Positions 1-64,000 of a stretch of 64,000 bases of DNA are shown piece by piece; positions within the stretch are counted from its first letter, which is position 1; the number at the start of each line of letters is the position of its first letter. The stretch spans positions 82,216 through 146,215 of the forward strand of contig JBJHCT010000001.1 in the NCBI GenBank assembly GCA_050486185.1. The letters run 5' to 3'. The notes beneath the pieces were generated by a model that saw only the letters and a program-made list of their open reading frames with translations, was not told the DNA's origin and did not search any database. Origin of the DNA: Candidatus Saccharimonadota bacterium. GTDB lineage: Bacteria > Patescibacteriota > Saccharimonadia > QS-5-54-17. Position numbers and translations under genes: made by a program.

Positions 1-251
1 TTATTAGAGGCCCATTCCTGTTTGAAGCTATCTTAGATGGCTTGCTTGCAGCCACTATTAGTCTAGGTTTAATCTATGCTCTACTTAATAGAGGAGCTAC
101 CAGGATAGTAAATGACTTTATTAGCTTTGATGGCACGATTGCTTTCTTCTCTGAGCAGTGGCCATTAGTAGTGCTTGCTACCTTGGCTGCAGGAGCTTTG
201 ATTGGCGTTATCTCTTCTATGATGGCCATGGTTAGATACCTAAAGCTTTAG
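1..251 (+). CDS. 3' fragment of an FtsX-like permease; the frame is open to the window start (C-terminal transmembrane region)
   Basis: Frame is open from position 3 through the listed ORF at 42..251. The hydrophobic C-terminal segment has an FtsX-like topology. It lies immediately upstream of a coiled-coil CHAP hydrolase, the FtsEX-PcsB arrangement. Confidence 0.45.
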   Translation, partial: IRGPFLFEAILDGLLAATISLGLIYALLNRGATRIVNDFISFDGTIAFFSEQWPLVVLATLAAGALIGVISSMMAMVRYLKL

Positions 252-500
252 TCTTATTTAGCTAATTAAGTAGATTTATAAAGCTTAATACTTATAGGCC
301 TTTACTACTATATTGCTTGTGTTATAATCTAATGCGCTGCCAATTTCCATTGATTACCGTCTGATACTGAGCACATCTATTAATCATTAAGAATCCGATT
401 TCGTTACACACATCTATATAAGCTTAAGAACCATTGATTTATTAATAATAATTTGATAATATTTTGGAGTAATATACTAATGTTTAATATTAGTGAAAGT

Positions 501-1670
501 ATGAAAACAAAAACAAAAAAATTAAAGTCTATTATTGCTATATTCTTAGCACTAGTTTTAGTGCTTGGTTTTTATACTGATACTTTTGCGCAAAGCTTGG
601 GGGATTTACAGCGCGAAATCGAAAGATTAAACGAAGATATATCTGATTCTGAGAAACAGATCCAAGAACTTAGAGAGAAGGAAGACACTCTACAGAACCG
701 TCTAGCTATCCTCAATGCTGAGGCCAGTCAATTGCAGTCTGAAATTAATCGTACCGAGAGACAGATCAAAGATGTTCAAGCTGAAATTAAACAAAAAGAA
801 GAAGAATTAGATCGCACTAAGGAGCTGATTCAAGAAAATGCCAAGATTCTCTACAAGCAGGGCAATCCATCTACTATCGAGGTACTGTTTTCTAGTGAAA
901 ACTTTACAGACTTCATTAATCGACGCGAATATTTAGATAGAGTAAAAGCTAGTCTTAACGATGCTGCTAAAGAAGCAGTAGCTATTAAGGAAGATCTAGA
1001 AGAGAAAGAGAGTGATTTAGAGGTTAAATCTAGCGAACTAAATATGCAGAAGCGACAGCTATCATCTAGGCAAGATGAGCAGCGTAGATTGATTGCTGAA
1101 ACTAGGGGGCAAGAAGCTCGATACCAAGAGCTAGTAGCCCAACAACAAAAGGATTTAAAGGAAGCAAGAAGAAGATTAGCCCAAGAGCTAGCTGCTAGAC
1201 AGAGCAACATAGTTTCTGGTGGTACTGGCGGTTATCCATACGCCAATGTATCTCCATGGAGTTTTAATATGTGCTACCCAGATCCATGGGGTATGTGTCA
1301 GAGACATTGCACTTCATATACAGCCTGGAAGGTACATGCAGATTATCTGGCCGGTAAAGTGCGATTTAATATGCCTAATTGGGGCGGATTTGGTAATGCA
1401 CATCAATGGATAGGTAACGCGCAAAACATGAATATACCAACAGGTAGTACGCCTAAAGTTGGTGCTGTAGCTATTGATCCTAACGTAGGTTGCGTAGGTG
1501 GAACATGTTATGGCCACACAATGTACGTGGAAGAGGTACTTTCCAGTAATACTATAAGGATTAGTCAGTACAACGCCCTAACGGATTCAGCAGGTAATTT
1601 TACCGGTACATATAGTGAGGCTACAGTTAATACTTCAGGATTAACCTTTATCTACTTCCAAGACTGGTAG
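501..1670 (+). CDS. PcsB-like secreted peptidoglycan hydrolase: signal peptide, long coiled-coil, C-terminal CHAP amidase/peptidase domain
   Basis: Likely start is MKTKTKK at 501, followed by a signal-peptide-like hydrophobic stretch. An EL/Q-rich heptad coiled coil spans about 250 aa. The C-terminus has Cys/His CHAP-type motifs (MCYPDPWGMC...GHTMYVEEV). Confidence 0.6.
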   Translation: MKTKTKKLKSIIAIFLALVLVLGFYTDTFAQSLGDLQREIERLNEDISDSEKQIQELREKEDTLQNRLAILNAEASQLQSEINRTERQIKDVQAEIKQKEEELDRTKELIQENAKILYKQGNPSTIEVLFSSENFTDFINRREYLDRVKASLNDAAKEAVAIKEDLEEKESDLEVKSSELNMQKRQLSSRQDEQRRLIAETRGQEARYQELVAQQQKDLKEARRRLAQELAARQSNIVSGGTGGYPYANVSPWSFNMCYPDPWGMCQRHCTSYTAWKVHADYLAGKVRFNMPNWGGFGNAHQWIGNAQNMNIPTGSTPKVGAVAIDPNVGCVGGTCYGHTMYVEEVLSSNTIRISQYNALTDSAGNFTGTYSEATVNTSGLTFIYFQDW

Positions 1671-1723
1671 AATAAAATAAATTGTCACAGATAACGACTT
1701 TTATTTAGCTAAATGCTACAATA

Positions 1724-2953
1724 ATGCTCATGCATAACGACGATCCAGTGGTTGAGTTGAGGCCCTCTAAGTCTAGGAATTTTACCCTAGCCTCAGTAGT
1801 AGCTATAGCCATATTAGTTGGTTCTTTGGGTTTTGTCCTAGGAGCTAATATCAATCAACTAAGCGTAGGTCAATATGATAGTGAAAATGAACACCTACCA
1901 GAAAAACTAGACTATTCCTCAGTAGATAGATTGTACGATCTCTTGCGCCAAAACTATGCCGGAGAGTTGAATTTAGAAGATTTAATGCTAGGTCTCAAAC
2001 AAGGCTTAGTTAGTGCCACGGGGGATCCTTTCACCGAGTATCTAACATCAGAAGAAGCCGAGGAGTTTCGCAGTAGTTTAAACGGCGAATTTAGTGGTAT
2101 CGGTATTGAGATCGGTATTAGAAATAACCAGCTGGTAGTAATCGCTCCCATAACTGGCACTCCGGCCGATAGAGCCGGTCTAAGGGCTGGAGACAAGATA
2201 CTAGCTATAGATAGCGAAGATACTACAGATATGAACCTACAGACAGCGGTAAGCAGTATCAGGGGGGATGAGGGTACGGATGTAGTGCTGAGCATCGGTA
2301 GAAACGGAGAAGATATTCAAGACATCACCGTCACCAGAGGCTTAATAGAGGTCCCTAGCGTTGAAGCAGAGATTTTAGAGGATGGTATTGGTTATATACG
2401 TATTAACCGTTTTGGCGATCATACGGCTAGAGATTTCCGCCAGGCTGCAGCTGGGCTTACAGATGATGGAGTTAGCAGGATAGTGTTAGATATGCGCAAT
2501 AATCCAGGTGGATATTTCGATGCGGCTGTAGCTGTAGCTAGTGAGTTTCTAGAAACTGGAGAAGTTGTGGTTGAGGAAAGACGAGGAGGTGACGTGATTG
2601 CCACTGAACGCGCTAGGAGTAGCGGCAGCCTAATAGGTTTAGAGGTAGTAGTTCTAGTGAATGGTGGTTCAGCTAGTTCATCAGAGATTGTAGCAGGTGC
2701 CCTAGCAGATCATGAAGTAGCTGTAGTCGTTGGTGAACAGACTTTTGGCAAAGGTAGTGTGCAACAGTTAGTAGATGTTGGTGATGGTAGTATGCTTCGA
2801 GTAACTATAGCTAATTGGTATACTCCCAAAGGTCTTAATATTGGTGACGGTGGTATTACCCCTGATGAGGTAGTGGAGATGAGTCAGGAAGATTACGATA
2901 TGGATCGTGATCCACAGCTTCAAAGAGCTATAGAGATATTACTCAACAGTTAA
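1724..2953 (+). CDS. C-terminal processing (tail-specific) S41 peptidase with PDZ domain
   Basis: N-terminal transmembrane anchor. PDZ segment GIGIEIG...ITGTPADRAGLRAGDKILAID. S41 catalytic-region motifs LVNGGSASSSEIVAGAL and FGKGSVQ. Confidence 0.8.
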   Translation: MLMHNDDPVVELRPSKSRNFTLASVVAIAILVGSLGFVLGANINQLSVGQYDSENEHLPEKLDYSSVDRLYDLLRQNYAGELNLEDLMLGLKQGLVSATGDPFTEYLTSEEAEEFRSSLNGEFSGIGIEIGIRNNQLVVIAPITGTPADRAGLRAGDKILAIDSEDTTDMNLQTAVSSIRGDEGTDVVLSIGRNGEDIQDITVTRGLIEVPSVEAEILEDGIGYIRINRFGDHTARDFRQAAAGLTDDGVSRIVLDMRNNPGGYFDAAVAVASEFLETGEVVVEERRGGDVIATERARSSGSLIGLEVVVLVNGGSASSSEIVAGALADHEVAVVVGEQTFGKGSVQQLVDVGDGSMLRVTIANWYTPKGLNIGDGGITPDEVVEMSQEDYDMDRDPQLQRAIEILLNS

Positions 2954-3057
2954 ACCTTAGGGTCTATAGATTCCTGCATTCAAAAATACACTAAACCACC
3001 CCTATTCTCAGCTTTATGTTAATATAGCTGTGTAAGAATCAAAAGAGGAGAGTTGTT

Positions 3058-4653
3058 TTGGCGTCTAAAGATACGAAATACATATTCGTAACAGGTGGAG
3101 TGTTGTCTGGGGTAGGCAAGGGCATTACAGCGGCTTCTATCGGCAGCATACTCAAAAGCACCGGCCTGAGTGTCAATATTCAAAAATGCGATCCATATCT
3201 CAATATGGATGCCGGTACGTTAAATCCAGCTGAGCATGGCGAGGTGTTTGTAACTGCTGATGGGGCTGAGACCGATTTAGATCTAGGCCATTATGAGCGG
3301 TTTTTAGACCAAGAGCTCAACAAGCACAGCTCCTTAATGAGTGGCCGCATACTTAATAGAGTCATCAAAGCTGAGCGAGCCGGTAAATATTTGGGTAAAA
3401 CTGTTCAGATAATTCCGCATGTTACCGACACTATACAGGATGAAATAGAGAAAGCTTCAGAAGGCTATGATGTCCATATTGTCGAGATAGGTGGCACGGT
3501 CGGGGATTATGAGGGCTTGAGTTTTATAGAAGCTATTCGTGAGTTTAAACAACGGGCGGGTAGAGAAAATGTGATGTATGTACATGTGGTATATATGCCT
3601 TACGTGCGAGCTTCTCGAGAGGTCAAGACTAAGCCGGCTCAAAACGCCGTTAGGATTCTTCGAGGCTACGGTATTAATCCAGACGTCTTAGTGGCTAGGA
3701 CTGAGGAAGAGGTCAAAAACGGTATATTAGATAAATTAAGTATGTTTGCTGATGTACCAAAGAGCGGTATCTGTATAGCTCCAACTGTTAGTAGTGTCTA
3801 TGAAGTGCCTTTGATTATGGATGGTATCACCAAGCATTTAGCCACCAAGCTGGGTCTAGAGCTTGGTGATATTGATCTCAAACACTGGAAGAAAGTTATA
3901 TCAGCTGCCAACAACACTTCTTTACCAACTGTAAAAATTGGTGTGGTGGCGAAGTACATGGATCATGAAGATACATACATGAGTGTTTTTGAGGCTGTTA
4001 AGTCAGCTGCCTGGAATGAAGGTTTGAGTCCGGAAATAGTTTGGATAGATGCCGAGAAGGCCGAGAAGAGACTACCTATAAAAGAGTTAGAAAGCTTAGA
4101 TGGTATTGTGGTTCCAGGTGGCTTTGGGTCAAGAGGAGTCGAGGGCAAGATCAGGGTAGCTGATTGGGCAATGAACAACAACAAACCATATTTAGGGCTG
4201 TGTCTAGGCATGCAAGTAGCAGCTATAGCTTTAGCACGTAAGGCGATCGATAGCTCGGCTAATTCTACTGAATTTGATTCTAGTACCAACTGCCCAGTCG
4301 TGAGTTTGATGGAAGAGCAAGAAGATGTGGTAGACCTAGGAGGTACTATGCGACTAGGTAATTGGGAATGTCATCTTGAGCCCAGCTCTATAGTCAGGTC
4401 TCTATATCGAAAAGATGTAATTCTTGAAAGACATAGGCACAGGTATGAGTTCAATAACAAATACAGACAACAACTGGAGTCTGCCGGTATGGTTTTCTCA
4501 GGACTATCTCCAGATAAGAGGTTAGTAGAAGTTATAGAACTAAAAGATCACCCATTCTTTGTGGCTAGTCAGTTCCATCCCGAATATACCTCTAGACCAG
4601 GTAAACCAAATCCGTTATTTAAGGGTTTTATTAAAGCCGCTAAAAGTAAATAA
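3058..4653 (+). CDS. pyrG: CTP synthase
   Basis: TTG start preceded by AAAGAGGAGAG. N-terminus YIFVTGGVLSGVGKGITAASIG. C-terminal glutamine amidotransferase region GLCLGMQ. Confidence 0.95.
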   Translation: MASKDTKYIFVTGGVLSGVGKGITAASIGSILKSTGLSVNIQKCDPYLNMDAGTLNPAEHGEVFVTADGAETDLDLGHYERFLDQELNKHSSLMSGRILNRVIKAERAGKYLGKTVQIIPHVTDTIQDEIEKASEGYDVHIVEIGGTVGDYEGLSFIEAIREFKQRAGRENVMYVHVVYMPYVRASREVKTKPAQNAVRILRGYGINPDVLVARTEEEVKNGILDKLSMFADVPKSGICIAPTVSSVYEVPLIMDGITKHLATKLGLELGDIDLKHWKKVISAANNTSLPTVKIGVVAKYMDHEDTYMSVFEAVKSAAWNEGLSPEIVWIDAEKAEKRLPIKELESLDGIVVPGGFGSRGVEGKIRVADWAMNNNKPYLGLCLGMQVAAIALARKAIDSSANSTEFDSSTNCPVVSLMEEQEDVVDLGGTMRLGNWECHLEPSSIVRSLYRKDVILERHRHRYEFNNKYRQQLESAGMVFSGLSPDKRLVEVIELKDHPFFVASQFHPEYTSRPGKPNPLFKGFIKAAKSK

Positions 4654-4758
4654 TTAATTAGCTATAAATAAAAATATCCCAAGGCGTAGGGGTAGAGCTG
4701 CTGCTGATGGTCGAAATTATCCGACCTAGAGCAGATACCCCCAGCCTCAGGAAGTTCA

Positions 4759-4956
4759 TCACCTCGACAGCAGTGCCGATCCGCTGCCACGGCTCTTCGT
4801 CGAGCTGGTGGTGGCCAAGCTGCCGTTGATCATGTCCAGGCCCGACTTGAGTTCAGGCCTCTGCTCAACGGCATCAGCAGCACTCTTCGCTTCACCACGA
4901 TTGATCATGCGAACGATCGCTCGGGCTGCCGTAACCGGCTTCTTGGTTTTTGACAT
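4759..4956 (-). CDS. Small (65 aa) basic Ala/Ser/Arg-rich protein encoded in a GC-rich island, translationally coupled to the upstream 609-aa gene
   Basis: An AGGAGA RBS overlaps the upstream TGA stop (aggagATGAcATG). GC-rich third codon positions are unlike neighbouring genes. No recognisable family. Confidence 0.45.
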   Translation of the reverse strand: MSKTKKPVTAARAIVRMINRGEAKSAADAVEQRPELKSGLDMINGSLATTSSTKSRGSGSALLSR

Positions 4957-4957
4957 G

Positions 4958-6787
4958 TCATCTCCTGATGAGAGACTCTCTGGCTATGAATACCAGAGGG
5001 TGTAGTTGGCTCGGTTTCAGTCTGTCGATGATCTCCTCAACAGCTAATAGGTTTTTATCCTCAATGGGGCCATCTTGCATCGATGACTGCCATATTAACT
5101 GAGAGGGAAATAGCTTGGCAAGGTAACGTGCTAAATTTACTCTACCATCTTTTCGCCAAGTTGCATAGTGATTAAGGTACATCGCCCCTATGGCAAATTC
5201 CGGATGACAGTACTCAGAAGTAGTATCAACCATACCTTGCTCATGGATACTGGATAGTGACACTAAACTTTTGCTGTATTGATCAGTCATAATTACGAGA
5301 GGCAGCATCTCGATGTAGCTATAGAACTTTTCTCTTGCAGAAGAGTCATAACGTATTTGCTGACAGATACTCTCCCAGGCCGATTTAAATAGCTCAACAT
5401 ATTTATCGTCTAGATCTTTTTGGCGTTTTTCATAACCATAATCTCTGACATCTTGTTTATTTTTGTAGAGTTTTTCCGCTTCAGATACAGCTTCGGTTAC
5501 TCTCATATCACCAGAAATATCTTCATACATAGCAATAACCATAAACTCAAATACATGCGATATATATTTTTTTAATATATCACTGTCTTTTGACTCAGGA
5601 TCTAGTATTTCGAATCCTCTGGTAGCTATTGATAGGATTGTTTCCTCCAGAGACTTCATTAGTAATTGAGGATTGGTGTTAATATTTTGCTCAGCAACCT
5701 CTGTTATTTGAGTGCGATTATCTCCTATATACCTAAAGCATTCAGCAAATCTTTTGTAGAAGTTAGATATAAGAGTATCTATACTGACATTTGCAACAGA
5801 ACTATTATTTTCGGGCTGCTTTAGTTGTTGGTATATTTTATCTATCTCTTCCTTGTTGATGGGAGTAGCGGCAAATATTAGCGAATAAGGATCTATCTGT
5901 ACCCAGTGCTCATCGCCATTGTCTATACGAGCCATAACACTGTGATGGAAGCTTTCCCTTCGGTGACTGCCTTGAAGTTGCTTGGGTGGGTCGAAGAAGG
6001 TATTAATAGCTGGTTCTTCTTCGACATATAGATCATTTATAAGCTGAATCTTATCGATAGTACTTAATACTTCTTGTCTTTGGAAAAATTCAGGAGCAAT
6101 TCGAGATAGATAGGCTACTATGTCCTGATGTCGTTCGGCTATAGTACCATCACTATACTTAATTTCGTTGGCAAACATATAGTCTAAACCCAATTCTTCG
6201 CAGGCTGCAGAAACAGCAATTGTTATACCTAAGCAATTGACGTAGTCACCATTAGGCCACTGACCGACTCTTACAGGCGAGGGGGATTCAGGGTCTTGTT
6301 CTAAATCTGTAATATTAATCTCATTATCTGCGATTTCAGGATGATGTTCGTGCCAGTTAGCACTATGCGTTAGTAAGTAGATAGCAAAAATAGATGCAGA
6401 AGTATCTTCAAGGCCAGGATTATTTTCTACTATTCTATCCTTAAAGTAATAAAAGTCCTCAGTTTGAGTTAGGTTTCTAGCTTTATCTATTAGAGACCTG
6501 CCAAGAAGTCTAACTTTAGCTATATTGACGATATCTTCATAACTGTATTCATCTGCTCTAGGTGGGCGTATAAATTCTACTTTGGCGATAGGGTCTTCGC
6601 AGTGGTATTCCTCTTGCTGTTCGGAATTAGTTATGGCGTCTTGATACTCTTGAACAAGCTCATGTATATGGGTGTCGTCGCAATGGTAATCTTCATCCAG
6701 AGCGCTAGAATAAGCCTCTTGCAATAGCTGATCAAACTCCACATTAGTATCTAACTCCGGCCTTCCGGCAATAGTTTCAAAACTCAT
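4958..6787 (-). CDS. Hypothetical 609-aa acidic cytoplasmic protein with no recognisable family
   Basis: Long uninterrupted ORF with host-like codon usage. No motifs I can assign. Confidence 0.6.
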   Translation of the reverse strand: MSFETIAGRPELDTNVEFDQLLQEAYSSALDEDYHCDDTHIHELVQEYQDAITNSEQQEEYHCEDPIAKVEFIRPPRADEYSYEDIVNIAKVRLLGRSLIDKARNLTQTEDFYYFKDRIVENNPGLEDTSASIFAIYLLTHSANWHEHHPEIADNEINITDLEQDPESPSPVRVGQWPNGDYVNCLGITIAVSAACEELGLDYMFANEIKYSDGTIAERHQDIVAYLSRIAPEFFQRQEVLSTIDKIQLINDLYVEEEPAINTFFDPPKQLQGSHRRESFHHSVMARIDNGDEHWVQIDPYSLIFAATPINKEEIDKIYQQLKQPENNSSVANVSIDTLISNFYKRFAECFRYIGDNRTQITEVAEQNINTNPQLLMKSLEETILSIATRGFEILDPESKDSDILKKYISHVFEFMVIAMYEDISGDMRVTEAVSEAEKLYKNKQDVRDYGYEKRQKDLDDKYVELFKSAWESICQQIRYDSSAREKFYSYIEMLPLVIMTDQYSKSLVSLSSIHEQGMVDTTSEYCHPEFAIGAMYLNHYATWRKDGRVNLARYLAKLFPSQLIWQSSMQDGPIEDKNLLAVEEIIDRLKPSQLHPLVFIARESLIRR

Positions 6788-6876
6788 AATCCATATACTA
6801 TAAAATATTTATATAAATTAGTCCACCTATTAAACACTTGCGCTAAAGTGACATAAGCGCTAGGATTAAATACAAG

Positions 6877-7272
6877 ATGGATATAGCAGGAACCAAAAAA
6901 ACCAAAAAGAAAATCCTTTTAGTTGAGGACGATACTGGGCTAGCCTCAGTTTACCAAGCTAGGCTAGAGGCCGAAGGTTTTGAGGTCTATCACTGCGACA
7001 ACGGCGAGTCAGCTTTAAGTGATGCTATTAAATACCAGCCAGACCTAATATTACTAGATGTGATGATGCCTAAAATCAGCGGCTTTGATGTATTGGATAT
7101 CTTGCACAACACTCCAGAGACTAACGGTATCAAAATTGTGATGCTAACAGCCCTATCACAAGATAGCGATAAAGAGCGAGCTGAAGAGCTAGGCGCAGAT
7201 GATTACTTAGTTAAGTCGCAAGTAGTTATAGCTGATGTTATCTCTCGCATCAAACATCATTTGAATATGTAA
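6877..7272 (+). CDS. Stand-alone response-regulator receiver (REC) domain protein
   Basis: LLVEDD...LILLDVMMPKISGFDVL...KIVMLTA...LGADDYLVKS, with no output domain. Paralogous to the REC part of 51779..52636. Confidence 0.8.
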   Translation: MDIAGTKKTKKKILLVEDDTGLASVYQARLEAEGFEVYHCDNGESALSDAIKYQPDLILLDVMMPKISGFDVLDILHNTPETNGIKIVMLTALSQDSDKERAEELGADDYLVKSQVVIADVISRIKHHLNM

Positions 7273-7407
7273 AGTAACCATCAGATATAAGCATCTATAG
7301 GGGAGTAGGCTGTTTTTTGGTTGGGGCAACTAAGTTGACATTATGTAAAACTTATGCTAATAATATAGACATCAATTAAATCTAAAAATAAAAAAGGAAA
7401 TACAAAT

Positions 7408-7677
7408 ATGTCAGAGCTAATTACTCACGTCCCAGGTTTCGAATCAGACGATCATCAAAATCAACCCTCTGTAAATGAAGGGCGAGTAACAGAAGTAGAC
7501 CTATCGGAAGCAGATAAGGCTAGAATTAAGGCCAGAACTTTGGATGGTGAGAATATTATGCGGGCTGCCGCAGATAGCATTGCTGTTAATAAAGAACAAC
7601 TCGTTCTAGATGCCTCAGAGGATCAACCTGAAGGCGATCAACCCGAAATCATAACAAATGTACCTAGGGCTGAATAG
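7408..7677 (+). CDS. Hypothetical small acidic protein
   Basis: ORF only, co-directional with the FHA gene downstream. Confidence 0.35.
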   Translation: MSELITHVPGFESDDHQNQPSVNEGRVTEVDLSEADKARIKARTLDGENIMRAAADSIAVNKEQLVLDASEDQPEGDQPEIITNVPRAE

Positions 7678-7704
7678 ATAACTTGAGTCAAGGGAATTAA
7701 TGAA

Positions 7705-8382
7705 ATGCCTAAACATGAACGTAAACCAAGTACAGATACTGAAGATCAAAGCTACCCAGATGAATCTCTGAGTCGCTTAGCTGCTATGCGCCATGAAGCT
7801 GGGCAGAGAGTATATGAAGATGTTACTAGGCAGTTACAGTCTGATCGAAACCTGGAAGTACGAAAATTAGAGAGCAAGACTTCTTTTAGTTTTGACTCAG
7901 AAAAACATGGCTTTGCAGCGAGCTCAGAAAATGAAAGCAAGGGTGTGTTCCAAAGATTAGCTATGGTAATTAGAGCCGGGAACCAGATGTTTGCGGTTTC
8001 AAAAATAGAAGTTCAGGGCGAGTCTTTATGGGGTATATCAGTAGTCGGCGAAGGTGACGACGATAGAGCAAGATTTATAGCTCCTTTGCGACCTTTAGAA
8101 TCTCAAAACTCTACTGCTACATACTCTTTTGGTAGGGAGTTTTTAGGGGAAGTATCTAGTAGTAATCCAGACATGAGCAGTAGGCATTTTAATATATTTG
8201 TAGGTAGCGATTCGCAAGAACCAAGAATATCGGTAATGGATATAGACTCCACTAATGGAACCTATATTGCTACGAAGGCAACCGAGTCAGATCCAAGCAA
8301 GAATACAGCCCCTATCAGTGAGAGTTTGAGATGGTCGGTTCCGTCTGATGAGCTAATAACCCTAGTTGGCTCAGAAGCTTAG
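7705..8382 (+). CDS. FHA-domain protein
   Basis: C-terminal FHA-like segment RHFNIFVGSDSQEPRISVMDIDSTNGTYI (S-x-NGT signature). Confidence 0.55.
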   Translation: MPKHERKPSTDTEDQSYPDESLSRLAAMRHEAGQRVYEDVTRQLQSDRNLEVRKLESKTSFSFDSEKHGFAASSENESKGVFQRLAMVIRAGNQMFAVSKIEVQGESLWGISVVGEGDDDRARFIAPLRPLESQNSTATYSFGREFLGEVSSSNPDMSSRHFNIFVGSDSQEPRISVMDIDSTNGTYIATKATESDPSKNTAPISESLRWSVPSDELITLVGSEA

Positions 8383-8395
8383 CTTTAGGCTAGAC

Positions 8396-8668
8396 CTAAA
8401 CTACCTTGACCATAGTTCGAGGTACACGGTGACCGCTAAAGCGTTTCTTTCTGGTTTTAAGAAACTCTACCTTGCCATCTTTAGTAGCGTAAATAGTGTG
8501 GTCGCGTCCATAGGCTGTGCCTTCACCGGCAATTTTACTGCTGCCACGTTGGCGCACTAGTACTGCACCGGCCTTGACTTCCTCTCCGGCAAATAACTTT
8601 ACACCTAGTCGTTGACCGGGTGAGTCCTTTAGATTTGAGGCTGAACCGCCTGATTTAGTTTTACTCAT
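8396..8668 (-). CDS. rpmA: 50S ribosomal protein L27
   Basis: GGSASNLKDSPGQRLGVKLFAGEEVKAGAVLVRQRGSSKIAGEGTAYGRDHTIYATKDGKVEF matches the L27 core. Confidence 0.9.
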   Translation of the reverse strand: MSKTKSGGSASNLKDSPGQRLGVKLFAGEEVKAGAVLVRQRGSSKIAGEGTAYGRDHTIYATKDGKVEFLKTRKKRFSGHRVPRTMVKVV

Positions 8669-9818
8669 TTGAAATAGTCTCCAAAAGTATTATGTATCTT
8701 CCGACAAACTGATCTTCTCTACGATAAAGTAGCCCAGTGTCGGATTTATTTAACAGTAGCCGATTATAACCAAGCGCCTCTATATTGTCAATTATTTCAG
8801 GCAGGATAGTCTCTGAACCGCTTTTCCAGGCCGGTAGAGCTAGGCACAACTTGGAGTTAGCTGGCAGTTGGTTCTTTATATTAATTAAAACTGCTTTCAT
8901 CAACTCAGATGACTCACTAGCCAGTTTTTCAAGCTCATCTTTACTAGTTACTGTTTTGATAATTGGGCCTAAATACCCTTCGGTAACTATAGTATCGACT
9001 GCTTGAGGTAATTTAACCTCTCTTGCATCGACAACCCCTAACTCTTGAGGCTTAGCAGTATTAAACTCATTACTGAGCCAATCTAGATTCTGTCTAGAGC
9101 AGTTAATCATTTTACTATCTATATCAGACCCTCCGGTCTTTTTGCCCATCAACAAGGCTTCTTGCAAGATAACGCCACTACCACAGAAGGGGTCGAATAT
9201 ATATTCTCCTCCGGCTAGATTGATCATAATCTGGGCTAGTTTAGGTGGCAGCATACCGGTCTGCATATCTCGGCAGGGTCTATCCATGTCTCTATGGGTA
9301 TAGCTGTCGATATCTTGCACCCAAGTTGTTCTAGCGATAAAGGTATCGCTTTTGCCTATGCTGATGAGTATCTCGTAGTCGTTATCTTCTACTAGTGAGT
9401 TATGGATAACCTGAGCAGAGGATAGCTCCTGGTTTTTTGCTAGAACTACCCTAGGCTTATAGCCCTCCTGACGTAGCTGTTTTTTTAGTGATAAGCAGAT
9501 AGCTTGATAGTTATCGATTTTGCCGCCATAGAAGCTGATGCCTAAGTTGAATTTTGACTCTGGTAAATCTAGCTGACTGGCTAGTTCTTGGTGCAAATAT
9601 TCAACAATCGCATCTATGTCATTTGTAGGTAGGGTAGTGATGAGTTGACCAACCTTGCTACTACCTCCTAGGTGCTGGTAGATATCCCCATCGAACGTAG
9701 CAGTACTAGATGTATGCAAGTCAACATCTGGGCCATAAACCGCTCTTAGCTCCGCTAGAGACAGTTTGGAGCTATGTCCGAGTATACTTAAGTGCTTCAT
9801 TAGGCTTAATACTAGCAT
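8661..9818 (-). CDS. THUMP-domain class I SAM-dependent RNA (guanine-N2-type) methyltransferase (RlmL/Trm14-like)
   Basis: DPFCGSGVILQEA, the SAM motif I of THUMP methyltransferases, and an N6/N2 MTase-type motif IV. An alternative start is the internal Met (MKHLS) at 9800. Confidence 0.55.
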   Translation of the reverse strand: MLVLSLMKHLSILGHSSKLSLAELRAVYGPDVDLHTSSTATFDGDIYQHLGGSSKVGQLITTLPTNDIDAIVEYLHQELASQLDLPESKFNLGISFYGGKIDNYQAICLSLKKQLRQEGYKPRVVLAKNQELSSAQVIHNSLVEDNDYEILISIGKSDTFIARTTWVQDIDSYTHRDMDRPCRDMQTGMLPPKLAQIMINLAGGEYIFDPFCGSGVILQEALLMGKKTGGSDIDSKMINCSRQNLDWLSNEFNTAKPQELGVVDAREVKLPQAVDTIVTEGYLGPIIKTVTSKDELEKLASESSELMKAVLINIKNQLPANSKLCLALPAWKSGSETILPEIIDNIEALGYNRLLLNKSDTGLLYRREDQFVGRYIILLETISNE

Positions 9819-9867
9819 ATATCTTCTTAGCTACTTTTATTTAAGCCCTATGGTTATATAATGGAGT

Positions 9868-10893
9868 GTGATGAGCACTAGACGTATTTTAATTTTAGTG
9901 GGAGTGTTGGGTCTGTCGGCCTTTGTTTATGTGTTTTGGTCAGACTTGGCGGAATCAGTAGCTATTATTCGGGCTGTTGAGTGGCAGTACCTACTATTAT
10001 TTATACCCACACTAGCTTTAGTTTACTTTCTTTACAGTCTTTTCTATCAGTCGGTATTAGCTACTATCGGAGCTGCTAAAGTATCACTTACTAGGCTTTA
10101 CAAGCTATCTTTAGCTTCAGCTTTTGTTAATAACATCTTACCCTCAGGTGGAGCTTCGGGTGTATCGTTTTTGGTTGCTGTTTTGCGCCGAGATAATGTC
10201 AACAGTGGGCAGGTTAGTTTCATGCAGATAGCTAGGTATATGGCTGTTTATGCCTCTTATTCAGTACTGCTTCTAATAGCTATCTTTAGCCTGTATCTAA
10301 ACGGTATTGGCAAGCTAGCTACGATTATCGCTATAGCTATAGCTGTAAATATATTTTTGGTCACTGTCTTAGGTATATATATTCTTTACAGCAAAAAGGC
10401 CTTTAACTGGTTCTTTCACTATTTACGAAAAATCGCTGATTTCATTGCTCGACGTTTTAGAAAGGGCAAGAACCTGATAGGAATAGATAGGATGCAGAGG
10501 TTGCTTGATAATTTTCATAGCAGTGCTCAGCAGGCTGTTGAACAAAAAATTTATCTCAAGCAACCGTTTTGGTACGCTTTAGTAGTTAATACTCTAGAGG
10601 TAGCCTTGCTGTATATAGTCTTTCTGGCTTTAGGAGCACCGATCAGTATCGGTATAGTTATCATTGCTTTTGCAGTGGCGAATGGTGCTGGGATTGTTAC
10701 TATCATTCCAGGAGATGTTGGCGTTTATGAGATAGCTATGGTGGCTACTTTGAGCTTGGTAGGTGTGCCTCTAGCAGTCGGCATATCCGCTACCTTAGTT
10801 TATAGGGTGCTTCACAAAGGCTTGATTTTGCCTTTCGGTTTTTACTTCTATAGCCTCTATACCAAGGAGATTGCTGATGCAACCAATACTTAG
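9868..10893 (+). CDS. Polytopic membrane protein, UPF0104 / lysyl-PG-synthase-TM (flippase-like) family
   Basis: About 8 predicted transmembrane helices and an LPSGGASG motif. Confidence 0.4.
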   Translation: MMSTRRILILVGVLGLSAFVYVFWSDLAESVAIIRAVEWQYLLLFIPTLALVYFLYSLFYQSVLATIGAAKVSLTRLYKLSLASAFVNNILPSGGASGVSFLVAVLRRDNVNSGQVSFMQIARYMAVYASYSVLLLIAIFSLYLNGIGKLATIIAIAIAVNIFLVTVLGIYILYSKKAFNWFFHYLRKIADFIARRFRKGKNLIGIDRMQRLLDNFHSSAQQAVEQKIYLKQPFWYALVVNTLEVALLYIVFLALGAPISIGIVIIAFAVANGAGIVTIIPGDVGVYEIAMVATLSLVGVPLAVGISATLVYRVLHKGLILPFGFYFYSLYTKEIADATNT

Positions 10894-11992
10894 TGTCTCT
10901 CAGCTAGTCGGTATCGTTAACGATACTTTGGCCGCAACTCTAGCTCAGGTTAGTGTTGAGGGGGAGGTAGCTGGGTATAAAGAGTGGAACCAGCGACTGG
11001 CATTCTTTGATATTAAGGATGAGGATTCATCAGTTAACTGCATGATACCCCTGTCTTATCTAAATACCCCCATAGAAGATGGCATGAAGGTCCGTCTTGA
11101 TGGAGTGCCCAAACTCACTAAAAAGGGACGCTTTAGTTTAAGTGTAGTGACTCTGCGTCCTGCCGGTGAAGGAGCTATAAAGAAGGCCTTTGAGCTACTT
11201 AAAGCTAAGTTAGAAAAAGAAGGGTTATTGGCCGAGGAGCGCAAGAGATCTCTGCCGCTATACCCAACTCGCATCGGTGTAATCACCTCACTAGGCTCAG
11301 CTGCCTATCAGGATTTTCTAAAAATCATCAACACTCGTTGGCTAGGCATGGAAGTTCTAGCCTATAACTCCCAAGTTCAAGGGGATGGGGCGGAAAAGCA
11401 GGTTATTGCAGGTATAGAGTATTTCAATCAGCTGCCTGAGCCGGTTGAAATACTAGTATTGATTCGCGGTGGTGGTAGTCAAGAAGACCTACTGGCCTTC
11501 AATAGCGAGTCGGTAGCTAGGGCTGTAGCTGCTAGTCGCACACCCATCGTTGTCGGCATAGGCCATGAAGTCGATACATCCTTAGCCGAATTAGTAGCTG
11601 ACATGAGGGCCGCTACACCGACCGATGCAGCTAGACTAATCACTCCGGATCGAGACTATATCTTGGATAACTTAGAAAAATCTAACCAAATTCTAGCTAG
11701 GTCTATTCAGGATCTGCTAGTAGATACTAAAGATAATCTGGATGAATATCTAAAGACCTTGAGCGATAGACAGACGAAAGTCTTAACTATGGCTAGAGAC
11801 AAAATAAACTCTTTATCATTTAGGCTATCGAGTTTAAACCCAGAAAATGTTTTGCGTCGTGGCTACGTGATTTTACGTAAAGATAATGTTATTTTACGTT
11901 CAATCGGTGAGATATCTATAGGGGATAGGCTCATGCTACAATTAAGCTCAGGTAATGTTGAAGCAGAGGTGTTAAATGTCGAAAAAAACTAA
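10871..11992 (+). CDS. xseA: Exodeoxyribonuclease VII large subunit
   Basis: OB-fold N-terminus. IRGGGSQEDLLAFNSE...PIVVGIGHEVDTSLAELVADMRAATPTDAA. Confidence 0.9.
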   Translation: MLMQPILSVSQLVGIVNDTLAATLAQVSVEGEVAGYKEWNQRLAFFDIKDEDSSVNCMIPLSYLNTPIEDGMKVRLDGVPKLTKKGRFSLSVVTLRPAGEGAIKKAFELLKAKLEKEGLLAEERKRSLPLYPTRIGVITSLGSAAYQDFLKIINTRWLGMEVLAYNSQVQGDGAEKQVIAGIEYFNQLPEPVEILVLIRGGGSQEDLLAFNSESVARAVAASRTPIVVGIGHEVDTSLAELVADMRAATPTDAARLITPDRDYILDNLEKSNQILARSIQDLLVDTKDNLDEYLKTLSDRQTKVLTMARDKINSLSFRLSSLNPENVLRRGYVILRKDNVILRSIGEISIGDRLMLQLSSGNVEAEVLNVEKN

Positions 11993-12188
11993 AACTTTTC
12001 AAGAACAACTAGAGGAACTAGAGTCGATTATCGAGTGGTTTGACTCTGGCGATGTCGATATCGACCAAGCAGTTTCCAAATTCAAGGCAGGCAATCAATT
12101 AGTTGAGAATTTAAAAAAACGCCTCAGTGAAGCAGAGAACAAGATTAGTGAGATTAATAGCCAAGCAACCGGTCCAACTCAGGACTAA
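11976..12188 (+). CDS. xseB: Exodeoxyribonuclease VII small subunit
   Basis: LEELESIIEWFDSGDVDIDQAVSKFKAG. Overlaps the xseA stop. Confidence 0.85.
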   Translation: MSKKTKTFQEQLEELESIIEWFDSGDVDIDQAVSKFKAGNQLVENLKKRLSEAENKISEINSQATGPTQD

Positions 12189-12234
12189 AATTCTTTTGGT
12201 AATCTTGCTAATTACTTATAGCTGATTTAATATA

Positions 12235-12888
12235 TTGCTTATGGATTCAGGCAAGACCCACCATACATCAACAATCGTGATTTCAGTACTAGTATTTACT
12301 ACCGTGGCTTTCTTGGGCCTATCAGCCTGGGCTATTTATAACTATCACCAGGAGCGCAGCAGTGTTGATGAACAGATAGATGAGGCGGTAGCTGAAGCTA
12401 GAGCCGATCAAACAGCCATAGAGGAAGAGCGGTTCGAGGAAGAGCTTAAAAACCCCTACAGAGTCTATTCAGCCCCTAGTGTTTTTGGGGATATTAATTT
12501 AGAGGTGCCCAAAAACTGGAGTATCTATGCTGAGGATGGGACTTCTGGGCGGGTTCAACTAGATTTATTCGTACACCCTGATATGGTGCGTAATAACCGT
12601 AGTGGTAGCAATGACCCATATGCCTTTAGGATGGAGGTTAGGGATGAGTTATACAGCAGCTCCATACGCGGTTTTCAAAGAGATGTAGATAGGGGTAATT
12701 TACGGTCCAACACAGTAGAGGTATCAGGCTTAGAGGGTATTAGATTTGAAGGACAGATCAATAGAGACCAGAGGGGCCATTTAGTAGCTTTACCCTTTAG
12801 AGATAAGACTATCTGGATGTGGAGCGAAGGCTCTAGATATATTAGTGAGTTTAACAAGATACTAGATTTAGCTGAGATAGGGCGCTAG
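12235..12888 (+). CDS. Hypothetical membrane-anchored protein
   Basis: Single N-terminal transmembrane helix and no known motifs. Confidence 0.4.
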   Translation: MLMDSGKTHHTSTIVISVLVFTTVAFLGLSAWAIYNYHQERSSVDEQIDEAVAEARADQTAIEEERFEEELKNPYRVYSAPSVFGDINLEVPKNWSIYAEDGTSGRVQLDLFVHPDMVRNNRSGSNDPYAFRMEVRDELYSSSIRGFQRDVDRGNLRSNTVEVSGLEGIRFEGQINRDQRGHLVALPFRDKTIWMWSEGSRYISEFNKILDLAEIGR

Positions 12889-12951
12889 TCAGAGTTTCAT
12901 CTCATCTGATTTTCTAGATATCTTAATCCTTGCGCTTGGGGTTTTGCCTTA

Positions 12952-13695
12952 GTGTATATAAAATATATAACTAGGATGGTAAACACTAAGCTGCAAAGAG
13001 ATGATAGTGAGTTGAAGCTGATTACAGCTACTGTACATGAACTCAAAACCCCTCTAACTTTGATTCACGGCATGACTTCTATGCTGGAAACTGAAAGTTA
13101 TGGGGAGTTAAACTTGCAGCAAAAAGAACAGATTAGACATATATCCAAAGCCTCAAAAAGGCTAGGCTTTTTAATAGAGAGCTTAACTCATATAGAGAAA
13201 CTACCTAACTCACAGCGGTTACAGCCGGTCCAACTGCAAAAAGAACTGTTAGCAGTAATTAATGCTCATGAGGATAGAGTTGCAGAAAAAGACATATCGA
13301 TTCGCTATCAGCCCAAGAAAATACCACCAGTCCTAGCTGACCCTAAAAGTATCTATCAGTTATTAATGCATATAGTTAGCTCATCGATTAAGTATTCACC
13401 GCCTGGTAGTAGTATCGATATATCGACCAAGTTATCAGGTGAGTATGTGTCGATGAGAGTTCGGGATAGCGGGGGAGTGATTATGCCCAAGGAAATGCGT
13501 AGTATTAAAGCGAAGTTTGGTCGCCATAGACAACCGATTAGATCTCACTCCGACTCATCGGGCCTAAGCCTCTATATTATTAAATCGATAGTTGAGTTTT
13601 ATGGTGGCAGCTTAAGTGTATCTAGTAGGCCGAACGGTTCATCGATTACTATCAAACTACCGATAAGTGATCAGCTGAGCCTCTTTGAAGACTAA
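12952..13695 (+). CDS. Cytoplasmic histidine kinase (HisKA + HATPase_c) with no sensor domain
   Basis: H-box TVHELKTPLT. G-box-like DSGGVIMPKEM...GLSLYIIKSIVEFYGGSLSV. Confidence 0.7.
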   Translation: MYIKYITRMVNTKLQRDDSELKLITATVHELKTPLTLIHGMTSMLETESYGELNLQQKEQIRHISKASKRLGFLIESLTHIEKLPNSQRLQPVQLQKELLAVINAHEDRVAEKDISIRYQPKKIPPVLADPKSIYQLLMHIVSSSIKYSPPGSSIDISTKLSGEYVSMRVRDSGGVIMPKEMRSIKAKFGRHRQPIRSHSDSSGLSLYIIKSIVEFYGGSLSVSSRPNGSSITIKLPISDQLSLFED

Positions 13696-13776
13696 AAGGG
13701 CTTATATTATCTGCTAGAATGTATAAAAAGGCATCTTGATATTAAGTTAAAATCAAAATAAAGGAGATGTAATCTT

Positions 13777-14145
13777 ATGAGAATACTTTTTGTTGAAGAT
13801 GATGTTGAGATAGGTACTATGTATGCCTCCCAGCTATTATTAGAGGATAACGATGTTGTTCATGTTCGTAATGCTCAAGAAGCTATCGATATACTAGATG
13901 AAGAGGAGTTTGATCTAATAGTTTTAGATATATTACTTCCAGGAAGCAATGGTATAGCGGTATTGCAGGAGCTGCGTAGCTACCGTGATTGGCGACAAAT
14001 ACCGGTCATAGTTCTCAGCAACATTACCCCCGAAGATTTACAGGTTAGCGATAGCAGGCTAGAAGAGCTGGGTGTGAGAAAGTATTTAGTCAAGATGGAG
14101 ACTACTCCACAACATCTAGCCTCAGCCGTAGCAGCTTTAGCTTAA
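13777..14145 (+). CDS. Stand-alone response-regulator receiver domain protein
   Basis: MRILFVEDD...DLIVLDILLPGSNG...VIVLSN...KYLVK, with no output domain. Confidence 0.8.
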   Translation: MRILFVEDDVEIGTMYASQLLLEDNDVVHVRNAQEAIDILDEEEFDLIVLDILLPGSNGIAVLQELRSYRDWRQIPVIVLSNITPEDLQVSDSRLEELGVRKYLVKMETTPQHLASAVAALA

Positions 14146-14201
14146 AGGGATGAGAAGAAAGGTCGCTTAAAATGCTAAGCCCTCAGGTAGGTAGTTAAGT
14201 A

Positions 14202-14894
14202 GTGAGCAAGAACTATAAAACTACTGGTATTATCCTAACTCGTCGTGATTATGCAGAGGCCGATAAGATCTATACGATTTTAACTCAGCAGCGTAAAGTC
14301 TCAGCTATCGCTAGGGGAGTGCGTAAAAGCCAGGCCAAACTATCATCACACCTAGATTTATTTGCCGAGATAGAGCTGATGTTAATAGAGGGTAAAAAGC
14401 TAGATATCATCACCTCAGCTAGAATAGTTGAACATACCGATATTGCCGAAGATTACGAGAGGTTGCAGACAGGATTTTTGTTTTTAGAGATGGCCGATAA
14501 GCTTACCGATACTGAGGATATTGGTGGGGTTTATGATTTACTCAACCAACACATTAAGCTGCTTAAAGAAATCCCTATATCAGTTTGCGAGCTAGGATTT
14601 AAGCTCAAACTACTATTAGAGCTCGGTCAAAAACCAGATATGAGCTTGCCGGTTTCTGATTCTGAAATTCATAAGTGGGGCTTCGATATAGAGCATGGCC
14701 GGTTGGTAGATGCTAGTTCGGCCCTAGCTATAGCTATGAGCCAAGACGAGATTAAGCTGTGGCGATTAATGTTTGATCAACCTACAGAGTCGGTAGCTAA
14801 AGTAGGTGGTGTAGAAGCAGCAGCTAAAAGCAGCTTAAGGGTCTGCAATCAGTTCATCACCCAACAGTTTGGAGTGAGCTTTAGAGCTAAGTGA
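14202..14894 (+). CDS. recO: DNA repair protein RecO
   Basis: GTG start. TTGIILTRRDYAEADKIYTILT...RKSQAKLSSHLDLF has the RecO N-terminal OB fold. Confidence 0.8.
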   Translation: MSKNYKTTGIILTRRDYAEADKIYTILTQQRKVSAIARGVRKSQAKLSSHLDLFAEIELMLIEGKKLDIITSARIVEHTDIAEDYERLQTGFLFLEMADKLTDTEDIGGVYDLLNQHIKLLKEIPISVCELGFKLKLLLELGQKPDMSLPVSDSEIHKWGFDIEHGRLVDASSALAIAMSQDEIKLWRLMFDQPTESVAKVGGVEAAAKSSLRVCNQFITQQFGVSFRAK

Positions 14895-14966
14895 GTTTTA
14901 AGTTAGCCCGCCTATTAACACTTTATTTATATCTCCCACGCTAATCTTTTGTTATACTAACTACTA

Positions 14967-16343
14967 ATGAGTAAAGCTAAAAATAGCGCTAGTTTAGAAG
15001 ATTTAACCTCTCTAGCTAAAAGGCGAGGGTTTATATACCAGGGTAGTGATATCTACGGTGGTTTAGCCGGTACTTGGGATTACGGACCGCTAGGCGTGCA
15101 GCTTAAACGCAATATCGCCAATCTTTGGTGGCAGATGTTTGTTGAATCTAGAGATGATATTTACGGTTTAGACACAGCCATATTGATGAGTCAAAAGGTT
15201 TGGCAGGCCAGTGGACATACCGGTGCCGGTTTTGCCGATCCTTTAGTCGAGGATTTAGTTACTAAAAAACGCTACCGAGCAGACCATCTACTAGAGGATA
15301 ACGGTGTTGAGAATGCTGAAGGTATGAATCTTGATGAAGTTAATCAAGTCATCAAAGAAAAAGACATCAAAAGTCCTGATGGTAATGAGTTGAGCCAGGC
15401 TAGGCAGTTTAATTTGATGTTTGAGACGAGTGTAGGGTCACTGGAAGATGAGTCTAATAAAGTCTATCTTCGCCCTGAAACAGCCCAAGGCATGTTTGTT
15501 AACTTCAAGAATGTAGTCGATAGTATCTATCCGGATCTGCCGTTTGGTTTGGCTCAAATCGGCAAGGCTTTTAGGAATGAAATATCTCCTAGAGAGTTCA
15601 TTTTCCGTACTCGTGAGTTTGAGATCATGGAATTAGAGTACTTTATTCTAGAAGATACCTGGGAGGAATATTTCGAAGGTTGGCGTAAGAGCTTCTATGA
15701 TTGGTGTGAAGCTTTAGGCTTAGATAAGAAACGTATTCACGAAGTAGAAGTTCCTGAAGCCGATAGGGCCCATTATTCTAAGCGCACCATCGATTTTGAA
15801 TATGAGTTTAGTTTTGGTACTAAAGAGATTGGCGCTGTAGCCTATAGGACCGATTTTGATCTTAAAAACCATATGGAGCACTCTGGTGCTAATCTAAACT
15901 ATATCCTTAAAGGTAGCAACGAGAAGGTAGTACCTCACGTGATTGAGCCGACCTGGGGGCTAGACCGCAACCTATTAGCAGTACTAGCTGAAAGCTACTG
16001 CGAAGATGTCCAAAACGGAGAAGCGAGAGCCTACTTGAGTTTGCCAAAAGCTCTAGCACCTATTAAGGTAGCAGTATTTCCACTGCTCAAGAACAAACCG
16101 GAGCTAGTTGCTAAAGCTGAGGAAGTGTATCAACTTCTGCGTCAGCATTTTGGTTCAGTCGTGATTGACGATAACGGCAATATCGGCAAAAGGTATCGTC
16201 GCCAAGATGAGATAGGTACGCCATATTGCGTGACCGTTGACTTTGATAGCCTAGAAGACGGTAGCGTGACTTTGCGAGATAGAGATAGTACCAAGCAAAG
16301 TAGAGTTGCCATCGATGAATTAATTAAAGCTATCGATATATAA
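14967..16343 (+). CDS. glyQS: Glycine--tRNA ligase (alpha2 dimeric type)
   Basis: GLAGTWDYGPLGVQLKRNIANLWWQ, class II motifs, and a C-terminal anticodon-binding domain. Confidence 0.9.
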   Translation: MSKAKNSASLEDLTSLAKRRGFIYQGSDIYGGLAGTWDYGPLGVQLKRNIANLWWQMFVESRDDIYGLDTAILMSQKVWQASGHTGAGFADPLVEDLVTKKRYRADHLLEDNGVENAEGMNLDEVNQVIKEKDIKSPDGNELSQARQFNLMFETSVGSLEDESNKVYLRPETAQGMFVNFKNVVDSIYPDLPFGLAQIGKAFRNEISPREFIFRTREFEIMELEYFILEDTWEEYFEGWRKSFYDWCEALGLDKKRIHEVEVPEADRAHYSKRTIDFEYEFSFGTKEIGAVAYRTDFDLKNHMEHSGANLNYILKGSNEKVVPHVIEPTWGLDRNLLAVLAESYCEDVQNGEARAYLSLPKALAPIKVAVFPLLKNKPELVAKAEEVYQLLRQHFGSVVIDDNGNIGKRYRRQDEIGTPYCVTVDFDSLEDGSVTLRDRDSTKQSRVAIDELIKAIDI

Positions 16344-16389
16344 TAAGAGTAAGGGATTTTTCTAAAGTTAAGTAAATAGAGAGGATTTT

Positions 16390-16980
16390 ATGCCTAATAC
16401 AGATAAACAAAATAATCAAAAACCAAAACAGACCCAAAAGCAGCAGCCTCAAGCCAAGGGCAATAACTACGCCTTTATAGATGGTCAAAACTTGAATATG
16501 GGGGTCCAATCACTTGGATGGAAGCTAGATTACAAGAAGTTTAGAGACTACTTGCAGTCCCAGTTCGGAGTTTCAAGAGCCTATATGTTTGTCGGCTTCT
16601 TAGAGGAGCAGCAGGCACTATATAACGCCTTGCAGGAGGCCGGTTTTATACTAGTGTTTAAGCCTTTGATACGACATGGTGATAGTGAGATTAAGGGCAA
16701 TGTCGATGCTGAGTTAGTCTTGCAGACTATGATAGATATCGATAGGTACGATCAGGCCGTGATTATCACCGGTGATGGAGATTTTGCTGGGTTAATTAGA
16801 CATCTCATGAGTGTCAACAAACTAAAGCAGATTATTATCCCCAACAAAGATAAGTACTCCTCATTATTCGATCGATTAGAGGAATTTGATAATAAGCACG
16901 TTACATACATGAGCGATATTCGTAAAAACGTTGAGTATCCTAGCAGAAGGCGGGGCTATTCTAAGTCTAAAAAGGCTTAG
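16390..16980 (+). CDS. NYN/LabA-like domain protein
   Basis: NYAFIDGQNLNMG...VIITGDGDFAGLI. Confidence 0.7.
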   Translation: MPNTDKQNNQKPKQTQKQQPQAKGNNYAFIDGQNLNMGVQSLGWKLDYKKFRDYLQSQFGVSRAYMFVGFLEEQQALYNALQEAGFILVFKPLIRHGDSEIKGNVDAELVLQTMIDIDRYDQAVIITGDGDFAGLIRHLMSVNKLKQIIIPNKDKYSSLFDRLEEFDNKHVTYMSDIRKNVEYPSRRRGYSKSKKA

Positions 16981-17019
16981 GAGCTAATCAGGTAATTAAT
17001 ATAAGATAAGGAGTTTTAT

Positions 17020-17496
17020 ATGGCGGATACACAGAGACTTTACAGAATCCCTGAAGAAGGCATCATAGCTGGTGTTTGTGCAGGGCTGGGGGATTATTTC
17101 GATATAGACGTGACTTTAGTGAGAGTGGTTTTTGTGGTCATGACTTTTGCTAGTGCTGGCTTTGGAATACTGCTTTACGTGCTACTGGCAATACTAACCC
17201 CAACCAGAGGCTCAGCAGCAGCTAATCAAGCAGGTGGCTCTAAAGATGTTGATGATATCAAAGAGTCATTGCAGGAGATTGGCGATGACTTGCAAGAAGC
17301 AGCCGCTGATGTTAAACGCAGTGTCTCAGCTAATAAAAATAGGTTGCGCAATTACTTAGGAGCCGGTTTAGTGGCTTTTGGTCTATGGCTGTTAGCTAGC
17401 CAGTTTATGCCAGAACTGATTGAAATTAGATGGAACTATATATGGCCTGTGCTATTAATAGCTCTAGGCTTAATGATATTATCAAGGCGTAAGTAG
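17020..17496 (+). CDS. PspC-domain membrane protein
   Basis: LYRIPEEGIIAGVCAGLGDYFDIDVTLVRVVFVV. Confidence 0.75.
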   Translation: MADTQRLYRIPEEGIIAGVCAGLGDYFDIDVTLVRVVFVVMTFASAGFGILLYVLLAILTPTRGSAAANQAGGSKDVDDIKESLQEIGDDLQEAAADVKRSVSANKNRLRNYLGAGLVAFGLWLLASQFMPELIEIRWNYIWPVLLIALGLMILSRRK

Positions 17497-17544
17497 TTTG
17501 AATTAACTAGCAAAAAAAGTATTAGAAAGGAAAGTAGGTAGTGT

Positions 17545-18495
17545 ATGGATAATCAAGATAACCAGGAGAAACCAAAGGCAACTTTTACTACTAGAGCAGC
17601 CGGTTTCATTATGAGTCTAAAGATTGGTCGTCTATTTTGGGGCGGCTTCTTATTATTAGTGGGTACTTTAGCGCTACTGAATAACTTCGATCTAATGGAA
17701 GTGAGGTTCGGTAATCTATGGCGTTTGTGGCCACTAGTAATCGTAGCGATGGGTCTATCGGTACTATCACTTAAAGGCTTGATGGCCAGGTTACTTGCGA
17801 TTCTTTTTGTGCTACTAGCTTTGGCAGGTATATTCATAATGAGTGTTGCCGATGCACAAAGCGGGGAAAATAGAGTTACTACTGCCTCTGTGTCGGTACT
17901 TGATGATATCAATAGCTACGTAGTGTCTTTTAGCGGCGGGGCTGGCTTGATAGATATCTCTAGTCAGTCCCAAGACAATCTTGTAGAGGCTTCTTTAGAT
18001 AGTAATTTTGCAGAGTTAGAGTATGTAACTTCCCAAGAAGGTACTCTGCAGCTAATCGATTTAGAGGCTAAAGGTTCTGAGCGATGGTGGCTAGGTGATT
18101 GGCGCAGCGATTTTAAACTGACACTTTCAGAGTCTATGCCACTTAATTTGAGATTAGATGTTGGTGCTAGTGATATATCGGCCGATTTAAGCAATCTGCA
18201 GGTTGAGAGATTAGACGTTAATGCTGGAGCTAGTAGCATGGATATAACTTTAGGTGATTTAGCAGATAGACTAGATTTCAATCTCAACGTCGGTGCTAGC
18301 TCAATAGATATACGGGTTCCTGAGAGTGTGGGGGTGAGGGTGTCGCTATCTAGCAGTCTAAGTGAGACTAGACTACCTAATCTAGTTGAGGTTAGTGATG
18401 GAGTTTATGAAAGTAGCAACTACGCTGAGGCTGCTCAAAAACTTAACATCAGTGGTAGTAGTGGGGTTTCTAGTCTAAAACTAACCTATTATTAG
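17545..18495 (+). CDS. LiaF-like / DUF4097-type membrane protein with a beta-strand-repeat C-terminal domain
   Basis: N-terminal transmembrane helices, then repeated LDVGASDISADL / VNAGASSMDITL / NVGASSIDIRV units. Sits next to the PspC gene, a typical envelope-stress pairing. Confidence 0.5.
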   Translation: MDNQDNQEKPKATFTTRAAGFIMSLKIGRLFWGGFLLLVGTLALLNNFDLMEVRFGNLWRLWPLVIVAMGLSVLSLKGLMARLLAILFVLLALAGIFIMSVADAQSGENRVTTASVSVLDDINSYVVSFSGGAGLIDISSQSQDNLVEASLDSNFAELEYVTSQEGTLQLIDLEAKGSERWWLGDWRSDFKLTLSESMPLNLRLDVGASDISADLSNLQVERLDVNAGASSMDITLGDLADRLDFNLNVGASSIDIRVPESVGVRVSLSSSLSETRLPNLVEVSDGVYESSNYAEAAQKLNISGSSGVSSLKLTYY

Positions 18496-18578
18496 CATTA
18501 TCTTCAAGGTTGAAGTTTGCAATATGTGTATGACATTTGCTAATATAAGCCGTAAGAATTAAAAGGGGACAAATAAAA

Positions 18579-18872
18579 ATGTCAGTAGTTAAAGTAATCG
18601 GCTTACAGCATCCAAACTCTGAAAATGTACAGATTACCCTAAGTGCAGATGGTAGTGTAGATATACCAAGTTTGGGCGTGTCTGGCTCCGGAACTTTAAT
18701 GGCCGGTTTTACTAACTGGTCAGACTATTACACCGATAATAGTCCAACAATAGACTTTGGTGGTCTATCGGAGAATGTTGACTTCTCTAATGAATACTTT
18801 CCCAAGAACAAAATAGACTTTGCTCTAGGTAATGCAGAGACTGACTTTGGTACCGAGCTACCAGCAGCATAA
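18579..18872 (+). CDS. Hypothetical 97-aa protein sharing an N-terminal QHP..S....I.L.ADGSV repeat with the glycine-rich protein at 29423..30805
   Basis: Strong RBS (AAAAGGGGA). N-terminus MSVVKVIGLQHPNSENVQITLSADGSVDI aligns with MSSKLRVNDIQHPDSNEPNIKLDASGGV / LKHPDAVNPQITMNADGSVNV. Confidence 0.55.
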   Translation: MSVVKVIGLQHPNSENVQITLSADGSVDIPSLGVSGSGTLMAGFTNWSDYYTDNSPTIDFGGLSENVDFSNEYFPKNKIDFALGNAETDFGTELPAA

Positions 18873-18910
18873 TAAAGCCAATTATTTAAGTAACTAACCT
18901 AAATAAAGAG

Positions 18911-18943
18911 ATCTTGCAAATAACAGTTGCAAGATTTTTTATT
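18911..18943 (+). terminator. Rho-independent terminator
   Basis: ATCTTGCAA-ataacag-TTGCAAGAT perfect 9-bp stem followed by TTTTTTATT, directly downstream of the 18579..18872 gene. Confidence 0.7.
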
Positions 18944-19040
18944 GAGGCCTTTTGCATATAGCGTAAGCCTTATCTCTGCACACTCTATATAGCAAGGAAA
19001 CGCTTATGTTCGGTAAAAATTCGTCTGTATAAGTATAGAC

Positions 19041-19087
19041 GTGGGTAGGTGTGGGGTAGTATATTGGACTCAGTGGGTAGCAGTGGG
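19041..19087 (+). promoter_or_regulatory. MraZ-box array: two pairs of GTGGG-N5-GTGGG direct repeats upstream of mraZ
   Basis: GTGGG at 19041, 19051, 19073 and 19083 (10-bp periodicity within each pair), 45-90 bp upstream of the mraZ start. MraZ is known to bind GTGGG-N5 direct repeats in its own promoter. Confidence 0.5.
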
Positions 19088-19133
19088 TAAGAAGCCCACC
19101 TTAAGCAACTCAAGAAAAAATTAAAAAACTATT

Positions 19134-19496
19134 ATGACACGATTAGATTATTTCCAACGTAGACTCGATGATAAGAACCGGTTAACCATACCGGCCGAAG
19201 TTCGTTCAGAATTTCAAGGCGGGGAAGTGGTTATAACCCGAGGGTTTGGCCAGTACTTGCATCTATACAGTCAAAAAACTTGGGAAGAATCTATGGAATC
19301 AGCTTTAGCTGGTGATATTTTAGATGAAAAGGTAGCTGATCTTAACGTTAAGTTTCGAATCGGTAAGCAAGATACCAATCTAGATAGCAAGCAAGGCCGT
19401 GTCACAATCGATCAGCAACTCCTAGATTATGCCGGTATTAGTAAAGATGTTATGGCAGTTCGAGTCGGCAAATACTGGAGATTGATGAGGCCCTAA
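19134..19496 (+). CDS. mraZ: Transcriptional regulator MraZ
   Basis: Two DxxxR half-domains (DDKNRLTIPAEVR; DSKQGRVTIDQQLL) in a 120-aa protein. Confidence 0.7.
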   Translation: MTRLDYFQRRLDDKNRLTIPAEVRSEFQGGEVVITRGFGQYLHLYSQKTWEESMESALAGDILDEKVADLNVKFRIGKQDTNLDSKQGRVTIDQQLLDYAGISKDVMAVRVGKYWRLMRP

Positions 19497-19916
19497 ATAC
19501 CAAAAGCTAAAGAGCATATGGGGCAAACACTTAAAACTTAGTAATCAAACTTTTGATTGGCACCTTTAAAAAACAAAAACAAAAAACTATGCAAGCGAGA
19601 TCATCTATGTGGCAGTCAGCGGGTGATTTTTTAGGGTTAGATAACACCCTTATCAACAAACCCTCGCACTTCAAATCTCCAAAAACAACAACTCCACCTC
19701 ACACGTCTCTCTTTTTGAAGGAATTATTCTAATTCCTTACTATTTACAACCCTCCCCTGATTTATCAGGAGACGGGGTTTAATCTTTTGCTACATCTTTT
19801 GCAAAAGAGCAGTTACAGGTGCTATGCTGATTTTATCAGCACAGATTCTCCAGTAGCTAAACAAAAATAAAAACTAGACAAAACAAAAAGTTGACTGCTA
19901 CTTAGGTGATCTTGAT

Positions 19917-20777
19917 ATGCAAAACAAAAACACTAAACATACATCTACACATCATGAGCCGGTACTGCTTGAGGCAGTATTGGATCTTCTAAACCCGCAA
20001 CCAGGCGAGTCTTTTATAGATTTAACGGCTGGATACGGCGGGCATGCTAGTCATATCATCAAATCAATTGGTGATGAATCTAAGGCCACACTAGTAGATC
20101 GTGATTTAGAAGCTTTCAGATTCCTAAAAGATAAGTTTGCTAACACCAAAATTATCCATAGTGATTTTCTATCAGCCCTAAATGAAATTGATAATGTAGA
20201 TTTAGTCTTAGTCGATTTAGGCATGTCTTCACCGCAACTTGACAACGCTAATCGTGGTTTTAGTTTCAAGACGGAAGCTCCGCTTGATATGCGCATGGAT
20301 CAAAGTCAAAAGTTGAATGCTTCGGATATAGTTAACCACTATTCCAAAGTTCGTTTAGCCGACTTAATCTATGAATATGGCGAAGAGCACCGTTCTAGAC
20401 AGATAGCAGAAGCTATTATTAATGCTAGACCGATTACTACTACTAAGCATTTAGCTGATGTAGTGGCTAGAGCTTCCAGAAAAGGTAAATCAAAGATTCA
20501 TCCAGCTACCCGCACCTTTCAGGCTTTGCGCATAGCAGTAAATGATGAATTAAATCAGCTTGAGAAAGCACTACCACAGATTGAGCAACTACTTCGTCCA
20601 GGTGGCAGAGTAGCTATCATTAGCTTCCATAGTTTGGAAGATAGGATAGTGAAAAACTTCTTTAGAAGTAGTGAATATCTTGAACCGATCAACAAGAAGG
20701 TAGTTCAAGGTAGAGATCAGGACGTATCTAACCCCCGAGCTCGTAGCGCAAAACTGCGGGTTGCGGTTAAAAAATAA
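19917..20777 (+). CDS. rsmH: 16S rRNA (cytosine1402-N4)-methyltransferase
   Basis: HEPVLLEAVLDLL...DLGMSSPQLD...GGRVAIISFHSLEDRIVK. Confidence 0.9.
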   Translation: MQNKNTKHTSTHHEPVLLEAVLDLLNPQPGESFIDLTAGYGGHASHIIKSIGDESKATLVDRDLEAFRFLKDKFANTKIIHSDFLSALNEIDNVDLVLVDLGMSSPQLDNANRGFSFKTEAPLDMRMDQSQKLNASDIVNHYSKVRLADLIYEYGEEHRSRQIAEAIINARPITTTKHLADVVARASRKGKSKIHPATRTFQALRIAVNDELNQLEKALPQIEQLLRPGGRVAIISFHSLEDRIVKNFFRSSEYLEPINKKVVQGRDQDVSNPRARSAKLRVAVKK

Positions 20778-20798
20778 AAACAAAAAGGAGGTCAGAAA

Positions 20799-20882
20799 AT
20801 GGCTATTAAAGTAAAAGCTTACGGCAGCAATGTTCGTACTCAAAAAGTAGAAATCAAGGTCAGGCAGCTAGTAGCAGCCTAG
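20799..20882 (+). CDS. Candidate 27-aa small protein (MAIKVKAYGSNVRTQKVEIKVRQLVAA) with a strong Shine-Dalgarno sequence
   Basis: AAGGAGGT 6 nt upstream of the ATG. Sits between rsmH and ftsL. Not in the ORF track because it is under 60 aa. Confidence 0.3.
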   Translation: MAIKVKAYGSNVRTQKVEIKVRQLVAA

Positions 20883-20983
20883 GTATTTAGGCCTTGATAA
20901 AGAGGGTGGGGATAAAGTAATTTTTCCCCAAGGGAAGCTAAAAACAAAAATAAAAACTAATTTTTCAGGAAACAAAAAATAAA

Positions 20984-21340
20984 ATGTATTATTCACAAAC
21001 CATGGCTCAAAGCCGCAGTAGATCAAAGCCAGCTCGCTTACGTCGTAATCGAGACTTTGGCGGTTTCAAAGCTACTAGTGGTATGGGACCGGTAACTTCA
21101 ACGTTATTCTTAGTAGTAATTGCTTCTGTCTTAGCTCTTTTATACCTAACTCAGATCACCAAGACTAGTGTCTATGGTTATCAAATCAACGAGCTCACTA
21201 GTGAGCAGGCAGCTTTGATAGAGGAACAGCAAGAGCTACGCGTAGAAGCTGCTAGACTGCAGTCAGTTGCTCGTATAGAACGTTCGGAAGTTACTTCAGG
21301 CCTTGAGCCGGAGACGAGCGTTTCCTATGACAACCGCTAG
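20984..21340 (+). CDS. ftsL: FtsL-like cell division protein (single transmembrane helix + coiled coil)
   Basis: Position between rsmH and ftsI. Transmembrane helix LFLVVIASVLALLYL, then a leucine-zipper-like coiled coil. Confidence 0.55.
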   Translation: MYYSQTMAQSRSRSKPARLRRNRDFGGFKATSGMGPVTSTLFLVVIASVLALLYLTQITKTSVYGYQINELTSEQAALIEEQQELRVEAARLQSVARIERSEVTSGLEPETSVSYDNR

Positions 21341-23051
21341 AAACAGTCGAATCACCGTCTTAGCTATAGCTTTTTTAGCTATGGCTTTGTTAACTTTAAG
21401 CCGCTTAGTATATCTACAGATTATTAGACACGATCATTTCAGCGTGCTAGCCGCTCAGACCCATAGTCGTAAATTTGAGATTGCTCCACAACGAGGTCAG
21501 ATATATATCCATGATAGGGGTAGACTGGTACCGATGGCTATGAACCGTAATCTGAAGCTGCTCTATGCCGATACTCGCTATGTTTATGATTTAGATGCGG
21601 TAGTTGCGGGTCTGAAGCAGATACTAGGCGAAGACTATAGAGACAAACTAGAGGCGGCCGATGGCTATGTAGCTTTAGAAGATGATATCGATTATCACAC
21701 TGGTCAGGAGATACAAGCTTTAGGTGTATCAGGTATCGGTTTAAGTGATCAGTACAAGAGAGTCTATCCAGAAGGCTCCTTAGCCGCTCAAGTGCTAGGT
21801 TTTGTTAATCGTGACGGTGAGGGCCAGTATGGTATCGAGGGTTGGTTTGACGGAGTTCTAAAGGGCTCTTTCGGTATGTATGATATGGAGACTGATGCCA
21901 ATGGTATACCGATAGCTACTAGTGACAATATTCAGCTAGAACCAGTACATGGTGATGATGTGGTCTTAACACTAGATCGTAATATCCAGGCCAAAGTAGA
22001 GTCAGCCTTAAAAAAGGGCGTAGAAGGTACTAATGCTAAATCAGCCCACGCAGTAATTATGGATCCAAATAGCGGCAGGATGCTAGCTATGGCCAACTAT
22101 CCGACTTATGATCCTAATAAATATAGTGAGGTTGAGGATTATCGTCGCTTTATCAATGTAGCCTCTTCAGAGTTATTTGAGCCTGGATCAGGTTTCAAAG
22201 TCTTTACAGTAGCGGCCGGCCTAGAAGCTGGCGTTATAGATAAGGATGAGACCTTTGATGATAGTAGCGGTCTAGTGAGAGTGGCAGATGCAGTTATTCG
22301 TAATGCCGGTATACCTCATAGTAGCAATCGTTCTATGACGGAGATTATCACCAACTCAGTCAATACAGGAGCGGTTTATGTGCTAGAGAAGTTCGGTAAC
22401 GGCGAGATAAACCTCACTGCTAGAAGGGGGCTGTATGAGTTTTTTGCTAACCGCTTCAAATTAACTGATTCTACCGGTATCGAGCAATCAGGCGAACCCA
22501 ATATGAGTATGGTAGATCCTGAGAGCGTTGGGCCGGTTAATTATGCCAATATCACTTTCGGACAGGGTATTGCTACCACGATGGTACGGATGGTGGCTTC
22601 TATGGCCGGTATTATTAATGGCGGTGATATCTACAAACCATATCTAGTTGATTACCGTATTCAAAACGATGGGGAAGTGGTAACTACGGAGCCTGAGATT
22701 ATGGCTGAAGGTATAGTATCTTCAGAAACCTCAGAAACTATGAGGGAGATGATGGAGACAGTGGTTACCGATGGGGGAGGCTGGAGTATTAACTGGGCGG
22801 TTCCCAATCACAGCGTAGGGGGCAAGACCGGTACGGCCGAGATACCTGGGCCAGATGGTGGGTATTTGAGAGGTCAATATATAGGCTCTTTCATCGGTTT
22901 TGCACCGGTAGATGAACCCAAATACTTAATGATGGTGCGCATAGATGATCCACGGGCTCCAGGATATGCCGGATCCGCCGCCGCCGCCCCCATATTTGCC
23001 GATATCATGGAGTGGTTGGTGCGTTACGGTGGATTGGAGATGGATAGGTAG
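21303..23051 (+). CDS. ftsI: Peptidoglycan D,D-transpeptidase (class B PBP, FtsI/PBP2-like)
   Basis: PBP dimerisation domain. Transpeptidase motifs SGFK (SxxK), SNS-like SxN, and KTGTA. Confidence 0.85.
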   Translation: MSRRRAFPMTTARNSRITVLAIAFLAMALLTLSRLVYLQIIRHDHFSVLAAQTHSRKFEIAPQRGQIYIHDRGRLVPMAMNRNLKLLYADTRYVYDLDAVVAGLKQILGEDYRDKLEAADGYVALEDDIDYHTGQEIQALGVSGIGLSDQYKRVYPEGSLAAQVLGFVNRDGEGQYGIEGWFDGVLKGSFGMYDMETDANGIPIATSDNIQLEPVHGDDVVLTLDRNIQAKVESALKKGVEGTNAKSAHAVIMDPNSGRMLAMANYPTYDPNKYSEVEDYRRFINVASSELFEPGSGFKVFTVAAGLEAGVIDKDETFDDSSGLVRVADAVIRNAGIPHSSNRSMTEIITNSVNTGAVYVLEKFGNGEINLTARRGLYEFFANRFKLTDSTGIEQSGEPNMSMVDPESVGPVNYANITFGQGIATTMVRMVASMAGIINGGDIYKPYLVDYRIQNDGEVVTTEPEIMAEGIVSSETSETMREMMETVVTDGGGWSINWAVPNHSVGGKTGTAEIPGPDGGYLRGQYIGSFIGFAPVDEPKYLMMVRIDDPRAPGYAGSAAAAPIFADIMEWLVRYGGLEMDR

Positions 23052-23264
23052 TGTTTTAACCAAAATCCTTGACACCCCACACACCCAAGGGGTACCATAA
23101 GAAGTAATATAAAAGAGTGTTTTGACTCGACAAAGTAGGATATAAAAACCAAATATTTTTAATGATTGATTTAGCAGTAAATACCAACAGTAGACACTTA
23201 GTAGTCCAAGACGGAGTCTTATTAGCAGTATTACTGACAAGAATAACATCACAAGGTAACCACT

Positions 23265-24368
23265 ATGCCTGATCAAGTCCAACTCAGAGGTGGCACAGAG
23301 TCTGAAAACGATGCTTTCACAGGTAAACAACGTGAAGTCACAGTCGATACTACTAATAACACTCTCAGAGTTCACGATAACTCTACCCTCGGTGGACATA
23401 AACTAGCTACTACTACTTACGTAGACAGTGAAGTAGACGCCCTTACAACCCAAACCAACCAACAGATCGATAACCTAACTCCAGCAGAACCTGACCAACC
23501 AGGATACGTCTATGTACCAGGTAGCTCTAAACACGGTACCTTGCCAGGCTTCTGGGTTATGAAGTACCCAGCTAAAGATGTCGGTGGTGTACCTACCTCC
23601 CAAGCTGAAGGTACCCCCTGGGCATCTATATCCTGGACTGATACTAAAGTCGCTATAGAGCAGCTAGGACCAGGATATCATCTCATCAATGACTATGAAT
23701 GGATGACAATCGCAGAAAACATAGCTGCAACTCCTATCAACAACCAAGACAGCAGTGGCTTCAAACTAGCTAGAGGTCACTCAGATAATAATCCTAGCAA
23801 TGCCATTGAATCAACTGAAGCAGATGAACCAGTAGTCTCAGGTTGTGACTTGACTAAACCTATGGATGATGTAGCTAATGCCTACCAAGCAGGAGTCTGT
23901 GAGATTAGAGGTGATGGCACTGACTCTAAAGGGTATGTTAATACCGGTAACTCTTGGAGTGAGGCTTGGACTACTTTGGGTGGTGGTCAAGAACAACTCA
24001 GAACCCATGTCCTCTCAAACGGTGAAGTACTGTGGGATATAGCGGGGAATACTTGGGAGTGGACCGATGCTTACGTAGTTGAGGTAGATGAGAAGCCAAC
24101 ACCGGTACAAGACTCTTATAACGACTACACCAATATTACTGACTACAAAGGCTTCTCCTACTTAAGACCCTCTAACCCGAGCTGGACTAGAGCCGATAAC
24201 GGCATAGGTAGTGTCCTCACTCATACTTTTACCGGTACCAGAGCCTTCAGGCGCGGAGGCAGCTGGATCACTGCCTCCCACGCTGGTGTCTTTGCCTTGG
24301 ACCTGGTCTACACGCCGTCGCATACGAACTTGGGCCAAGGTTTTCGTGTTGCTTGGTATGCTTCTTAG
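23265..24368 (+). CDS. Phage-tail-fibre N-terminal motif protein with a C-terminal FGE-sulfatase / C-type-lectin-fold domain (Mtd-like architecture)
   Basis: N-terminus VQLRGGTESENDAFTGKQREVTVDTTNNTLRVHDNSTLGGHK matches the conserved tail-fibre N motif. C-terminus has NTWEWTDAY...RGGSW...GFRVAW, the FGE/SUMF1-type fold used by DGR variable proteins. Confidence 0.6.
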   Translation: MPDQVQLRGGTESENDAFTGKQREVTVDTTNNTLRVHDNSTLGGHKLATTTYVDSEVDALTTQTNQQIDNLTPAEPDQPGYVYVPGSSKHGTLPGFWVMKYPAKDVGGVPTSQAEGTPWASISWTDTKVAIEQLGPGYHLINDYEWMTIAENIAATPINNQDSSGFKLARGHSDNNPSNAIESTEADEPVVSGCDLTKPMDDVANAYQAGVCEIRGDGTDSKGYVNTGNSWSEAWTTLGGGQEQLRTHVLSNGEVLWDIAGNTWEWTDAYVVEVDEKPTPVQDSYNDYTNITDYKGFSYLRPSNPSWTRADNGIGSVLTHTFTGTRAFRRGGSWITASHAGVFALDLVYTPSHTNLGQGFRVAWYAS

Positions 24369-24483
24369 ATACTTGGACCTTGGTAAAACCAAGAATGCCA
24401 GGATATACCTGCTGCTAGGCATAAGGGCGTCTTAAGTGGTATAATTCTCCCTAATAGTTACTAATGTTATAAAATAAATATAT

Positions 24484-25521
24484 ATGCAAAATTTAGATTT
24501 ACTTCAGCTTGAACCAGTCATATTAGATATCACAGTTGCAGCTGTTTTGGCTTTTGTAGTCTCTATATTAATTACTCCTGTATATACCCACCTAGCTTAT
24601 AAATACCAAGCCTGGAAGCGAGTCAAAGATACCGCTATTACCGGTGAAAAGGCCAAAATATTTCATAAACTACATGCTGAGAAGCACAAACGAAACATCC
24701 CTACTATGGCCGGTGTAATTATGGTAGCAGCGATTACTTTTGTAACTGTACTTTTCAACCTCTCAACTGCTCAGACATTGCTACCCCTAGCGGCTTTGAT
24801 AGCTGCCGGTGGGGTGGGGCTAATAGATGACTTTATCAATATCAGGGCGCCATCTAAAGGAATTGCCGGTATGCGCTCTCAGATTAAGTTTATATTGATA
24901 CTAATCATAGCCTTATCTATTAGCTGGTGGGCCTACTCTAAGCTAGAGTACACATCCTTATCAGTGCCCTTCTTTGAGGTATTGCCCCTAGGCTGGCTGA
25001 TAGTGCCGCTGTTTACTTTTGTGATAGTAGCTATCGCTAACGCCGTTAATATCACAGACGGTCTAGACGGGTTAGCTGGAGGGCTGCTATCCATAGTATT
25101 TGCAGTCTATACAGTAATTGCTTTAATGCAGGGCAATATCGGCATAGCTATTTATTGTGCTACGGTAGTTGGATCTATGTTAGCTTACACCTGGTTCAAT
25201 ATCTTTCCGGCCCGGTTCTTTATGGGTGATACCGGTTCATTTGCCCTAGGTACCTCCTTGGGCGTAGTAGCACTTTTGACCGACACAGTTCTGCTTTTGC
25301 CGATTATCGCCGGTATGTTTGTCATAGAGGTTAGTTCATCTAGCCTGCAGATACTATCGAAGAAGTATTTCGGTCGGAAGATATTCATCTCAGCACCCCT
25401 GCACCATCACTTTGAGGCTCAGGGTTGGCCAGAGACCAAAGTGACTATGAGATTTTGGATATTAGGCGCTATGATGGCTATTTTAGGCTTAATCATCGCT
25501 GTCTTGGGTGGCCAGCTCTGA
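24484..25521 (+). CDS. mraY: Phospho-N-acetylmuramoyl-pentapeptide transferase
   Basis: NAVNITDGLDGLAGG, 10-transmembrane topology. Confidence 0.9.
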   Translation: MQNLDLLQLEPVILDITVAAVLAFVVSILITPVYTHLAYKYQAWKRVKDTAITGEKAKIFHKLHAEKHKRNIPTMAGVIMVAAITFVTVLFNLSTAQTLLPLAALIAAGGVGLIDDFINIRAPSKGIAGMRSQIKFILILIIALSISWWAYSKLEYTSLSVPFFEVLPLGWLIVPLFTFVIVAIANAVNITDGLDGLAGGLLSIVFAVYTVIALMQGNIGIAIYCATVVGSMLAYTWFNIFPARFFMGDTGSFALGTSLGVVALLTDTVLLLPIIAGMFVIEVSSSSLQILSKKYFGRKIFISAPLHHHFEAQGWPETKVTMRFWILGAMMAILGLIIAVLGGQL

Positions 25522-25585
25522 TTAGACATAAATCCTTTTTAAGATAAAGTATCGAAAATTTTAAATATAAAAAATCAAAAAACAA

Positions 25586-26812
25586 ATGAGTCCAAACAAA
25601 AATACCAACAAATCATCAGGAGCAGGCCGAACCCGTCGACATCGTAGTGACGTTAGTATTATCCTAATCACTCTAGCACTAGTGATATTTGGCTTAGTGG
25701 TAATTTATGCGGTTAGCCCTATCTTGAGTCACAGAATGTCCGGAGATGTTAATCGCAACTTTTTTGTCTATGGGCAACTGCGCAATATGGCTGCAGCCCT
25801 AGTAGCCTTTTATGTAGCTACTAGAATTAAATGGACTAACTGGCAAGATAAATTATTGCCAATACTGATCATTGCCTCCTCAATATCACTAGCTATGACC
25901 TTTATCCCAGGGTTAGCTATTACTCAAGGAGGTGCTACTCGCTGGGTGGGTATAGGTGATTTTAGCTTTCAGCCTTCAGAGCTAGTGAAATTAACAGTTC
26001 TAGTAGCTTTAGCAGCCTGGTTTGCTAAGTTGAAGTCTGAAGAGTTGAGAGATTACAAGAAGACCTTGTTGCCGGTAGCAATTATCGGTGCTTTAGTGGC
26101 CGGTTTTGTACTAATTCATCAACGAGATATGGGCACAATGATTGTTATCGCTGCTGTTATGATGTCGATATTCTATGCTAGCGGAGTTAGTTTAGTTCAA
26201 GTAGGTATACTGCTTTCAGCAGCAGCAGCCTTTTTTGTTGCTAATATCCTGCTATTTGCTCACCGTATGGAGAGGGTGAAAACCTTCTTTAACCCATCAG
26301 AGTCTTTAGGAGAGAGCGGTTATCATCTACATCAAGCCCTCATAGCTGTAGGCTCAGGCGGTCTATTCGGTCTAGGCTTAGGCAAAAGTATTCAAGTGTA
26401 TGGTTATTTGCCCGAAGCAGCCAACGACTCTATATTTGCCATTATTGCCGAGATGTTTGGCTTTGTTGGAGCCTTGTTGGTAATTGTTCTCTTTGCTTTG
26501 TTGATATATCGGATATTAATTGTAGCTAGAGATGCACCTGATAGTTTTGCTCAGCTTCTAGCAGTAGGAGTAGCTGCTTGGTTGGGTGTTCAAGCTAGTG
26601 TTAATATGATGGCTATGATCGGTATTATACCGTTAACAGGTATACCGCTGCCGTTTGTTAGTTATGGTGGTAGTAGCCTAGTGTTTATGATGATAGCATT
26701 AGGTATAGTAGTAAACATATCACGCTACACTGAAAGGAGCATGGTTAATGCGAATAGTACTAGCCGGCGGAGGCAGCGGCGGACACGTCACACCAGTAGT
26801 AGCCGTAGCTAA
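25586..26812 (+). CDS. ftsW: SEDS-family peptidoglycan glycosyltransferase FtsW/RodA
   Basis: Multi-transmembrane protein with SEDS motifs (GxxGLGLG, PEAANDSIFA). Position in the dcw cluster. Confidence 0.85.
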   Translation: MSPNKNTNKSSGAGRTRRHRSDVSIILITLALVIFGLVVIYAVSPILSHRMSGDVNRNFFVYGQLRNMAAALVAFYVATRIKWTNWQDKLLPILIIASSISLAMTFIPGLAITQGGATRWVGIGDFSFQPSELVKLTVLVALAAWFAKLKSEELRDYKKTLLPVAIIGALVAGFVLIHQRDMGTMIVIAAVMMSIFYASGVSLVQVGILLSAAAAFFVANILLFAHRMERVKTFFNPSESLGESGYHLHQALIAVGSGGLFGLGLGKSIQVYGYLPEAANDSIFAIIAEMFGFVGALLVIVLFALLIYRILIVARDAPDSFAQLLAVGVAAWLGVQASVNMMAMIGIIPLTGIPLPFVSYGGSSLVFMMIALGIVVNISRYTERSMVNANSTSRRRQRRTRHTSSSRS

Positions 26813-27854
26813 AGCTTTAAAACGGCTTAATCCAGAAGTAGACCTAGAGTTTATAGGTTTAGGTGCTCAGATGGAGCAAGATCTTTTAAAACCTCTTGAT
26901 ATACCTATGCACCGCATTACTTCCGGGAAGTTTCGTCGTTATCCAGGCAGACCTTTATTGGAGAATATTTTTGATCTAAAGATGAAGTATCTTAATATCA
27001 GGGACTTTTTTAAGCTAATTATCGGTATATTGATGAGCTTAAGGCTACTTTGGCGCATTAAACCTGATGTAGTTTTTTGCAAAGGAGGCTTTGCTTCACT
27101 GCCTGTAGGTATAGCGGCTTGGATACTCAAGAAACCTCTAGTGATACATGAATCAGATGCTCACGTAGGTCTAGCTAATCGTATCTTATCTAAATTAACT
27201 AGGTATCGTATTAGCGGCTTTGAAGCTGAAGGATTCTTGGCTCTAGGTAACCCCATTAGAGAAGATTTATTGGTTAATAGCGGCAATGTAGCGATTAACA
27301 GAGATGATTTTGGCATCAGAAGCGATAAGCCGGTAGTTTTAGCTATGGGCGGGTCTTTAGGTTCAACCACTCTGAATGTAGCGGTTGTGGGTCTAGTTAA
27401 ATCTACAGATAAGTATGAGATTATCCATATATCGGGCGAGGGTAAGGCGCTAGATGCAGAAAATATGCCTCATTACCACAATTACACTTTTCTAGGAGAT
27501 CAACTAGCTAGCGCTCTTAATTTAGCCGATGTAGTTATCTCACGTGCCGGCGCTAATACTCTAGTAGAGCTAGCAGCTCTAGGCAAAGCCGCTGTTATAG
27601 TGCCGCATCCTAGTTTGAGCGGTGATCATCAGTACCGCAATGCTAGGTTGATGGCCGACGCTGAAGCAGCAGTTTTACTGCCACAAGACGAATTAAATTA
27701 CAAAAGACTTGATGAAGTGATTACAAAAATTGTTCAAGACCCTACTTACAGGGGTAAATTAGAGAATAATATTAGACGATTTGCCAATCTTACGGCTGCT
27801 GATGATATAGCTAAGGCGGTTTTAGACCCCAAGAAAGCATTTGCTAAGGAGTAA
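26748..27854 (+). CDS. murG: UDP-GlcNAc:lipid I N-acetylglucosaminyltransferase MurG
   Basis: MRIVLAGGGSGGHVTPVVAVAKAL. Overlaps the ftsW 3' end. Confidence 0.9.
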   Translation: MRIVLAGGGSGGHVTPVVAVAKALKRLNPEVDLEFIGLGAQMEQDLLKPLDIPMHRITSGKFRRYPGRPLLENIFDLKMKYLNIRDFFKLIIGILMSLRLLWRIKPDVVFCKGGFASLPVGIAAWILKKPLVIHESDAHVGLANRILSKLTRYRISGFEAEGFLALGNPIREDLLVNSGNVAINRDDFGIRSDKPVVLAMGGSLGSTTLNVAVVGLVKSTDKYEIIHISGEGKALDAENMPHYHNYTFLGDQLASALNLADVVISRAGANTLVELAALGKAAVIVPHPSLSGDHQYRNARLMADAEAAVLLPQDELNYKRLDEVITKIVQDPTYRGKLENNIRRFANLTAADDIAKAVLDPKKAFAKE

Positions 27855-27857
27855 AAA

Positions 27858-28637
27858 GTGGCTAAAAAAAGACGTGTTAAAAAGAGTAGGGCAGGGGGGT
27901 ATCAAGGCAAATACCACAGTGGCAAAAAACCACTTAAAAAACGCGAAAAAAGCAAGATAACTAGCATATTTGAGTTTTTACTAGTTATATCTCTAGCAGT
28001 TGCTGTCGGGTGGTTCTCTTATATCGATGGGGTAGAGGTTAGGGGTGGCGAGGCTTCCCTACTAGATCAGATACATACTGATGCTGATGACCTACTTGCC
28101 TGGCAGTGGCAGGTAAATGATAGCTCCATAGGGGTGATCGAGTATAACTACAGGGCTAAAATAGCTAGTATCAACTACAGCCGTTCTTGGCTGGATCGCC
28201 AACTTTATTTAGATATCACTCCTAGACAACCCGTACTTATTTGGTCTAGTGGTGATACGGACTATTTAATGGATGAGTTCGGCGTCATTACCGGCTTGCT
28301 ATCAGATGATGAGTCCTTAGAACTACCTAGCATTAAGGATGACGCTAATTTACCGGTAGAGGTTGGTGAACAAGCTACGGTAAGGATATTTGTTGAGTTT
28401 GCCTTAGCTCTGGATGTCAGTGAACGCCTAGATGTAGTTAATATGGGCATTTTAGAGACTACTAGTGAGATATATGCTGATTTAGATGAAGGCTATAGCG
28501 TACGTTTCGCTATAGATGAGGATATAGATCAGCAGATAGATAACGTCAAAAGAGTTCAAGATATAGCAGAGGATAGAGGAGACAGGATTAGAGACTATAT
28601 AGACGTTAGGATACCCTACAAAGCTTACTATAGATAA
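27858..28637 (+). CDS. FtsQ/DivIB-like cell division protein (basic N-terminus, transmembrane helix, POTRA-like region)
   Basis: GTG start 3 nt after murG. K/R-rich cytoplasmic tail, single transmembrane helix, periplasmic domain. Position after murG. Confidence 0.5.
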   Translation: MAKKRRVKKSRAGGYQGKYHSGKKPLKKREKSKITSIFEFLLVISLAVAVGWFSYIDGVEVRGGEASLLDQIHTDADDLLAWQWQVNDSSIGVIEYNYRAKIASINYSRSWLDRQLYLDITPRQPVLIWSSGDTDYLMDEFGVITGLLSDDESLELPSIKDDANLPVEVGEQATVRIFVEFALALDVSERLDVVNMGILETTSEIYADLDEGYSVRFAIDEDIDQQIDNVKRVQDIAEDRGDRIRDYIDVRIPYKAYYR

Positions 28638-29422
28638 AGACCCTAGGGCTTTGTTTAAAGTTTAATGGGGTGTTAAATGATCGGTACACCTCTTCTCCTC
28701 ACTTCTCTATTCTGTTCGGTTTACGTTCGATAAATATCTATAATAAAAAAGATAACAAAAAACATATTTAAAAACTTAAAGTCAAACATTGTCAAATATA
28801 TAGGGAAAAGAGTAGTAGAGGATAGGAGGGTAGTGTTGTCAAATGCAAACATGACACTATAGCATTTGGTGCTAGGCTGTGGACAAATGATGTAAATTTT
28901 ATGACGTAAGATTATCTAGGTAGCTAGTTGTTAGGCTTAGTAGGCTTAAGAAGTGCTTATATTATATATAAAAGTTTATATGAATGTATTAGGGAGTCTT
29001 ATAAAACATTTATTAGTAAAATCTTAGTAAAACCCCTTAAAGCCCCCTATTAGCAAGGTATCGATAGTCACAAGAGTTATAAAAAACTCTATGTCGCAAA
29101 AGGTACATTGTGCGACGTAGTGTCTATATCAAAGTAGGGACCACTCTATCACCAAATGTCTATGTAATTTTTTATTTTAAAACGTTTGTTACTACATTCC
29201 TCTAAATTTTGTTTGTCTCTAATTTATTTTTCACACACTTTCCTAGCTCACGTGTGTCTATGTATTGGTATTTGCCTAAATTTAATTAATCTTTAATTAT
29301 TGGTTAATTTGCGATGGATTCTATATTTTAGCTGTATTAGTTAATTACGTACAAAAAACGAACATAATTAATTTCAGTGTAAATTGATCGTTAATAAAAG
29401 AGAGAAGTGCAAGTTGATGTGT

Positions 29423-30805
29423 TTAGCCTATACGGTAACGGATGATGACAATGCCGGAGCCGCCATTGCCGGCAACGGCTCCGCGACGACCACCACCCCC
29501 GCCTCCACCGGTGTTTGCCGCCCCATTGCCACCAACAGCCGCCCCTCCACCACCTTCTCCACCTAAGCCTTGCGACCCGCCGTACGAAGCGCCACCACCT
29601 CCACCTCCACGTGCGGTTGCTACTCCGGTAATAGAAGAGGTTAGACCTGCTCCTCCGTCACCACCCTTCGCACTTACGCCGTTCTGTCCCGCTACTCCTG
29701 CGCCACCACCTCCACCGGTAGAATAGTTGGATGATACTGCGTTACCACCGTTCGTACCCTGCCCAATAATGCCAACACCTCCGGTGGCCCCAGTGTTACC
29801 ACCACCACCGCCCGAGCCTCCTTGTGCGTTGCCCCGTTGGGAGCCGTCGCCTCCTTGTCCACCAACAGAAGTGATGGTCGAAAAGCTTGAGTCGCTCCCG
29901 TTGAATCCAGACTCTCCTCCGTTAATACCCCTTGATCCACCGGCACCGACGACGACCGTATGAACACCTTTGCTGATAAAAAATAATGGTTCGGCGACAG
30001 ATGAACCGCCAGACAGCTCACCCACGACAGCACACCGATAACCGCCTGCTCCACCACCTGCCGCAGAAGCGCCATCAGACGAGTCCGCTTCGCCACCCCC
30101 ACCCCCACCGATAACTAGATACTCAACCTCACCAGCGCCAGTAATAACCTCAAAAGATTGTGATGATCCAACTGTTGTGAAGTTATGTATACGGTAGATC
30201 TTGCCATCTATCTCTTCTTCGAAAACTTCATCTCCCCCTGTAGCAAAAAGAGACTGGATAAGTAGGCCGTTTTCGGTTAATACCCACTCATTCTGGGCCC
30301 TTTTTCTAAGTTGAGTTTCACCATACTTTCTAACAAAGTAGTATGGACCAGGAGCAAGAGGGCTTTTGGTACTAACGTTTTGGTTAGCGGTAACGGCTAG
30401 CTTGGCTTCATTATCTCTATATAGAGAGATTTTAGATCCTATCTCAAAGTTAGCCTCACTATCTTGGGGTACTTTAATGGTTACTACTTTGTTCTCATCT
30501 TCATCATCTAGGGTCAGGACTTTGCCAGCATCCTCTAGTGCTAGGGTGTATTCGTTGTTTATATCAGGAGTTAGAGCTTTTTCTTGGGCTATCTGGGTTT
30601 GATTAACACTTTCTTGGGTAGCTAATTCTGTAGGGTCAATTCCAGCTACATTAACACTACCATCAGCATTCATAGTGATTTGTGGGTTTACAGCATCAGG
30701 ATGTTTTAAAGACTTAGCATTTACACCACCTGAAGCATCCAACTTAATATTAGGCTCATTTGAGTCTGGATGCTGAATGTCATTGACTCTTAGCTTACTA
30801 CTCAA
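29423..30805 (-). CDS. Glycine-rich fibre/adhesin-like protein (N-terminal QHP..ADGSV repeats, central beta-rich region, about 200-aa poly-Gly C-terminal domain)
   Basis: N-terminal repeat shared with 18579..18872. C-terminal GGxGGxGG tracts resemble glycine-rich phage minor-tail or fibre domains. Last gene of a co-directional four-gene module. Confidence 0.55.
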   Translation of the reverse strand: MSSKLRVNDIQHPDSNEPNIKLDASGGVNAKSLKHPDAVNPQITMNADGSVNVAGIDPTELATQESVNQTQIAQEKALTPDINNEYTLALEDAGKVLTLDDEDENKVVTIKVPQDSEANFEIGSKISLYRDNEAKLAVTANQNVSTKSPLAPGPYYFVRKYGETQLRKRAQNEWVLTENGLLIQSLFATGGDEVFEEEIDGKIYRIHNFTTVGSSQSFEVITGAGEVEYLVIGGGGGGEADSSDGASAAGGGAGGYRCAVVGELSGGSSVAEPLFFISKGVHTVVVGAGGSRGINGGESGFNGSDSSFSTITSVGGQGGDGSQRGNAQGGSGGGGGNTGATGGVGIIGQGTNGGNAVSSNYSTGGGGGAGVAGQNGVSAKGGDGGAGLTSSITGVATARGGGGGGASYGGSQGLGGEGGGGAAVGGNGAANTGGGGGGGRRGAVAGNGGSGIVIIRYRIG

Positions 30806-30895
30806 TATCAGCTCTTTTCTTTATTTTCTACCCTATAATCTTAATATGCTTATGATACCAGCGGTATCATAAGGGGTCAAATAAAGTGCTGTTAT

Positions 30896-33544
30896 CTACT
30901 CTTCCCTTCTCAATTTAACCACCTTGCCATGCTCTATAGTGTTATTATTTGTCTTTTTGGTGGGTAAACCTCCCTTATCATTTACACCTTTGTGATTATT
31001 CCCCCTGTTATGCCTGTTATTGTTCTGGTGGGTATTGTGTCGATTATTCTTGCCATTACCTTGCCTATTGTTGTTTTGCTGATTGTGCTGTTGGTTTGTA
31101 TGCTGGTTACTAGTTACATCTGCCCAGGAGCGAATCTCTGCTTCTACCTCTGCTCTAGAGGAGCTAAAGCTTCTAGAGTTTTCGATAATCTGCGGTATAA
31201 AATCTCCCGGTACCTCAGGGGTTTTAAGTGAAGTAGCGGCAAATGAAGAAACCTTCTCACCATCTATACTCATACTAATTACAAAGTGGCGGTTGTTGAG
31301 TTTGACTAGATCCTCTCCCTCGAAGGTAGGTGCGAAGTATTTAGCTAAATACGGAGCATCATCAGCACTGACCCTGAAGGATATAATTGTGCCTACGTTA
31401 CCAAATACAGCATCTCTGACCTCTTGAGACATCTGAGAGATGTATTGGTTGGCTATAGTTAGGTTTAATCCATATTTCCTAGCTTCAGATAAGATAACAG
31501 CAAAGGAATCAGTAGCGAAGTTCTGGAACTCATCGACGTATAGGTTAAAGGGCCTCCTATTCTCAATACCAGGTATATTAGCTCTACTCATGGCGGCTAA
31601 CTGGATTTTAGTCACCATCAGCGAGCCTAATGTAGCAGCGTTATCCTCTCCTACCTGTCCGCGTGATAGATTAACTATGAGGATCTTACCCTCATCCATC
31701 ATCTCCCTGATGTTGAAAGCGCTTTTAGGCTGCCCTATGATGTTTCTCATCAATGGATTAGCTGTAAAGGCTCCTACCTTGTTTAGAATCGGTGCTACGG
31801 CCTCTGAGGCGAACTTATCGTTCCAAGAAGCAAACTCATTAACCCAGAAGTTTTTCACTACTGGATCCTCAATACTATCTATGACTTTTTGACGATATCC
31901 CTTCTCGGTTAACATCCTAGTAATCCCTAGTAGTGTGGCGTTAGGATAGTCTAATAAGGCTAGAATGGTATACCTGAGGATATATTCTAGTCTTGGACCC
32001 CAAGAGTAGCCAAACATGCGCTTCAAAGACCCTACCACTTCTGATGATATATGTCCCTTTAAGCTTGGATCGGTGACTTCAAGGGGGTTAAAAGCTATGG
32101 GGTACTCAGTATCAGCTGGATTAAAATAGACTACGTCCTTAACCCTATCTTCAGGGATGTAGCGCAAGATATCGTTGGCAAAGTCACCGTGTGGATCAAT
32201 TACGGCAAACCCCTGATCATAGTAGACGTCAGATAGGGCTAGAAGTAGCATCAGGTGGGATTTACCGGTACCGGTTTGTCCTACTATATAGGTGTGTCTA
32301 CCTCTATCGCTTCTTTTGAGTCCGAACTGTCGGTGTTGACCCCTGAAGTTAGTTACTCCTATAGTGCTGAGTTCTCCGGGTTCAACTAGTTGCGGTGTAG
32401 GTATATTCGATGGCGGCTCAGCAGTTTTACTCTGAGCCCATATCATACTCGGAGTCTCAACATTGGCATGTGGTAGGTGATAAAGGCTAGCTAGTTCCTC
32501 AATATTTAGAACAAAACCTTTGTCCAAAAAGACTCTGGAGCGATACCGGCGCAAAGCCTCCTCTTGATAGTAGTGCTTTTTAATTTTGAAACTGTTGGTA
32601 TTATCATTAAACTGTTTGAAAGCACCGACCAGGGCCTGAATTCTCAGTCTAGATAGGTTTTTGTCGTTGCCTACATGACAAAGTCTAATACTAACTTCAT
32701 AACCGAGCTTTGAAATTTTGTCATTAACTCCTTGGACCATGGCTTTTTGTTGATCGGATAACTCTGCTGGCCCACCTTTTTCTCCTGCTTCTGGTGGTTT
32801 CCAGATAGCGATGAATAAATCATGAATTAACTTCTGTAACCCTCCTAAGAAACCCTCAAAACTCTTGCCGCTACTGCCATTTCGCAGTTTATTAATAAAG
32901 GTCTCTCCCCGTTTATGCCAGCTATCTTCCAGGGGTCTAGCCATAATCTGAATCCAAGCTTGTTCATTTTCTTCCTCTAGTTTTGATAGTACCGCTGTAA
33001 TACCGCCCAAAGGATCGACCTCGAAGCTGTTAAAGGTGCGTATCGGTAGAACGTCGCTATTAGTTAACCCTAACTCCACAGAGTGAGCTTGAACTTCTTC
33101 ACCAAACTCTTTACGGGAATAATCCTCTTCAACCTCAACGATATTAACACTAGGATACTGGGCGTAAACCTGTCCCTCTACGAAGTTACGTAAGTGTTTA
33201 GGAGTCCAGATAAAGAATCTAATATGCTTATCAACAGAGACGATTTCAAAGCTGATATGTTCTTGCAAAGCCCCTTCTTTAAGCAGTTCTTGTCTAGGCC
33301 TTAGGATTCCGTGCAGACTGGCAAATAGCTGCTCGGCTGATAGCTCAGCCTTGTCGTTCTCTCTAGGTACTTCCAGTAGTAGTAGTGAGTACTGGCTATC
33401 ACTCACCCACTTCTGCTTGCGTATGTTTTGCCAAATCAGAAAAGCTAGGACTATAACGATAACTATCCAGCCTCCCCAGTCGAAGATTAATCGACCCAAG
33501 AACTGGATAATAGTAAACAATACTTCAAAAACAATATTCATCAC
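30896..33544 (-). CDS. Membrane-anchored P-loop NTPase of the HerA/FtsK/VirB4-TraG (AAA_10/DUF87-like) class with a C-terminal Q/N/H-rich low-complexity tail
   Basis: N-terminal transmembrane helix. Walker A YIVGQTGTGKSHLM, followed by AVIDPHGDF as in HerA/VirB4-type ATPases. Walker B NLYVDEFQNF, then TIANQ. About 70 aa of N/Q/H-rich tail. Confidence 0.55.
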   Translation of the reverse strand: MMNIVFEVLFTIIQFLGRLIFDWGGWIVIVIVLAFLIWQNIRKQKWVSDSQYSLLLLEVPRENDKAELSAEQLFASLHGILRPRQELLKEGALQEHISFEIVSVDKHIRFFIWTPKHLRNFVEGQVYAQYPSVNIVEVEEDYSRKEFGEEVQAHSVELGLTNSDVLPIRTFNSFEVDPLGGITAVLSKLEEENEQAWIQIMARPLEDSWHKRGETFINKLRNGSSGKSFEGFLGGLQKLIHDLFIAIWKPPEAGEKGGPAELSDQQKAMVQGVNDKISKLGYEVSIRLCHVGNDKNLSRLRIQALVGAFKQFNDNTNSFKIKKHYYQEEALRRYRSRVFLDKGFVLNIEELASLYHLPHANVETPSMIWAQSKTAEPPSNIPTPQLVEPGELSTIGVTNFRGQHRQFGLKRSDRGRHTYIVGQTGTGKSHLMLLLALSDVYYDQGFAVIDPHGDFANDILRYIPEDRVKDVVYFNPADTEYPIAFNPLEVTDPSLKGHISSEVVGSLKRMFGYSWGPRLEYILRYTILALLDYPNATLLGITRMLTEKGYRQKVIDSIEDPVVKNFWVNEFASWNDKFASEAVAPILNKVGAFTANPLMRNIIGQPKSAFNIREMMDEGKILIVNLSRGQVGEDNAATLGSLMVTKIQLAAMSRANIPGIENRRPFNLYVDEFQNFATDSFAVILSEARKYGLNLTIANQYISQMSQEVRDAVFGNVGTIISFRVSADDAPYLAKYFAPTFEGEDLVKLNNRHFVISMSIDGEKVSSFAATSLKTPEVPGDFIPQIIENSRSFSSSRAEVEAEIRSWADVTSNQHTNQQHNQQNNNRQGNGKNNRHNTHQNNNRHNRGNNHKGVNDKGGLPTKKTNNNTIEHGKVVKLRREE

Positions 33545-33603
33545 CAGTAATTATACCTATTAAAGAGCTAAATCTAAAATCGGTAATAATATACAACTAC
33601 CTC

Positions 33604-34074
33604 TCATCTTAGACGGGCCGGTTTTGAATTATCTGGCTTATTTGCAAATCTAGGCCAAAGCAGAGCCTGTTTATCCATATTCCAAAGTCGCGCTGTAACC
33701 ACAACTCCGTTAGCTCTTGTCTTATTAAGGCTCCTTAGGTCAACCACTAATTGCCTAGTTCCATCGAAACACACACTCCTAAATTTCTGAAATGACCACT
33801 CAGTATTAGGTCCCCGTGTCCGGGCTTCCTGTAGTTTAGTTATATCTTGATCCTGATCAAGTACAACTTCTCTATCTAGGTATACTAGCTTATTTCTGTG
33901 ATGAACCGTTAAGTTGTTGAGATACTTAACCACAGCATCAATATTTGTATCGACTTCTCCTCGTAAATGGCTACCAAAGCAATCAATAGAGGCAGCGATA
34001 TATAGATCATCTTGCTTTGGAGCTTCTGGGCTTAATATGGGTGGAGGGGGAGCCTCGAAAAGAGACCTTGGCAT
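33604..34074 (-). CDS. Hypothetical 156-aa protein (Pro-rich N-terminus)
   Basis: ORF only, lying between the regulator and ATPase genes of the module. Confidence 0.4.
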   Translation of the reverse strand: MPRSLFEAPPPPILSPEAPKQDDLYIAASIDCFGSHLRGEVDTNIDAVVKYLNNLTVHHRNKLVYLDREVVLDQDQDITKLQEARTRGPNTEWSFQKFRSVCFDGTRQLVVDLRSLNKTRANGVVVTARLWNMDKQALLWPRFANKPDNSKPARLR

Positions 34075-34084
34075 ATTTTTAGCT

Positions 34085-35146
34085 TTACCCCTCAGCTAAG
34101 GCATAAGTAGCTTTAGATACGCGCTTAAACTTATCCTTGCTCTGCAAGTTCAAAACTACAGTAGTTGGTTTGACCTGTCTTTGTTTTAAGACTCTTTTAA
34201 CAATTTCATCTCGGTGAAGGGGTGACTCATCTTTAAGGATAGCCTCAATTACGTCCGATACTGTGCCTTGAGAAAAGCCCCACTCATTAAGAGCATAAAT
34301 ACCTCTACCGACTAGTACGAAACGAGAGTCTTTAATTAGCTCGTTATGTATAGCTTGAGTAGTAACGTCTTTGCGGTGAAAATCTGAATTCTTGATATGC
34401 TCAGCAATCTCGTTAAAATGCATCGGCTCTTTTTCGCGACTTAAGACGATGTAGATCTTATCTCTAATGCTTTTGGGATTAACTTGCGGCCAAGAAACTA
34501 GACCCCACTTATCATCCAAAGTAGCGATATGCTTACTAGATCTAATCAGTCCATGTAAGTGGTGCTCTTCTAATTTACCGTTAATGTTCTGGTGTATATC
34601 ACTAAGTGATACGGGTTTGCCTAAAGTACGAATTGTTTTCACCACTTCGTCATGTAAGGTTTTAGTGGTTTTGTGATCTCCGTGGTGATCTTTTAAGGCG
34701 AGAGCATGGTGGAAGTCGTCATTTTCGTTAATGATCACAATCTCTGGTATGAGATGGGCCAAGAAATTGACGTGAGCATGTTCTTCTGTGCCGGAGTGAG
34801 TACTAACTTCATGCAGGGGTACAATGCGGCCTAAAGACTCTAGAGCGCCCAAGAAGTGCTCCTTCAATGATTCTTTGTGGTTATGTTCCATCTGCTGCAG
34901 TTTGGTCAGAGTCTGTTTTTCTATCTGACGTACACGTTCGCGAGTAATTCCAAGCAGCTTGCCGATTTCTTCCAATGTTTCTTTTCTATCTTGCAGTCCA
35001 AAGCGTCTAGTGATGATTTCTCTTTCTCGGTCTTTATCTATAGTATCTAGAAAATCATTAACTATTTGAGCAATGTCTAAGCTTGGCTTGGCAGTAGTTT
35101 CCATCCGGCACCTTTCACTTTTTAGCTTTCTTTGATTATAAAACAA
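34085..35146 (-). CDS. Sigma-70 region-4 HTH fused to two HARE-HTH (RNAP-delta N-terminal-like) domains; probable transcription factor
   Basis: [25 protein letters not shown] is a sigma70_r4 signature. Two winged-helix HARE-HTH-like units: [13 protein letters not shown]...[17 protein letters not shown] and an earlier degenerate copy. A more likely start is the ATG at 35104 (METTAK), which has a GGTG RBS. Confidence 0.5.
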
Positions 35147-35193
35147 GGAGTATTCGGTGTCAATTGAAATTTATCAATAAATGTTATCTATAT

Positions 35194-37479
35194 CTATTTT
35201 TTCTTGCCACGTTTTTTCTTATCAGGCGCCTTAGCAATCATGTCTTTAGCCTTGTCTTCATCGATAGTTTCAGGATCGACATCTTTAGGTACACTGACGT
35301 TTTTCTTACCATTAGTAACGTAGGGTCCGAAGCGACCATTGAGGACTTTGATATCTCCAAAAACAGCGATTTGTTGGTTTTTTACTTTCTCAATCTTCTC
35401 AGCTATAGCTAACTTAGCTACATCTTCGGTCACGGTCAGCGGGCCGTGAGTATTAGGTATAGGAGCATAGGTAGAGCCGGCTTTAACGTAGGGTCCGAAA
35501 CGACCGAAATTGGCAGTGATCTCTTGACCATCATCGGTCTTACCTACCGTTCGCGGTAGTTCGAATAACTCCAAGGCTTCTTCTAGAGTGATATCTTCTA
35601 TGCGTTTATTCTTTGGTATGGGAGCGAATTTAGGTTTCTCACCATCTTTATCGGCATGACCTAGCTGCAACATCGGGCCATATCTACCCATGCGCGCAAT
35701 GATGGGTTTATTACTTTTAGGGTCTATACCTACTTCCCTAGCACCGCTAGCTTCTTCACGGGATACATCTTCAGCTTCTTCAACCAATTTATGAAATGGC
35801 TTGTACCAATCGGCTATCATGCGGTTCCACTTTTCTTTACCCTGAGCTATTAGGTCGAACTCTTCTTCAGCTTCTTTAGTGAAGTCGTAATCAACGATAT
35901 GGGTAAAGTGTTTGCTTAAAAAGTCGTTGACAAGTATAGCTATCTGGGTCGGCAGTAGCTTATTGCGATCTCGGCCATATTCGATTGTTTCGGTTTCTTC
36001 TTGCAAGCGATTATTTTCTAGTTTGATGATAGTGATTTCTTTTTCGACACCTTCAACATCACCGCGCTCAACATACCCCCTATCCTGGATGGTATGGATA
36101 GTCGGTGCGTAAGTTGAGGGTCTACCGATACCCATCTCCTCTAATTTACGGACCAAAGCAGCTTCATTATATCTAGCTGGACCTCGCTTAATCGATTCTC
36201 TAGCTTCTAGAGTAATTAATTCTAGTGAATCACCTAAAGTAACTTGCGGTAGTAATACGTCCTCCATCTTGCTGTCTTGGTAGACCTTTAAGAACCCAGG
36301 GAATTTAATAACCTCGCCTTTAGCTACTAACATCTCTTCATGGTTACTACTAGCAATATGTATTTCGGTCTTCTCTAAAGTGGCCGGTGTCATCTGTGAG
36401 GCTAGAGTCTTGTTCCTAATTAGGCTATATAGTTTTTGCTGCTGCTCATCATCTCCGGCCGATTCTAGCTGTAAGTTCGTTGGCCTAATAGCCTCATGGG
36501 CTTCTTGAGCTCCGGCCTTTGATTTAAAATCTCTAGCCTGGTAATACTCCTCGCCATACTGACTTTTAATAACTTCAGTAATCTGAGTTTTGGCACTACT
36601 AGCTAAATTTACAGAGTCTGTACGCATATAGGTAATGTGTCCTGACTCATACAGTCTTTGAGCTAGTGTCATAGTCTGTCTAACGCTATAGCCTAGTTTG
36701 CGGGCTGCAGCTTGCTGCAGTGTTGAAGTAGTAAATGGTGGGCCTGGGTTGCGGTGAGTTGGCTTAGTATCGATCTCATCAACTTTGAAACTAGCATCGA
36801 TAGCTTGTTCTAGGAATTTCTTGGCCTCCGCATGCTCATCTATATAGCCCGCGAGTTTGGCAGGTAGTTCTTCACCAGACGCAGTTTTGAACGTAGCTGT
36901 TACTTTAAAGCGGTGTTCTGGGGTATAGTCTTTAATCTCTTGTTCGCGCTCAACTATTAGGCGCATAGCTACTGACTGCACACGCCCGGCGCTTAAGCCC
37001 GGCTTGACCTTTTTCCACAAGACCGGTGATATTTCATATCCGACCAATCTATCCAGCACCCTTCTAGCTTGTTGGGCATCGACTAGATTCTTATCGATCT
37101 CTCTAGGAGTTTTTATGGCACCGGTAACAGCTTCTTTGGTAATCTCGTGAAAAGCGATACGTTTAACTTGCTTCTTATCTAAATCAAGTGCTGCATGTAA
37201 GTGCCAGGCAATCGCCTCTCCTTCGCGGTCTTCATCGGTAGCTAGCCAAACAGTTTCTGCTTCACTGACTAGTTTCTTGAGTTTAGTAACCTGCTTTTTC
37301 TTATCCTCATTAACTTCATAGTTAGGCTCGAAGTTATTATCGATATCTATCCCCATATTTTTACTAGGTAGATCCCTTACGTGTCCATAGCTAGATGCCA
37401 CATGGTAGTCGCTGCCCAAAAACTTTTCAATAGTTTTAGCTTTGGCTGGGGATTCAACTATGACTAGGTTTTTGCTCAA
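35194..37479 (-). CDS. topA: DNA topoisomerase I
   Basis: MSKNLVIVESPAKAKTIEKFLG TOPRIM N-terminus and C-terminal zinc-ribbon-like repeats. Confidence 0.95.
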   Translation of the reverse strand: MSKNLVIVESPAKAKTIEKFLGSDYHVASSYGHVRDLPSKNMGIDIDNNFEPNYEVNEDKKKQVTKLKKLVSEAETVWLATDEDREGEAIAWHLHAALDLDKKQVKRIAFHEITKEAVTGAIKTPREIDKNLVDAQQARRVLDRLVGYEISPVLWKKVKPGLSAGRVQSVAMRLIVEREQEIKDYTPEHRFKVTATFKTASGEELPAKLAGYIDEHAEAKKFLEQAIDASFKVDEIDTKPTHRNPGPPFTTSTLQQAAARKLGYSVRQTMTLAQRLYESGHITYMRTDSVNLASSAKTQITEVIKSQYGEEYYQARDFKSKAGAQEAHEAIRPTNLQLESAGDDEQQQKLYSLIRNKTLASQMTPATLEKTEIHIASSNHEEMLVAKGEVIKFPGFLKVYQDSKMEDVLLPQVTLGDSLELITLEARESIKRGPARYNEAALVRKLEEMGIGRPSTYAPTIHTIQDRGYVERGDVEGVEKEITIIKLENNRLQEETETIEYGRDRNKLLPTQIAILVNDFLSKHFTHIVDYDFTKEAEEEFDLIAQGKEKWNRMIADWYKPFHKLVEEAEDVSREEASGAREVGIDPKSNKPIIARMGRYGPMLQLGHADKDGEKPKFAPIPKNKRIEDITLEEALELFELPRTVGKTDDGQEITANFGRFGPYVKAGSTYAPIPNTHGPLTVTEDVAKLAIAEKIEKVKNQQIAVFGDIKVLNGRFGPYVTNGKKNVSVPKDVDPETIDEDKAKDMIAKAPDKKKRGKKK

Positions 37480-37599
37480 ATCTTTAATCCTTTAATTTTT
37501 ATGCTTAGCTTTATATAACTTATATTAATCCTGGCAAAATGCAAACATCCTTAATATGTACACGAGTTGAGTTTTGATGTAAAGGTTTGGTTTTTGATT

Positions 37600-39162
37600 T
37601 TAGAACAAACTAGTCTGAGAGGGTCGGTTGTTAAAACCTCCAGTATCATCACTATCTTTTTTGATATCTTCATTGTTTTGACCCTTTTCTACCAACTCAA
37701 CTAAAAATCGATATATCTCGACCATAGCCAAAGTATCAAGGGCGCAATACTTTACTAGATCATCAAATATCTTGTCTTTATCTGGTGCTTTTTCAATAGC
37801 TGCTTTGTACCAAGAACTTTGTGCGCTCATGCCGTCGGCTATATCTAAATCTCGGTAACTTAGCTCTGGTGCGATGGCTGGCAAGACCTTTTTGATACTA
37901 GCACTACCGGCAAAGCTCTTGTCGATATACCAGCCCTTAGAAAAAGGTATCATCAAATCAACAATTCGCTTATTGACTTGTTTCATCCAACTCTTATATT
38001 CCGGTACCAACTCGCCCATATCGCTGTTTCTACCCATCTCAAAAGCCTGATACCAGACCAAGATACTTCCCTCACCTCCTAAGTCTTGATGCAATCTCTC
38101 AAGTAGTCTCGGTGTAGGGTTATCATCTCCTCTATCTAGGTATTCAAAATGCTGCAACTCACCCCCAGGGCTATCGAGTACATGCAAGGAGTACTGGAAA
38201 GGAATCTCTTGATAGGCGCCGGTGCCAGGATAGATCGGTACGGAATGTGAGACAGTCTCATAGTCTAAAAACCACAACGGAAACTCTAGCTTATTTAAAA
38301 ACTTCTCAATCTTCTCAAGTTCAATAGGCGGTGTTTCTTGCCAAGCTTTAATCTGGCTTTGTTGACGAGCATTAAAACCCTCTAGATCATTTACTTGCTT
38401 TAAGCTATCTACTCCACCAGCATGTAGCAGCTTTACATCTTCAGGTTTTAACTGAGCTAGCTTGTATATATGTTCCGGTGGTAGCTCTGGGTTTAAGTGT
38501 AAATACATCGGCAACCAAATACCTAAGTTACCGGCATATTCTAGGCCTAAATCTGGGCAGGTTTTTTGATCTAATACCTTTAAGGCTTTGGGTATTTGCT
38601 GCTCTACTTCAGGTATTCTCTGTTTGACTTTGTAGGTGATCTTTTTTTGACTGACTAGTAGCTCTGGTTCGATATTCTCTCCTCGTTTGTACTCTTTATT
38701 AACATAAAGTAGATAGATATCACCTACCTTGACCCCCATCTCCTCCCAGGCTACGGCCTGAAAAGCCAGATCCGATAGATGATCATCCTTCACGCTAGTT
38801 GAGCTCTTTACTTCATATAGGTCCCAAGTCTTGCCGCTACGTTTTAAGACGTCACTTTTAACTAGTAACCCTCTATCCGTAAATGCGGTGGCTTGAAAGA
38901 TTGTTTCAACACTCTCATCTTCCATTAGTCTTTTAGTTTGATTAACTAGCAGGTCAAACTCCCAAGGTTTAGCATCAACTAATTTAGCGCTCGGGAACAA
39001 TTTACGAGCTTGGGCTTCAAAAGCATGCCCTTTATCGAACATAAATTGATCGGACGTGGTTATCGGTGGTAGTTTCTTCTTATCGAACTTCTCTAGCCAT
39101 AAATAGCCTGGATGAATTAGCCAGTGCATGAAGTTGGATTTGGATAGGTATTTACTCAACAT
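37600..39162 (-). CDS. DUF2779-like protein with a RecB/Cas4-type PD-(D/E)XK nuclease core
   Basis: N-terminus LSKSNFMHWLIHPGYLWL resembles DUF2779 starts. TWDLYEVKSS looks like a hhDxK-type nuclease motif. Confidence 0.4.
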   Translation of the reverse strand: MLSKYLSKSNFMHWLIHPGYLWLEKFDKKKLPPITTSDQFMFDKGHAFEAQARKLFPSAKLVDAKPWEFDLLVNQTKRLMEDESVETIFQATAFTDRGLLVKSDVLKRSGKTWDLYEVKSSTSVKDDHLSDLAFQAVAWEEMGVKVGDIYLLYVNKEYKRGENIEPELLVSQKKITYKVKQRIPEVEQQIPKALKVLDQKTCPDLGLEYAGNLGIWLPMYLHLNPELPPEHIYKLAQLKPEDVKLLHAGGVDSLKQVNDLEGFNARQQSQIKAWQETPPIELEKIEKFLNKLEFPLWFLDYETVSHSVPIYPGTGAYQEIPFQYSLHVLDSPGGELQHFEYLDRGDDNPTPRLLERLHQDLGGEGSILVWYQAFEMGRNSDMGELVPEYKSWMKQVNKRIVDLMIPFSKGWYIDKSFAGSASIKKVLPAIAPELSYRDLDIADGMSAQSSWYKAAIEKAPDKDKIFDDLVKYCALDTLAMVEIYRFLVELVEKGQNNEDIKKDSDDTGGFNNRPSQTSLF

Positions 39163-39279
39163 TACTTATTTAAGAGTAGAGGTAGAGGCAGTAAAATGCA
39201 AAAAAGTACTTGTGTGTTCGTATTGTGTTCGTATATAATAAATATAAACAATTATTAATTAAACAAGGAGGTTTACCTT

Positions 39280-39513
39280 ATGTCTCAACAACTACTATCA
39301 ACCAATCAAAAATACCATGATGTTATGCTCAGCTCCACTTCAGCTAAGCCAAAACTTTTTGGCCGCAAGAAAGGTAGATACTACCCTACCGGGACTCGTC
39401 AGCTAATGGACGGCCGCATGGAAGTAACTTTTTATCTACCCCCTTCCATATTGCGTCAGTGGCAGTCCGCTATTACTAACGGTAAGCGTATACGTCTGTT
39501 CGTACCTAACTAA
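39280..39513 (+). CDS. Hypothetical small basic protein
   Basis: Strong RBS AAGGAGGT. Confidence 0.45.
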   Translation: MSQQLLSTNQKYHDVMLSSTSAKPKLFGRKKGRYYPTGTRQLMDGRMEVTFYLPPSILRQWQSAITNGKRIRLFVPN

Positions 39514-39588
39514 TACTTGACCAAAACCGATACACGTTGCACAATTATTGTTAGTTGTGGGAGAACTTTTCAATCAAGGGAGTGAGAA

Positions 39589-39957
39589 ATGAACACCATT
39601 ATTGCAATCGTGATGGCAGTATTGGCGGCGGTGGTTCTGTCGAGGGCTTTTCAGTCCTTGCAGATCTACCTTTACAACCGTAGGTACCAGACGCCGGATC
39701 AGGAGTCAGATGTCCTGCTCGGTTTTCTTGTTGATGTGCAGGTCTCTGGGGTAGGCAGAAGGGATGCTACTATCATCGTGCCGGACGATGCGGCCAAGAA
39801 GTATCTCAACTTCCAGGACGTGCGTGTCGAGGAAGAGATTGGACGGCAGTTGTCGGCGAAACTCAGGTCTCATCTGCCTGTTGCTTGGTGGAAGCGTTTG
39901 GCCGTAAAGCCCAAAACTGTACAGATCATCAAGTGCAAAAATGCTCAGCTGTTGTGA
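39589..39957 (+). CDS. Hypothetical membrane-anchored protein encoded in a GC-rich island
   Basis: RBS GGGAG. N-terminal transmembrane helix. GC-rich third codon positions are atypical for this genome. Confidence 0.45.
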   Translation: MNTIIAIVMAVLAAVVLSRAFQSLQIYLYNRRYQTPDQESDVLLGFLVDVQVSGVGRRDATIIVPDDAAKKYLNFQDVRVEEEIGRQLSAKLRSHLPVAWWKRLAVKPKTVQIIKCKNAQLL

Positions 39958-40056
39958 ACCTCTCCCATCTACGTCTAATCCCCGGATTCTTATTTACCTT
40001 TATCTAGTTATCAACTAGGTTACATTAGGTATTTTAAGGATTCGGGGAGTTTTTCT

Positions 40057-40311
40057 TTATAGGTCTTCTAATAGTTTATCTATACCTTGAGCTAGTTCGT
40101 AGTCTTGATCGGTAATCTCACCTTCTTCATGGCTAGTGAGATTGATAGTGACTTTGGAATAATCATGGATCGATATATCGGGGTGATGGTTCTGTTCTTC
40201 TGCTAGTGCGGCAATTTCACATACTAAAGTAACTGCAGCCATAAAATCCATAGTATCGATTGTGGCTTGCAAGCTACCATCTACTTCTGACCAGCGACTA
40301 TCTATATCCAT
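40057..40311 (-). CDS. Pterin-4a-carbinolamine dehydratase (PCD/DCoH family)
   Basis: FMAAVTLVCEIAALAEEQNHHPDISIHDYSKVTINLTSHEEGEITDQD. Confidence 0.8.
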   Translation of the reverse strand: MDIDSRWSEVDGSLQATIDTMDFMAAVTLVCEIAALAEEQNHHPDISIHDYSKVTINLTSHEEGEITDQDYELAQGIDKLLEDL

Positions 40312-40414
40312 AGTTATTATGCTACATAGTTAGCGGGAATTTCTCAACTCAAATAGTATTTTATTAAAACAGCTGTGCTTTACAGTATGGATAAGGTGCT
40401 GTATCTATATAGAT

Positions 40415-40849
40415 ATGTCAGAAAGTCGGCCAGACGGCACAGGGTACATGAGTGATGTCTACTGGAGTGTTCCAAGAGATTGCTTGGGTTGCCCAAAGCT
40501 GGCTTCAGCTATTAATGATCGAGCTCTAGCTCTTGATATGCAAAGCTTTAATAGCCTAGAAGCGCAAGCGCATGGCTCTGTTGAGGATATTTTAGGTGCT
40601 TTGGGTGAACTTGAAGGAGTAGCTAGAGGTTATCTAGATGCCAGATTGGATCCACCTGAGAATATTTCTTCAACACCTAACTATCGTCGGGGTTTAAGTC
40701 GCAGACTCGACCAAGAGTCTCAAGGGGTTCAGGCAGAAGCCTTTATAGATGAGGTACTGTTAGGTAAGTGCTCGGGTGTAGAACAAAGAAAACAATACTA
40801 TCTATTTGGTAGAGTCGTTATTGAATGCGGCTTTGAAGGTGATGAATAA
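40415..40849 (+). CDS. Hypothetical protein
   Basis: ORF only. Confidence 0.35.
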   Translation: MSESRPDGTGYMSDVYWSVPRDCLGCPKLASAINDRALALDMQSFNSLEAQAHGSVEDILGALGELEGVARGYLDARLDPPENISSTPNYRRGLSRRLDQESQGVQAEAFIDEVLLGKCSGVEQRKQYYLFGRVVIECGFEGDE

Positions 40850-40893
40850 CAATATTCCAAACTGATTTAGAGTTTTAACTAACTATAATTCAA

Positions 40894-41205
40894 CTAACTC
40901 TTATTTAGGGTGTAATAGACTCTAGCCCTATCATCATGTCTATCGATCAATCCTCTAATTTCCAGCTTATCTAGGTAGCGTCTAGCCTGTTTTTCCGATA
41001 CTTTGAGTTTTTCTGATATCTCACCTGGTCCAGCAATGATCCGGTTGTTTTTTAGCATATCTAAAACTTTTAACATATGCTTTTCTCTCTTGCGTCTTCT
41101 TTTGCGGTTTAGATAACTAAAGGGATTAATATCCTCATCAACAGACTGAAGGGCGATACCTGATATTAGGCCTAAAACTAGTATGAGTATGTATACGCGT
41201 GCCAA
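40894..41205 (-). CDS. Membrane-anchored winged-helix (MarR/ArsR-like) transcriptional regulator
   Basis: N-terminal transmembrane helix, then HTH ISEKLKVSEKQARRYLDKLEIRGLI. Confidence 0.5.
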   Translation of the reverse strand: MARVYILILVLGLISGIALQSVDEDINPFSYLNRKRRRKREKHMLKVLDMLKNNRIIAGPGEISEKLKVSEKQARRYLDKLEIRGLIDRHDDRARVYYTLNKS

Positions 41206-41319
41206 GTTGTGAGGTTCCTCTAAAAATTAAGCTACTGACTACTAACATCATAGCATTTAACTAAAAAGAGTGGTGCTTAAATATACTTAAAGATATTAAA
41301 TTGTGTTTAATTATCTAGC

Positions 41320-41772
41320 TTAAACTTCAGGTTCATGTACAGGTACTATGCTTTCAATTCTAGATAGTGGTACGGCTACTTTCTTGCGTTCTTGACTAGT
41401 TTGATCATATTCGGTTGAAGTAAATACTACTATAATACCCTCCCTTGCTAACTGGTCTGCATCATAGTAGGTGCCCCACTTTAAATCATCTAGTCTAATA
41501 CCAGGTAGACTACTAAGAGATCCGCCCAAAACATCTTGACTGTCGGTCATCTCTACTTCTACCTTTTTATCTTCATCAGCTACGACTTCCATAACTTCTT
41601 CTAGTCGGTGCGATAGATAAAACTCTATCTGGTCATCTCCACTTTCTTCTAGCTGGGCTATTTCAGCAGCTACAGCGCCTTCACTCATGCGCAAATAGCT
41701 ATCTAGTTCACAGGTTTGTGTTGCTTGCTCATGCTTATTCATAAGTAACATCCTCTCTAATATACAACCCAA
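41320..41772 (-). CDS. Hypothetical acidic protein
   Basis: ORF only. The internal Met (MNKHEQ) is the likelier start. Confidence 0.35.
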   Translation of the reverse strand: MGCILERMLLMNKHEQATQTCELDSYLRMSEGAVAAEIAQLEESGDDQIEFYLSHRLEEVMEVVADEDKKVEVEMTDSQDVLGGSLSSLPGIRLDDLKWGTYYDADQLAREGIIVVFTSTEYDQTSQERKKVAVPLSRIESIVPVHEPEV

Positions 41773-41931
41773 GGTTTAAATGGGTATCTTAAAATGTGTC
41801 GACTACTATAGACCAACAAATAAATCCTCGTCAATAGCCAGTGACTATAGTAGTTATGTTACAATGACCCATATAAATACCACAATAAAACCTAAGATCC
41901 CCCACAGAGGATAAAAAGGAGTAACTAGTTT

Positions 41932-42543
41932 ATGAACAAAAATATTTTAATAGCTATAGCAGCTGTAGCTGTATTGGCGGTTGGTGCAGCCGTCTATTAC
42001 TTCATGCCAGTAGGTGATGATGCCACCTTAGCGCGTAGAGCTCTAGAGAGTAGAGGTTCGATAACTTGTGATTTTGTCGATGAGCATACTGGTGAGACGG
42101 CCACAATGTATATTCGTAATGGCGATGTTAGAGTTGATGGTGTGTCTTACGGAGTAATGGAAGAAGATGTAGAGGCTGAGACAGCTGAAGTGCCGACCTA
42201 CATGCTACTTAAAGAAGATAGTATGTATGTCTGGGCTGATGGTGAACCTCAGGGAATTATGAGTAGTTTGGGTGCTGAAGAAGATAGCGGTAGTCTAGTG
42301 TTTGAAAACTATGAGGACGAGGATGAATTTAGGGATGACTTTGATCGCGGCGAGTTTGATTGTAGCAGAGGTGCTTCAGCTAGTCTTTTCGATCTACCAT
42401 CAGACGTAGAGTTTGTGGATTTTCAGAGCATGTTTGAGCAACAAATGCCTTCCAGCGATTTTGATGAAGATGCAGATGGATTTGACCAGCAGATGAGCGA
42501 AGAGGAGTTAGAGCAGCTCTTGCAGGAACTAGAGTCTAACTAA
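41932..42543 (+). CDS. Hypothetical secreted, highly acidic protein
   Basis: RBS AAAGGAG. Signal-peptide-like N-terminus and a D/E-rich C-terminus. Confidence 0.45.
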   Translation: MNKNILIAIAAVAVLAVGAAVYYFMPVGDDATLARRALESRGSITCDFVDEHTGETATMYIRNGDVRVDGVSYGVMEEDVEAETAEVPTYMLLKEDSMYVWADGEPQGIMSSLGAEEDSGSLVFENYEDEDEFRDDFDRGEFDCSRGASASLFDLPSDVEFVDFQSMFEQQMPSSDFDEDADGFDQQMSEEELEQLLQELESN

Positions 42544-42790
42544 GCTAGCTCTATATCAATTCTATTCTTTAAATCTACCTCTTTGATTTAATCTGTAATT
42601 TGCCCTGCTTGGTCCATTTAGAATTAGTGCCTTCAGAGCCTTGGCTAGTTGCTGCAATCTCACCTTGTTGAGTTAGTTTACGCCTATTTAACGTAACCTT
42701 ACTCCACTTACCTTGTTTGAGTACATATTTACTGTTTGCCATTATCTTATTTTAACATCTAGCAATTAATAAATCAGTTACTAACAAATA

Positions 42791-42863
42791 AAGTTTAGTC
42801 AGGTGGGGCGATGCGTTCAAGGGTCTCTGCAAGGTTGCCCCCGCTTGAGCATACTTGAACGCA
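42791..42863. repeat. Long imperfect inverted repeat (20/21-nt arms, 32-nt spacer) at the edge of a GC-rich island
   Basis: GGTGGGGCGaTGCGTTCAAG ... CTTGAACGCAaCCGCCCCACC, read directly from the sequence. Sits just 3' of the minus-strand gene 42888..43277. Confidence 0.6.
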
Positions 42864-42887
42864 ACCGCCCCACCTAGTGACCACTCA

Positions 42888-43277
42888 TCAGGGTATTGAA
42901 ACCCTCAGTTCCACAGGCTCCCACCTGCTCTGATCAGGCACCCACTGCAGGATCGGCCCCTTGGTCTGATCCATCAGGAAGCGCAGGAAGGGGTGGTTCG
43001 AGAGGACCTTGACCCAACCCTGAGGGATGCAGGTTGCCTCGATTTCATGAAGAACTCGAGCAGCCCCATCGCCCACGTATGTGGACTTCTTCAAGACCTT
43101 CAAGCAGTCCTGGTAGAAGCCATCTTCATGGGCGCAACAGGAAATCCTGTTGGTCGTGACCCGAAGGTCTTGTGTGAAGACGATTGGATGGAGGAGATCC
43201 CATCCCAGCCGTATCTTGAGCAGGTCAACTGCCTCGAGATCTTCGGCAACGTCCTTGCTGATAAGTGCTTTGGGCAT
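42888..43277 (-). CDS. Hypothetical 129-aa protein encoded in a GC-rich island, likely horizontally acquired
   Basis: About 57% GC with GC-rich third positions, against about 43% for neighbours. No recognisable motifs. Confidence 0.45.
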   Translation of the reverse strand: MPKALISKDVAEDLEAVDLLKIRLGWDLLHPIVFTQDLRVTTNRISCCAHEDGFYQDCLKVLKKSTYVGDGAARVLHEIEATCIPQGWVKVLSNHPFLRFLMDQTKGPILQWVPDQSRWEPVELRVSIP

Positions 43278-43413
43278 ATTCTGCCTTCTTTTCTCCCGCT
43301 ATCACCGAGTTGCGATAACAGATGATATTTTGCAATATATTAATATAGAAATCAAGCACTTAGACGGTAATATAAATGGCTTTGTGTGTCTGTTTATACT
43401 AAACTAAAAATCT

Positions 43414-43770
43414 ATGATAGAGCAGGAACCACAAGATAATACCGATGCAGGGCTAGAGGAAGTAGACTTAGGCGTAGATATAAACTCTCTAAGTTCTGAG
43501 GATTTGCATAGACTAGAACAATCTTTGATTGGTAAATTAGGTGAAGATGAGTATAGATACTTAGTAGATCAAGCTATTGCTTTAACAGTCCATATAGCCG
43601 GTACGGGTGATATACCGCCTGGCTATGATCCGGATAAAGACCCGATTTTAAAAAGAAGAGTTGAGGTTAGTAGAAAAGTGGTTATTGCTACTTTAGCTAG
43701 TGCGCTTGGGGTAGCTACTATAGGGGCTACTGTCTATAAATATAAAGGACACAAAAAGCGAAGATTTTAA
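43414..43770 (+). CDS. Hypothetical protein with C-terminal transmembrane helix
   Basis: ORF only. Confidence 0.35.
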   Translation: MIEQEPQDNTDAGLEEVDLGVDINSLSSEDLHRLEQSLIGKLGEDEYRYLVDQAIALTVHIAGTGDIPPGYDPDKDPILKRRVEVSRKVVIATLASALGVATIGATVYKYKGHKKRRF

Positions 43771-43783
43771 AAGTAAATAATAC

Positions 43784-46534
43784 CTAGATAGCTGTTTGAG
43801 CTAGTTTTTTAGGAGCCTGGAAGCGACGATATATCCATTTACGTAACTCATCAACTACTACTGTCGATAAGGCGGCGAGCAGGATGATACCCCACTCCGA
43901 TAGGCTTAATGGGGTGACGCGCAATAAGAACTGCCCGGCTGATGTATAAAGAGCGGCTATATGCAGAGAGATTACTACTGCTAGAGCTGCTACTATGTAC
44001 TTATTGCCAAAAGGGTTGATGCTAAATATCGATTTGTACTCAGACCTACATATGATTGCTTTATACCACTGGAAAACCACCATAGTTGTTAGCGCTACGG
44101 TGGTAGCCTTGACGTAATCACCATCCACATAGTTGCTGAATATTATCAGGGTAGTTATAGCCATAGTGGATGACATCAGTAGCATCCTTTGCGTCATCCA
44201 GCCATCGATAATCCATTTCTTGGGCTTAACAAATTTCTCTTTAAGTAGACCCGGCTCTTTTTTCTCCATAGCTAGTGCGGCGTCCAAAAATCCATCAGTT
44301 ACTAAATTCAACCACAATAGTTGAGCTGCTAAGACCGGCAATGGATAGCCTAGTAAGATAGCTGCGATTATAACCATCAACTCTCCTAGGGAGGTTGAAA
44401 ATAGGTATAGTAGTACTTTCTTAATGTTTTTGTAGATACTGCGGCCTTCTTCTACAGCCGAGACGATACTACCGAAATTATCATCCAGCAGTATTAAGTC
44501 CGAAGCCTCTTTAGCTACTTCAGTACCGCTTCTACCCATAGCTACACCTAAATCGGCACTAACTAGAGATAGAGCGTCGTTCACCCCATCGCCAGTCATA
44601 GCTACTATCTCCCCTCTTAATTTATAGGCTGAAACAATTCGGAATTTATGCTCAGGGGTAATACGAGCAAAAACGCTGACTTTATTTAGCTTTTCAGCCA
44701 GCTGCTCATCAGTGAGGCTTTCGATCTGATCATCGGTTAGAATCTCATCTCCTTCATGGAATATACCGGCCTCTTTAGCGATAGCCTCTGCAGTAATCTT
44801 GTGATCGCCAGTAATCATAACCACCTTAATACCGGCATCTCTAGCATCGATCATGGCAGCAGCAACCTCCTGGCGTATATCGTCTTTCATGCCTAATAAG
44901 CCGACAAAGGTTAGCTCTGATATATCTTCGACTCCTAATTTATCTATAACGGTCTGTTTCTTAGCCAAAGCTATAACACGTAAAGCCTGGGAGCTCATTT
45001 CAGAAAACTCTTCAGTAATCTTTTGCTTGTCTTCTTCGGTGATGGGCCGTAATTTGTCGTTCTCGCTAACTTGTGAGCAAAGATCTAAAATTACCTCTGG
45101 AGCTCCAGCTACTGCTAGGAACTGAGAGTTATTCACATTATGGATAACGGCATGATATTTAAGCTGTGAATCGAAAGGTATCTCATCTATTTGGGGGTAT
45201 TTTTCGTGCAAGTCATATTTAGAGAAGCCAATCTTCTCAGCTAGTACCTCCATAGCTGCTTCGGTTGGGTCTCCAGCTACTTTCCAAGTCTGCTTTTCCT
45301 CATCAAACGATAATCTAGCGTTAGAGCAGAATCCACCTATTTGAGCTAGGGCTTTAATCTCTGGATGCTGATCAATACTTACAGCCTCTCCATTCAAAGA
45401 GACCTCACCATCTAGCTCGTAACCACTACCACTGACTTGAAATTGAGTGAAGTTGGTATAGACTTTCTCAACTATTAGCTCGTTACGGGTAATAGTGCCG
45501 GTCTTATCTACAGCTATAACTTGAGCTTCTCCTAAAGCCTCAACGGCCTGCAAACGTTTGACCAAAACATTGCGTTTACTCATGCGCCACACGCCAGTTG
45601 CTAATAACAAGGTCATAACTATCGGTAGACCCTCCGGTATAGCAGACACTATTACAGCTACTGCTAGCATAAATATTTCATTAATATCGAAGTGGCCCAC
45701 GAAAAAGCCCAAAGAGAAGATGATGGCGCTTAAAGCCAAGACGATAGCGATAATGATGCGTGATAGATATTTGATGTCACTCTGAAGGGGCACTTCACTC
45801 TCTATCTCTGTCATTTCTTGCGATATCTTACCTATAACGGTATCGAGCCCGGTAGCTACTACCACTGCCTTGCCGGTACCGGCCACTACATGTGAGCCTT
45901 TAAAGACCATGTTTTTTTGATCGGCGGTATTGGCTTTAGAGTTATCTATAGAGTCAGCAAACTTAGTGATCGGATCTGACTCACCGGTTAGAGCAGCTTC
46001 GCTAACCCGTAGGTTATGGGAAAACAGTATACGGGCATCAGCAGGGATCTTCTCACCTTCTTGTAGCAAGATGATATCTCCTGGCGCGACCTCTTCATCG
46101 GTGATAACCGCCTCTTTACCCTCTCTAATGACGGTAGCTTGGGTTTTGGCGAATTGCTTCAAAGCTTGCAGGGTATTTTGGGCTCTACCGGCCTGTATGG
46201 TCCCAGCCACAGCATTAAATAACAAAACAAAGAAGATGATACCGGCATCTATCCACTCATTCAGCAACATCACCACTACACCGGCTGCTAGTAGTAGGTA
46301 TATTAGCGGACTTTTAAACTGCCTAAAGAATATTTTAAATAAGGTGTCTGGTTTGGCTTCGGGTAGCTTGTTGGGTCCGTAATGATCTAGCCTGAGTTTA
46401 ACCTCTTGATTTGATAAGCCCTTTTCGCTATTTGAACCTAAGTCTATAACTACTTTTTCAGCATCTTTAGTGTGCCAAAGACCCAACTTGTTTTTAGTTT
46501 GTGAGGATGAATTTTCTTGGCTACTGAGCGGCAT
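43784..46534 (-). CDS. P-type (E1-E2) cation-transporting ATPase, type IIA Ca2+-ATPase-like
   Basis: DKTGTITRN phosphorylation motif, TGES-like region, MTGDGVNDA hinge, 10-transmembrane layout. Confidence 0.9.
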   Translation of the reverse strand: MPLSSQENSSSQTKNKLGLWHTKDAEKVVIDLGSNSEKGLSNQEVKLRLDHYGPNKLPEAKPDTLFKIFFRQFKSPLIYLLLAAGVVVMLLNEWIDAGIIFFVLLFNAVAGTIQAGRAQNTLQALKQFAKTQATVIREGKEAVITDEEVAPGDIILLQEGEKIPADARILFSHNLRVSEAALTGESDPITKFADSIDNSKANTADQKNMVFKGSHVVAGTGKAVVVATGLDTVIGKISQEMTEIESEVPLQSDIKYLSRIIIAIVLALSAIIFSLGFFVGHFDINEIFMLAVAVIVSAIPEGLPIVMTLLLATGVWRMSKRNVLVKRLQAVEALGEAQVIAVDKTGTITRNELIVEKVYTNFTQFQVSGSGYELDGEVSLNGEAVSIDQHPEIKALAQIGGFCSNARLSFDEEKQTWKVAGDPTEAAMEVLAEKIGFSKYDLHEKYPQIDEIPFDSQLKYHAVIHNVNNSQFLAVAGAPEVILDLCSQVSENDKLRPITEEDKQKITEEFSEMSSQALRVIALAKKQTVIDKLGVEDISELTFVGLLGMKDDIRQEVAAAMIDARDAGIKVVMITGDHKITAEAIAKEAGIFHEGDEILTDDQIESLTDEQLAEKLNKVSVFARITPEHKFRIVSAYKLRGEIVAMTGDGVNDALSLVSADLGVAMGRSGTEVAKEASDLILLDDNFGSIVSAVEEGRSIYKNIKKVLLYLFSTSLGELMVIIAAILLGYPLPVLAAQLLWLNLVTDGFLDAALAMEKKEPGLLKEKFVKPKKWIIDGWMTQRMLLMSSTMAITTLIIFSNYVDGDYVKATTVALTTMVVFQWYKAIICRSEYKSIFSINPFGNKYIVAALAVVISLHIAALYTSAGQFLLRVTPLSLSEWGIILLAALSTVVVDELRKWIYRRFQAPKKLAQTAI

Positions 46535-46655
46535 AAAAGCACTTAACTCTTTCTTTTTTGTTAATTAGTAGTTACTTTTTAACTAAAGTAAAACACTTAT
46601 GCATTAATTGTAGCAAAAAGTTAGCTTATTTAGGATGTTTCTGTTAGCACTTACT

Positions 46656-47366
46656 CTAGCTTTGAGATTCGATCAGCTCTTGCAGTCTTTCATCAAACTC
46701 TTCGTTACTTGGTAATAGCTCAGCTACTTTCTTTTCGATCTCAGCTCTTCTTATAGCTCTTCTTATAGCTCTTATTCTGTCTCTTTCATCATCCAAGACT
46801 TTATAGGCGTGATACATGATAAAGCCAAAGCCTCGCCTAATATATATCGCCCACTTAACATCACTACACAACTTTTCTTCAAGGTCTTCAATCAACTGCT
46901 CGTAAGCATCAGCTCTAGCTAGGCCCTCTTCGCATGCAGCTACCATGTTTTCGACAAATGCATTAAGTAGTGCTATAGATTTTTCTGTCTCATCTGTATA
47001 CTCCGTCTCGTCGTCGTCTTGATCTTCATCATAGCTAGTTATTTCGAGCTGTTTAGACATTCTATTATCGAAATCTATACCTAATAGTTTATGAGCAACT
47101 TTCATGCCTATGAGGCTACCGGCTAAAAAGGTATATTCAACCTGACCTTCATCCATAGGCTCTAGGGTTGATTGGTCTCTAGGTCTAATTATTTCTGCCA
47201 TAAAATCAGCAGTCTCTGTCATATTATAGCTGCCGTATTCTTTATGTAACCAGGCAAGGTAATCTCGCACATCACCATTATTGGTTTCGATATCATCCTC
47301 TATATCGGCGATAATGTCTTCAGGATGAGGTTCACCTGATTGCTGGCTGTTTGATTCGTAAGTCAT
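46656..47366 (-). CDS. Hypothetical acidic protein (contains a 12-nt tandem repeat encoding RRAIRRAIRRA)
   Basis: ORF only. Confidence 0.35.
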   Translation of the reverse strand: MTYESNSQQSGEPHPEDIIADIEDDIETNNGDVRDYLAWLHKEYGSYNMTETADFMAEIIRPRDQSTLEPMDEGQVEYTFLAGSLIGMKVAHKLLGIDFDNRMSKQLEITSYDEDQDDDETEYTDETEKSIALLNAFVENMVAACEEGLARADAYEQLIEDLEEKLCSDVKWAIYIRRGFGFIMYHAYKVLDDERDRIRAIRRAIRRAEIEKKVAELLPSNEEFDERLQELIESQS

Positions 47367-47452
47367 AGTAACTTATTACAAATGTAAATTAGAGAAAAGT
47401 CAATAGATGAAGATTGAGTTAAAACCAAAAGAAACAACCTAATAACTTCTTC

Positions 47453-48040
47453 TTAGGTAGCTTCCTCTCCCCAGGTACTGATAGTAAAAGAAGTAACGTT
47501 ATCTGTCTTCTCAATCTCAATTAATACTCCTACCCGTAATTTTGCCCTAGAGTTGTATGCAGATATATCTATAACATCGTCTAGTTCAATTACCTCCAGC
47601 ACCTCCCAATCATTAGTCTCTAAAGCCTGTCTGTAGAACTCATCTACTTCCGAAGAGCTGCTTGCAGTAGTAAATGCCGCGTCCCAATATGGGCTAGGAA
47701 GGTCAACCGACTCGTTGTAATCTATCCTTGCAGTATCGATAGCTGTAGATGGCTCAAATATCGGTATCTGGCTAGGAAAATCATCTGCTAAACCTTGAGT
47801 CATTCGCTCCGTAGTACCATCATCAAACTCTATGATCTCTTCCTCAGCTTCAGCATTGTCACTGGTTTGATCTCCTATGCTAAGCCATGAAGTCTCGCTA
47901 TCACTTAGATATTGCCACCCAAAGAATCCCAGAGTAATTAGTAGCAGGATCACGACTGTAGATATTACGATCTTTTTAGTTTTCCCCGTCTTATTCTTAG
48001 GGCTAATCTGTCCAGTTGGAGGCATGTTTTCACTTTCCAT
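47453..48040 (-). CDS. Hypothetical membrane-anchored protein
   Basis: N-terminal transmembrane helix and an acidic extracytoplasmic domain. Confidence 0.4.
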   Translation of the reverse strand: MESENMPPTGQISPKNKTGKTKKIVISTVVILLLITLGFFGWQYLSDSETSWLSIGDQTSDNAEAEEEIIEFDDGTTERMTQGLADDFPSQIPIFEPSTAIDTARIDYNESVDLPSPYWDAAFTTASSSSEVDEFYRQALETNDWEVLEVIELDDVIDISAYNSRAKLRVGVLIEIEKTDNVTSFTISTWGEEAT

Positions 48041-48111
48041 AGCTAAATCCTTTTATGCTTAAATTCCTAGTGATAAGTATAACATCCACTTAGCTCCCAG
48101 ACCATATCGTC

Positions 48112-48762
48112 CTAGTTAAACTCCAGTATCTCTAGTACATCTTCGATATTAGTAACCAATCCGGCCCCTTGGCGGATGAGCTCATTAGTGCCTTGAGATA
48201 GTTCACTATTACTATTTCCCGGCACAGCCATGACTTGGCGGTTTTGCTCCAGCGCAAACTTAGCAGTAATAAGCGATCCACTACTTTCGGCTGCCTCTAT
48301 AACGATTACACCTATAGATAGACCTGAAATGATACGGTTTCTAATAGCAAAGTACTGTCTCTTGGGCTCGGTGCCACTCGGATATTCACTGACTAAAGCT
48401 CCTGACTGCTTTACTATGTCTTCTCCTAAGCCTTTCCTGCCTCTAGGGTAGATATCGTGTAAGCCTCCGGCCATAACGGCTACTGTATAGCCACCTTGAT
48501 CTAAAGCTGTTTTGTGAGCTATAGAGTCTATGCCGTAAGCTAAGCCACTGACTATGCCAAAGCCAGCCTTTATCAAATCACTACAAAGACTCTTAGTTAT
48601 AGCTTCGCCGTAGCTGCTGTTGTTGCGACTACCTACAACTGCCAGCATCGGTATATCGTTATTTAAATTACCTCTTAGGTATAGTTGTTTGGGCGGATAA
48701 GCTATCTCTCTAAGCTGCGGAGGGTATTGCTTATCAGGTAGTCCTACCTCTTTAATATCCAT
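48112..48762 (-). CDS. dprA: DNA-processing protein DprA/Smf (Rossmann-fold core only)
   Basis: LAVVGSRNNSSYGEAITKSLCSDLIKAGFGIVSGLAYGIDSIAHKTAL...AVMAGGL. Confidence 0.8.
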   Translation of the reverse strand: MDIKEVGLPDKQYPPQLREIAYPPKQLYLRGNLNNDIPMLAVVGSRNNSSYGEAITKSLCSDLIKAGFGIVSGLAYGIDSIAHKTALDQGGYTVAVMAGGLHDIYPRGRKGLGEDIVKQSGALVSEYPSGTEPKRQYFAIRNRIISGLSIGVIVIEAAESSGSLITAKFALEQNRQVMAVPGNSNSELSQGTNELIRQGAGLVTNIEDVLEILEFN

Positions 48763-48839
48763 ATGGTGCTATATGATAAAGCATAAAGCCGACATTAGTA
48801 AAATCACGCCAAATCTATAGTTAATTTTATGAAATAGTG

Positions 48840-48868
48840 TTGACATATATACCAACTTATGTTAATAA
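48840..48868 (+). promoter_or_regulatory. Near-consensus sigma-70 promoter (TTGACA-17-TAATAA) pointing into a plus-strand region with no CDS
   Basis: TTGACA at 48840-48845, a 17-nt spacer, TAATAA(T) at 48863-48869, and an AT-rich UP-like region upstream. Confidence 0.5.
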
Positions 48869-48875
48869 TATATCT

Positions 48876-49156
48876 ACAACAACGATTCTATTGGTCAACT
48901 CCCAATCGGTTTCGTTTGTTTGCACTGGCACTGCCCAAAGTCAGTCTAAGACATACTTTTTAGGAACAAAAAATGTTTGCCCTCCAATTACATTCGTTCC
49001 TACTTGTCCTAGCTTTTGGGCATTGTCGTTTCTCTTCGATATATTTTACTTATAGCGGGTGTCGCTGCTATAATTCTAGTATCATCGAAGGGATACGTGA
49101 GGTCGCTAGATACTTATACCCCCACCCTAAGTATCTGTGGCCTCACTTATCTTTTT
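48876..49156 (+). ncRNA. Candidate ~280-nt non-coding RNA of unknown class, bracketed by the promoter at 48840 and the terminator at 49097
   Basis: Promoter and intrinsic terminator are both plus-oriented in a 430-bp spacer between two minus-strand genes. No convincing ORF. No RNase P, tmRNA or SRP signature recognised by eye. Confidence 0.35.
49097..49156 (+). terminator. Rho-independent terminator (about 16-bp interrupted stem + TTATCTTTTT)
   Basis: GTGAGGtcgcTAGATACTTA-loop-TAAGTATCTgtggCCTCAC followed by a T-run. The T-run is only on the plus side. Confidence 0.6.
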
Positions 49157-49210
49157 AGAGGCTTTTTTATCACCACAGCGCAAGCTATAGCTATCGTATA
49201 TCTCAAGAAC

Positions 49211-49765
49211 TTAGTTTATTTTATAGGTTTCTTCCGGTAGTTCATCAAACTTTATAAAAGCAGCTATCAATTCGTCTGTTTTAGCTAGTATCTTATCTAT
49301 TTGCTTAGCTTCTTTGCGTGAGAAGTTACTCAAAACAAACTTAGATGCCGATTTCTTATCGGTTTTTTCATTTCTAATACCGATACGTATACGTTTGAAC
49401 TGGTCGGTGTTTAGATGAGCAATGATTGATTTGATGCCGTTATGGCCACCGCTACCACCTTCTCCTCTAACTCTAATAGTTTCAAAGGGTAGATCTATTT
49501 CGTCATAGACTATTAATACATCCTCAGACTCGATCTTGTAGTAGTCTGTTATAGCTCGCACAGCCTGTCCACTGCTATTCATCATGGTAGTGGGCTTAGC
49601 TATTAAAATACCACCAACCTTACAGATTTCTGCCTGCATTTTAGTATCAGTTTTGAAATCGACGTCTTGGCTTTTGGCAAAACTATCTAGCGCCATAAAG
49701 CCGATGTTATGCCGGTTTTTTTGGTAGTTTTTGCCGATATTACCTAAACCTATGACTAACTTCAT
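49211..49765 (-). CDS. pth: Peptidyl-tRNA hydrolase
   Basis: MKLVIGLGNIGKNYQKNRHNIGFMALD. Confidence 0.9.
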   Translation of the reverse strand: MKLVIGLGNIGKNYQKNRHNIGFMALDSFAKSQDVDFKTDTKMQAEICKVGGILIAKPTTMMNSSGQAVRAITDYYKIESEDVLIVYDEIDLPFETIRVRGEGGSGGHNGIKSIIAHLNTDQFKRIRIGIRNEKTDKKSASKFVLSNFSRKEAKQIDKILAKTDELIAAFIKFDELPEETYKIN

Positions 49766-51087
49766 TGCGATTTATCCTTTGGCAGGTTTTCTCGCCACTT
49801 AAATCTCAGTGGGGTTCCAGCAAAATCATACTCTTCTCTAAGTCTAGATTCTAGGTAGCGCTTATACGACCAGTGTAGATACGGAGTGTCTTTGCCGAAG
49901 ACTGTAAAGGTCGGAGGATTGACTTCAGTTTGAGTGATGTAGCGTAGTTTCGGATGCTTGTTTTTAAGCCCTGCCGGCGGATGAGCGCCGGTGGCTTCTT
50001 CTAGTGCTTTATTAAGCTGTCTGGTGGTGAGTTTCTTTTGTCTATTTTGTTGCACTTCACCAGCTATATCTAACATCTTAAAGACGTTGTGTTTAGTGGT
50101 AGCTGACGTCATCAGTAGTGGTGCCCACCAGATAAATTGAAACTGGTGCCTTATAGCGGCGGCGATACGTCTAGTCGCCTCCTCATCTCGACTAGTTAAG
50201 TCCCATTTATTTGCAGCGATCAAGATGCCTTTACCGGATTCACGGATCATACCGGCAATACGCTGGTCTCCTGCTACAGCCGGTTCCTCAGCATCAATAA
50301 CTAATATGCAAACGTCACTATCGTTAATAGCGCGCAGGGTTCTAAGAGCACTAAACCTTTCTATATCATCAGAGCGTTTAGCGGTCCTTCTCAGCCCAGC
50401 TGTATCATACAAGCGCCACTGCTTGTCTTTATGAGTGATGATGACATCGCTAGCGTCTCTAGTGGTGCCGGCTTGATCGCTCACTATAGCTCGCTCCTCA
50501 CCAGCTAGGACGTTTAATAGACTGCTTTTGCCGACGTTGGGCCTACCAAGTAGTGCTACAGTATCGATATGTTTCGTTTCTGACGTAGTTTGATCGGGTA
50601 TTAACTCTACCAATACATCTAGTAGGTCACCGCTACCGGTGCCGTGTATAGCCGATACCGGCACAATATGTTTCGCAGGCAGTTTATCTAGCTCTACTTG
50701 AGTATTTTTACGGTCCGACTTATTAGCAGCTACTACTAAGGGTTTAGATGATTTGTAGGCATCTTTGATGATGCGGCTATCTTCGTCACTTAATATAGTA
50801 CTGCTATCGATTACGATCATAATTACATCGGCTACATCTATAGCTGCTTTTAGCTGGGCTTGCATCGAGATTTCTAGTTCATTGTCTGCCCTCTCAAACC
50901 CAGCAGTATCTATGAGCCAAAAGCTTTTGCCGTTCCACCTAGTAACACCTTGGACCCTATCCCTAGTTGTTCCAGGCATGTCAGATACTACGGCCTTACG
51001 TTCACCTAGCAGTCGATTAAATAGGCTAGATTTGCCGACGTTGGTCCGTCCGATGATGGCGATTATGGGTAGATTATCTTGCTTCAT
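49762..51087 (-). CDS. der: Ribosome-biogenesis GTPase Der (EngA), tandem GTP-binding domains + KH-like domain
   Basis: Two G-domains: GRTNVGKSSL...DTAG and GRPNVGKSSL...DTAG. Confidence 0.9.
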   Translation of the reverse strand: MKQDNLPIIAIIGRTNVGKSSLFNRLLGERKAVVSDMPGTTRDRVQGVTRWNGKSFWLIDTAGFERADNELEISMQAQLKAAIDVADVIMIVIDSSTILSDEDSRIIKDAYKSSKPLVVAANKSDRKNTQVELDKLPAKHIVPVSAIHGTGSGDLLDVLVELIPDQTTSETKHIDTVALLGRPNVGKSSLLNVLAGEERAIVSDQAGTTRDASDVIITHKDKQWRLYDTAGLRRTAKRSDDIERFSALRTLRAINDSDVCILVIDAEEPAVAGDQRIAGMIRESGKGILIAANKWDLTSRDEEATRRIAAAIRHQFQFIWWAPLLMTSATTKHNVFKMLDIAGEVQQNRQKKLTTRQLNKALEEATGAHPPAGLKNKHPKLRYITQTEVNPPTFTVFGKDTPYLHWSYKRYLESRLREEYDFAGTPLRFKWRENLPKDKSQ

Positions 51088-51118
51088 TACTAATACATAG
51101 TAGCATTATCTATCTAAA

Positions 51119-51769
51119 CTATGCCTTTTTGTATTTAGCTTCTTGCATATCACCTAAAACATATTCACCAAACTGTGTTCTCAGTAGATCTACTATCTCA
51201 TAATCCAAAGCTTCAAAAGTTTTACGTATCTGGCGGTTTCGCCCCTCACTCATAACCACCTGCCATATATTACCCCGAAGGTGTCTAAGTTTTAGTTTAC
51301 TCGTATATCCTTCTAGCTCGATACCGTCTTCTATTCTTTTTTGGTCCTCGCTACTCAAAGGTCTATTTAGAGTAACTTCATAGACTTTATCTTTACTGTA
51401 CTTAGGATGAGTTAGTTTCTGTGCTAGCTCCCCATCATTTGTTAATAGGATTAGTCCCCTAGAGTCTTTATCTAATCTACCAACAGTTTTGAGATGCTTT
51501 AGATCTTGGGGCAATAGCTCGTAGATTGTGGGAGTATCATCTTGCCTGACTTTGCTACAGATTACACCTTTTGGCTTATGGAAGGCGATGGTGGTGGTTG
51601 GGTTGGGTCTTAATAACTCACCATCCAGCATGATTATGTCATCATCTCCTACTCTTTGACCCGCAGTTGGCGGATGGTTATTTACTAGCACTCTACCGGC
51701 AGCTATTAACTCATCGGCTTTGCGTCTAGATAATCCGGTGCTTTGGGCTATATACTTATTGATTCTCAA
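51119..51769 (-). CDS. rRNA pseudouridine synthase (RsuA/RluB family) with S4 domain
   Basis: MRINKYIAQSTGLSRRKADELIAAGRV S4 domain. Catalytic GRLDKDSRGLILLTND. Confidence 0.8.
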   Translation of the reverse strand: MRINKYIAQSTGLSRRKADELIAAGRVLVNNHPPTAGQRVGDDDIIMLDGELLRPNPTTTIAFHKPKGVICSKVRQDDTPTIYELLPQDLKHLKTVGRLDKDSRGLILLTNDGELAQKLTHPKYSKDKVYEVTLNRPLSSEDQKRIEDGIELEGYTSKLKLRHLRGNIWQVVMSEGRNRQIRKTFEALDYEIVDLLRTQFGEYVLGDMQEAKYKKA

Positions 51770-51778
51770 GGAGTAAAA

Positions 51779-52636
51779 CTATTTTTTCTTAGAAGCTTTT
51801 TTAGCCTTCTTGGCTTTCTTTGCCTTCTTTTTATCTGATTCATCGTCTTTAGCCTGAGTTTCTGCATCTTGGCTATCATCCCCATCATCGGAGTTTTGGC
51901 TTTGGACTAATTGCTCAATTTCAGCAATTTCTTCAGGAGTAGCTGTCAGCCTGGTCGGCATCGATCCTGAATTATCATCCCCTACATTATCATCGCTCTG
52001 TTCAGTGGGCGCATTTAAATCAGGATTTACTTGATTGATTTGGTTAGTTACAGCTTCCTCTATACCGTTTTGAGATTGAATATCTTGACCAGGAGTTTGA
52101 TCTGGAATTTGAGTAGCGTTATTTTGCGCAGGACCATCGCCATAGCCACCACTAGCATATGAATTAGGAGTATTAGTGTCTGTTGGATTATTCGAATCAG
52201 TGCCATCATTTGTTGCTTCAGCTGCTTGGGTAGCACCTGAAGCTGCTGGAGTATCATCGTTACCTGATACCTCAGCAACCATAGCTTTGACAGTACTAAC
52301 AACATCTTCTAGAGTGATCTGTGACTTAACTAAATATTTATCAGCTCCTAATTTCTCGCCTCTATCTTTATCGGTCTCTTGTGATAGCGCCGATAGCATA
52401 ATAACTTTAGCGTCTTTGGTTTCGGGGGTAGAACGCAAGATATCCAGTACATCAAAACCGCTGATTTTAGGCATCATCACATCTAAGACTATGACGCTGG
52501 GTTTTTCTGCCACCGCCTTAGTTAAAGCCTCTTCCCCATCTGAAGCAGTAACAATATCATAGTTCTCAGCACCTAGCCTAGCTGCATAGATTTCTCGTAA
52601 GTTTATATCGTCTTCTACTAGTAAAACTTTTGTCAT
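51779..52636 (-). CDS. Response-regulator receiver domain fused to an approximately 160-aa low-complexity acidic region with a poly-Lys tail
   Basis: The REC domain is paralogous to 6877..7272 (KISGFDVLDIL..TPET....K..ML.ALSQ..DK.R.E.LGAD.YLVKSQ). The C-terminus ends KKAKKAKKAKKASKKK. Confidence 0.75.
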   Translation of the reverse strand: MTKVLLVEDDINLREIYAARLGAENYDIVTASDGEEALTKAVAEKPSVIVLDVMMPKISGFDVLDILRSTPETKDAKVIMLSALSQETDKDRGEKLGADKYLVKSQITLEDVVSTVKAMVAEVSGNDDTPAASGATQAAEATNDGTDSNNPTDTNTPNSYASGGYGDGPAQNNATQIPDQTPGQDIQSQNGIEEAVTNQINQVNPDLNAPTEQSDDNVGDDNSGSMPTRLTATPEEIAEIEQLVQSQNSDDGDDSQDAETQAKDDESDKKKAKKAKKAKKASKKK

Positions 52637-52641
52637 TGCTT

Positions 52642-54411
52642 TTATTCTACTGTACTTGTGCTTGTTGGCGCAACTATATCACCAGGTTCAGCCGGTACAT
52701 CTTCACCCTTAGCCCGTCTCTCTAGCTGAGACTTTATCTTATTAGCCTGCTCTTGATTGAGCCTAGGCAGAGTAAAGAAGAAGTGACTACCCTGTCCTTC
52801 CCTGCTCTCTACCCAAATACGGCCTTGATAGAGCTCGATGATGGTTCTAGCTAAGTATAGTCCTAGGCCGGTACCACCAATCTCTCTAGTAGCGGTACTA
52901 TCGACTCGGTAGAACTTTTGAAATAGGTGTTTGACTTCATCTTCAGGTATGCCGATGCCTTGATCGTGGACACCAACGGTAACGTATTTATCATCTCCGG
53001 TAATCGAGACGCTAACTTCACCTTTAGGTGTGAACTTTATACCGTTATCTACTAGGTTGGTTAGTACTTCTCTAATTCTCTCAGGATCGGCATTAACGAA
53101 GAATAACGGTAGGACCTGGTTATGGGCTACTGCCGTCTTGTCGTTTGAGGCTTTTAGTTTGAGGCTTAGGTTTTTCTCCTCGGCCTTAAAGCTTAGTTCA
53201 TCGATGACGTTGTTGACTAGCTTGCTCATCTCAAACGGTTCTGGATGGTTGGCCAATCTACCATCTTCGACTTTGGTGATTGATAGGAGGTCTTGGAAGA
53301 GTTTGCCTAGATGTCTGGTTGATTCATAGGCTTTAGTGATATAGTTGCGGGCATTTTCATCAACCTTTGATACCTGCTCATTCATGGCTAGAGATAAAAA
53401 GCCTTCAATTGCGGCCACGGGTGTACGCATCTCATGTGATGCAGTAGAGATAAACTCATCTCGCTGTCTAGCAGTTCTTTTTTCATCGCTAATATCACGA
53501 AACACACCGATAGCACCGGCTATTTGGTTGTCTTTAGAAAATATCGGCGAGGCCACAATCGATAGGTGGATTTTGCGTTTAGCTCGATTCAAAATTATAA
53601 AATCATTGCTCCTAATGCTTGATTTAGTCTTCATAGCTCGCTTGAAAGGGTCATGACCCTCATCAATCTTATTACCCTCTTCATCCTCTAAAGTGATGAC
53701 GTTTTGATAGTGGATGCCGATAGCTTCTTCTTGGGGCCAACCTGAGATAATGCAGGCCGGTCCATTAAATAGCTGGATGACTCCTTCATAATCAATTACT
53801 ACTACCCCATCACCGATACTACGCAGCAAGATATCTGATTTAGTCTGCTCTACCTGGAGTTTTTGCGATAGTTTAGTGACCTGAGTATCACCACTTGTCT
53901 CTTGGGGGTGGTTGCGCCATAGCCATAGACCTAAATATCCAGCTACTCCACTAGCGACAAGAAATACAATGTTATCGAGTAGATACCTCCAAGAATCATC
54001 ACTCAAAAGAGCACTGATAAATAGCATAATGGCGGTGATTGATATATAGATACTCAAGGCAGTTAATCCTAAGACAGCAGATGAGAGGATGATCATCAGC
54101 CAAAAGGCAAAGTAGGCCGAAGCAAAGCCACCAGTAGCAAGTGTTAAGATAGCGATATTGAGGCTAAATAGCCCCATATCTATGGCTGTAGCTATCACCT
54201 GAGACTTTTCATTAACCCATAGTCTAATTAAGGCAAAGTAGATCATATGCACTACAGCTATCCCTAGGTTTAGCGGTGAAGTACCCAGGAGCTCTCCAGG
54301 ACCTAAGAACTGACCCAGCAGTAGAGTTAGGTATAATACGATAATAGCTGCACTACCTATTAGGTAGGTGATTTGCAACCTGCTATATATTTGCTCAGGG
54401 ATATTTTGCAT
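52642..54411 (-). CDS. Membrane sensor histidine kinase (multi-transmembrane N-terminus, PAS, HisKA, HATPase_c)
   Basis: H-box STASHEMRTPVAAI. N/G boxes LTNLVDNGIKFT...GGTGLGLYLAR. Confidence 0.85.
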   Translation of the reverse strand: MQNIPEQIYSRLQITYLIGSAAIIVLYLTLLLGQFLGPGELLGTSPLNLGIAVVHMIYFALIRLWVNEKSQVIATAIDMGLFSLNIAILTLATGGFASAYFAFWLMIILSSAVLGLTALSIYISITAIMLFISALLSDDSWRYLLDNIVFLVASGVAGYLGLWLWRNHPQETSGDTQVTKLSQKLQVEQTKSDILLRSIGDGVVVIDYEGVIQLFNGPACIISGWPQEEAIGIHYQNVITLEDEEGNKIDEGHDPFKRAMKTKSSIRSNDFIILNRAKRKIHLSIVASPIFSKDNQIAGAIGVFRDISDEKRTARQRDEFISTASHEMRTPVAAIEGFLSLAMNEQVSKVDENARNYITKAYESTRHLGKLFQDLLSITKVEDGRLANHPEPFEMSKLVNNVIDELSFKAEEKNLSLKLKASNDKTAVAHNQVLPLFFVNADPERIREVLTNLVDNGIKFTPKGEVSVSITGDDKYVTVGVHDQGIGIPEDEVKHLFQKFYRVDSTATREIGGTGLGLYLARTIIELYQGRIWVESREGQGSHFFFTLPRLNQEQANKIKSQLERRAKGEDVPAEPGDIVAPTSTSTVE

Positions 54412-54537
54412 ACATCTTATGGTTATTTATGCTACTTAGTATATCCTATATATGGCTTAAGATATAGCGGTTAATCCTGATATGTTTTATACTGTTACAC
54501 TGCTAGGTTTGAAATCTTTCTCAAGTATTTCATATTT

Positions 54538-54613
54538 GGCCCCATCGTCTAGTGGCCTAGGACACCAGGTTCTCATCCTGGAAACCGGGGTTCGACTCCC
54601 CGTGGGGTCACCA
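54538..54613 (+). tRNA. tRNA-Glu (anticodon CUC)
   Basis: Hand-folded cloverleaf: acceptor GGCCCCA/TGGGGTC, anticodon stem CCAGG/CCTGG with loop TTCTCAT, T-arm CGGGG-TTCGACT-CCCCG, encoded CCA. Confidence 0.85.
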
Positions 54614-54719
54614 TAGTAACATTACATATTGAAAAAGTATCTAGTTTATACCTAACAAGCTATTTGTACTTGTTAAGTAAAAAGTGTTATACTTAACAAA
54701 ATATGAATGGATGTAAAGT

Positions 54720-55853
54720 ATGCAATTAGGAAATTTCGTCAAACAACCACAAGGCTACAAGGCCTACATTCCTGCTGATTTTCCACCCTCAGAATCACTA
54801 TTGATAACACCAGATATTATTCTAGCTAATGATGCTGCGACTCGTGCACTCAGTAAACTGGATGGAGTGGCTCAGCTAATTCCTGATATTAACTTTTTCA
54901 CCTTTATGTATGTCCGCAAAGAAGCGGCGTTGTCTAGCAATATTGAGGGTACTAAAGCTACTATGCACGACTCCCTAAAGGCGGACATAGAAATAACGGA
55001 AGGTGTACCAAAAGATGTTGAAAATATTACCCACTATATATCTGCACTGAATTATGGTCTTGATCGTCTGAAGGATTTACCCTTGTCAACAAGGTTGATA
55101 AAAGAGATTCACAACAAGCTGATGGCCGGAACCGCTGAAGGTATAGGTAAAACCCCTGGTCAGATTAGAACTTCACAGAACTGGATCAATGGTACTAAAC
55201 CTGAGAATTCAGATTTCGTACCACCTCCTCCAACAGAATTGAGCAGGTGCTTAAAGGATTTCGATACATTTCTCAATACTGAGCAACCCTATACGCCGTT
55301 AGTGCAGGCTGCATTAATGCATGCTCAATTCGAAACAATTCACCCTTTCCTTGACGGTAACGGCAGGACCGGTAGACTACTAATTACGCTACATCTTTGT
55401 AGTACGGGTGTTTTAGAGTATCCAATCTTATATATTTCTGAGTACTTTAAAAAATATAGAGATGTTTACTTCGACAGACTATCAGGTTATCACAACGAAA
55501 GTGACATCAATGGGTGGCTACTATTCTTTTTGGAAGGAATTGAAACTGTGGCCAAGGAAGCAACTATAGTATCTAAAGAAGTTGTCAAGCTGCGTGAGCG
55601 TGATGGAGTAAAAATCCAAAGTTTAGGCGGAAGACAGTCCGAGTCAGCCATGAAATTACTCATGGGGCTATACAGGCAGCCAATAGTTGACGTAGCAACA
55701 GTAGAAAAAATAACAGGTCTTTCTAGACCGGCTGCTAACGCCTTGGTTAAGAAATTTACAGATATTGGAGTACTAGCTCAAGCTGATGAAGACACAAAAT
55801 ACGGACGTGAATTTAGCTATGACGAATATCTAGCTCTCTTCGTAGAAAAATAG
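54720..55853 (+). CDS. Fic-family protein (AMPylase-type Fic/DOC fold) with C-terminal winged-helix domain
   Basis: HPFLDGNGRTGRLL, the canonical Fic motif HPFx(D/E)GNGR. Confidence 0.85.
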   Translation: MQLGNFVKQPQGYKAYIPADFPPSESLLITPDIILANDAATRALSKLDGVAQLIPDINFFTFMYVRKEAALSSNIEGTKATMHDSLKADIEITEGVPKDVENITHYISALNYGLDRLKDLPLSTRLIKEIHNKLMAGTAEGIGKTPGQIRTSQNWINGTKPENSDFVPPPPTELSRCLKDFDTFLNTEQPYTPLVQAALMHAQFETIHPFLDGNGRTGRLLITLHLCSTGVLEYPILYISEYFKKYRDVYFDRLSGYHNESDINGWLLFFLEGIETVAKEATIVSKEVVKLRERDGVKIQSLGGRQSESAMKLLMGLYRQPIVDVATVEKITGLSRPAANALVKKFTDIGVLAQADEDTKYGREFSYDEYLALFVEK

Positions 55854-56002
55854 AGGCAACAATCAGTCATGAGTTTGGTAGATATAGATCCTGAATATAT
55901 AAGGGACGCCCAGTGCTAACTAAGTACCGATTACGCGAGGGAGCCGAATACTGAACACCATAGTAAACCAACGTATACTAAAGATGAATTGGAAAGATTA
56001 AT

Positions 56003-56191
56003 ATGAATCATTTGTTAATTAAATTTACCAATACAGTCCGTGGCCAGCATAGCGCTAGAGAGAACTTCCTCAGCTACTCATCTGAGAAGCAGAAGAAGAT
56101 TCTAAAGCGTGCTATTGAAGGTGCTAACCAACGACAAATGGAGTTGGAGAAACAGTATCTGAAGACTGAATCTCAATCTAGAGCTAGATAG
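56003..56191 (+). CDS. Hypothetical small protein
   Basis: ORF only. Confidence 0.25.
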   Translation: MNHLLIKFTNTVRGQHSARENFLSYSSEKQKKILKRAIEGANQRQMELEKQYLKTESQSRAR

Positions 56192-56264
56192 GTTTTAGGA
56201 ACGGGGCTTAGGTGGTAAGGGTTTTTTGTAGGAACCTGCTTTAATACTACTGCCTAAAATATTC

Positions 56265-56654
56265 TTACGAATTTCCCAGTATCTGATCAATCAGACTAAC
56301 CAATTTTGAAGGTGTCACGTCAGCTTTAATTAAATAACCATCGGCTTGTGCTTCCATAGCGCGTCTAGAGTCATCATCTTGAGCTAGATTGGTCAGCACT
56401 ACTACCTTGGTATTGCTTAAATCAGCATGAGGATCGTTCCTTAGATTTTCTAAAACTTCGATACCCAACATCTCAGGCATCATGATATCGAGCAAGATGA
56501 GATTATATTGACCGGTCTTGGCTTTCTTTAAGCCCTCCTTACCATCAGTGGCAGCTTCTACGCTGTAGCCGTGCTTTTCGATGACGTGGCTGTACATATC
56601 GACCATAAATGGGTCGTCTTCTATGAAAAGTATTTTGTGAGTTTTATCTGCCAT
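56265..56654 (-). CDS. Stand-alone response-regulator receiver domain protein
   Basis: KILFIEDD...LILLDIMMPEMLGIEVL...VVVLTNL...DGYLIKAD. Confidence 0.8.
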   Translation of the reverse strand: MADKTHKILFIEDDPFMVDMYSHVIEKHGYSVEAATDGKEGLKKAKTGQYNLILLDIMMPEMLGIEVLENLRNDPHADLSNTKVVVLTNLAQDDDSRRAMEAQADGYLIKADVTPSKLVSLIDQILGNS

Positions 56655-56685
56655 ATGATTTCCTCCTAATGCTTTTAGCTTCTAG

Positions 56686-58176
56686 CTAACCTCTATATAT
56701 CGAGTGACTTCTAATCCAACCATGCACATCTCGCGTGATGCTGTTATCCTCATTATCACCTTCCGGGCTGTCTTTATCAACTATAGGTAGTTCAAAGCCG
56801 AATGTAGAGCCTTTGCCCTCCTTGCTCTCTACCCAGATGCGGCCACCATGAGCCTCAACGATGGCTCTAGACATATATAGGCCTAAGCCCGTACCTCGGT
56901 GGGAGCTGCGAGTGCGGTGGGAGCGATAGAATTTGGTGAAAAGTTTGGCCATGGCATTTTCTGGTATACCTACCCCCTCATCGATAACTTCGGTGATGAC
57001 ACTTTTATCACCCTTACGAACTATTACTTTAATAGTCTTGTCTCTTTCGGAGTATTTAATAGCGTTATCGACTAAGTTAGTGATAACTTCAGTGATACTA
57101 ACCCTATCGACCGATACTTTCGGCAAACTATCGGGTATATTGACTATCAGCTTTTTACCTTGAGTTTTAGCTTTCTTATCAAGATCACTACAGGCCATCA
57201 ACATAATCTCTTTCCAGTTAGCCGTTTGCTTATTGAGACTCAACTCACCATGCTCAATGTTTGAGACATGCAATATATTATTAATCGATCCAGCTAGCTG
57301 AGAGGCCGATATATCGAGTCTTTTAATGAACTCACGGTGCTCTGGATCTAGCTGTTCGCCGACTTCTTGTTCTAATATCTCGATGTAGCCACGGATAATA
57401 GTGACTGGAGTGCGCAGTTCATGGGCGGCTAGAGCTACGAAGTCTACCTTCATATCCTCCACCTGCTGTTCTTGGGTTCGGTTATGGAAAGTTACTAGCA
57501 TTCGCACACCATTTAAATCGGCTCCGACATATGAGGCCTCAACATCAAAAACCATCTCTCCTTCTGGACCCTGGAAACTAACTCCCTCCCAGGAATTCTC
57601 ACGCATATCACTGCCCTTTGACTCATCAAACCACTGATTAAGTATTAGTTGCTTATGTTGAGTTAAGGGCAGTACTTCATTGACGTGTTTACCGGCTACT
57701 TCCTCGATTCGTAGTCCCGTTATGGCCGATGCTGCTTTGTTAAATAGAATAATGCGCTTGTCTTTATCTAGCGCTATCACCCCATCTTTAATGGAGTTTA
57801 AGATCATTCTTAAGCGATTGGCTTCTGAGACTATGACTTCGGTTTCAGCTTGGGTGCGGGTTACAAACTCTTGGAGCTTACCGATAATTGAGTTGAGTGA
57901 TTTAGCAATACTACCAAAGATACCCGGCATATCCTCCCTAGCTCTAATAGTGAGAGTGCCGCTAGCTACATTATTAATATTCTCAGCTAAATCTCCTAGA
58001 GGTTTGCTGATATATCTTTTCAAACCCCAAGCAAAGATAACACTTAAGACTAAAATCAGCCCTAGTAACATCCAATCGAAACTAAAACCTAGATAAAGTA
58101 CCAAGACAGCTAGTAAACCTATAGGTACTACCTGCACTAGAATAACTAAAATTAATAGTTTGCTTCGCCAGCTCAT
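56686..58176 (-). CDS. Membrane sensor histidine kinase (transmembrane, HAMP, PAS, HisKA, HATPase_c)
   Basis: H-box LAAHELRTPVTII. LVDNAIKYS...GTGLGLYMSRAIVEAHGG. Confidence 0.85.
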   Translation of the reverse strand: MSWRSKLLILVILVQVVPIGLLAVLVLYLGFSFDWMLLGLILVLSVIFAWGLKRYISKPLGDLAENINNVASGTLTIRAREDMPGIFGSIAKSLNSIIGKLQEFVTRTQAETEVIVSEANRLRMILNSIKDGVIALDKDKRIILFNKAASAITGLRIEEVAGKHVNEVLPLTQHKQLILNQWFDESKGSDMRENSWEGVSFQGPEGEMVFDVEASYVGADLNGVRMLVTFHNRTQEQQVEDMKVDFVALAAHELRTPVTIIRGYIEILEQEVGEQLDPEHREFIKRLDISASQLAGSINNILHVSNIEHGELSLNKQTANWKEIMLMACSDLDKKAKTQGKKLIVNIPDSLPKVSVDRVSITEVITNLVDNAIKYSERDKTIKVIVRKGDKSVITEVIDEGVGIPENAMAKLFTKFYRSHRTRSSHRGTGLGLYMSRAIVEAHGGRIWVESKEGKGSTFGFELPIVDKDSPEGDNEDNSITRDVHGWIRSHSIYRG

Positions 58177-59237
58177 TGATACTCAAAAGTCCTTCCCGAT
58201 GGTAGCGCGGCCAACCAAGTATCACCCTTGGCTAGCTCGACTTCCTTGCCGCTACTATCTAGTAGTTCAATTCGGTTGCTGTAGCTAGTTTGCCTCCAGG
58301 TAATGCTCTGTCTGCGGCCGTCCTTGAACAAGGTGGCATTACCAGAGCCAATAGTATTGAGCACTACATACTGACCATTTTGACTGGAGGTCATGTTCAA
58401 GACTATTACATTATCTACTCTTATAGCCTTTCCAGTTTCTCTATCTATATGCGGACTACCTGCCATATAGCGTATGTAGTTGTTGTTGTCTGGATCGTAT
58501 CTAAACTCTGCTTGGTATAGTGAGCTGGAGTAATTGATGGTGATGCGAGAAGCTTGCGGACTCTCAGCCGGGTTCGGTTCACTCCGTGGTATCTCTTTGA
58601 AACTGCTACGGTTGTAGCCTAAACTGACGGCTAGGTTACGTAAATCTGTCACAGAAGAGTACATGTTGTGTGGTGCGAAGCGGTCACTAGCACGGTAGTA
58701 CGGAGCGCTATAGGTAAATTGATTCAAAGTCTTGGCGTTTCTGGCCGGCAGTAGATTTAGAGCTTGAGCGCTACCACCTACGTGGGCGATGGCAGCATCA
58801 AAACCCATAAACCAATCAACATAGTAGGGTCTAAGACTTCTAATAGGTCCAACTTTTGAGGGGCTACGGTCTTGAAAGAGCGCTATAAAGCGAGTAATAC
58901 CGCCCTCTGCTACAGTTTCAAATACTACACCGGCGCTATCTAGTCCTGATTGTGGTCTAGCATCCGGTGAGTTTTCGATCATCACAGCAATGACTGGCCG
59001 TCTAGCCACGCTAGGATCAACCTCTACACCAGTAAGTGGTGCCGGTTCGGTTATAGCTAGCTCACCAGTTACGCTGGTATCTCTACTCAACCTATCAACT
59101 CCATGAGCGGAATCTAGCTGCAGCACCCAGATACTGGCTCCAACAACTAATATGGCTGAAACTGCTGAGATTGGTTTCCAGTGTTTTACTATCCAGTCTT
59201 TGAAGTTGTAGAGGGTGTCTAGGATATTTTTAAGCAT
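58173..59237 (-). CDS. DUF3048 (YerB-like) secreted/membrane-anchored protein
   Basis: N-terminal transmembrane helix. PVIAVMIENSPDARPQSGLDSAGVVFETVAEGGITRFIALFQ resembles the DUF3048 core. 4-nt overlap with the upstream histidine kinase gene. Confidence 0.5.
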   Translation of the reverse strand: MLKNILDTLYNFKDWIVKHWKPISAVSAILVVGASIWVLQLDSAHGVDRLSRDTSVTGELAITEPAPLTGVEVDPSVARRPVIAVMIENSPDARPQSGLDSAGVVFETVAEGGITRFIALFQDRSPSKVGPIRSLRPYYVDWFMGFDAAIAHVGGSAQALNLLPARNAKTLNQFTYSAPYYRASDRFAPHNMYSSVTDLRNLAVSLGYNRSSFKEIPRSEPNPAESPQASRITINYSSSLYQAEFRYDPDNNNYIRYMAGSPHIDRETGKAIRVDNVIVLNMTSSQNGQYVVLNTIGSGNATLFKDGRRQSITWRQTSYSNRIELLDSSGKEVELAKGDTWLAALPSGRTFEYQ

Positions 59238-59282
59238 AAAGGTATTCTCTCAATATTTATTGTTTTAATCTAGGCTAAAACT

Positions 59283-60302
59283 TTACAAACTACCAGCTAT
59301 TCTCACTATCTCCTCTGGGTCTAGCTCACCCTCTGCCTCGATTTCATAAAGCACCCCGCCGTTAACCCAAACTGCATGTCGATCGTCATACGTGTAGATA
59401 GTCAGGCCTTTGTCTCGGTAAGTCACAAAGGTACTGGTGCGTAGTTTGACATATTCTTCTAGTAGGCTATTTGAGTCCCAGCGAGTACTGCTTTGCGATA
59501 GCGATATACGTTTATCATCTCCGCCCTGGAAGTTAACTACTAGTTGCCCTGGGCTATAGGCTATAGGGCCGCTGAAACTATAACCTGATGGTAGATACCC
59601 AGGCATACTAGCATTTATGCTGGCTCTAGAAGCTGCTACGCGCAATGCCATGTTGGGATAGTTCAGATAGGTTACGTAACCAACTAGCAACACCATACTG
59701 GCCGTTATAGCGGCTAATCTCATGAAATTAGCACTAAATGGATTGGCTAATTTAAGCTTTGGCATCCTAATCTTAGCTATAGCTGACTTCTTCTGGTCCT
59801 CATCATCTAGATTTACTTCCGCCAACTGCTCACTGGCTGCTTCTATGGGTTTTTTGGGCACTTTGTGCTTGTGTCTTGGCTGCATTTTGGAAACTTGCGC
59901 CTCAGGTGGCGCTTCTTTGATAGTATTTTCGGCTGCTTTAACTAGATCAGGGTGTTCAACAGCTAGATTCAAGGCATCTTTTGCTACTGAGTGGTTGAGA
60001 TTGGCTTGAGGTTTAGCCTTTGGGCTGTAGTTACCGACCTGCTTAACCTTGCTGTATTGGCTTTGACTTAGGTCTAGTACGTTGCTTAAGGTAGGAGATT
60101 GTCTCAGCCAAGCATCGGCTTCTTTAGTTTGGGTGGCGGTATTTTCTTGAGGTGGTTGGTAGTTACCGATCTTGCGAGCATCAACAGTATTTTCAGTCTC
60201 AAAGCTACCTAGCCTATCGGCTGCTTGCTCAGAGCAATTAGCGCAAAAGTCTCGTCCATGTATAGTTTTAAAGTCTGATTTTTGGCACTTAGCACATTTC
60301 AT
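59283..60302 (-). CDS. Zinc-ribbon + single-transmembrane protein of unknown function
   Basis: N-terminal CxxC...CxxC (MKCAKCQKSDFKTIHGRDFCANC) and a central transmembrane helix. Confidence 0.45.
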   Translation of the reverse strand: MKCAKCQKSDFKTIHGRDFCANCSEQAADRLGSFETENTVDARKIGNYQPPQENTATQTKEADAWLRQSPTLSNVLDLSQSQYSKVKQVGNYSPKAKPQANLNHSVAKDALNLAVEHPDLVKAAENTIKEAPPEAQVSKMQPRHKHKVPKKPIEAASEQLAEVNLDDEDQKKSAIAKIRMPKLKLANPFSANFMRLAAITASMVLLVGYVTYLNYPNMALRVAASRASINASMPGYLPSGYSFSGPIAYSPGQLVVNFQGGDDKRISLSQSSTRWDSNSLLEEYVKLRTSTFVTYRDKGLTIYTYDDRHAVWVNGGVLYEIEAEGELDPEEIVRIAGSL

Positions 60303-60450
60303 TTTTTGATTAACCTTGCCTCTCCCGAGGTTAATTTATGTTTCGGAACTTAGCTATATAATAAACGCTTAAGCCTTGGCTGGCAATGGATGTTTACAAT
60401 ATTGTAGTTATTCTACCAAAGGCAACCTTCTTTGCTGTATATTATCTACT

Positions 60451-61839
60451 ATGTCAGATGATAAAATCCGCACTCGTTACGCCCCTAGTCCAACTGGACT
60501 GCAACACCCGGGCGGTGTACGCACTGCCCTATTTGCCTGGGCTTTTGCTAGAAGTTCTAGTGGTGATTTCATCTTACGCATTGAAGATACCGATAAAGAA
60601 CGTGAAGTAGAAGAAGCTGAAGAATATATATATGAGTCTTTGAAATGGTTAGGGGCAGATTGGGATGAGGGTCCAGATGTTGGGGGTAGCTATGGTCCAT
60701 ATAGACAGTCTGAGCGCCTGGATATATATCAAAAGTACGCTCAAGAGTTGATCGATAAGGGTCTAGCATACGCTGATCCATACACCAAGGAAGAAGTTGA
60801 TGGTTTCAGAAAAGAGGCTCAAAACTCTAAGCAGGCCTTTTTATTCCGGAATTTTAGACCCGATAATCCACCGAAATGGCAGCCTGGTATGCCCTTGCGG
60901 TTTAAGGTAGGAGAACTTAAAAGCTATACCTGGGAGGATATAACTAGAGGCAAAAGTAGTGCTGGTCCTGAGTCTTTGGATGATTTTGTAATACTCAAGA
61001 GTGATGGCTATCCTACTTATAACTTTGCTAACGTCATAGATGATCATTTGATGGAGATTACTCATGTACTGCGCGGTGAAGAGTACATCTCCTCTATACC
61101 TAAATATCTATCGCTATATGAAGCATTCTCCTGGCAGCCACCTATCAATGTGACTATGCCACTGGTCTTAGGTAAAGATGGTGGTAAAAAGCTGTCCAAA
61201 AGAGATGGATCGCTACCGATGCTTGAATATAAAGATCTAGGTTATCTACCAGCTGCAGTTATCAACTTCCTAGTTACTCTAGGCTGGAATGATGGCACTG
61301 AGCAGGAGATATTTAGTGTCGATGAGCTGTTAGAAAAGTTTGATATTAACAGGCTACAAAAAGCCCCAGCTAGGTTTGATATAGAAAGACTAAATTATCT
61401 CAATGGCGTGCATATTAGGCAGATGAGCATCGAGGAGCTGTATACACTGACTGCTGAGTATTGGCCAGAGCCTGCTAATAAATATGATGATGAGTATAGA
61501 ATCAACGTACTTAAACTGATCCATGAGAGGCTGAAGTATTTAAGTGAAATACCAGAACTAACCAGCTTCTTTTTTGAAACACCAAAAGTAGCTGATCTAA
61601 GTGATGAGGAAAAATCTTGGATTAAACAAGCAGCTGAAAAACTAGAAGGTTGTAGCTTTGAGTTGGATTGCTTGGAGGGTAAATTGCGAGGTTTAGCCGA
61701 TAGTCTAGAAGTAGGTCACGGTAAATTGTTTATGGCTATGCGCCAAGCAGTAACCGGTAGTAAAGTCTCCCCTGGGTTATTTGAAACTATGAATGTTTTG
61801 GGTAAAGAAGAGGTTTTAAAGAGACTAGCTAAGTACTAA
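60451..61839 (+). CDS. gltX: Glutamate--tRNA ligase
   Basis: IRTRYAPSPTGLQHPGGVRTALFAWAFAR (HIGH region) and KLSKR (KMSKS). Start placed at the internal ATG at 60451 (MSDDKIRTRY); the ORF track's 60376 start adds an unlikely leader. Confidence 0.9.
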   Translation: MSDDKIRTRYAPSPTGLQHPGGVRTALFAWAFARSSSGDFILRIEDTDKEREVEEAEEYIYESLKWLGADWDEGPDVGGSYGPYRQSERLDIYQKYAQELIDKGLAYADPYTKEEVDGFRKEAQNSKQAFLFRNFRPDNPPKWQPGMPLRFKVGELKSYTWEDITRGKSSAGPESLDDFVILKSDGYPTYNFANVIDDHLMEITHVLRGEEYISSIPKYLSLYEAFSWQPPINVTMPLVLGKDGGKKLSKRDGSLPMLEYKDLGYLPAAVINFLVTLGWNDGTEQEIFSVDELLEKFDINRLQKAPARFDIERLNYLNGVHIRQMSIEELYTLTAEYWPEPANKYDDEYRINVLKLIHERLKYLSEIPELTSFFFETPKVADLSDEEKSWIKQAAEKLEGCSFELDCLEGKLRGLADSLEVGHGKLFMAMRQAVTGSKVSPGLFETMNVLGKEEVLKRLAKY

Positions 61840-61882
61840 ACAAAATCTAAATTTAAGTAGATAAATTACTACTTATCACTTA

Positions 61883-62701
61883 TTACTTACTTTTACTACC
61901 CCTATAAATCCTATATATAAACAATGGTATAGCTAACTGCCTACTAATACGAGATGGCTGCAAGAACAATCTCCATAGCCACTCTAAACCGATTCTTTGC
62001 ATCCACTCAGGAGCCTTGCGCATAGCTCCACCGAAAATGTCATAATCAAATGTACCACCCTCACCTATCAATATTCCGTGATCTAACTGCTTTACTAGTC
62101 TCGTGGCTAGTAGCTCTTGTCTGGGAAAGCCGATGCCGATTAATACTATGTCAGGCTTTAGTCTCTTTAGATCATCTAGCAGCTGCCTTTCTAGTTCATT
62201 AGAGAACACTCCACTACTATCTTTACCTGCGCAAGTACCGACTATGTTGATGTTTGCTATACCCTCTTTAATTACTTTAGCTGTGTAGTTAATGTCTTTA
62301 TGTATTGGTGAGCCGACTAGATAAATACTTCTATTTTTTCTAGCGGCCTCTTCTAGTAGTGGCCAGGTGAAGTTGGTACCAGCAAACTTTTCTGGTAATA
62401 CACTACTTATTTTCCTAGGATTAACTACAATCTCAGCTAAAGTCTTAAGCAGTTGATACAAACTACCGCTTGTAGTTTGAAAATATGCTGCCCACTGCAG
62501 AGCTACTCCGTCTGGTAGATTCAGCCAAGCGTTATTTAATACATCTTGAATCTCCTGATCTATCTTGCGGAAAAACTCCACGTAAGGTTTGGCTATATAT
62601 TTAGCTCCTTGCTGGTTAGAATTAGTAACAATCATCTTGATAGCTTCATCTATAGTTAAGCTATCGATATTAATGCCTAAGATATTAACTTTTTGATTCA
62701 T
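61883..62701 (-). CDS. WecB/TagA/CpsF-family glycosyltransferase (ManNAc transferase-like)
   Basis: ILGINIDSLTIDEAI...IYLVGSP...VLIGIGFPRQE match the TagA/WecG family. Confidence 0.75.
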   Translation of the reverse strand: MNQKVNILGINIDSLTIDEAIKMIVTNSNQQGAKYIAKPYVEFFRKIDQEIQDVLNNAWLNLPDGVALQWAAYFQTTSGSLYQLLKTLAEIVVNPRKISSVLPEKFAGTNFTWPLLEEAARKNRSIYLVGSPIHKDINYTAKVIKEGIANINIVGTCAGKDSSGVFSNELERQLLDDLKRLKPDIVLIGIGFPRQELLATRLVKQLDHGILIGEGGTFDYDIFGGAMRKAPEWMQRIGLEWLWRLFLQPSRISRQLAIPLFIYRIYRGSKSK

Positions 62702-63798
62702 ACTTCCCCGTACTCTTGATTAACCAATTCTTTAATAGCTTGCCTGAAGCTAGTAGTACTAAACTCACCGGCCCTGGTGTGCAATTTATCTATGCTCCAG
62801 TCGATTGCTCCTGCTTCTTCAACAGCCTGGTTAATAGCCTCAGGAGTTTGTTCATTAAAGAATATCCCGGTCTGCTTATCTATCACTGTCTCAGTTGCCC
62901 CACCTTTCTTGTAAGCTATAACAGGCGTGCCGGCTGCCATGGCATCGATTGGGGCGATACCGAAATCTTCTATATTGGGAAATATTAAACCCTTAGCGGA
63001 AGATAATAATCTATCTCTTTCTGCTTCTTCAACAAACCCACAGAACTCTATATTGTCTTTAGCTAAAGCTTCTAATCTAGCTCTATCTGGACCATCACCG
63101 ATAACCTTGAGCTTCCTACCTGAGTGGTTGAAAGCTTCGATAGCTAGATCGATCTTTTTGTATGGGGTCAACATTCCTAAAGTTACGTAATAATCAGCCT
63201 TTTTCGTTGCTTGTATTAGTTTTGATTTAGTTGGCGGATTAATAACTACTGAGTCTCGCTGGTAGTATTTACTTATGCGGCCTCTAACGGTTTCAGAGTT
63301 AGCTATGAACGCATCCACCCTTTTAACTCCTCTAAGATCCCACTTGCGCAAGCACCAGACCATAGCTCTAACTGCAGTTCGTTGCAGCAACCCTATATTC
63401 TGTTCATCTAGATACTGTGGCCAATAGTCCCAGGCAAAACGCATCGGTGAGTGACAGTAACAGATGTGTAAGACGCTTTTAGGCGGATAGATGTTCTTGA
63501 TAAAAGCACACGATGAGGATATAACGATGTCGTACTTTCTAAAGCTCCACAGTCTAATTGCTAGTGGTATTAGTGGTAGTAGGTAACGACTACGCTCTTT
63601 CAAGAATCTAGGAGCGTATTGTAAGAACGAAGTGTGTATGCGTTGCCTGGGATAGTTAAAGTTATCTGCGTTATAGATCATGGTGTAGATTGGAGCACTT
63701 GGATAGATTTGCGCTAATTCATCTAGTACCTGTTCTGCTCCACCAGCTTTTTGGTTGAGCCAATCATGCACAATAGCTATTTTGATACCTTCATTCAT
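62698..63798 (-). CDS. GT4-family glycosyltransferase
   Basis: C-terminal EDFGIAPIDAMAAGTPVIAYKKGGATETV (E-x7-E-type GT-B motif). 4-nt overlap with the downstream TagA-like gene. Confidence 0.75.
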   Translation of the reverse strand: MNEGIKIAIVHDWLNQKAGGAEQVLDELAQIYPSAPIYTMIYNADNFNYPRQRIHTSFLQYAPRFLKERSRYLLPLIPLAIRLWSFRKYDIVISSSCAFIKNIYPPKSVLHICYCHSPMRFAWDYWPQYLDEQNIGLLQRTAVRAMVWCLRKWDLRGVKRVDAFIANSETVRGRISKYYQRDSVVINPPTKSKLIQATKKADYYVTLGMLTPYKKIDLAIEAFNHSGRKLKVIGDGPDRARLEALAKDNIEFCGFVEEAERDRLLSSAKGLIFPNIEDFGIAPIDAMAAGTPVIAYKKGGATETVIDKQTGIFFNEQTPEAINQAVEEAGAIDWSIDKLHTRAGEFSTTSFRQAIKELVNQEYGEV

Positions 63799-63861
63799 AT
63801 TAGTTATTAGGATACAGGATTATCAATCTTTAGTCTTGTTGAGTACTACTTTCTAGCTATC

Positions 63862-64000
63862 TTAAGAAGAGCTATTCAACAAGCTCTTTTGGTACTCTCT
63901 GAGACTACTTAAAGCTACAGCTGCACCTCTAGCCACACACAGCTCCGGCTCTTTAGCGATAGTGACAGGCACACCGATAACTTTGCTAAACAACCTATCG
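63862..64000 (-). CDS. mreB: 3' fragment of the rod-shape actin homologue MreB (runs off the window)
   Basis: Minus-strand translation ...GVPVTIAKEPELCVARGAAVAL... matches the MreB C-terminus (IPVxVAEDPLTCVARG). Confidence 0.55.
   Translation of the reverse strand, partial: DRLFSKVIGVPVTIAKEPELCVARGAAVALSSLREYQKSLLNSSS

Follow-up and report, generated by a model that had tools for sequence, protein, structure and literature searches.

To which class of motor does a large membrane-anchored ATPase belong when it is encoded among chromosomal housekeeping genes, and what might it move? The question is raised by a gene on the reverse strand of a 64-kb stretch of DNA (‘the window’), whose 882-aa product had been described, from the letters alone, as a HerA/VirB4-type protein with a prion-like tail. 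The ORF list gives GTG as its first codon and ATG as its second. Public assemblies hold a protein identical to its product (P0001), to which precomputed Pfam annotation assigns DUF8128 (PF26449), DUF87 and TrwB_AAD_bind. The ORF is as first described, and so is its layout of anchor, conserved domain, P-loop motor and tail:

30896..33544, reverse strand: whole gene, DUF8128 plus T4CP-like ATPase; 882 aa, GTG start, stop codon at 30896-30898
33422..33544, reverse strand: N-terminal membrane anchor, residues 1-41 (Kyte-Doolittle scan)
32345..33415, reverse strand: DUF8128 (PF26449) domain, residues 44-400; resembles the VirB4 N-terminal domain in predicted fold
31130..32344, reverse strand: P-loop motor domain of the VirB4/VirD4 clade, residues 401-805
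32258..32281, reverse strand: Walker A, GQTGTGKS, residues 422-429 (motif scan)
31691..32068, reverse strand: all-alpha insertion of the motor domain, about residues 493-618; counterpart of the coupling-protein all-alpha domain
31526..31543, reverse strand: Walker B, LYVDEF, residues 668-673 (motif scan)
30899..31129, reverse strand: C-terminal tail of low complexity, polar and basic, residues 806-882, about 76 aa (composition)
30908..30943, reverse strand: conserved motif near the C-terminus, N-T-I-E-H-G-K-V-V-K-L-R, residues 868-879 (homologue comparison)

Residues 19-41 are strongly hydrophobic and are followed by RKQK, while residues 1-21 form a weaker, amphipathic stretch. Hydropathy thus predicts one certain transmembrane helix, in agreement with the single N-terminal helix of the sequence-only reading; the two segments possibly form a hairpin. 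A W/hydrophobic/W-Q-N-x-R-R pattern near the anchor is kept in homologues. The protein was also taken to be a membrane-anchored ATPase, and this holds: it belongs to the VirB4/VirD4 clade of the FtsK/HerA superfamily. In Walker A, G422, G427 and K428 are invariant among 68 species representatives; the Y-V-D-E-F of Walker B is invariant, or nearly so, in the same set and also in the split-gene form and the second paralogue. Loss of the Walker motifs in orthologues had been named as one result that would tell against a translocation ATPase; because they are invariant there, that objection falls away. As in coupling proteins, a cytoplasmic nucleotide-binding domain carrying Walker A and Walker B comes after the membrane anchor (hydropathy, motif scan), and an all-alpha domain is inserted into this nucleotide-binding domain.

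‘HerA/VirB4-type’, the name first given to this core, was right about the superfamily and not about the nearest class, which by profiles and BLASTP is the TrwB/TraD type. Pfam TrwB_AAD_bind scores 33.0 (cut-off 20.5) and TraG-D_C 24.2 (cut-off 22), and DUF87 is also above its cut-off on the motor. The top NCBIfam matches are TraD and VirD4-like models, although no NCBIfam equivalog cut-off is reached (e.g. SXT_TraD, 51.7 versus 366), and the best PDB matches by sequence are TrwB and DotL. BLASTP gives E=1e-10 for R388 TrwB versus E=0.28 for the VirB4 protein TrwK. With the family HMM, TrwB scores 34 bits, TrsE 20.6 and TrsK 17.4, and TrwK is non-significant; for this profile the monoderm VirB4 (TrsE) and the monoderm VirD4 (TrsK) are therefore about equal, and the T4CP label of the motor is supported mainly by its similarity to the TrwB/TraD type. 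HerA profile matches are confined to the generic P-loop region. Structure comparison is ambiguous, with VirB4-CTD, DndH-C, TrwB, DotL and HerA ranking almost equally. Judged by sequence, then, the nearest relatives of the motor are coupling proteins of the TrwB/TraD type, with VirB4 and HerA farther off. A Sulfitobacter protein, 42.6% identical, was considered as the closest plasmid relative and set aside as uninformative because it is a 395-aa orphan ATPase amid transposases.

The domain between anchor and motor, residues 44-400, is about 350 aa long and well conserved among homologues; phmmer with it reaches 2,396 cluster representatives. It had been described as a domain of unknown function of some 380 aa, and a literature search on DUF8128 found no papers. 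Its structural matches are led by VirB4, HerA/HAS-barrel structures being absent from them, and in predicted fold it resembles the N-terminal domain of VirB4. For this part of the protein ‘VirB4-class’ would thus be a better guess than could have been known when it was made. The likeness is one of predicted fold only: homology at the sequence level was sought by hhalign against single sequences, Pfam scan and hmmsearch, and none was detected. A permissive scan of 34 DUF8128 members with the VirB4-NTD Pfam families gave zero matches, and hhalign of DUF8128 against TrsD of pGO1 was non-significant. Stand-alone DUF8128 proteins were considered as the TrsD of T4SS clusters and rejected; the split gene lies beside a HARE-HTH gene, without T4SS genes.

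The tail is where the first description departs furthest from what comparison reveals. The quoted peptide, NQQHNQQNNNRQGNGKNNRHNTHQNNNRHNRGNNH, is present in the 882-aa protein, and in residues 811-852 N accounts for 38%, Q for 17% and H for 14%, whereas elsewhere in the protein N stands at about 5%; such a bias is far beyond chance. Among 119 close homologues, however, Q/N richness is not conserved. A polar, fast-evolving tail occurs in all 119 (37-174 aa; 18% hydrophobic residues versus 44% in the body), and its net charge is positive in 86% of cases, with a median of +7 across the family. The dominant residues vary by lineage, relatives favouring Q, K, S, P, R or G; in the pooled tails Q, S, P, K, R and G lead, at 8-10% each. 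The highest N fraction of all belongs to the tail from this genome, and its N/Q/H richness is a lineage quirk peculiar to this genome. The comparison does not support ‘prion-like’ as a functional feature: the bias is the extreme of the 119, and what is conserved is a polar tail, basic in most homologues, and a motif. Nor are such tails unusual on translocation ATPases, as had been supposed, because long C-terminal extensions are frequent on coupling proteins, e.g. F TraD and DotL. Known coupling-protein tails are acidic and this one is basic, an observation that speaks against a coupling role. Expansion of a DNA tandem repeat was considered as the origin of the tail, and no repeat was found in the tail-coding DNA.

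The motif is short and hydrophobic, with the family consensus G-x-[LI]-x-x-[DG]-[EQ]-x-[IV]-x-L-R. It lies within the last 20 residues in 102 of the 119 homologues (3.6 expected from shuffled tails), and 35 of 67 species representatives have a relaxed form of it (4.4 expected). In oral Nanosynbacter relatives it is internal rather than terminal, and the split-form ATPase ends in a zinc ribbon in place of the tail.

The gene is an ordinary orthologue of a family that has already been catalogued, is functionally uncharacterized and is of hybrid architecture. Sequence and gene order identify it as the Saccharimonadia positional orthologue of SEML1_0293 of S. epibionticum, which matches it in its Pfam coordinates and lies in a gene order, dprA...topA...sigma70_r4/HARE-HTH...T4CP, that is also that of the window. 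SEML1_0293 is one of the two near-universal Patescibacterial VirD4-like ATPases, which are almost never near virB4. A CONJscan-type survey, in which such proteins are classed as T4CP, counted 5,713 of them in 2,918 of 3,035 Patescibacteria genomes, 148 of the 5,713 being near virB4 (PMC12102498). In the same survey T4CP homologues occur in 96% of assemblies and VirB4 in 80%; because they are the more widespread, many genomes may carry the ATPase without a T4SS, which tells against a coupling role. Published Tn-seq in S. epibionticum found SEML1_0293 non-essential, although reads for it seem to drop about 4-fold, and its HARE-HTH neighbour, SEML1_0294, essential; the other paralogue, SEML1_0142, is essential as well (Wang et al. 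2023, PMC10633639). That the T4SS is essential in this organism and SEML1_0293 is not speaks against a coupling role. Tandem second paralogues (loci L076, L079 and L082) have DUF8128 and lack the long tail. A division into two clades, of HARE-linked and unlinked loci, was considered, and average-linkage clustering gave a single continuum of 39-100% identity.

Upstream of the ATPase gene lie the following:

33604..34074, reverse strand: 156-aa orphan ORF between the HARE-HTH gene and the ATPase gene, without family matches
34085..35146, reverse strand: sigma-70 region 4 + HARE-HTH + winged-helix protein, 353 aa, the upstream partner (Pfam, NCBIfam)
35194..37479, reverse strand: topA, DNA topoisomerase I, a conserved upstream neighbour (Pfam)

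Of 88 loci, just one contains the orphan ORF, and that one comes from the same organism. In 61 of 79 loci the gene immediately upstream, on the same strand, is a sigma70-r4/HARE-HTH gene, and topA is upstream in 54 of 88. The HARE-HTH link extends to the Parcubacteria type, in which DUF8128 and the ATPase are separate genes (adjoining in five of six loci): there the HARE-HTH gene is upstream in all six, though other neighbours differ. An apparent HARE-HTH::T4CP fusion in locus L010 is an artefact, a masked run of N bridging two genes. After the ATPase gene of the window come genes for a Gly-rich protein and FtsQ; SEML1_0293 is followed instead by a GNAT gene and CRISPR-Cas9. No T4SS component was recognized among the about 50 ORFs of the window, as the sequence-only reading had said, nor was a relaxase gene; that reading also proposed to check whether orthologues sit beside T4SS genes elsewhere, and no T4SS or relaxase genes were found adjoining them. 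The cluster with VirB3, VirB6 or VirB8 that marks a VirB4 is likewise absent from the window and the orthologue loci. Absence of T4SS genes from the window and the orthologue flanks speaks against a coupling role. Elsewhere in the window, a DGR template repeat for an Mtd_N-like gene was sought, and there is no direct repeat of at least 50 bp in 19-31 kb.

What, then, does the protein do? The explanation we prefer, which as a whole we think has an even chance of being right, is that it is the orthologue, in Saccharimonadia, of an ATPase of the VirD4/TrwB/TraD kind, hybrid in architecture and inherited on the chromosome across the Patescibacteria. The DUF8128-ATPase would assemble into a ring on the cytoplasmic side of the membrane, where it would use ATP to engage and move a macromolecule, most plausibly DNA or nucleoprotein. 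Its VirB4-like N-domain would serve as a membrane-proximal docking scaffold. The VirB4 N-domain contacts VirB3 and VirB8, and in like manner that of the DUF8128-ATPase probably docks onto the distant chromosomal T4SS. The basic tail would be a flexible tether whose terminal motif captures nucleic acid or a partner, by analogy with the tail of F TraD, which binds TraM. That partner might be the HARE-HTH protein, whose gene is co-transcribed. The function would be accessory, not essential, for epibiotic growth.

The DUF8128-ATPase might instead work independently of the T4SS, as a DNA translocase on the cell's own chromosome, acting with the HARE-HTH protein in segregation, septum clearance or transcription-membrane coupling. 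FtsK, SftA and Streptomyces TraB do act alone as translocases. Against this stand the absence of any match to FtsK-type profiles (Pfam, NCBIfam) and of the FtsK_SpoIIIE motor, gamma domain and 4TM N-terminus that define FtsK/SpoIIIE; the dispensability of SEML1_0293; and the canonical, essential FtsK of S. epibionticum, SEML1_0096, which rules out that the protein replaces FtsK. The dcw cluster is convergent with the ATPase gene, not co-transcribed, and does not adjoin the split forms; the dprA-topA adjacency, for its part, is an old bacterial arrangement. We consider such a translocase rather unlikely. A divergent VirB4-type ATPase, with both N- and C-domains (compare the VirB3-VirB4 fusion), that assembles or energizes a secretion system rather than receiving its substrate is more doubtful still. 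The VirB4-NTD families match none of the 34 members, the motor profiles (TrwB_AAD_bind, TraG-D_C, TraD and VirD4-like models) favour a T4CP, TrwB is matched where TrwK is not, relatives have a separate, bona fide VirB4 inside their T4SS cluster (SEML1_0008), and the published class is T4CP (PMC12102498).

In the window dprA is about 15 kb from the ATPase gene, and 40 of 88 loci have it no more than 8 kb upstream. This linkage raises the prospect of a cytoplasmic motor for DNA uptake in natural transformation, downstream of type IV pili and ComEC. The reported natural competence of Saccharibacteria, a weak NCBIfam match to CedD, an archaeal DNA-import ATPase, and the basic tail all fit. The dprA linkage, however, runs via topA and is likely ancestral, it is absent from split-gene lineages in which the HARE-HTH link persists, and no com genes adjoin the ATPase gene, so that we find this role very improbable. 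To an anti-phage system with a HerA/DndH/MADS-type ATPase we give next to no credence: defence genes are usually patchy and mobile, but this gene is near-universal, vertically inherited and fixed in place among housekeeping genes, no Sir2, NurA, Dnd or Mad genes adjoin it, and PADLOC matches span the generic P-loop region only.

Patescibacteria need bacterial hosts, and among their essential equipment is a chromosomal T4SS whose gene cluster lacks a recognizable coupling protein (Wang et al. 2023, PMC10633639) and for which no substrate is known. Almost every genome encodes two orphan ATPases of the coupling type, which are obvious candidates for substrate choice or for a quite different DNA-handling role. 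Several experimental handles are at hand: an N-domain that resembles the region by which VirB4 attaches to the inner-membrane complex of the T4SS, a link to the HARE-HTH/sigma-r4 gene across CPR classes, and a conserved terminal motif on the tail, in Saccharibacteria that are now genetically tractable. The architecture is also relevant to the divergence of VirB4 and VirD4. A more ambitious reading, which we hold only tentatively and think unlikely as a whole, is that a Patescibacteria-wide hybrid of VirB4 N-domain and VirD4 motor forms with HARE-HTH a possibly T4SS-independent module. The hybrid may be an intermediate, still extant, between VirB4 and VirD4, the signature ATPases of the T4SS, or else a product of domain shuffling; with the adjacent sigma70-r4/HARE-HTH protein it could constitute an undescribed two- or three-gene membrane module for handling nucleic acids, in which the basic tail and terminal motif may be the contact point.

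Set beside known systems, the DUF8128-ATPase differs from canonical coupling proteins (R388 TrwB, F TraD, VirD4 and Legionella DotL) in the 350-aa VirB4-NTD-like domain between anchor and motor, in its basic rather than acidic tail, in its chromosomal housekeeping context away from relaxase and T4SS, in scores far below every NCBIfam equivalog cut-off, and in the two paralogues per genome. From VirB4 (R388 TrwK, Thermoanaerobacter VirB4-CTD 4ag5, pGO1 TrsE) it is set apart by its lack of sequence-level similarity to the VirB4 NTD or TrsD, a motor closer in sequence to TrwB, an anchor and long tail of its own, and a gene that lies outside the T4SS cluster, where relatives keep a separate, true VirB4. 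FtsK/SpoIIIE and HerA are ring translocases of the same ATPase superfamily, and FtsK, too, has both a membrane anchor and a long linker of low complexity.

The gene at issue is not a one-off: it is an unremarkable orthologue within a Patescibacterial family that is catalogued and uncharacterised. Its 882-aa product, present as the sequence-only reading described, combines a membrane anchor, a predicted fold resembling that of the VirB4 N-terminal domain, a conserved T4CP-like motor, and a basic tail in which a motif is conserved. Its gene is near-universal, vertically inherited, tightly linked to a HARE-HTH/sigma-r4 gene, and non-essential in one cultured species. An identical protein (P0001, 100%) occurs in public assemblies; homologues number more than 5,700, the nearest of them Saccharibacterial.

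Main features of the ATPase
30896-33544, minus strand: ORF, start codon GTG, next codon ATG
Residues 19-41: single strongly hydrophobic segment, then RKQK
Residues 422-429: Walker A, GQTGTGKS
Residues 668-673: Walker B, LYVDEF

Hydropathy bears out the proposed N-terminal anchor, and places a weaker amphipathic stretch N-terminal of it. Walker A, Walker B and several further motifs are invariant across 75 close homologues and 68 species representatives, as the earlier assignment demanded, and also in the split-gene form and second paralogue described below. The class then suggested, HerA/VirB4, was correct as to the broader clade; in sequence, the motor leans instead to the TrwB/TraD coupling type. 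Pfam TrwB_AAD_bind covers residues 414-737 (33 bits; cut-off 20.5), and DUF87 and TraG-D_C likewise exceed threshold. The top NCBIfam matches are TraD and VirD4-like models and archaeal CedD, all far short of the equivalog cut-offs, and the top PDB matches by sequence are TrwB and DotL. The motor aligns with TrwB of R388 (E=1e-10; 24% identity over 318 residues), but not significantly with the R388 VirB4, TrwK (E=0.28). A motor family HMM scores 34 bits against TrwB, 20.6 against the monoderm VirB4 TrsE and 17.4 against the monoderm VirD4 TrsK, and is non-significant against TrwK. On these matches and scores, the motor belongs firmly in the VirB4/VirD4 clade, not in a non-translocase AAA family, the outcome that would have overturned the earlier assignment.

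In nearly all of 120 homologues among the matches listed, PF26449 (DUF8128) is N-terminal and T4CP-type domains follow it. The ~380-aa domain first reported as of unknown function is DUF8128; sequence comparison did not connect it to VirB4, but its predicted fold is VirB4-NTD-like. Residues 44-400 were modelled with confidence (pLDDT 85.8, pTM 0.82). Foldseek agrees independently with a first structural comparison, likewise led by VirB4: its top 13 matches for the model in the PDB are all TrwK chains (probability 0.99-1.0). We would assign these to the VirB4 N-terminal domain because the modelled region has no P-loop, the tools reporting no aligned ranges. Comparison by hhalign with TrwK-NTD and with TrsD of plasmid pGO1 gave probabilities below 1%, hmmsearch for a DUF8128/VirB4-NTD link was non-significant, and in a Pfam scan at permissive settings no VirB4 family matched any of 34 DUF8128 members. 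Our claim is therefore one of probable resemblance in fold, with homology unproven. We found no paper that mentions DUF8128; the structure-based annotation of the S. epibionticum orthologue by Wang et al. covers the P-loop part only (PMC10633639).

The last 76 residues are of low complexity. The N/Q/H-rich composition noted earlier is real (residues 811-852: N 38%, Q 17%, H 14%), and no tandem repeat was found in the DNA encoding the tail. Every one of 119 full-length close homologues ends in a tail, 37-174 aa long (median 91), with 18% hydrophobic residues against 44% in the body and a median net charge of +7 (net positive in 86%). Its dominant residues vary freely (Q, K, S, P, R or G), and the asparagine fraction seen here is the highest of the 119. 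What is conserved is a motif near the C-terminus, G-x-[LI]-x-x-[DG]-[EQ]-x-[IV]-x-L-R, which lies within the last 20 residues in 102 of the 119 (3.6 expected from shuffles). In a broader species set it is less regular (relaxed pattern in 35/67; 4.4 expected), and oral Nanosynbacter relatives carry it internally, ahead of an R/K cluster. Since composition drifts while basic charge and motif are kept, ‘prion-like’ does not hold for the family: judged from sequence, the conserved property is that of a basic, flexible tether with a putative docking motif, and the N-rich tail is a lineage quirk.

GC content is ~42% throughout the window, whose housekeeping genes include CTP synthase, RecO, a class II aminoacyl-tRNA synthetase (HGTP-anticodon type), the dcw cluster, TopA, DprA, Der (EngA-type GTPase), Pth, GltX and two-component systems. 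Four further Saccharimonadia genomes share one arrangement: topA, in some cases a gene for PBP1a, the sigma70_r4/HARE-HTH gene and lastly the ATPase gene, which converges on the dcw cluster's end. We fetched 88 loci, of which 79 had upstream sequence long enough to score the HARE-HTH neighbour; it lies directly upstream, on the same strand, in 61, mostly with a gap of <100 bp and in some with overlap. As the partner joins a sigma region-4 HTH to an RNAP-delta-like HARE-HTH, it possibly ties the ATPase to transcription or DNA handling. The window carries two lineage-specific insertions:

33604-34074, minus strand: 156-aa orphan ORF, without family matches and confined to this organism among the 88 loci; it separates the HARE-HTH and ATPase genes, elsewhere adjacent
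29423-30805, minus strand: 460-aa Gly_rich_2 protein, between the ATPase gene and an ftsQ-like gene; taken as an insertion because the 88 loci hold no homologue

The GTG/ATG start is preceded, a few bases 5', by a TATAAT-like hexamer, so this genome may transcribe the ATPase gene from a separate promoter, possibly a leaderless one.

Other genes were noted in passing. A 367-aa Mtd_N (major-tropism-determinant N-terminal domain) protein (23265-24368, plus strand), with a weak FGE-sulfatase/C-type-lectin-like match, lies within the dcw cluster and separates ftsI from mraY, which adjoin in four related genomes. It resembles the target protein of a diversity-generating retroelement; a search of 19-31 kb yielded no template repeat of >=50 bp, and the window showed no reverse transcriptase. 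Upstream of topA is the gene for a DUF2779 protein that has a Cas4-like nuclease domain (37600-39162, minus strand); the closest relative has this gene too. Signalling genes are unusually dense for a small genome (51779-58176 and 12952-13695): three histidine kinases, two response regulators and a Fic/DOC protein, whose gene adjoins tRNA-Glu (54538-54613).

Searched alone, DUF8128 matched ~2,400 cluster representatives, which fall into two length classes; the ~420-aa class is a split version of the gene, with a Parcubacteria label on at least one cluster. The split DUF8128 gene lies immediately 3' of the sigma70_r4/HARE-HTH gene in 6/6 loci, and a T4CP ATPase of 528-605 aa follows in 5/6 (two run off the contig end); the remaining neighbours all differ. 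These ATPases end in a zinc ribbon, not a low-complexity tail. Three loci, one of them with a Berkelbacteria label, have immediately upstream of the long-tailed gene a second DUF8128-T4CP paralogue, whose C-terminus is short and ordinary; the two genes touch or overlap in 2/3, which suggests that they function together.

Split-gene (Parcubacteria-type) ATPases with CxxC...CxxC zinc ribbon (zf_Tbcl_2): L007 11321-13138; L093 8356-10143
Second paralogue, 815-834 aa: L076 1232-3679; L079 4817-7321; L082 1128-3587

In one complete genome (CP064960.1; L084 7845-9612) the ATPase gene appears fragmented, with parts of 279 aa and 203 aa, either a pseudogene or the result of long-read indel errors.

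The ATPase would assemble at the membrane into a ring that acts as an ATP-driven motor and engage DNA or nucleoprotein; the N-domain would dock it, most plausibly onto a distant T4SS, and the tail would tether a partner or nucleic acid. As the sequence-only reading had it, no T4SS component is recognisable nearby, here throughout the 64-kb window. Quinonero-Coronel et al. found 5,713 VirD4-like T4CPs in 2,918/3,035 Patescibacteria genomes, only 148 of them near virB4, with VirB4 present in 2,417 genomes, and raised exaptation as a possibility (PMC12102498). In S. epibionticum the T4SS is essential and its cluster has no recognisable coupling protein; another T4CP-like protein, SEML1_0142, is essential (PMC10633639). 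SEML1_0293, which we take to be the orthologue, has the same Pfam coordinates and likewise SEML1_0294 (sigma70_r4/HARE-HTH, essential), topA and dprA upstream. It is non-essential at 3/3 time points; its normalised reads fall ~4-fold over outgrowth (5,817, 2,940, 1,372) and the Tn-seq reads of non-essential neighbours stay flat, the meaning of these unlabelled columns being inferred (PMC10633639), which hints that its loss is mildly costly to fitness.

A docked coupling-type motor has four main rivals. One is a chromosomal DNA translocase independent of any T4SS; canonical FtsK is present and essential in S. epibionticum (PMC10633639). Another is a divergent VirB4-type ATPase, which the predicted N-domain fold would suit and the motor's leaning to TrwB would not. 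The others are a motor for DNA uptake and a defence ATPase, and for the latter the PADLOC matches are generic only.

Among known systems, the pGO1 transfer region (L091 31499-35718) has a topoisomerase III gene just upstream of the VirD4-like trsK, an order that echoes the Saccharibacterial topA...T4CP arrangement and may be coincidence. With its hybrid VirB4-NTD-like and T4CP architecture, fused and split forms, two paralogues, HARE-HTH linkage and terminal motif, the family is a moderately interesting variation on the coupling-protein theme.

Follow-up and report, generated by a model that had tools for sequence, protein, structure and literature searches.

The compositional, folding and homology data together suggest that a GC-rich island in the chromosome of a Saccharimonadales (Patescibacteria) bacterium is probably a self-contained, horizontally acquired, moron-like gene, and that the long inverted repeat on its 3′ side forms or protects the 3′ end of the mRNA. 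The proposal builds on: the anatomy of the island; its foreign composition; the presence of the homologous gene together with both of its stem-loops at an independent locus; and the preference of these stem-loops for pairing in the sense strand. Here, the window refers to the whole 64-kb stretch of DNA that was analysed.

In the arrangement that we propose, the acquired unit would span ~570 bp on the minus strand, within a variable stretch of the Saccharimonadales chromosome. Its elements would follow in the order: an AT-rich promoter; a stem-loop that lies at the 5′ end of the transcript or close to it; a Shine-Dalgarno (SD) sequence and start codon held partly in a small stem; the 129-aa ORF; and a stem-loop of 73–75 nt set 12 nt past the stop codon (Table 1).

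Table 1. Features of the island and its immediate surroundings, in window coordinates.
Feature	Position	Strand	Remarks
Putative sigma-70-type promoter	43327..43355	(-)	TTGATT, 17 nt, CAAAAT; proposed from conservation
5′ stem-loop of leader	43295..43322	(-)	core 43298-43319, GUUAUCGC-N6-GUGAUAGC
SD-like AGAAGG and small stem around start codon	43273..43289	(-)	putative function
129-aa orphan ORF	42888..43277	(-)	GC 55.1%, GC3 0.677; tandem stops UGA UGA
3′ stem-loop (the inverted repeat)	42801..42875	(-)	from sequence and folding; basal arms homologous to L002 hairpin
Apical variable part of 3′ stem-loop	42822..42853	(-)	internal loop and 6-bp sub-hairpin; sequence unrelated to L002 apex
U-rich stretch	42783..42793	(-)	CUUUAUUUGUU; begins 8 nt past 3′ stem; read from sequence, putative function
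55-aa ORF downstream of hairpin	42575-42742	(-)	doubtful; not called in Logan annotation, no homolog in L004

The island is compositionally foreign to its host. Its GC content is 55%, as compared to 36–38% in the flanks, and the GC profile steps at both ends: from 20% at 42750-99 to 64% at 42800-49 on one side, and from 50% down to 28% at 43300 (28% across 43300-49) on the other. The third codon positions of the 129-aa ORF set it apart in the same way, with a GC3 of 0.677 versus 0.378 ± 0.038 (maximum 0.441) for the 37 window ORFs of at least 200 aa. A preliminary description of this DNA had reported GC-rich third positions, as found here, together with an overall GC content of 57% for the ORF, which the sequence lowers to 55.1%. 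That description treated the stretch as a compositionally anomalous island bounded by the repeat. The foreign composition is borne out, and the repeat does belong to the island, since the homologous locus L002 carries a related hairpin in the same place. The description counted this island as the second of its kind, but the first (29423-30805) corresponds to the C-terminal, Gly-rich half of a 460-aa protein, and a link between the two is ruled out.

The inverted repeat is present where it had been placed, with a 20-bp stem, one bulge and a 32-nt apical part. Its basal stem is GC-rich, comprises 20–21 bp with one bulged U and one G·U pair, and is built from arm 1 (GGTGGGGCGATGCGTTCAAG, 42802-42821) and arm 2 (CTTGAACGCAACCGCCCCACC, 42854-42874), which are separated by 32 nt. 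An extra A-T pair lengthens the stem to 42801/42875, so that the whole stem-loop measures 73–75 nt, and on the sense strand it starts 12 nt past the stop codon of the 129-aa ORF. The predicted fold of this minus (sense) strand contains 20 pairs plus the apical sub-hairpin and has a minimum free energy of −55.7 kcal/mol (z = −6.9), a stability that none of 200 shuffles reaches; folding thus upholds the structure that had been described. The plus-strand fold of the same repeat has a predicted energy of −47.2 kcal/mol (z = −4.7). The sense strand is therefore 8.5 kcal/mol more stable than the antisense strand, a difference that arises from the G·U pair and the U bulge.

Across folding runs, the stability of the 3′ hairpin ranges from −52 to −56 kcal/mol. 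It is the most stable of 8,522 sliding 90-nt windows taken over both strands (−52.4 kcal/mol, with a mean of −16.3 and sd of 5.5), and the regions that follow 68 greedy gene calls contain no stronger structure (−55.7 kcal/mol, with a mean of −19.6 and sd of 9.3). Long hairpins at gene ends also occur at 4676-4765 and ~49085-49150, each of ~25 bp and each less stable than the hairpin of the island. The stem had been said to stand out from the other terminators of the window, and this is correct for the stability of the fold, but not for its length.

Comparison with known RNA families yields no assignment. In the Rfam scan, the 3′ hairpin has no match above noise: its miRNA-precursor-like matches score 16–20 bits, as compared to gathering thresholds of 83–297, and the sole match in the window that passes its threshold is a tRNA-Glu located elsewhere. 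ARAGORN found only this tRNA-Glu, and a tRNA-like element is ruled out. The suggestion of a structured RNA made in the preliminary description survives only in a limited sense, as a 3′-UTR stem-loop of an mRNA with no match to an Rfam family.

We propose that the inverted repeat acts in the sense RNA as a 3′-end element of the mRNA. The stem is followed by UGACUAAA, and only afterwards by the U-rich CUUUAUUUGUU, which lies 8 nt on in the sense strand; a U-tract adjoining the stem is absent, in agreement with the earlier remark that no T-run directly follows it. The terminator scan does not include this hairpin among its calls. The U-rich stretch may be a displaced U-tract, and L002 contains CUUUUAU at the same offset from its stem. 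Canonical hairpin-plus-U terminators do occur in this host, for example at 18906-18946 and ~49085-49155, and efficient intrinsic termination by a stem that lacks an adjoining U-tract is therefore doubtful. Purified RNA polymerases fail to terminate in vitro at hairpins with no U-tract beside the stem, and in mycobacteria such hairpins have been proposed to stabilise RNAs or to define processed 3′ ends (PMC3993855). Because no U-tract adjoins the stem here either, the likeliest role of the 3′ stem-loop would be that of a barrier to 3′-to-5′ exonucleases or of an element that defines a processed 3′ end. It may also act as a weak or atypical terminator, helped in the window and in L002 by the U-rich stretch 8 nt downstream. 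A role as terminator for the plus-strand 203-aa gene is ruled out, as the two are 258 nt apart and the plus strand has no T-run after the stem.

At the other end of the unit, the putative promoter has a counterpart in the same position of L002 (TTGATT, 17 nt, TAGAGT). It scores 8/12 against a scan threshold of 9 and is absent from the scan list; it is proposed on the grounds of its conservation, and the start of transcription is a prediction. The 5′ stem-loop downstream comprises 8–11 bp, including U·G pairs that are formable only in sense-strand RNA, and ends 20 nt upstream of the ATG. This element is common to all three loci of the family, 20–24 nt before the first family gene; in L003, it lies 24 nt before the TTG start of the first of two paralogs. 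The consensus of the window and L002 is GUUAUCGC-N5/6-GYGAURGC, with a predicted stability of −18 kcal/mol and a z of about −3.5. Between this stem-loop and the coding sequence lies an SD-like AGAAGG (43289-43284; GAAAGG in L002), and GGCA (43285-82) can pair with UGCC (43276-73) across the start codon, as do GGCAU and AUGCC in the same place of L002. This end of the mRNA is probably protected or regulated by the 5′ stem-loop, which sits where the transcript is predicted to begin.

Among the homologous loci, L002 alone can be read on both sides of the gene, and its architecture is the same as that of the window: a −35/−10 promoter-like region; a 5′ stem-loop; an ORF; and a long GC-rich 3′ hairpin. 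This hairpin starts 9 nt past the stop codon and has a predicted stability of −43.3 kcal/mol (z = −8.2). Its basal arms, GGGCGGUGCGUCCA and UGGACGCACCGCC, match those of the window at 13 of 14 positions with one gap, a score that 4 of 2000 shuffles reach, and the apical parts of the two hairpins are unrelated. The occurrence of a homologous hairpin in the same place indicates that gene and hairpin were inherited together. Upstream, 80 nt are 77% identical between the two loci (z = 7.2), and the −35/−10 positions, the 5′ stem-loop and the SD are common to both. The coding sequences are 52% identical, and 38% identical at third positions. The non-coding elements are thus better conserved than the coding sequence, as reflected in a leader at 77% and an arm at 13/14 nt against coding sequence at 52%. 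The conserved unit also reaches past the GC-rich part and into the AT-rich promoter region.

The pattern of substitutions points to the strand on which these elements act. The 14 basal pairs shared between the window and L002 include one compensatory change (U-A to C-G) and two G-C/G·U changes, and in the 5′ stem-loop all 24 of 24 pair cells are paired across the three loci, a covariation that is drawn from two to three sequences and is statistically not significant. One U·G pair of the 5′ stem-loop is invariant in the three loci, and a second is U·G in two of them and U-A in the window. The two one-sided changes (U·G to U-A, G-C to G·U) keep pairing in the sense RNA, and the wobble positions would be A·C mismatches on the opposite strand. 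The 3′ hairpin has the same bias toward sense-strand pairing. Such a bias speaks for elements that work in the sense transcript rather than as a palindrome in double-stranded DNA.

The earlier position that the repeat is not a simple terminator holds, both for want of a U-tract adjoining the stem and through the primary-sequence conservation of the basal arms. The conservation of these arms and of the 5′ hairpin exceeds what a generic terminator or stabiliser would need, and hints at sequence-specific recognition.

The 129-aa protein is a member of a very small family. A word-indexed search of 5.8 billion clusters matched it only to itself, in the NCBI contig (264,553 bp) and in a Logan assembly whose sequence agrees at 100% identity for 10.7 kb. 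Two real homologs of similar size emerged when 1.84 billion representatives were searched exhaustively with phmmer: P0002 at locus L002 (131 aa, 36% identity, E = 1e-5) and P0004 on contig L003 (135 aa, 30–32% identity, E = 2e-4). A third phmmer match, to a TPR protein, is spurious. Profile searching found no members beyond these two homologs; no family member was detected by tblastn against phage and plasmid collections, or by profile-guided scans of IMG/VR and JGI metagenomes. Across about 15 billion proteins, homologs of the 129-aa protein come from two further loci only. In L003, a divergent tandem paralog (231-707, TTG start; hhalign probability 94%, E = 1e-7) lies ahead of P0004, so the family comprises four genes at three loci. 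All are ~55% GC with a GC3 of 0.65–0.68, as compared to 0.41–0.52 in the ORFs that flank the homologs.

Annotation of these proteins gives little indication of function. The 129-aa protein and its homologs have no match in Pfam, PHROGs, PADLOC or NCBIfam, and the best match in a profile search of PDB sequences with the family is noise (E = 1.1). These searches reveal no recognisable nucleic-acid-binding, recombinase or nuclease domain in the 129-aa protein, which by residue count from the translation is slightly acidic. The family has a single conserved His, part of an HPF motif, and the L003 paralog has lost it. From the three-sequence alignment, two AlphaFold2 runs each gave a mean pLDDT of 51. 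A Foldseek search of the PDB with the second of these models (pLDDT 51) returned nothing at E ≤ 0.001, as expected for a poor model.

The island lies among ordinary chromosomal genes, including those for a P-type ATPase, pterin dehydratase, topoisomerase, DprA, Pth, Der and a two-component system. Pfam annotation of the ~23 kb around it (about 32.9-55.9 kb) identified no integrase, transposase, phage gene or recombinase, and its neighbours have no PHROG match. The closest relative found is L004 (MAG JBBDOS010000004.1), whose P-type ATPase is 84% identical in amino acids to the one adjacent to the island. This was the best ATPase match among the species representatives, which therefore do not include the genome of the window itself. 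The flanking 203-aa protein has a single homolog, in L004 (65% identity; annotated Candidatus Saccharimonadales), indicating that the databases hold no closer genome.

Gene order in L004 runs: ATPase; a 111-aa paralog; helicase; a 128-aa ortholog of the 118-aa gene of the window; three unrelated genes (206, 271 and 125 aa); and the ortholog of the 203-aa gene. Between its 118-aa and 203-aa genes, the window has the island and the doubtful 55-aa ORF only. The different gene content of this interval shows that the island occupies a stretch where genes have turned over, and the relative lacks the island. L004 is the only usable relative, and its intergenic DNA is too diverged from that of the window for exact insertion boundaries to be mapped. 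In the comparison of loci that had been suggested, gene and hairpin occur together in L002, and the interval in L004 contains the three unrelated genes and no island.

The main alternative, which we regard as unlikely, is that both stem-loops are sequence-specific recognition sites rather than generic structures of RNA ends. They could be RNA operators for post-transcriptional autoregulation, with the encoded protein or some host factor as the binding partner; or they could be recombination handles that let an unsampled donor element swap divergent ORFs, much as gene cassettes are swapped. The conservation of the flanks above the coding sequence (the leader at 77% and the basal arm at 13/14 nt, with the coding sequence at 52%) is consistent with this, as is a basal stem that is conserved with an apical part free to vary. 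The family members are moreover all foreign in composition to their flanks, which suggests a shared, unsampled donor pool. Against such recognition are the slightly acidic character of the protein and the missing nucleic-acid-binding, recombinase and nuclease domains; the 5′ and 3′ hairpins, which are unrelated to each other; and the number of loci, which is three. The leader pattern is likewise never found before another cargo gene in the JGI metagenomes or IMG/VR, where its three matches and one match, respectively, all fall inside unrelated coding sequences and represent chance. Carried further, the promoter-leader stem-loop and the 3′ basal stem could form a recognition chassis of an unsampled mobile gene pool in Patescibacteria, which would bracket fast-evolving small ORFs and mediate either the exchange of these ORFs, which would amount to a new type of cassette system, or their autoregulation through the protein that they encode. 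We consider this more elaborate version improbable.

Three further readings concern the 3′ hairpin alone, and even jointly they carry only a small share of the probability. A small structured RNA gene in its own right, or a cis-regulatory RNA acting on the 55-aa ORF, would fit the very stable and strand-biased predicted fold of the hairpin and the position of the small ORF, which follows on the same strand. This is nonetheless very unlikely, as Rfam gives nothing above noise and the 12 nt between stop codon and stem hold no promoter of its own; the L002 hairpin precedes an unrelated gene, and the 55-aa ORF is uncalled in the Logan annotation and without a homolog in L004. An imperfect, GC-rich, intergenic palindrome that adjoins the 129-aa ORF could also be a REP/MITE-like dispersed repeat, as proposed in the preliminary description, or one end of a small element of the IS200/IS605 kind. 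Elements of the IS200 type are small, with hairpin ends and a stem over the ribosome-binding site, and the present unit resembles them in its size (<700 bp), its one ORF of ~130 aa, its structured ends and the small stem over its translation start.

The evidence on dispersal makes either form of this idea highly improbable. The arm occurs once in the window at ≤3 mismatches; ~1.0 Mb of fetched Patescibacteria loci contains no related arm except the homologous L002 site; and IMG/VR contains 0 matches to the arm pattern and 0 to a two-arm pattern. Terminal inverted repeats and target duplications are not convincingly present, as the unit is flanked only by 8-nt matches at chance level. Unlike IS200/IS605 elements, the island has no HUH/Y1 transposase (TnpA) signature by Pfam, NCBIfam, PDB or conserved columns, which contain no HUH motif; its 5′ hairpin (GUUAUCGC...) and 3′ hairpin (GGGCGGUGCGU...) are unrelated; it is single-copy in the DNA searched; and it has no flanking target motif.

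The earlier alternative of a recombination site marking the island boundary fares no better. In its most specific form, the hairpin would be an integron attC closing a gene cassette, and the resemblance is evident in that a small ORF has an imperfect inverted repeat of ~73 nt, including an extrahelical base, just past its end; attC sites span 57–141 bp, so that the repeat falls within the 60–140-nt class. Its outer ends, GGTGGGGCG...CGCCCCACC, do not however carry the core sites R'' RYYYAAC and R' GTTRRRY, and these missing cores bring the attC reading close to refuted. In contrast to an integron cassette, a conserved promoter-like region and leader of its own precede the ORF; no integrase occurs among the Pfam-annotated genes of the ~23 kb around the island, and the window holds no cassette array. 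The pattern of wobble pairs and bulge favours the ORF strand as RNA, and the conserved unit extends past the GC-rich part. Taken together, this leaves an attC origin barely credible.

On the preferred reading, of an acquired gene with a hairpin at its mRNA 3′ end, the island would illustrate, cleanly and on a small scale, how a reduced Saccharimonadales genome has recently acquired a gene. This gene would have arrived with a full set of predicted expression signals, and it has kept a GC3 of 0.68 versus a host average of 0.38. Its donor pool is essentially unsampled, as reflected in three loci among about 15 billion proteins. Specific recognition of the stem-loops, if true, would represent a new regulatory or cassette-exchange mechanism; otherwise, this is an ordinary case of an orphan gene with a strong 3′ hairpin.

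Among known systems, the 3′ hairpin is most readily compared with intrinsic (Rho-independent) terminators and with stem-loops that stabilise mRNA 3′ ends. A canonical intrinsic terminator has a U-tract of at least 3 and usually 7–9 U immediately adjoining its stem. The hairpin is like such a terminator in being a GC-rich RNA hairpin on the sense strand just past a stop codon. It is unlike one in several respects: the stem is ~2× the usual length and carries a 32-nt apical insert; no U-tract occurs within 0–2 nt of the stem, the U-rich sequence lying 8 nt on; and the primary sequence of the arms is conserved between loci with proteins of only 36% identity. Known 3′ stem-loop stabilisers include REP-type elements and the 'retroregulators'. 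The island shares with 3′-UTR stabilisers and with the mycobacterial hairpins lacking a U-tract a strong hairpin at the 3′ end of a gene, but unlike REP-type stabilisers this hairpin is single-copy where searched and is tied to one rare gene family.

The whole unit compares best with the morons of phages, which are defined by their own promoter and terminator and by a deviant GC content (PMC3594210). Two features separate the island from a phage moron: it lies outside any recognisable prophage, among chromosomal neighbours with no PHROG match; and its hairpin is non-canonical, with no adjacent U-tract. As the neighbours are ordinary chromosomal genes and not a prophage, the term moron applies by analogy only. 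In its favour, the island consists of a single small ORF with a predicted promoter-like region and a predicted terminator-like hairpin of its own, has a GC content sharply unlike that of its neighbours, and has no counterpart in the matching interval of the closest relative. An acquired orphan gene with its own expression signals is a known kind of element, and the one curious feature here is a pair of stem-loops conserved above the protein that they enclose.

The host employs intrinsic terminators of the ordinary type, as shown by two predicted ones, each a hairpin with an adjacent U-run (49085-49155 and 18906-18946). The hairpin 3' of the GC-rich 129-aa orphan gene, which has no U-tract adjoining its stem, stands out for this reason. 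The second most stable fold in the window upon local folding, at -46 kcal/mol per 90 nt, is a hairpin at 4676-4765 that has no match in Rfam. On the minus strand its stem is followed, after 8 nt, by a U-rich run; the 129-aa gene shows the same offset, as does L002, the contig of a homolog with 36% identity.

Features of the window and the complementary region in L002
Feature	Position	Strand	Description
Terminator hairpin	49085-49155		adjacent U-run; stem ~25 bp; between convergent genes
Terminator hairpin	18906-18946		adjacent U-run
Long imperfect hairpin	4676-4765		flanked by convergent genes 3058-4653 (+) and 4759-4956 (-, 65 aa) / 4958-6787 (-)
Tandem-stop region	42882-42892		CUGAUGAG; complementary to codons 5-7
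Tandem-stop region, L002	904-912		CGGCUGAUA; complementary to codons 5-7
118-aa tail-anchored protein gene	43414-43770	+	divergently transcribed; motif PPGYDP
55-aa ORF	42575-42742	-	very basic; directly downstream of island hairpin, same strand
Gene cluster	30896-38500		882-aa DUF8128/DUF87/TrwB-like ATPase, sigma-70-like protein, type IA topoisomerase, DUF2779
tRNA-Glu (CUC)	54538-54613		sole tRNA gene of the window
Fic/DOC-family gene	54720-55853		after tRNA-Glu gene

Codons 5-7 of the orphan gene (CUUAUCAG; window 43255-43265, L002 532-540) are complementary to the tandem-stop region at both loci. This match suggests possible pairing between the 5' and 3' ends inside the mRNA. The complementarity may instead be due to chance, as the 5' part is constrained by conserved LIS residues. 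A third locus of the family, on the ENA contig L003, carries two tandem divergent paralogs (231-707 and 751-1158). The true start of the first is a TTG codon missed by the gene caller, and the conserved leader stem-loop, at 185-206, precedes this paralog only. The L003 sequence stops 19 nt past the stop codon of the second, too early for a 3' hairpin to be assessed.

The neighboring 118-aa protein has two paralogs in L004, the closest available relative (5203-5538 and 7392-7778), each in a different neighborhood. It is a member of a small lineage-specific family that has no assigned function and borders variable segments. The 55-aa ORF is AT-rich and host-like in composition. The Logan annotation leaves it uncalled and L004 lacks a homolog of it, so it is unlikely to be a gene.

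The first GC island (29423-30805, minus strand) encodes the C-terminal half of a protein of 460 aa, and its product is mostly Gly-rich low-complexity sequence encoded by GGN codons. A foreign island at this position was rejected, the GC richness being a compositional effect of the Gly-rich protein. tRNA genes are often integration sites, and the tRNA-Glu gene lies ahead of the Fic/DOC-family gene. The cluster containing the TrwB-like ATPase recalls modules related to conjugation or type IV secretion.

Follow-up and report, generated by a model that had tools for sequence, protein, structure and literature searches.

Which product, if any, is made from the 448-bp spacer that separates dprA and pth (positions 48763 to 49210) in this genome? 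The window analyzed here is a stretch of 64,000 nucleotides from a contig of a Candidatus Saccharimonadota bacterium (JBJHCT010000001.1). The genomes of Saccharibacteria and other CPR bacteria measure about 1 Mb and leave very little room between genes. An earlier note on this DNA described the spacer as lying between two minus-strand genes and as carrying a near-consensus plus-strand promoter at 48840 and a strong, plus-only intrinsic terminator at 49097 to 49156, and proposed that an unclassified plus-strand noncoding RNA (ncRNA) of ~280 nt is made between the two. The flanking genes, the promoter, and the terminator are all confirmed, and the features needed for what follows are:

48112-48762, minus strand: dprA (Pfam DNA_processg_A, E 7.6e-75), the divergent neighbour of the RNA gene, adjoining it in every locus
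48773-48802, minus strand: candidate dprA promoter TTTACT-18-TATCAT, a consensus match only (9/12 matches)
48840-48868, plus strand: RNA promoter, with -35 TTGACA (48840-48845), a 14-nt spacer, extended -10 TGT (48860-48862) and -10 TAATAA (48863-48868)
48876-49156, plus strand: predicted ncRNA transcript of 281 nt, its 5′ end placed from the promoter spacing and its 3′ end from the U-tract
48878-48920, plus strand: H1, a small 5′ hairpin with loop UCAACUC (48895-48901); weak (z -2.3) and variable in sequence within the family
48927-49027, plus strand: H2, a long irregular hairpin (-28.6 kcal/mol, z -4.05)
48979-48985, plus strand: GCCCUCC in the H2 apical loop; ACCCUCC in the nine typical family members, with CCCUCC invariant in the family
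49028-49096, plus strand: H3 domain (-27.2 kcal/mol, z -7.0)
49097-49156, plus strand: intrinsic terminator, with a 19-bp stem (49097-49146), the 11-nt loop UACCCCCACCC (49117-49127) and the U-tract UUAUCUUUUU (49147-49156)
49211-49765, minus strand: pth (Pfam Pept_tRNA_hydro, E 4.1e-60), the convergent downstream neighbour

The RNA promoter reads TTGACA-N14-TGT-TAATAA, with a 17-nt spacing between the -35 and -10 elements when the TGT of the extended -10 is counted. A consensus promoter scan read the same site as TTGACA-18-AATAAT (11/12 matches) and placed it first among the promoter-like sites between 46000 and 52000. Such sites are not enriched in that region (9 found vs 14 expected), so the real support for the promoter is the conservation of its geometry across loci: TTGAC[A/G]-N14-TGn-TAnnn[T/A] is present in all 11 loci for which the full sequence is available. 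The candidate dprA promoter stands back to back with it, in a position that would imply a near-leaderless dprA mRNA. At the other end, the terminator hairpin is clearly the more stable on the plus strand (-26.9 kcal/mol, z -6.7) than on the minus strand (-19.7 kcal/mol, z -2.7), where it also has no U-run. It was missed by a consensus terminator scan because that scan allows loops of at most 8 nt.

Between these limits the predicted transcript folds to about -98 kcal/mol over its full length (48876 to 49156), with a z-score of -8.5 on the plus strand and none of 200 dinucleotide shuffles folding as well; the z-score of its reverse strand is only -4.3. The fold is a row of hairpins, H1, H2, and H3, followed by the terminator. 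The lower stem of H2 pairs UGGCA-C-UGCCC with GGGCA-U-UGUCG, and its apical stem pairs AAUGU with ACAUU. H3 is closed by CUCUUCGAU (49032 to 49040) pairing with AUCGAAGGG (49084 to 49092) and holds the inner hairpin UAUAGCGG/CGCUGCUAUA. From promoter, fold, and terminator, the segment is predicted to be transcribed on its own into a highly structured ncRNA of about 280 nt.

Relatives were searched in a genome collection with the window Der protein as query, and one true relative was found (locus L001, from a MAG named Candidatus Saccharimonadales bacterium), whose Der is 82% identical, in agreement with a Saccharimonadia-type CPR origin of the window. The spacer sequence recurs in this genome (nhmmer E 4e-46) and is conserved from the -35 hexamer as far as the U-tract, with the apical half of H2 being variable. 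Two ORFs are inserted there between the RNA gene and pth, while the element is again found directly upstream of dprA, in divergent orientation. Nine more distinct loci were reached through DprA homologues that have the Saccharimonadia-type C-terminus, each with an unannotated gap of 200 to 390 bp upstream of dprA. No link between these nine gaps and the window copy is given by nhmmer; the nine, referred to here as the typical members, were matched to a common plan by eye and by single-sequence folding. The family as used below comprises 11 loci with full sequence (the window, L001, and the nine others) and one truncated locus, L099, that is, 12 in total. The conservation in related genomes that the earlier note had called for is therefore found, as the element is kept upstream of dprA in 11 further Saccharimonadia-type loci.

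The common plan starts with the promoter, a small 5′ hairpin (present at the H1 position in every homologue), an A-rich linker, and a long hairpin with a 5-bp apical stem, which in the nine typical members closes a loop ending in ACCCUCC. A second domain follows, closed in these nine by CCCUUCGAU/AUCGAAGGG or a close variant and containing one or two inner hairpins. H2 and H3 abut directly in the nine typical members, and 3 nt separate them in the window and in L001. The plan is completed by a short linker (UGYAA in 6/9 typical members) and an intrinsic terminator. RNA length varies from 170 to 280 nt across the family, and the DprA proteins of its genomes are only about 50% identical. The RNA adjoins dprA in all 12 loci and the pth side is interrupted in three (L001, L089, and L094), which indicates that the RNA gene is linked to dprA.

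Covariation was assessed with two alignments. When the nine typical members are aligned with MAFFT without further adjustment, RNAalifold predicts both stems of H2 (lower and apical), the stem closing H3, and the terminator, in total 39 pairs of which 20 have compensatory changes. Because MAFFT misaligns the window clade, the helix strands were also cut out by hand anchor, once their order had been confirmed to be identical in every sequence, the window included (10 distinct sequences). This alignment has 24 pairs, 17 of them with changes on both sides, so that the covariation analysis across related genomes proposed in the earlier note has a positive outcome; 97.9% of its cells are paired, a percentage that is inflated since a hand-anchored alignment is fitted to the structure. 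On four of five measures, 0/500 shuffles equal the real alignment; on the fifth, the count of further pair types, 22/500 do. When the partner strand is shifted by 1 to 3 columns, the pairing falls to 28% to 47%.

In H2, 13/15 counted pairs have compensatory changes and the apical stem covaries in 5/5 pairs, and the H3 closing helix is conserved with four covarying pairs. Even allowing for the fitted alignment, the compensatory changes that set the window clade apart from the other members are evident. The H2 lower stem reads UGGCA.UGCCC/GGGCA.UGUCG in the window clade vs ACUAA.CCGCC/GGCGG.UUAGU, and the apical stem reads AAUGU/ACAUU in the window vs CUAAA/UUUAG, CUUCA/UGAAG, and CUUAA/UUAAG. 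In the rows of the window and L001, each of the 24 positions is paired, G.U pairs excepted, with a sequence that differs in 13/15 of the counted H2 pairs. The hand-anchored alignment holds 11 G.U cells and no A.C cell, which identifies the window plus strand as the functional one, as each G.U would be an A.C mismatch on the other strand. A further pairing, between the H2 loop and the H3 3′ strand plus linker (UGCACCCUCC with GGAGGGUGCA), is complementary over 9 to 10 of 10 nt in six members. It was dropped as a family feature because it is missing in the window, L001, L007, L092, and L095.

Whether the window copy belongs to this family was examined with models from which it had been left out. 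Covariance model R1, which covers the core and was built from the nine typical members, recovers its own training set and finds the prospectively chosen locus L099 at E 1.2e-12, in the expected place and on the expected strand, the match being cut by the contig end; the DprA of this locus is named Candidatus Saccharibacteria bacterium. As a negative control, a metagenome collection was searched with a DprA alignment of generic DprA peptides. It gave 80 dprA loci of other lineages, none with the Saccharimonadia-type DprA C-terminus, and R1 finds the RNA family in none of them. A motif scan of viral contigs also gave 0 matches. On the window copy, with filters off, R1 reaches only 6.1 bits (E 2.5) at 48971 to 49096, which is the right place but not significant. 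This miss suggests that the window and L001 form a divergent subclade, which has a longer H2, GCCCUCC replacing ACCCUCC, and the 3-nt linker between H2 and H3. An ordered motif pattern derived from the nine other members (CCCUCC loop, CCCUUYRAU strand, and AUYRAAGGG strand, with at most two mismatches) matches the 64-kb window once, on the plus strand at 48979/49032/49084. By chance, 0.095 such matches would be expected per 64 kb with both strands counted, and about 3e-4 on the plus strand of the spacer. The family membership of the window copy rests on position, promoter geometry, helix-by-helix correspondence, and motif order. Our main reading, to which we assign a probability of about 0.9, is that 48876 to 49156 (plus strand) belongs, as a divergent member, to a so far undescribed RNA family located divergently upstream of dprA in Saccharimonadia-type CPR bacteria.

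What such an RNA might do is suggested by its loops. CCCUCC has a predicted unpaired probability of 0.86 to 1.0 in all 11 members, and it is invariant while the apical stem closing it covaries. A second C-rich motif (CCACCU, CCCACCC, or ACCCUC) is found in the terminator loop of 8/11 members. The exposed C-rich loops resemble the 16S anti-Shine-Dalgarno (anti-SD) sequence CACCUCCU, the terminator loop of L098 reading GGAUCCACCUCC and the loop of L007 reading AAUCACCCUCCUUA. The C-rich regions of RoxS pair with G-rich target sites (PMC5419742). Among bacteria that lack an Hfq-type RNA hub, the role best documented for exposed C-rich loops is to pair with G-rich or Shine-Dalgarno (SD) regions of mRNAs, as in RoxS/RsaE (PMC5419742, PMC6158497). 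RNAIII is a further example. By analogy, trans-acting base pairing by the C-rich loops would be the most likely mechanism for the dprA-adjacent RNA, a proposal that we make tentatively. The exposed loops would bind mRNAs by pairing with their G-rich or Shine-Dalgarno-like stretches, and this pairing would block translation initiation or alter mRNA stability, as RoxS/RsaE does in Firmicutes. The conserved scaffold of H2 and H3, with the H3 closing helix CYCUUYRAU/AUYRAARGG, would hold the seed in an open loop.

Several observations weigh on this proposal. SD usage looks weak in the window: among 57 crudely called start regions, a 4-nt SD core is present in only 20, and none of the 57 has GGAGGG within 40 nt upstream of its start. 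The duplex energies of the RNA against the start regions are unremarkable, and no consistent complementary SD was found in the genes of the family loci. Base-pairing small RNAs usually evolve fast. The kept position, the kept promoter, and the two complex domains are more typical of housekeeping or protein-binding RNAs, which speaks against pairing, and the sequence-conserved closing helix of H3 is not explained by seed pairing.

The main alternative is a decoy or scaffold housekeeping RNA, whose loops would copy the 16S 3′ end (anti-SD, GAUCACCUCCUUU) and, rather than pair with mRNAs, titrate or deliver a binding factor such as the Era KH domain, another RNA-binding protein of the KH type, or a factor for 16S maturation or for initiation. 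Position, a strong constitutive-type promoter, and a complex scaffold are kept lineage-wide, the L007 loop and the L098 terminator loop are close to the 16S tail, and no mRNA targets were found in the window start regions or the family loci, all of which would suit such a role. Agreement at the single-nucleotide level is less satisfactory, as the invariant CCCUCC has one C more than the CCUCC of 16S and the GAUCA part is not conserved, the window reading UUUGCCCUCCAAU. We also know of no decoy RNA of this 16S-3′-end type, which counts against the idea. In its favor, Era recognizes GAUCACCUCC according to Tu et al. 2011 as cited in PMC10582724, and the anti-SD motif CCUCCU is kept in most CPR bacteria outside a subgroup of Parcubacteria (PMC9297842). 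On balance we consider a decoy possible but rather unlikely. Much the same guarded estimate applies to the wider proposal that the RNA could be a class-wide Saccharimonadia housekeeping RNA without counterpart in other bacteria. As a structured mimic of the 3′ end of 16S, it would bind the ribosome itself or a factor of ribosome biogenesis or translation. If true, this would mean that translation or ribosome assembly is tuned by such a mimic in ultra-small epibionts with reduced genomes.

Its constant neighbour raises the question of whether the RNA, or the act of its transcription, controls dprA and hence natural competence, through promoter interference or antisense overlap with the 5′ end of dprA. 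The divergent control region is compact, and the attachment to dprA is never broken in the 12 loci while that to pth is interrupted in three. In 8/11 loci the dprA start codon lies -11 to +21 nt from the RNA -35 hexamer, so a dprA promoter would overlap the RNA promoter or the RNA gene. In the window and L001, by contrast, the gap between dprA and the RNA -35 is 71 to 77 nt (77 nt to the dprA ATG in the window), into which the separate dprA promoter candidate fits, and the overlap of promoters is therefore not universal. Promoter interference also leaves the covarying 180- to 280-nt structure and its invariant loop unexplained, and the start region of dprA showed no complementarity to the RNA. 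Local control of dprA is accordingly judged unlikely.

Less probable again is that the element is a known housekeeping RNA (6S, SRP, an RNase P fragment, or tmRNA) which has diverged so far that the models miss it. The strong promoter and the structured, lineage-wide conserved element would fit such an RNA, and the RNAs of CPR bacteria are often atypical (PMC9297842). The only Rfam hit at gathering score in the whole 64-kb window is a tRNA-Glu. The Rfam scan that the earlier note had proposed for RNase P, tmRNA, SRP, 6S, and other families was carried out with Rfam 15 at E ≤ 10 on the window, L005, and L098 copies, and gives no credible match to any of them, only sub-threshold noise made up of miRNA and snoRNA models and a Thr_leader covering the terminator alone. 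ARAGORN finds no tmRNA. The 5′/3′ closing stem and the central bubble of 6S are absent, no SRP domain IV or RNase P P4 motifs are seen by eye, and a length of 170 to 280 nt is too short for RNase P or tmRNA.

Finally, a small-protein gene, or a non-functional spacer whose hairpins just terminate pth and neighbouring genes, is highly improbable: ORFs of 61 to 74 aa are present in the window and the terminator of some members has flanking A- and U-tracts and may be bidirectional, but spacer DNA would not be expected to show compensatory changes in three helices together with an invariant loop and a conserved promoter, and no ORF is common to the 11 homologues in strand, frame, or length. The three window ORFs (72, 61, and 74 aa) exist as the earlier note had listed them and are ill-placed, as also noted there, the 72-aa ORF beginning at 48837, upstream of the -35, and the 61- and 74-aa ORFs reading through the terminator. 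Indels in the alignment of the window with L001 shift their frames. None of the three has a Pfam match, and the comparison of ORFs across the 11 homologues, together with the Pfam search, turned up no conserved small protein of the kind that the earlier note had wanted checked. A mini-ORF behind an SD-like GGAGGG was considered and rejected, being found in L090 only. A repeat element (MITE/REP) was rejected because the element is single copy within the 64 kb, and a cis-regulatory leader or riboswitch because the next gene faces the RNA in 11/11 full-sequence loci and the terminator ends the element. Bounded conservation, the fold z-score, covariation, the absence of a conserved ORF, and the absence of an Rfam match together support the original suggestion of an unclassified plus-strand ncRNA of ~280 nt.

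Returning to the main reading, the members described here are predicted to constitute a new, lineage-wide family of structured ncRNA, a stand-alone bacterial structured or small RNA with C-rich loops. A full-text literature search found no description of the dprA-adjacent RNA, and two large structured-RNA surveys do not mention Saccharibacteria. A preprint on the TM7x transcriptome (2022) reports no validated small RNAs in that organism (10.1101/2022.03.25.485537). The RNA gene is present at every Saccharimonadia-type dprA locus examined, with promoter, structure, and loop kept, which suggests a likely important role. It would be a first conserved ncRNA candidate in a cultivable CPR lineage, and it could offer an entry point to post-transcriptional or translational control in a hard-to-study group. 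Some Saccharibacteria can be cultivated and genetically modified by natural transformation, and the loop and the gene should therefore be directly mutable. An Rfam entry for the family could also end the annotation of spurious ORFs in the dprA-pth spacer.

Among known RNAs, 6S RNA (RF00013) differs from the dprA-adjacent RNA in its end-closed rod and central bubble, in place of which three or four independent hairpins and a terminator are found here with no covariance-model match; the strong promoter, the size of about 200 nt, and the mostly double-stranded character, predicted here from sequence, are alike. The raiA motif and OLE RNAs are lineage-restricted and deeply conserved, with a complex covarying structure and a function that is unreadable from genomic context. 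Our family is likewise a lineage-restricted ncRNA with covarying structure that is conserved over deep divergence. It has no Rfam match to any of these RNAs and does not reach the size of OLE, and what it conserves best is a simple C-rich loop. RNAIII of S. aureus carries C-rich loops on H7, H13, and H14 of its 3′ domain, which mimic the anti-SD and bind the SD of target mRNAs. No homology to RNAIII was detected, and that RNA is 514 nt long, encodes delta-haemolysin, and is under quorum-sensing control; its 3′ domain and the RNA described here are nonetheless similar in having C-rich apical hairpin loops that resemble the anti-SD.

RoxS/RsaE (RF01820), a Firmicutes small RNA, shows no sequence or covariance-model similarity to the family (RF01820 has no match at E ≤ 10 in the window, L005, and L098 copies). 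The dprA-adjacent RNA is 2 to 3 times longer, contains a second domain, often a three-way junction, in addition to its conserved long hairpin, carries the motif CCCUCC rather than UCCC/CCCC, and is fixed in synteny beside dprA. To our knowledge no Hfq-type hub is known in the Saccharimonadia lineage, as for the hosts of RoxS/RsaE. Both RNAs are stand-alone genes with their own sigma-A-type promoter and an intrinsic terminator, and both have two or more unpaired C-rich motifs; in the family described here the H2 motif is predicted to be unpaired in all 11 members, and 8/11 have a second one in the terminator loop.

In 8 of the 11 Saccharimonadia-type dprA loci with a full RNA sequence, the distance from the -35 hexamer of the RNA's own promoter to the annotated dprA start codon is -11 to +21 nt, and dprA must therefore either have a leaderless mRNA or rely on a promoter overlapping that of the RNA, or the RNA gene itself. 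Examples, among others, and the candidate dprA promoter of the window are as follows:

L005 9993-10003, dprA start near the RNA -35
L096 and L098 ~3001, dprA start near the RNA -35
L092 ~4001-4012, dprA start near the RNA -35
Window 48802-48773, minus strand, candidate dprA promoter TTTACT-18-TATCAT, found by consensus match

This promoter would yield a near-leaderless dprA mRNA. Across the window, with starts taken crudely as those of the longest ORFs, a 4-nt Shine-Dalgarno core lies at -20 to -4 in only 20 of 57 start regions, and GGAGG in only one. Upstream regions rich in A/U are found at many of these starts, which suggests, at the level of sequence, that genes of the window make weak use of Shine-Dalgarno pairing or have leaderless mRNAs.

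Two further features of the window were noted, namely an inverted repeat of 228 nt (7012-7239 versus 52301-52528, 71% complementary) and the sole Rfam or ARAGORN match in the whole window, a tRNA. The repeat arises because two paralogous response-regulator receiver genes lie in opposite orientation:

6877-7272, plus strand, response-regulator receiver gene
51779-52636, minus strand, response-regulator receiver gene
54538-54613, plus strand, tRNA-Glu(CUC)

In the RNA sequences, the apical loop of the long hairpin H2 (UGCACCCUCC) is complementary at 9-10 of 10 nt to the 3' strand of the next domain, H3, and the linker (G[A/G]AGGGUG[U/C]A) in six members (L005, at 9743-9956, L094, L089, L090, L096 and L098; RNA strand). 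Such pairing could let the RNA of these six refold, form a pseudoknot or dimerise. The complementarity is not kept in the compared sequences of the window, its nearest relative L001, L007, L092 and L095.

In several members, among them L005 (9743-9790), L094 and L089 on the RNA strand, the terminator lies between an A-tract and a U-tract (AACAAAAGCCCG...CGGGCUUUUGUU) and, from its sequence, could also end the convergent pth transcript. L007 (9779-9803) and L092 (3797-3803) have terminators that reach into the annotated 3' end of pth, by 25 and 7 nt respectively.

The dprA neighborhood of the window comprises:

48112-48762, minus strand, dprA, 216 aa
46656-48040, minus strand, region after dprA
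35194-37479, minus strand, topoisomerase-like ORF, ~11 kb from dprA

Both this DprA and its L001 homologue (9375-10028, 217 aa) are without the C-terminal ~65 aa, the winged-helix domain PF17782, which is present in most Saccharimonadia relatives of 281-292 aa. It is also in these two genomes that the RNA takes its longer, divergent form. After dprA, the window has two ORFs (195 and 236 aa, neither with a Pfam match) and a P-type ATPase. In the other Saccharimonadia loci topA follows dprA, directly or beyond one to three small ORFs, except in L090, L096 and L098, which have other genes there; the position of the topoisomerase-like ORF indicates a local rearrangement.
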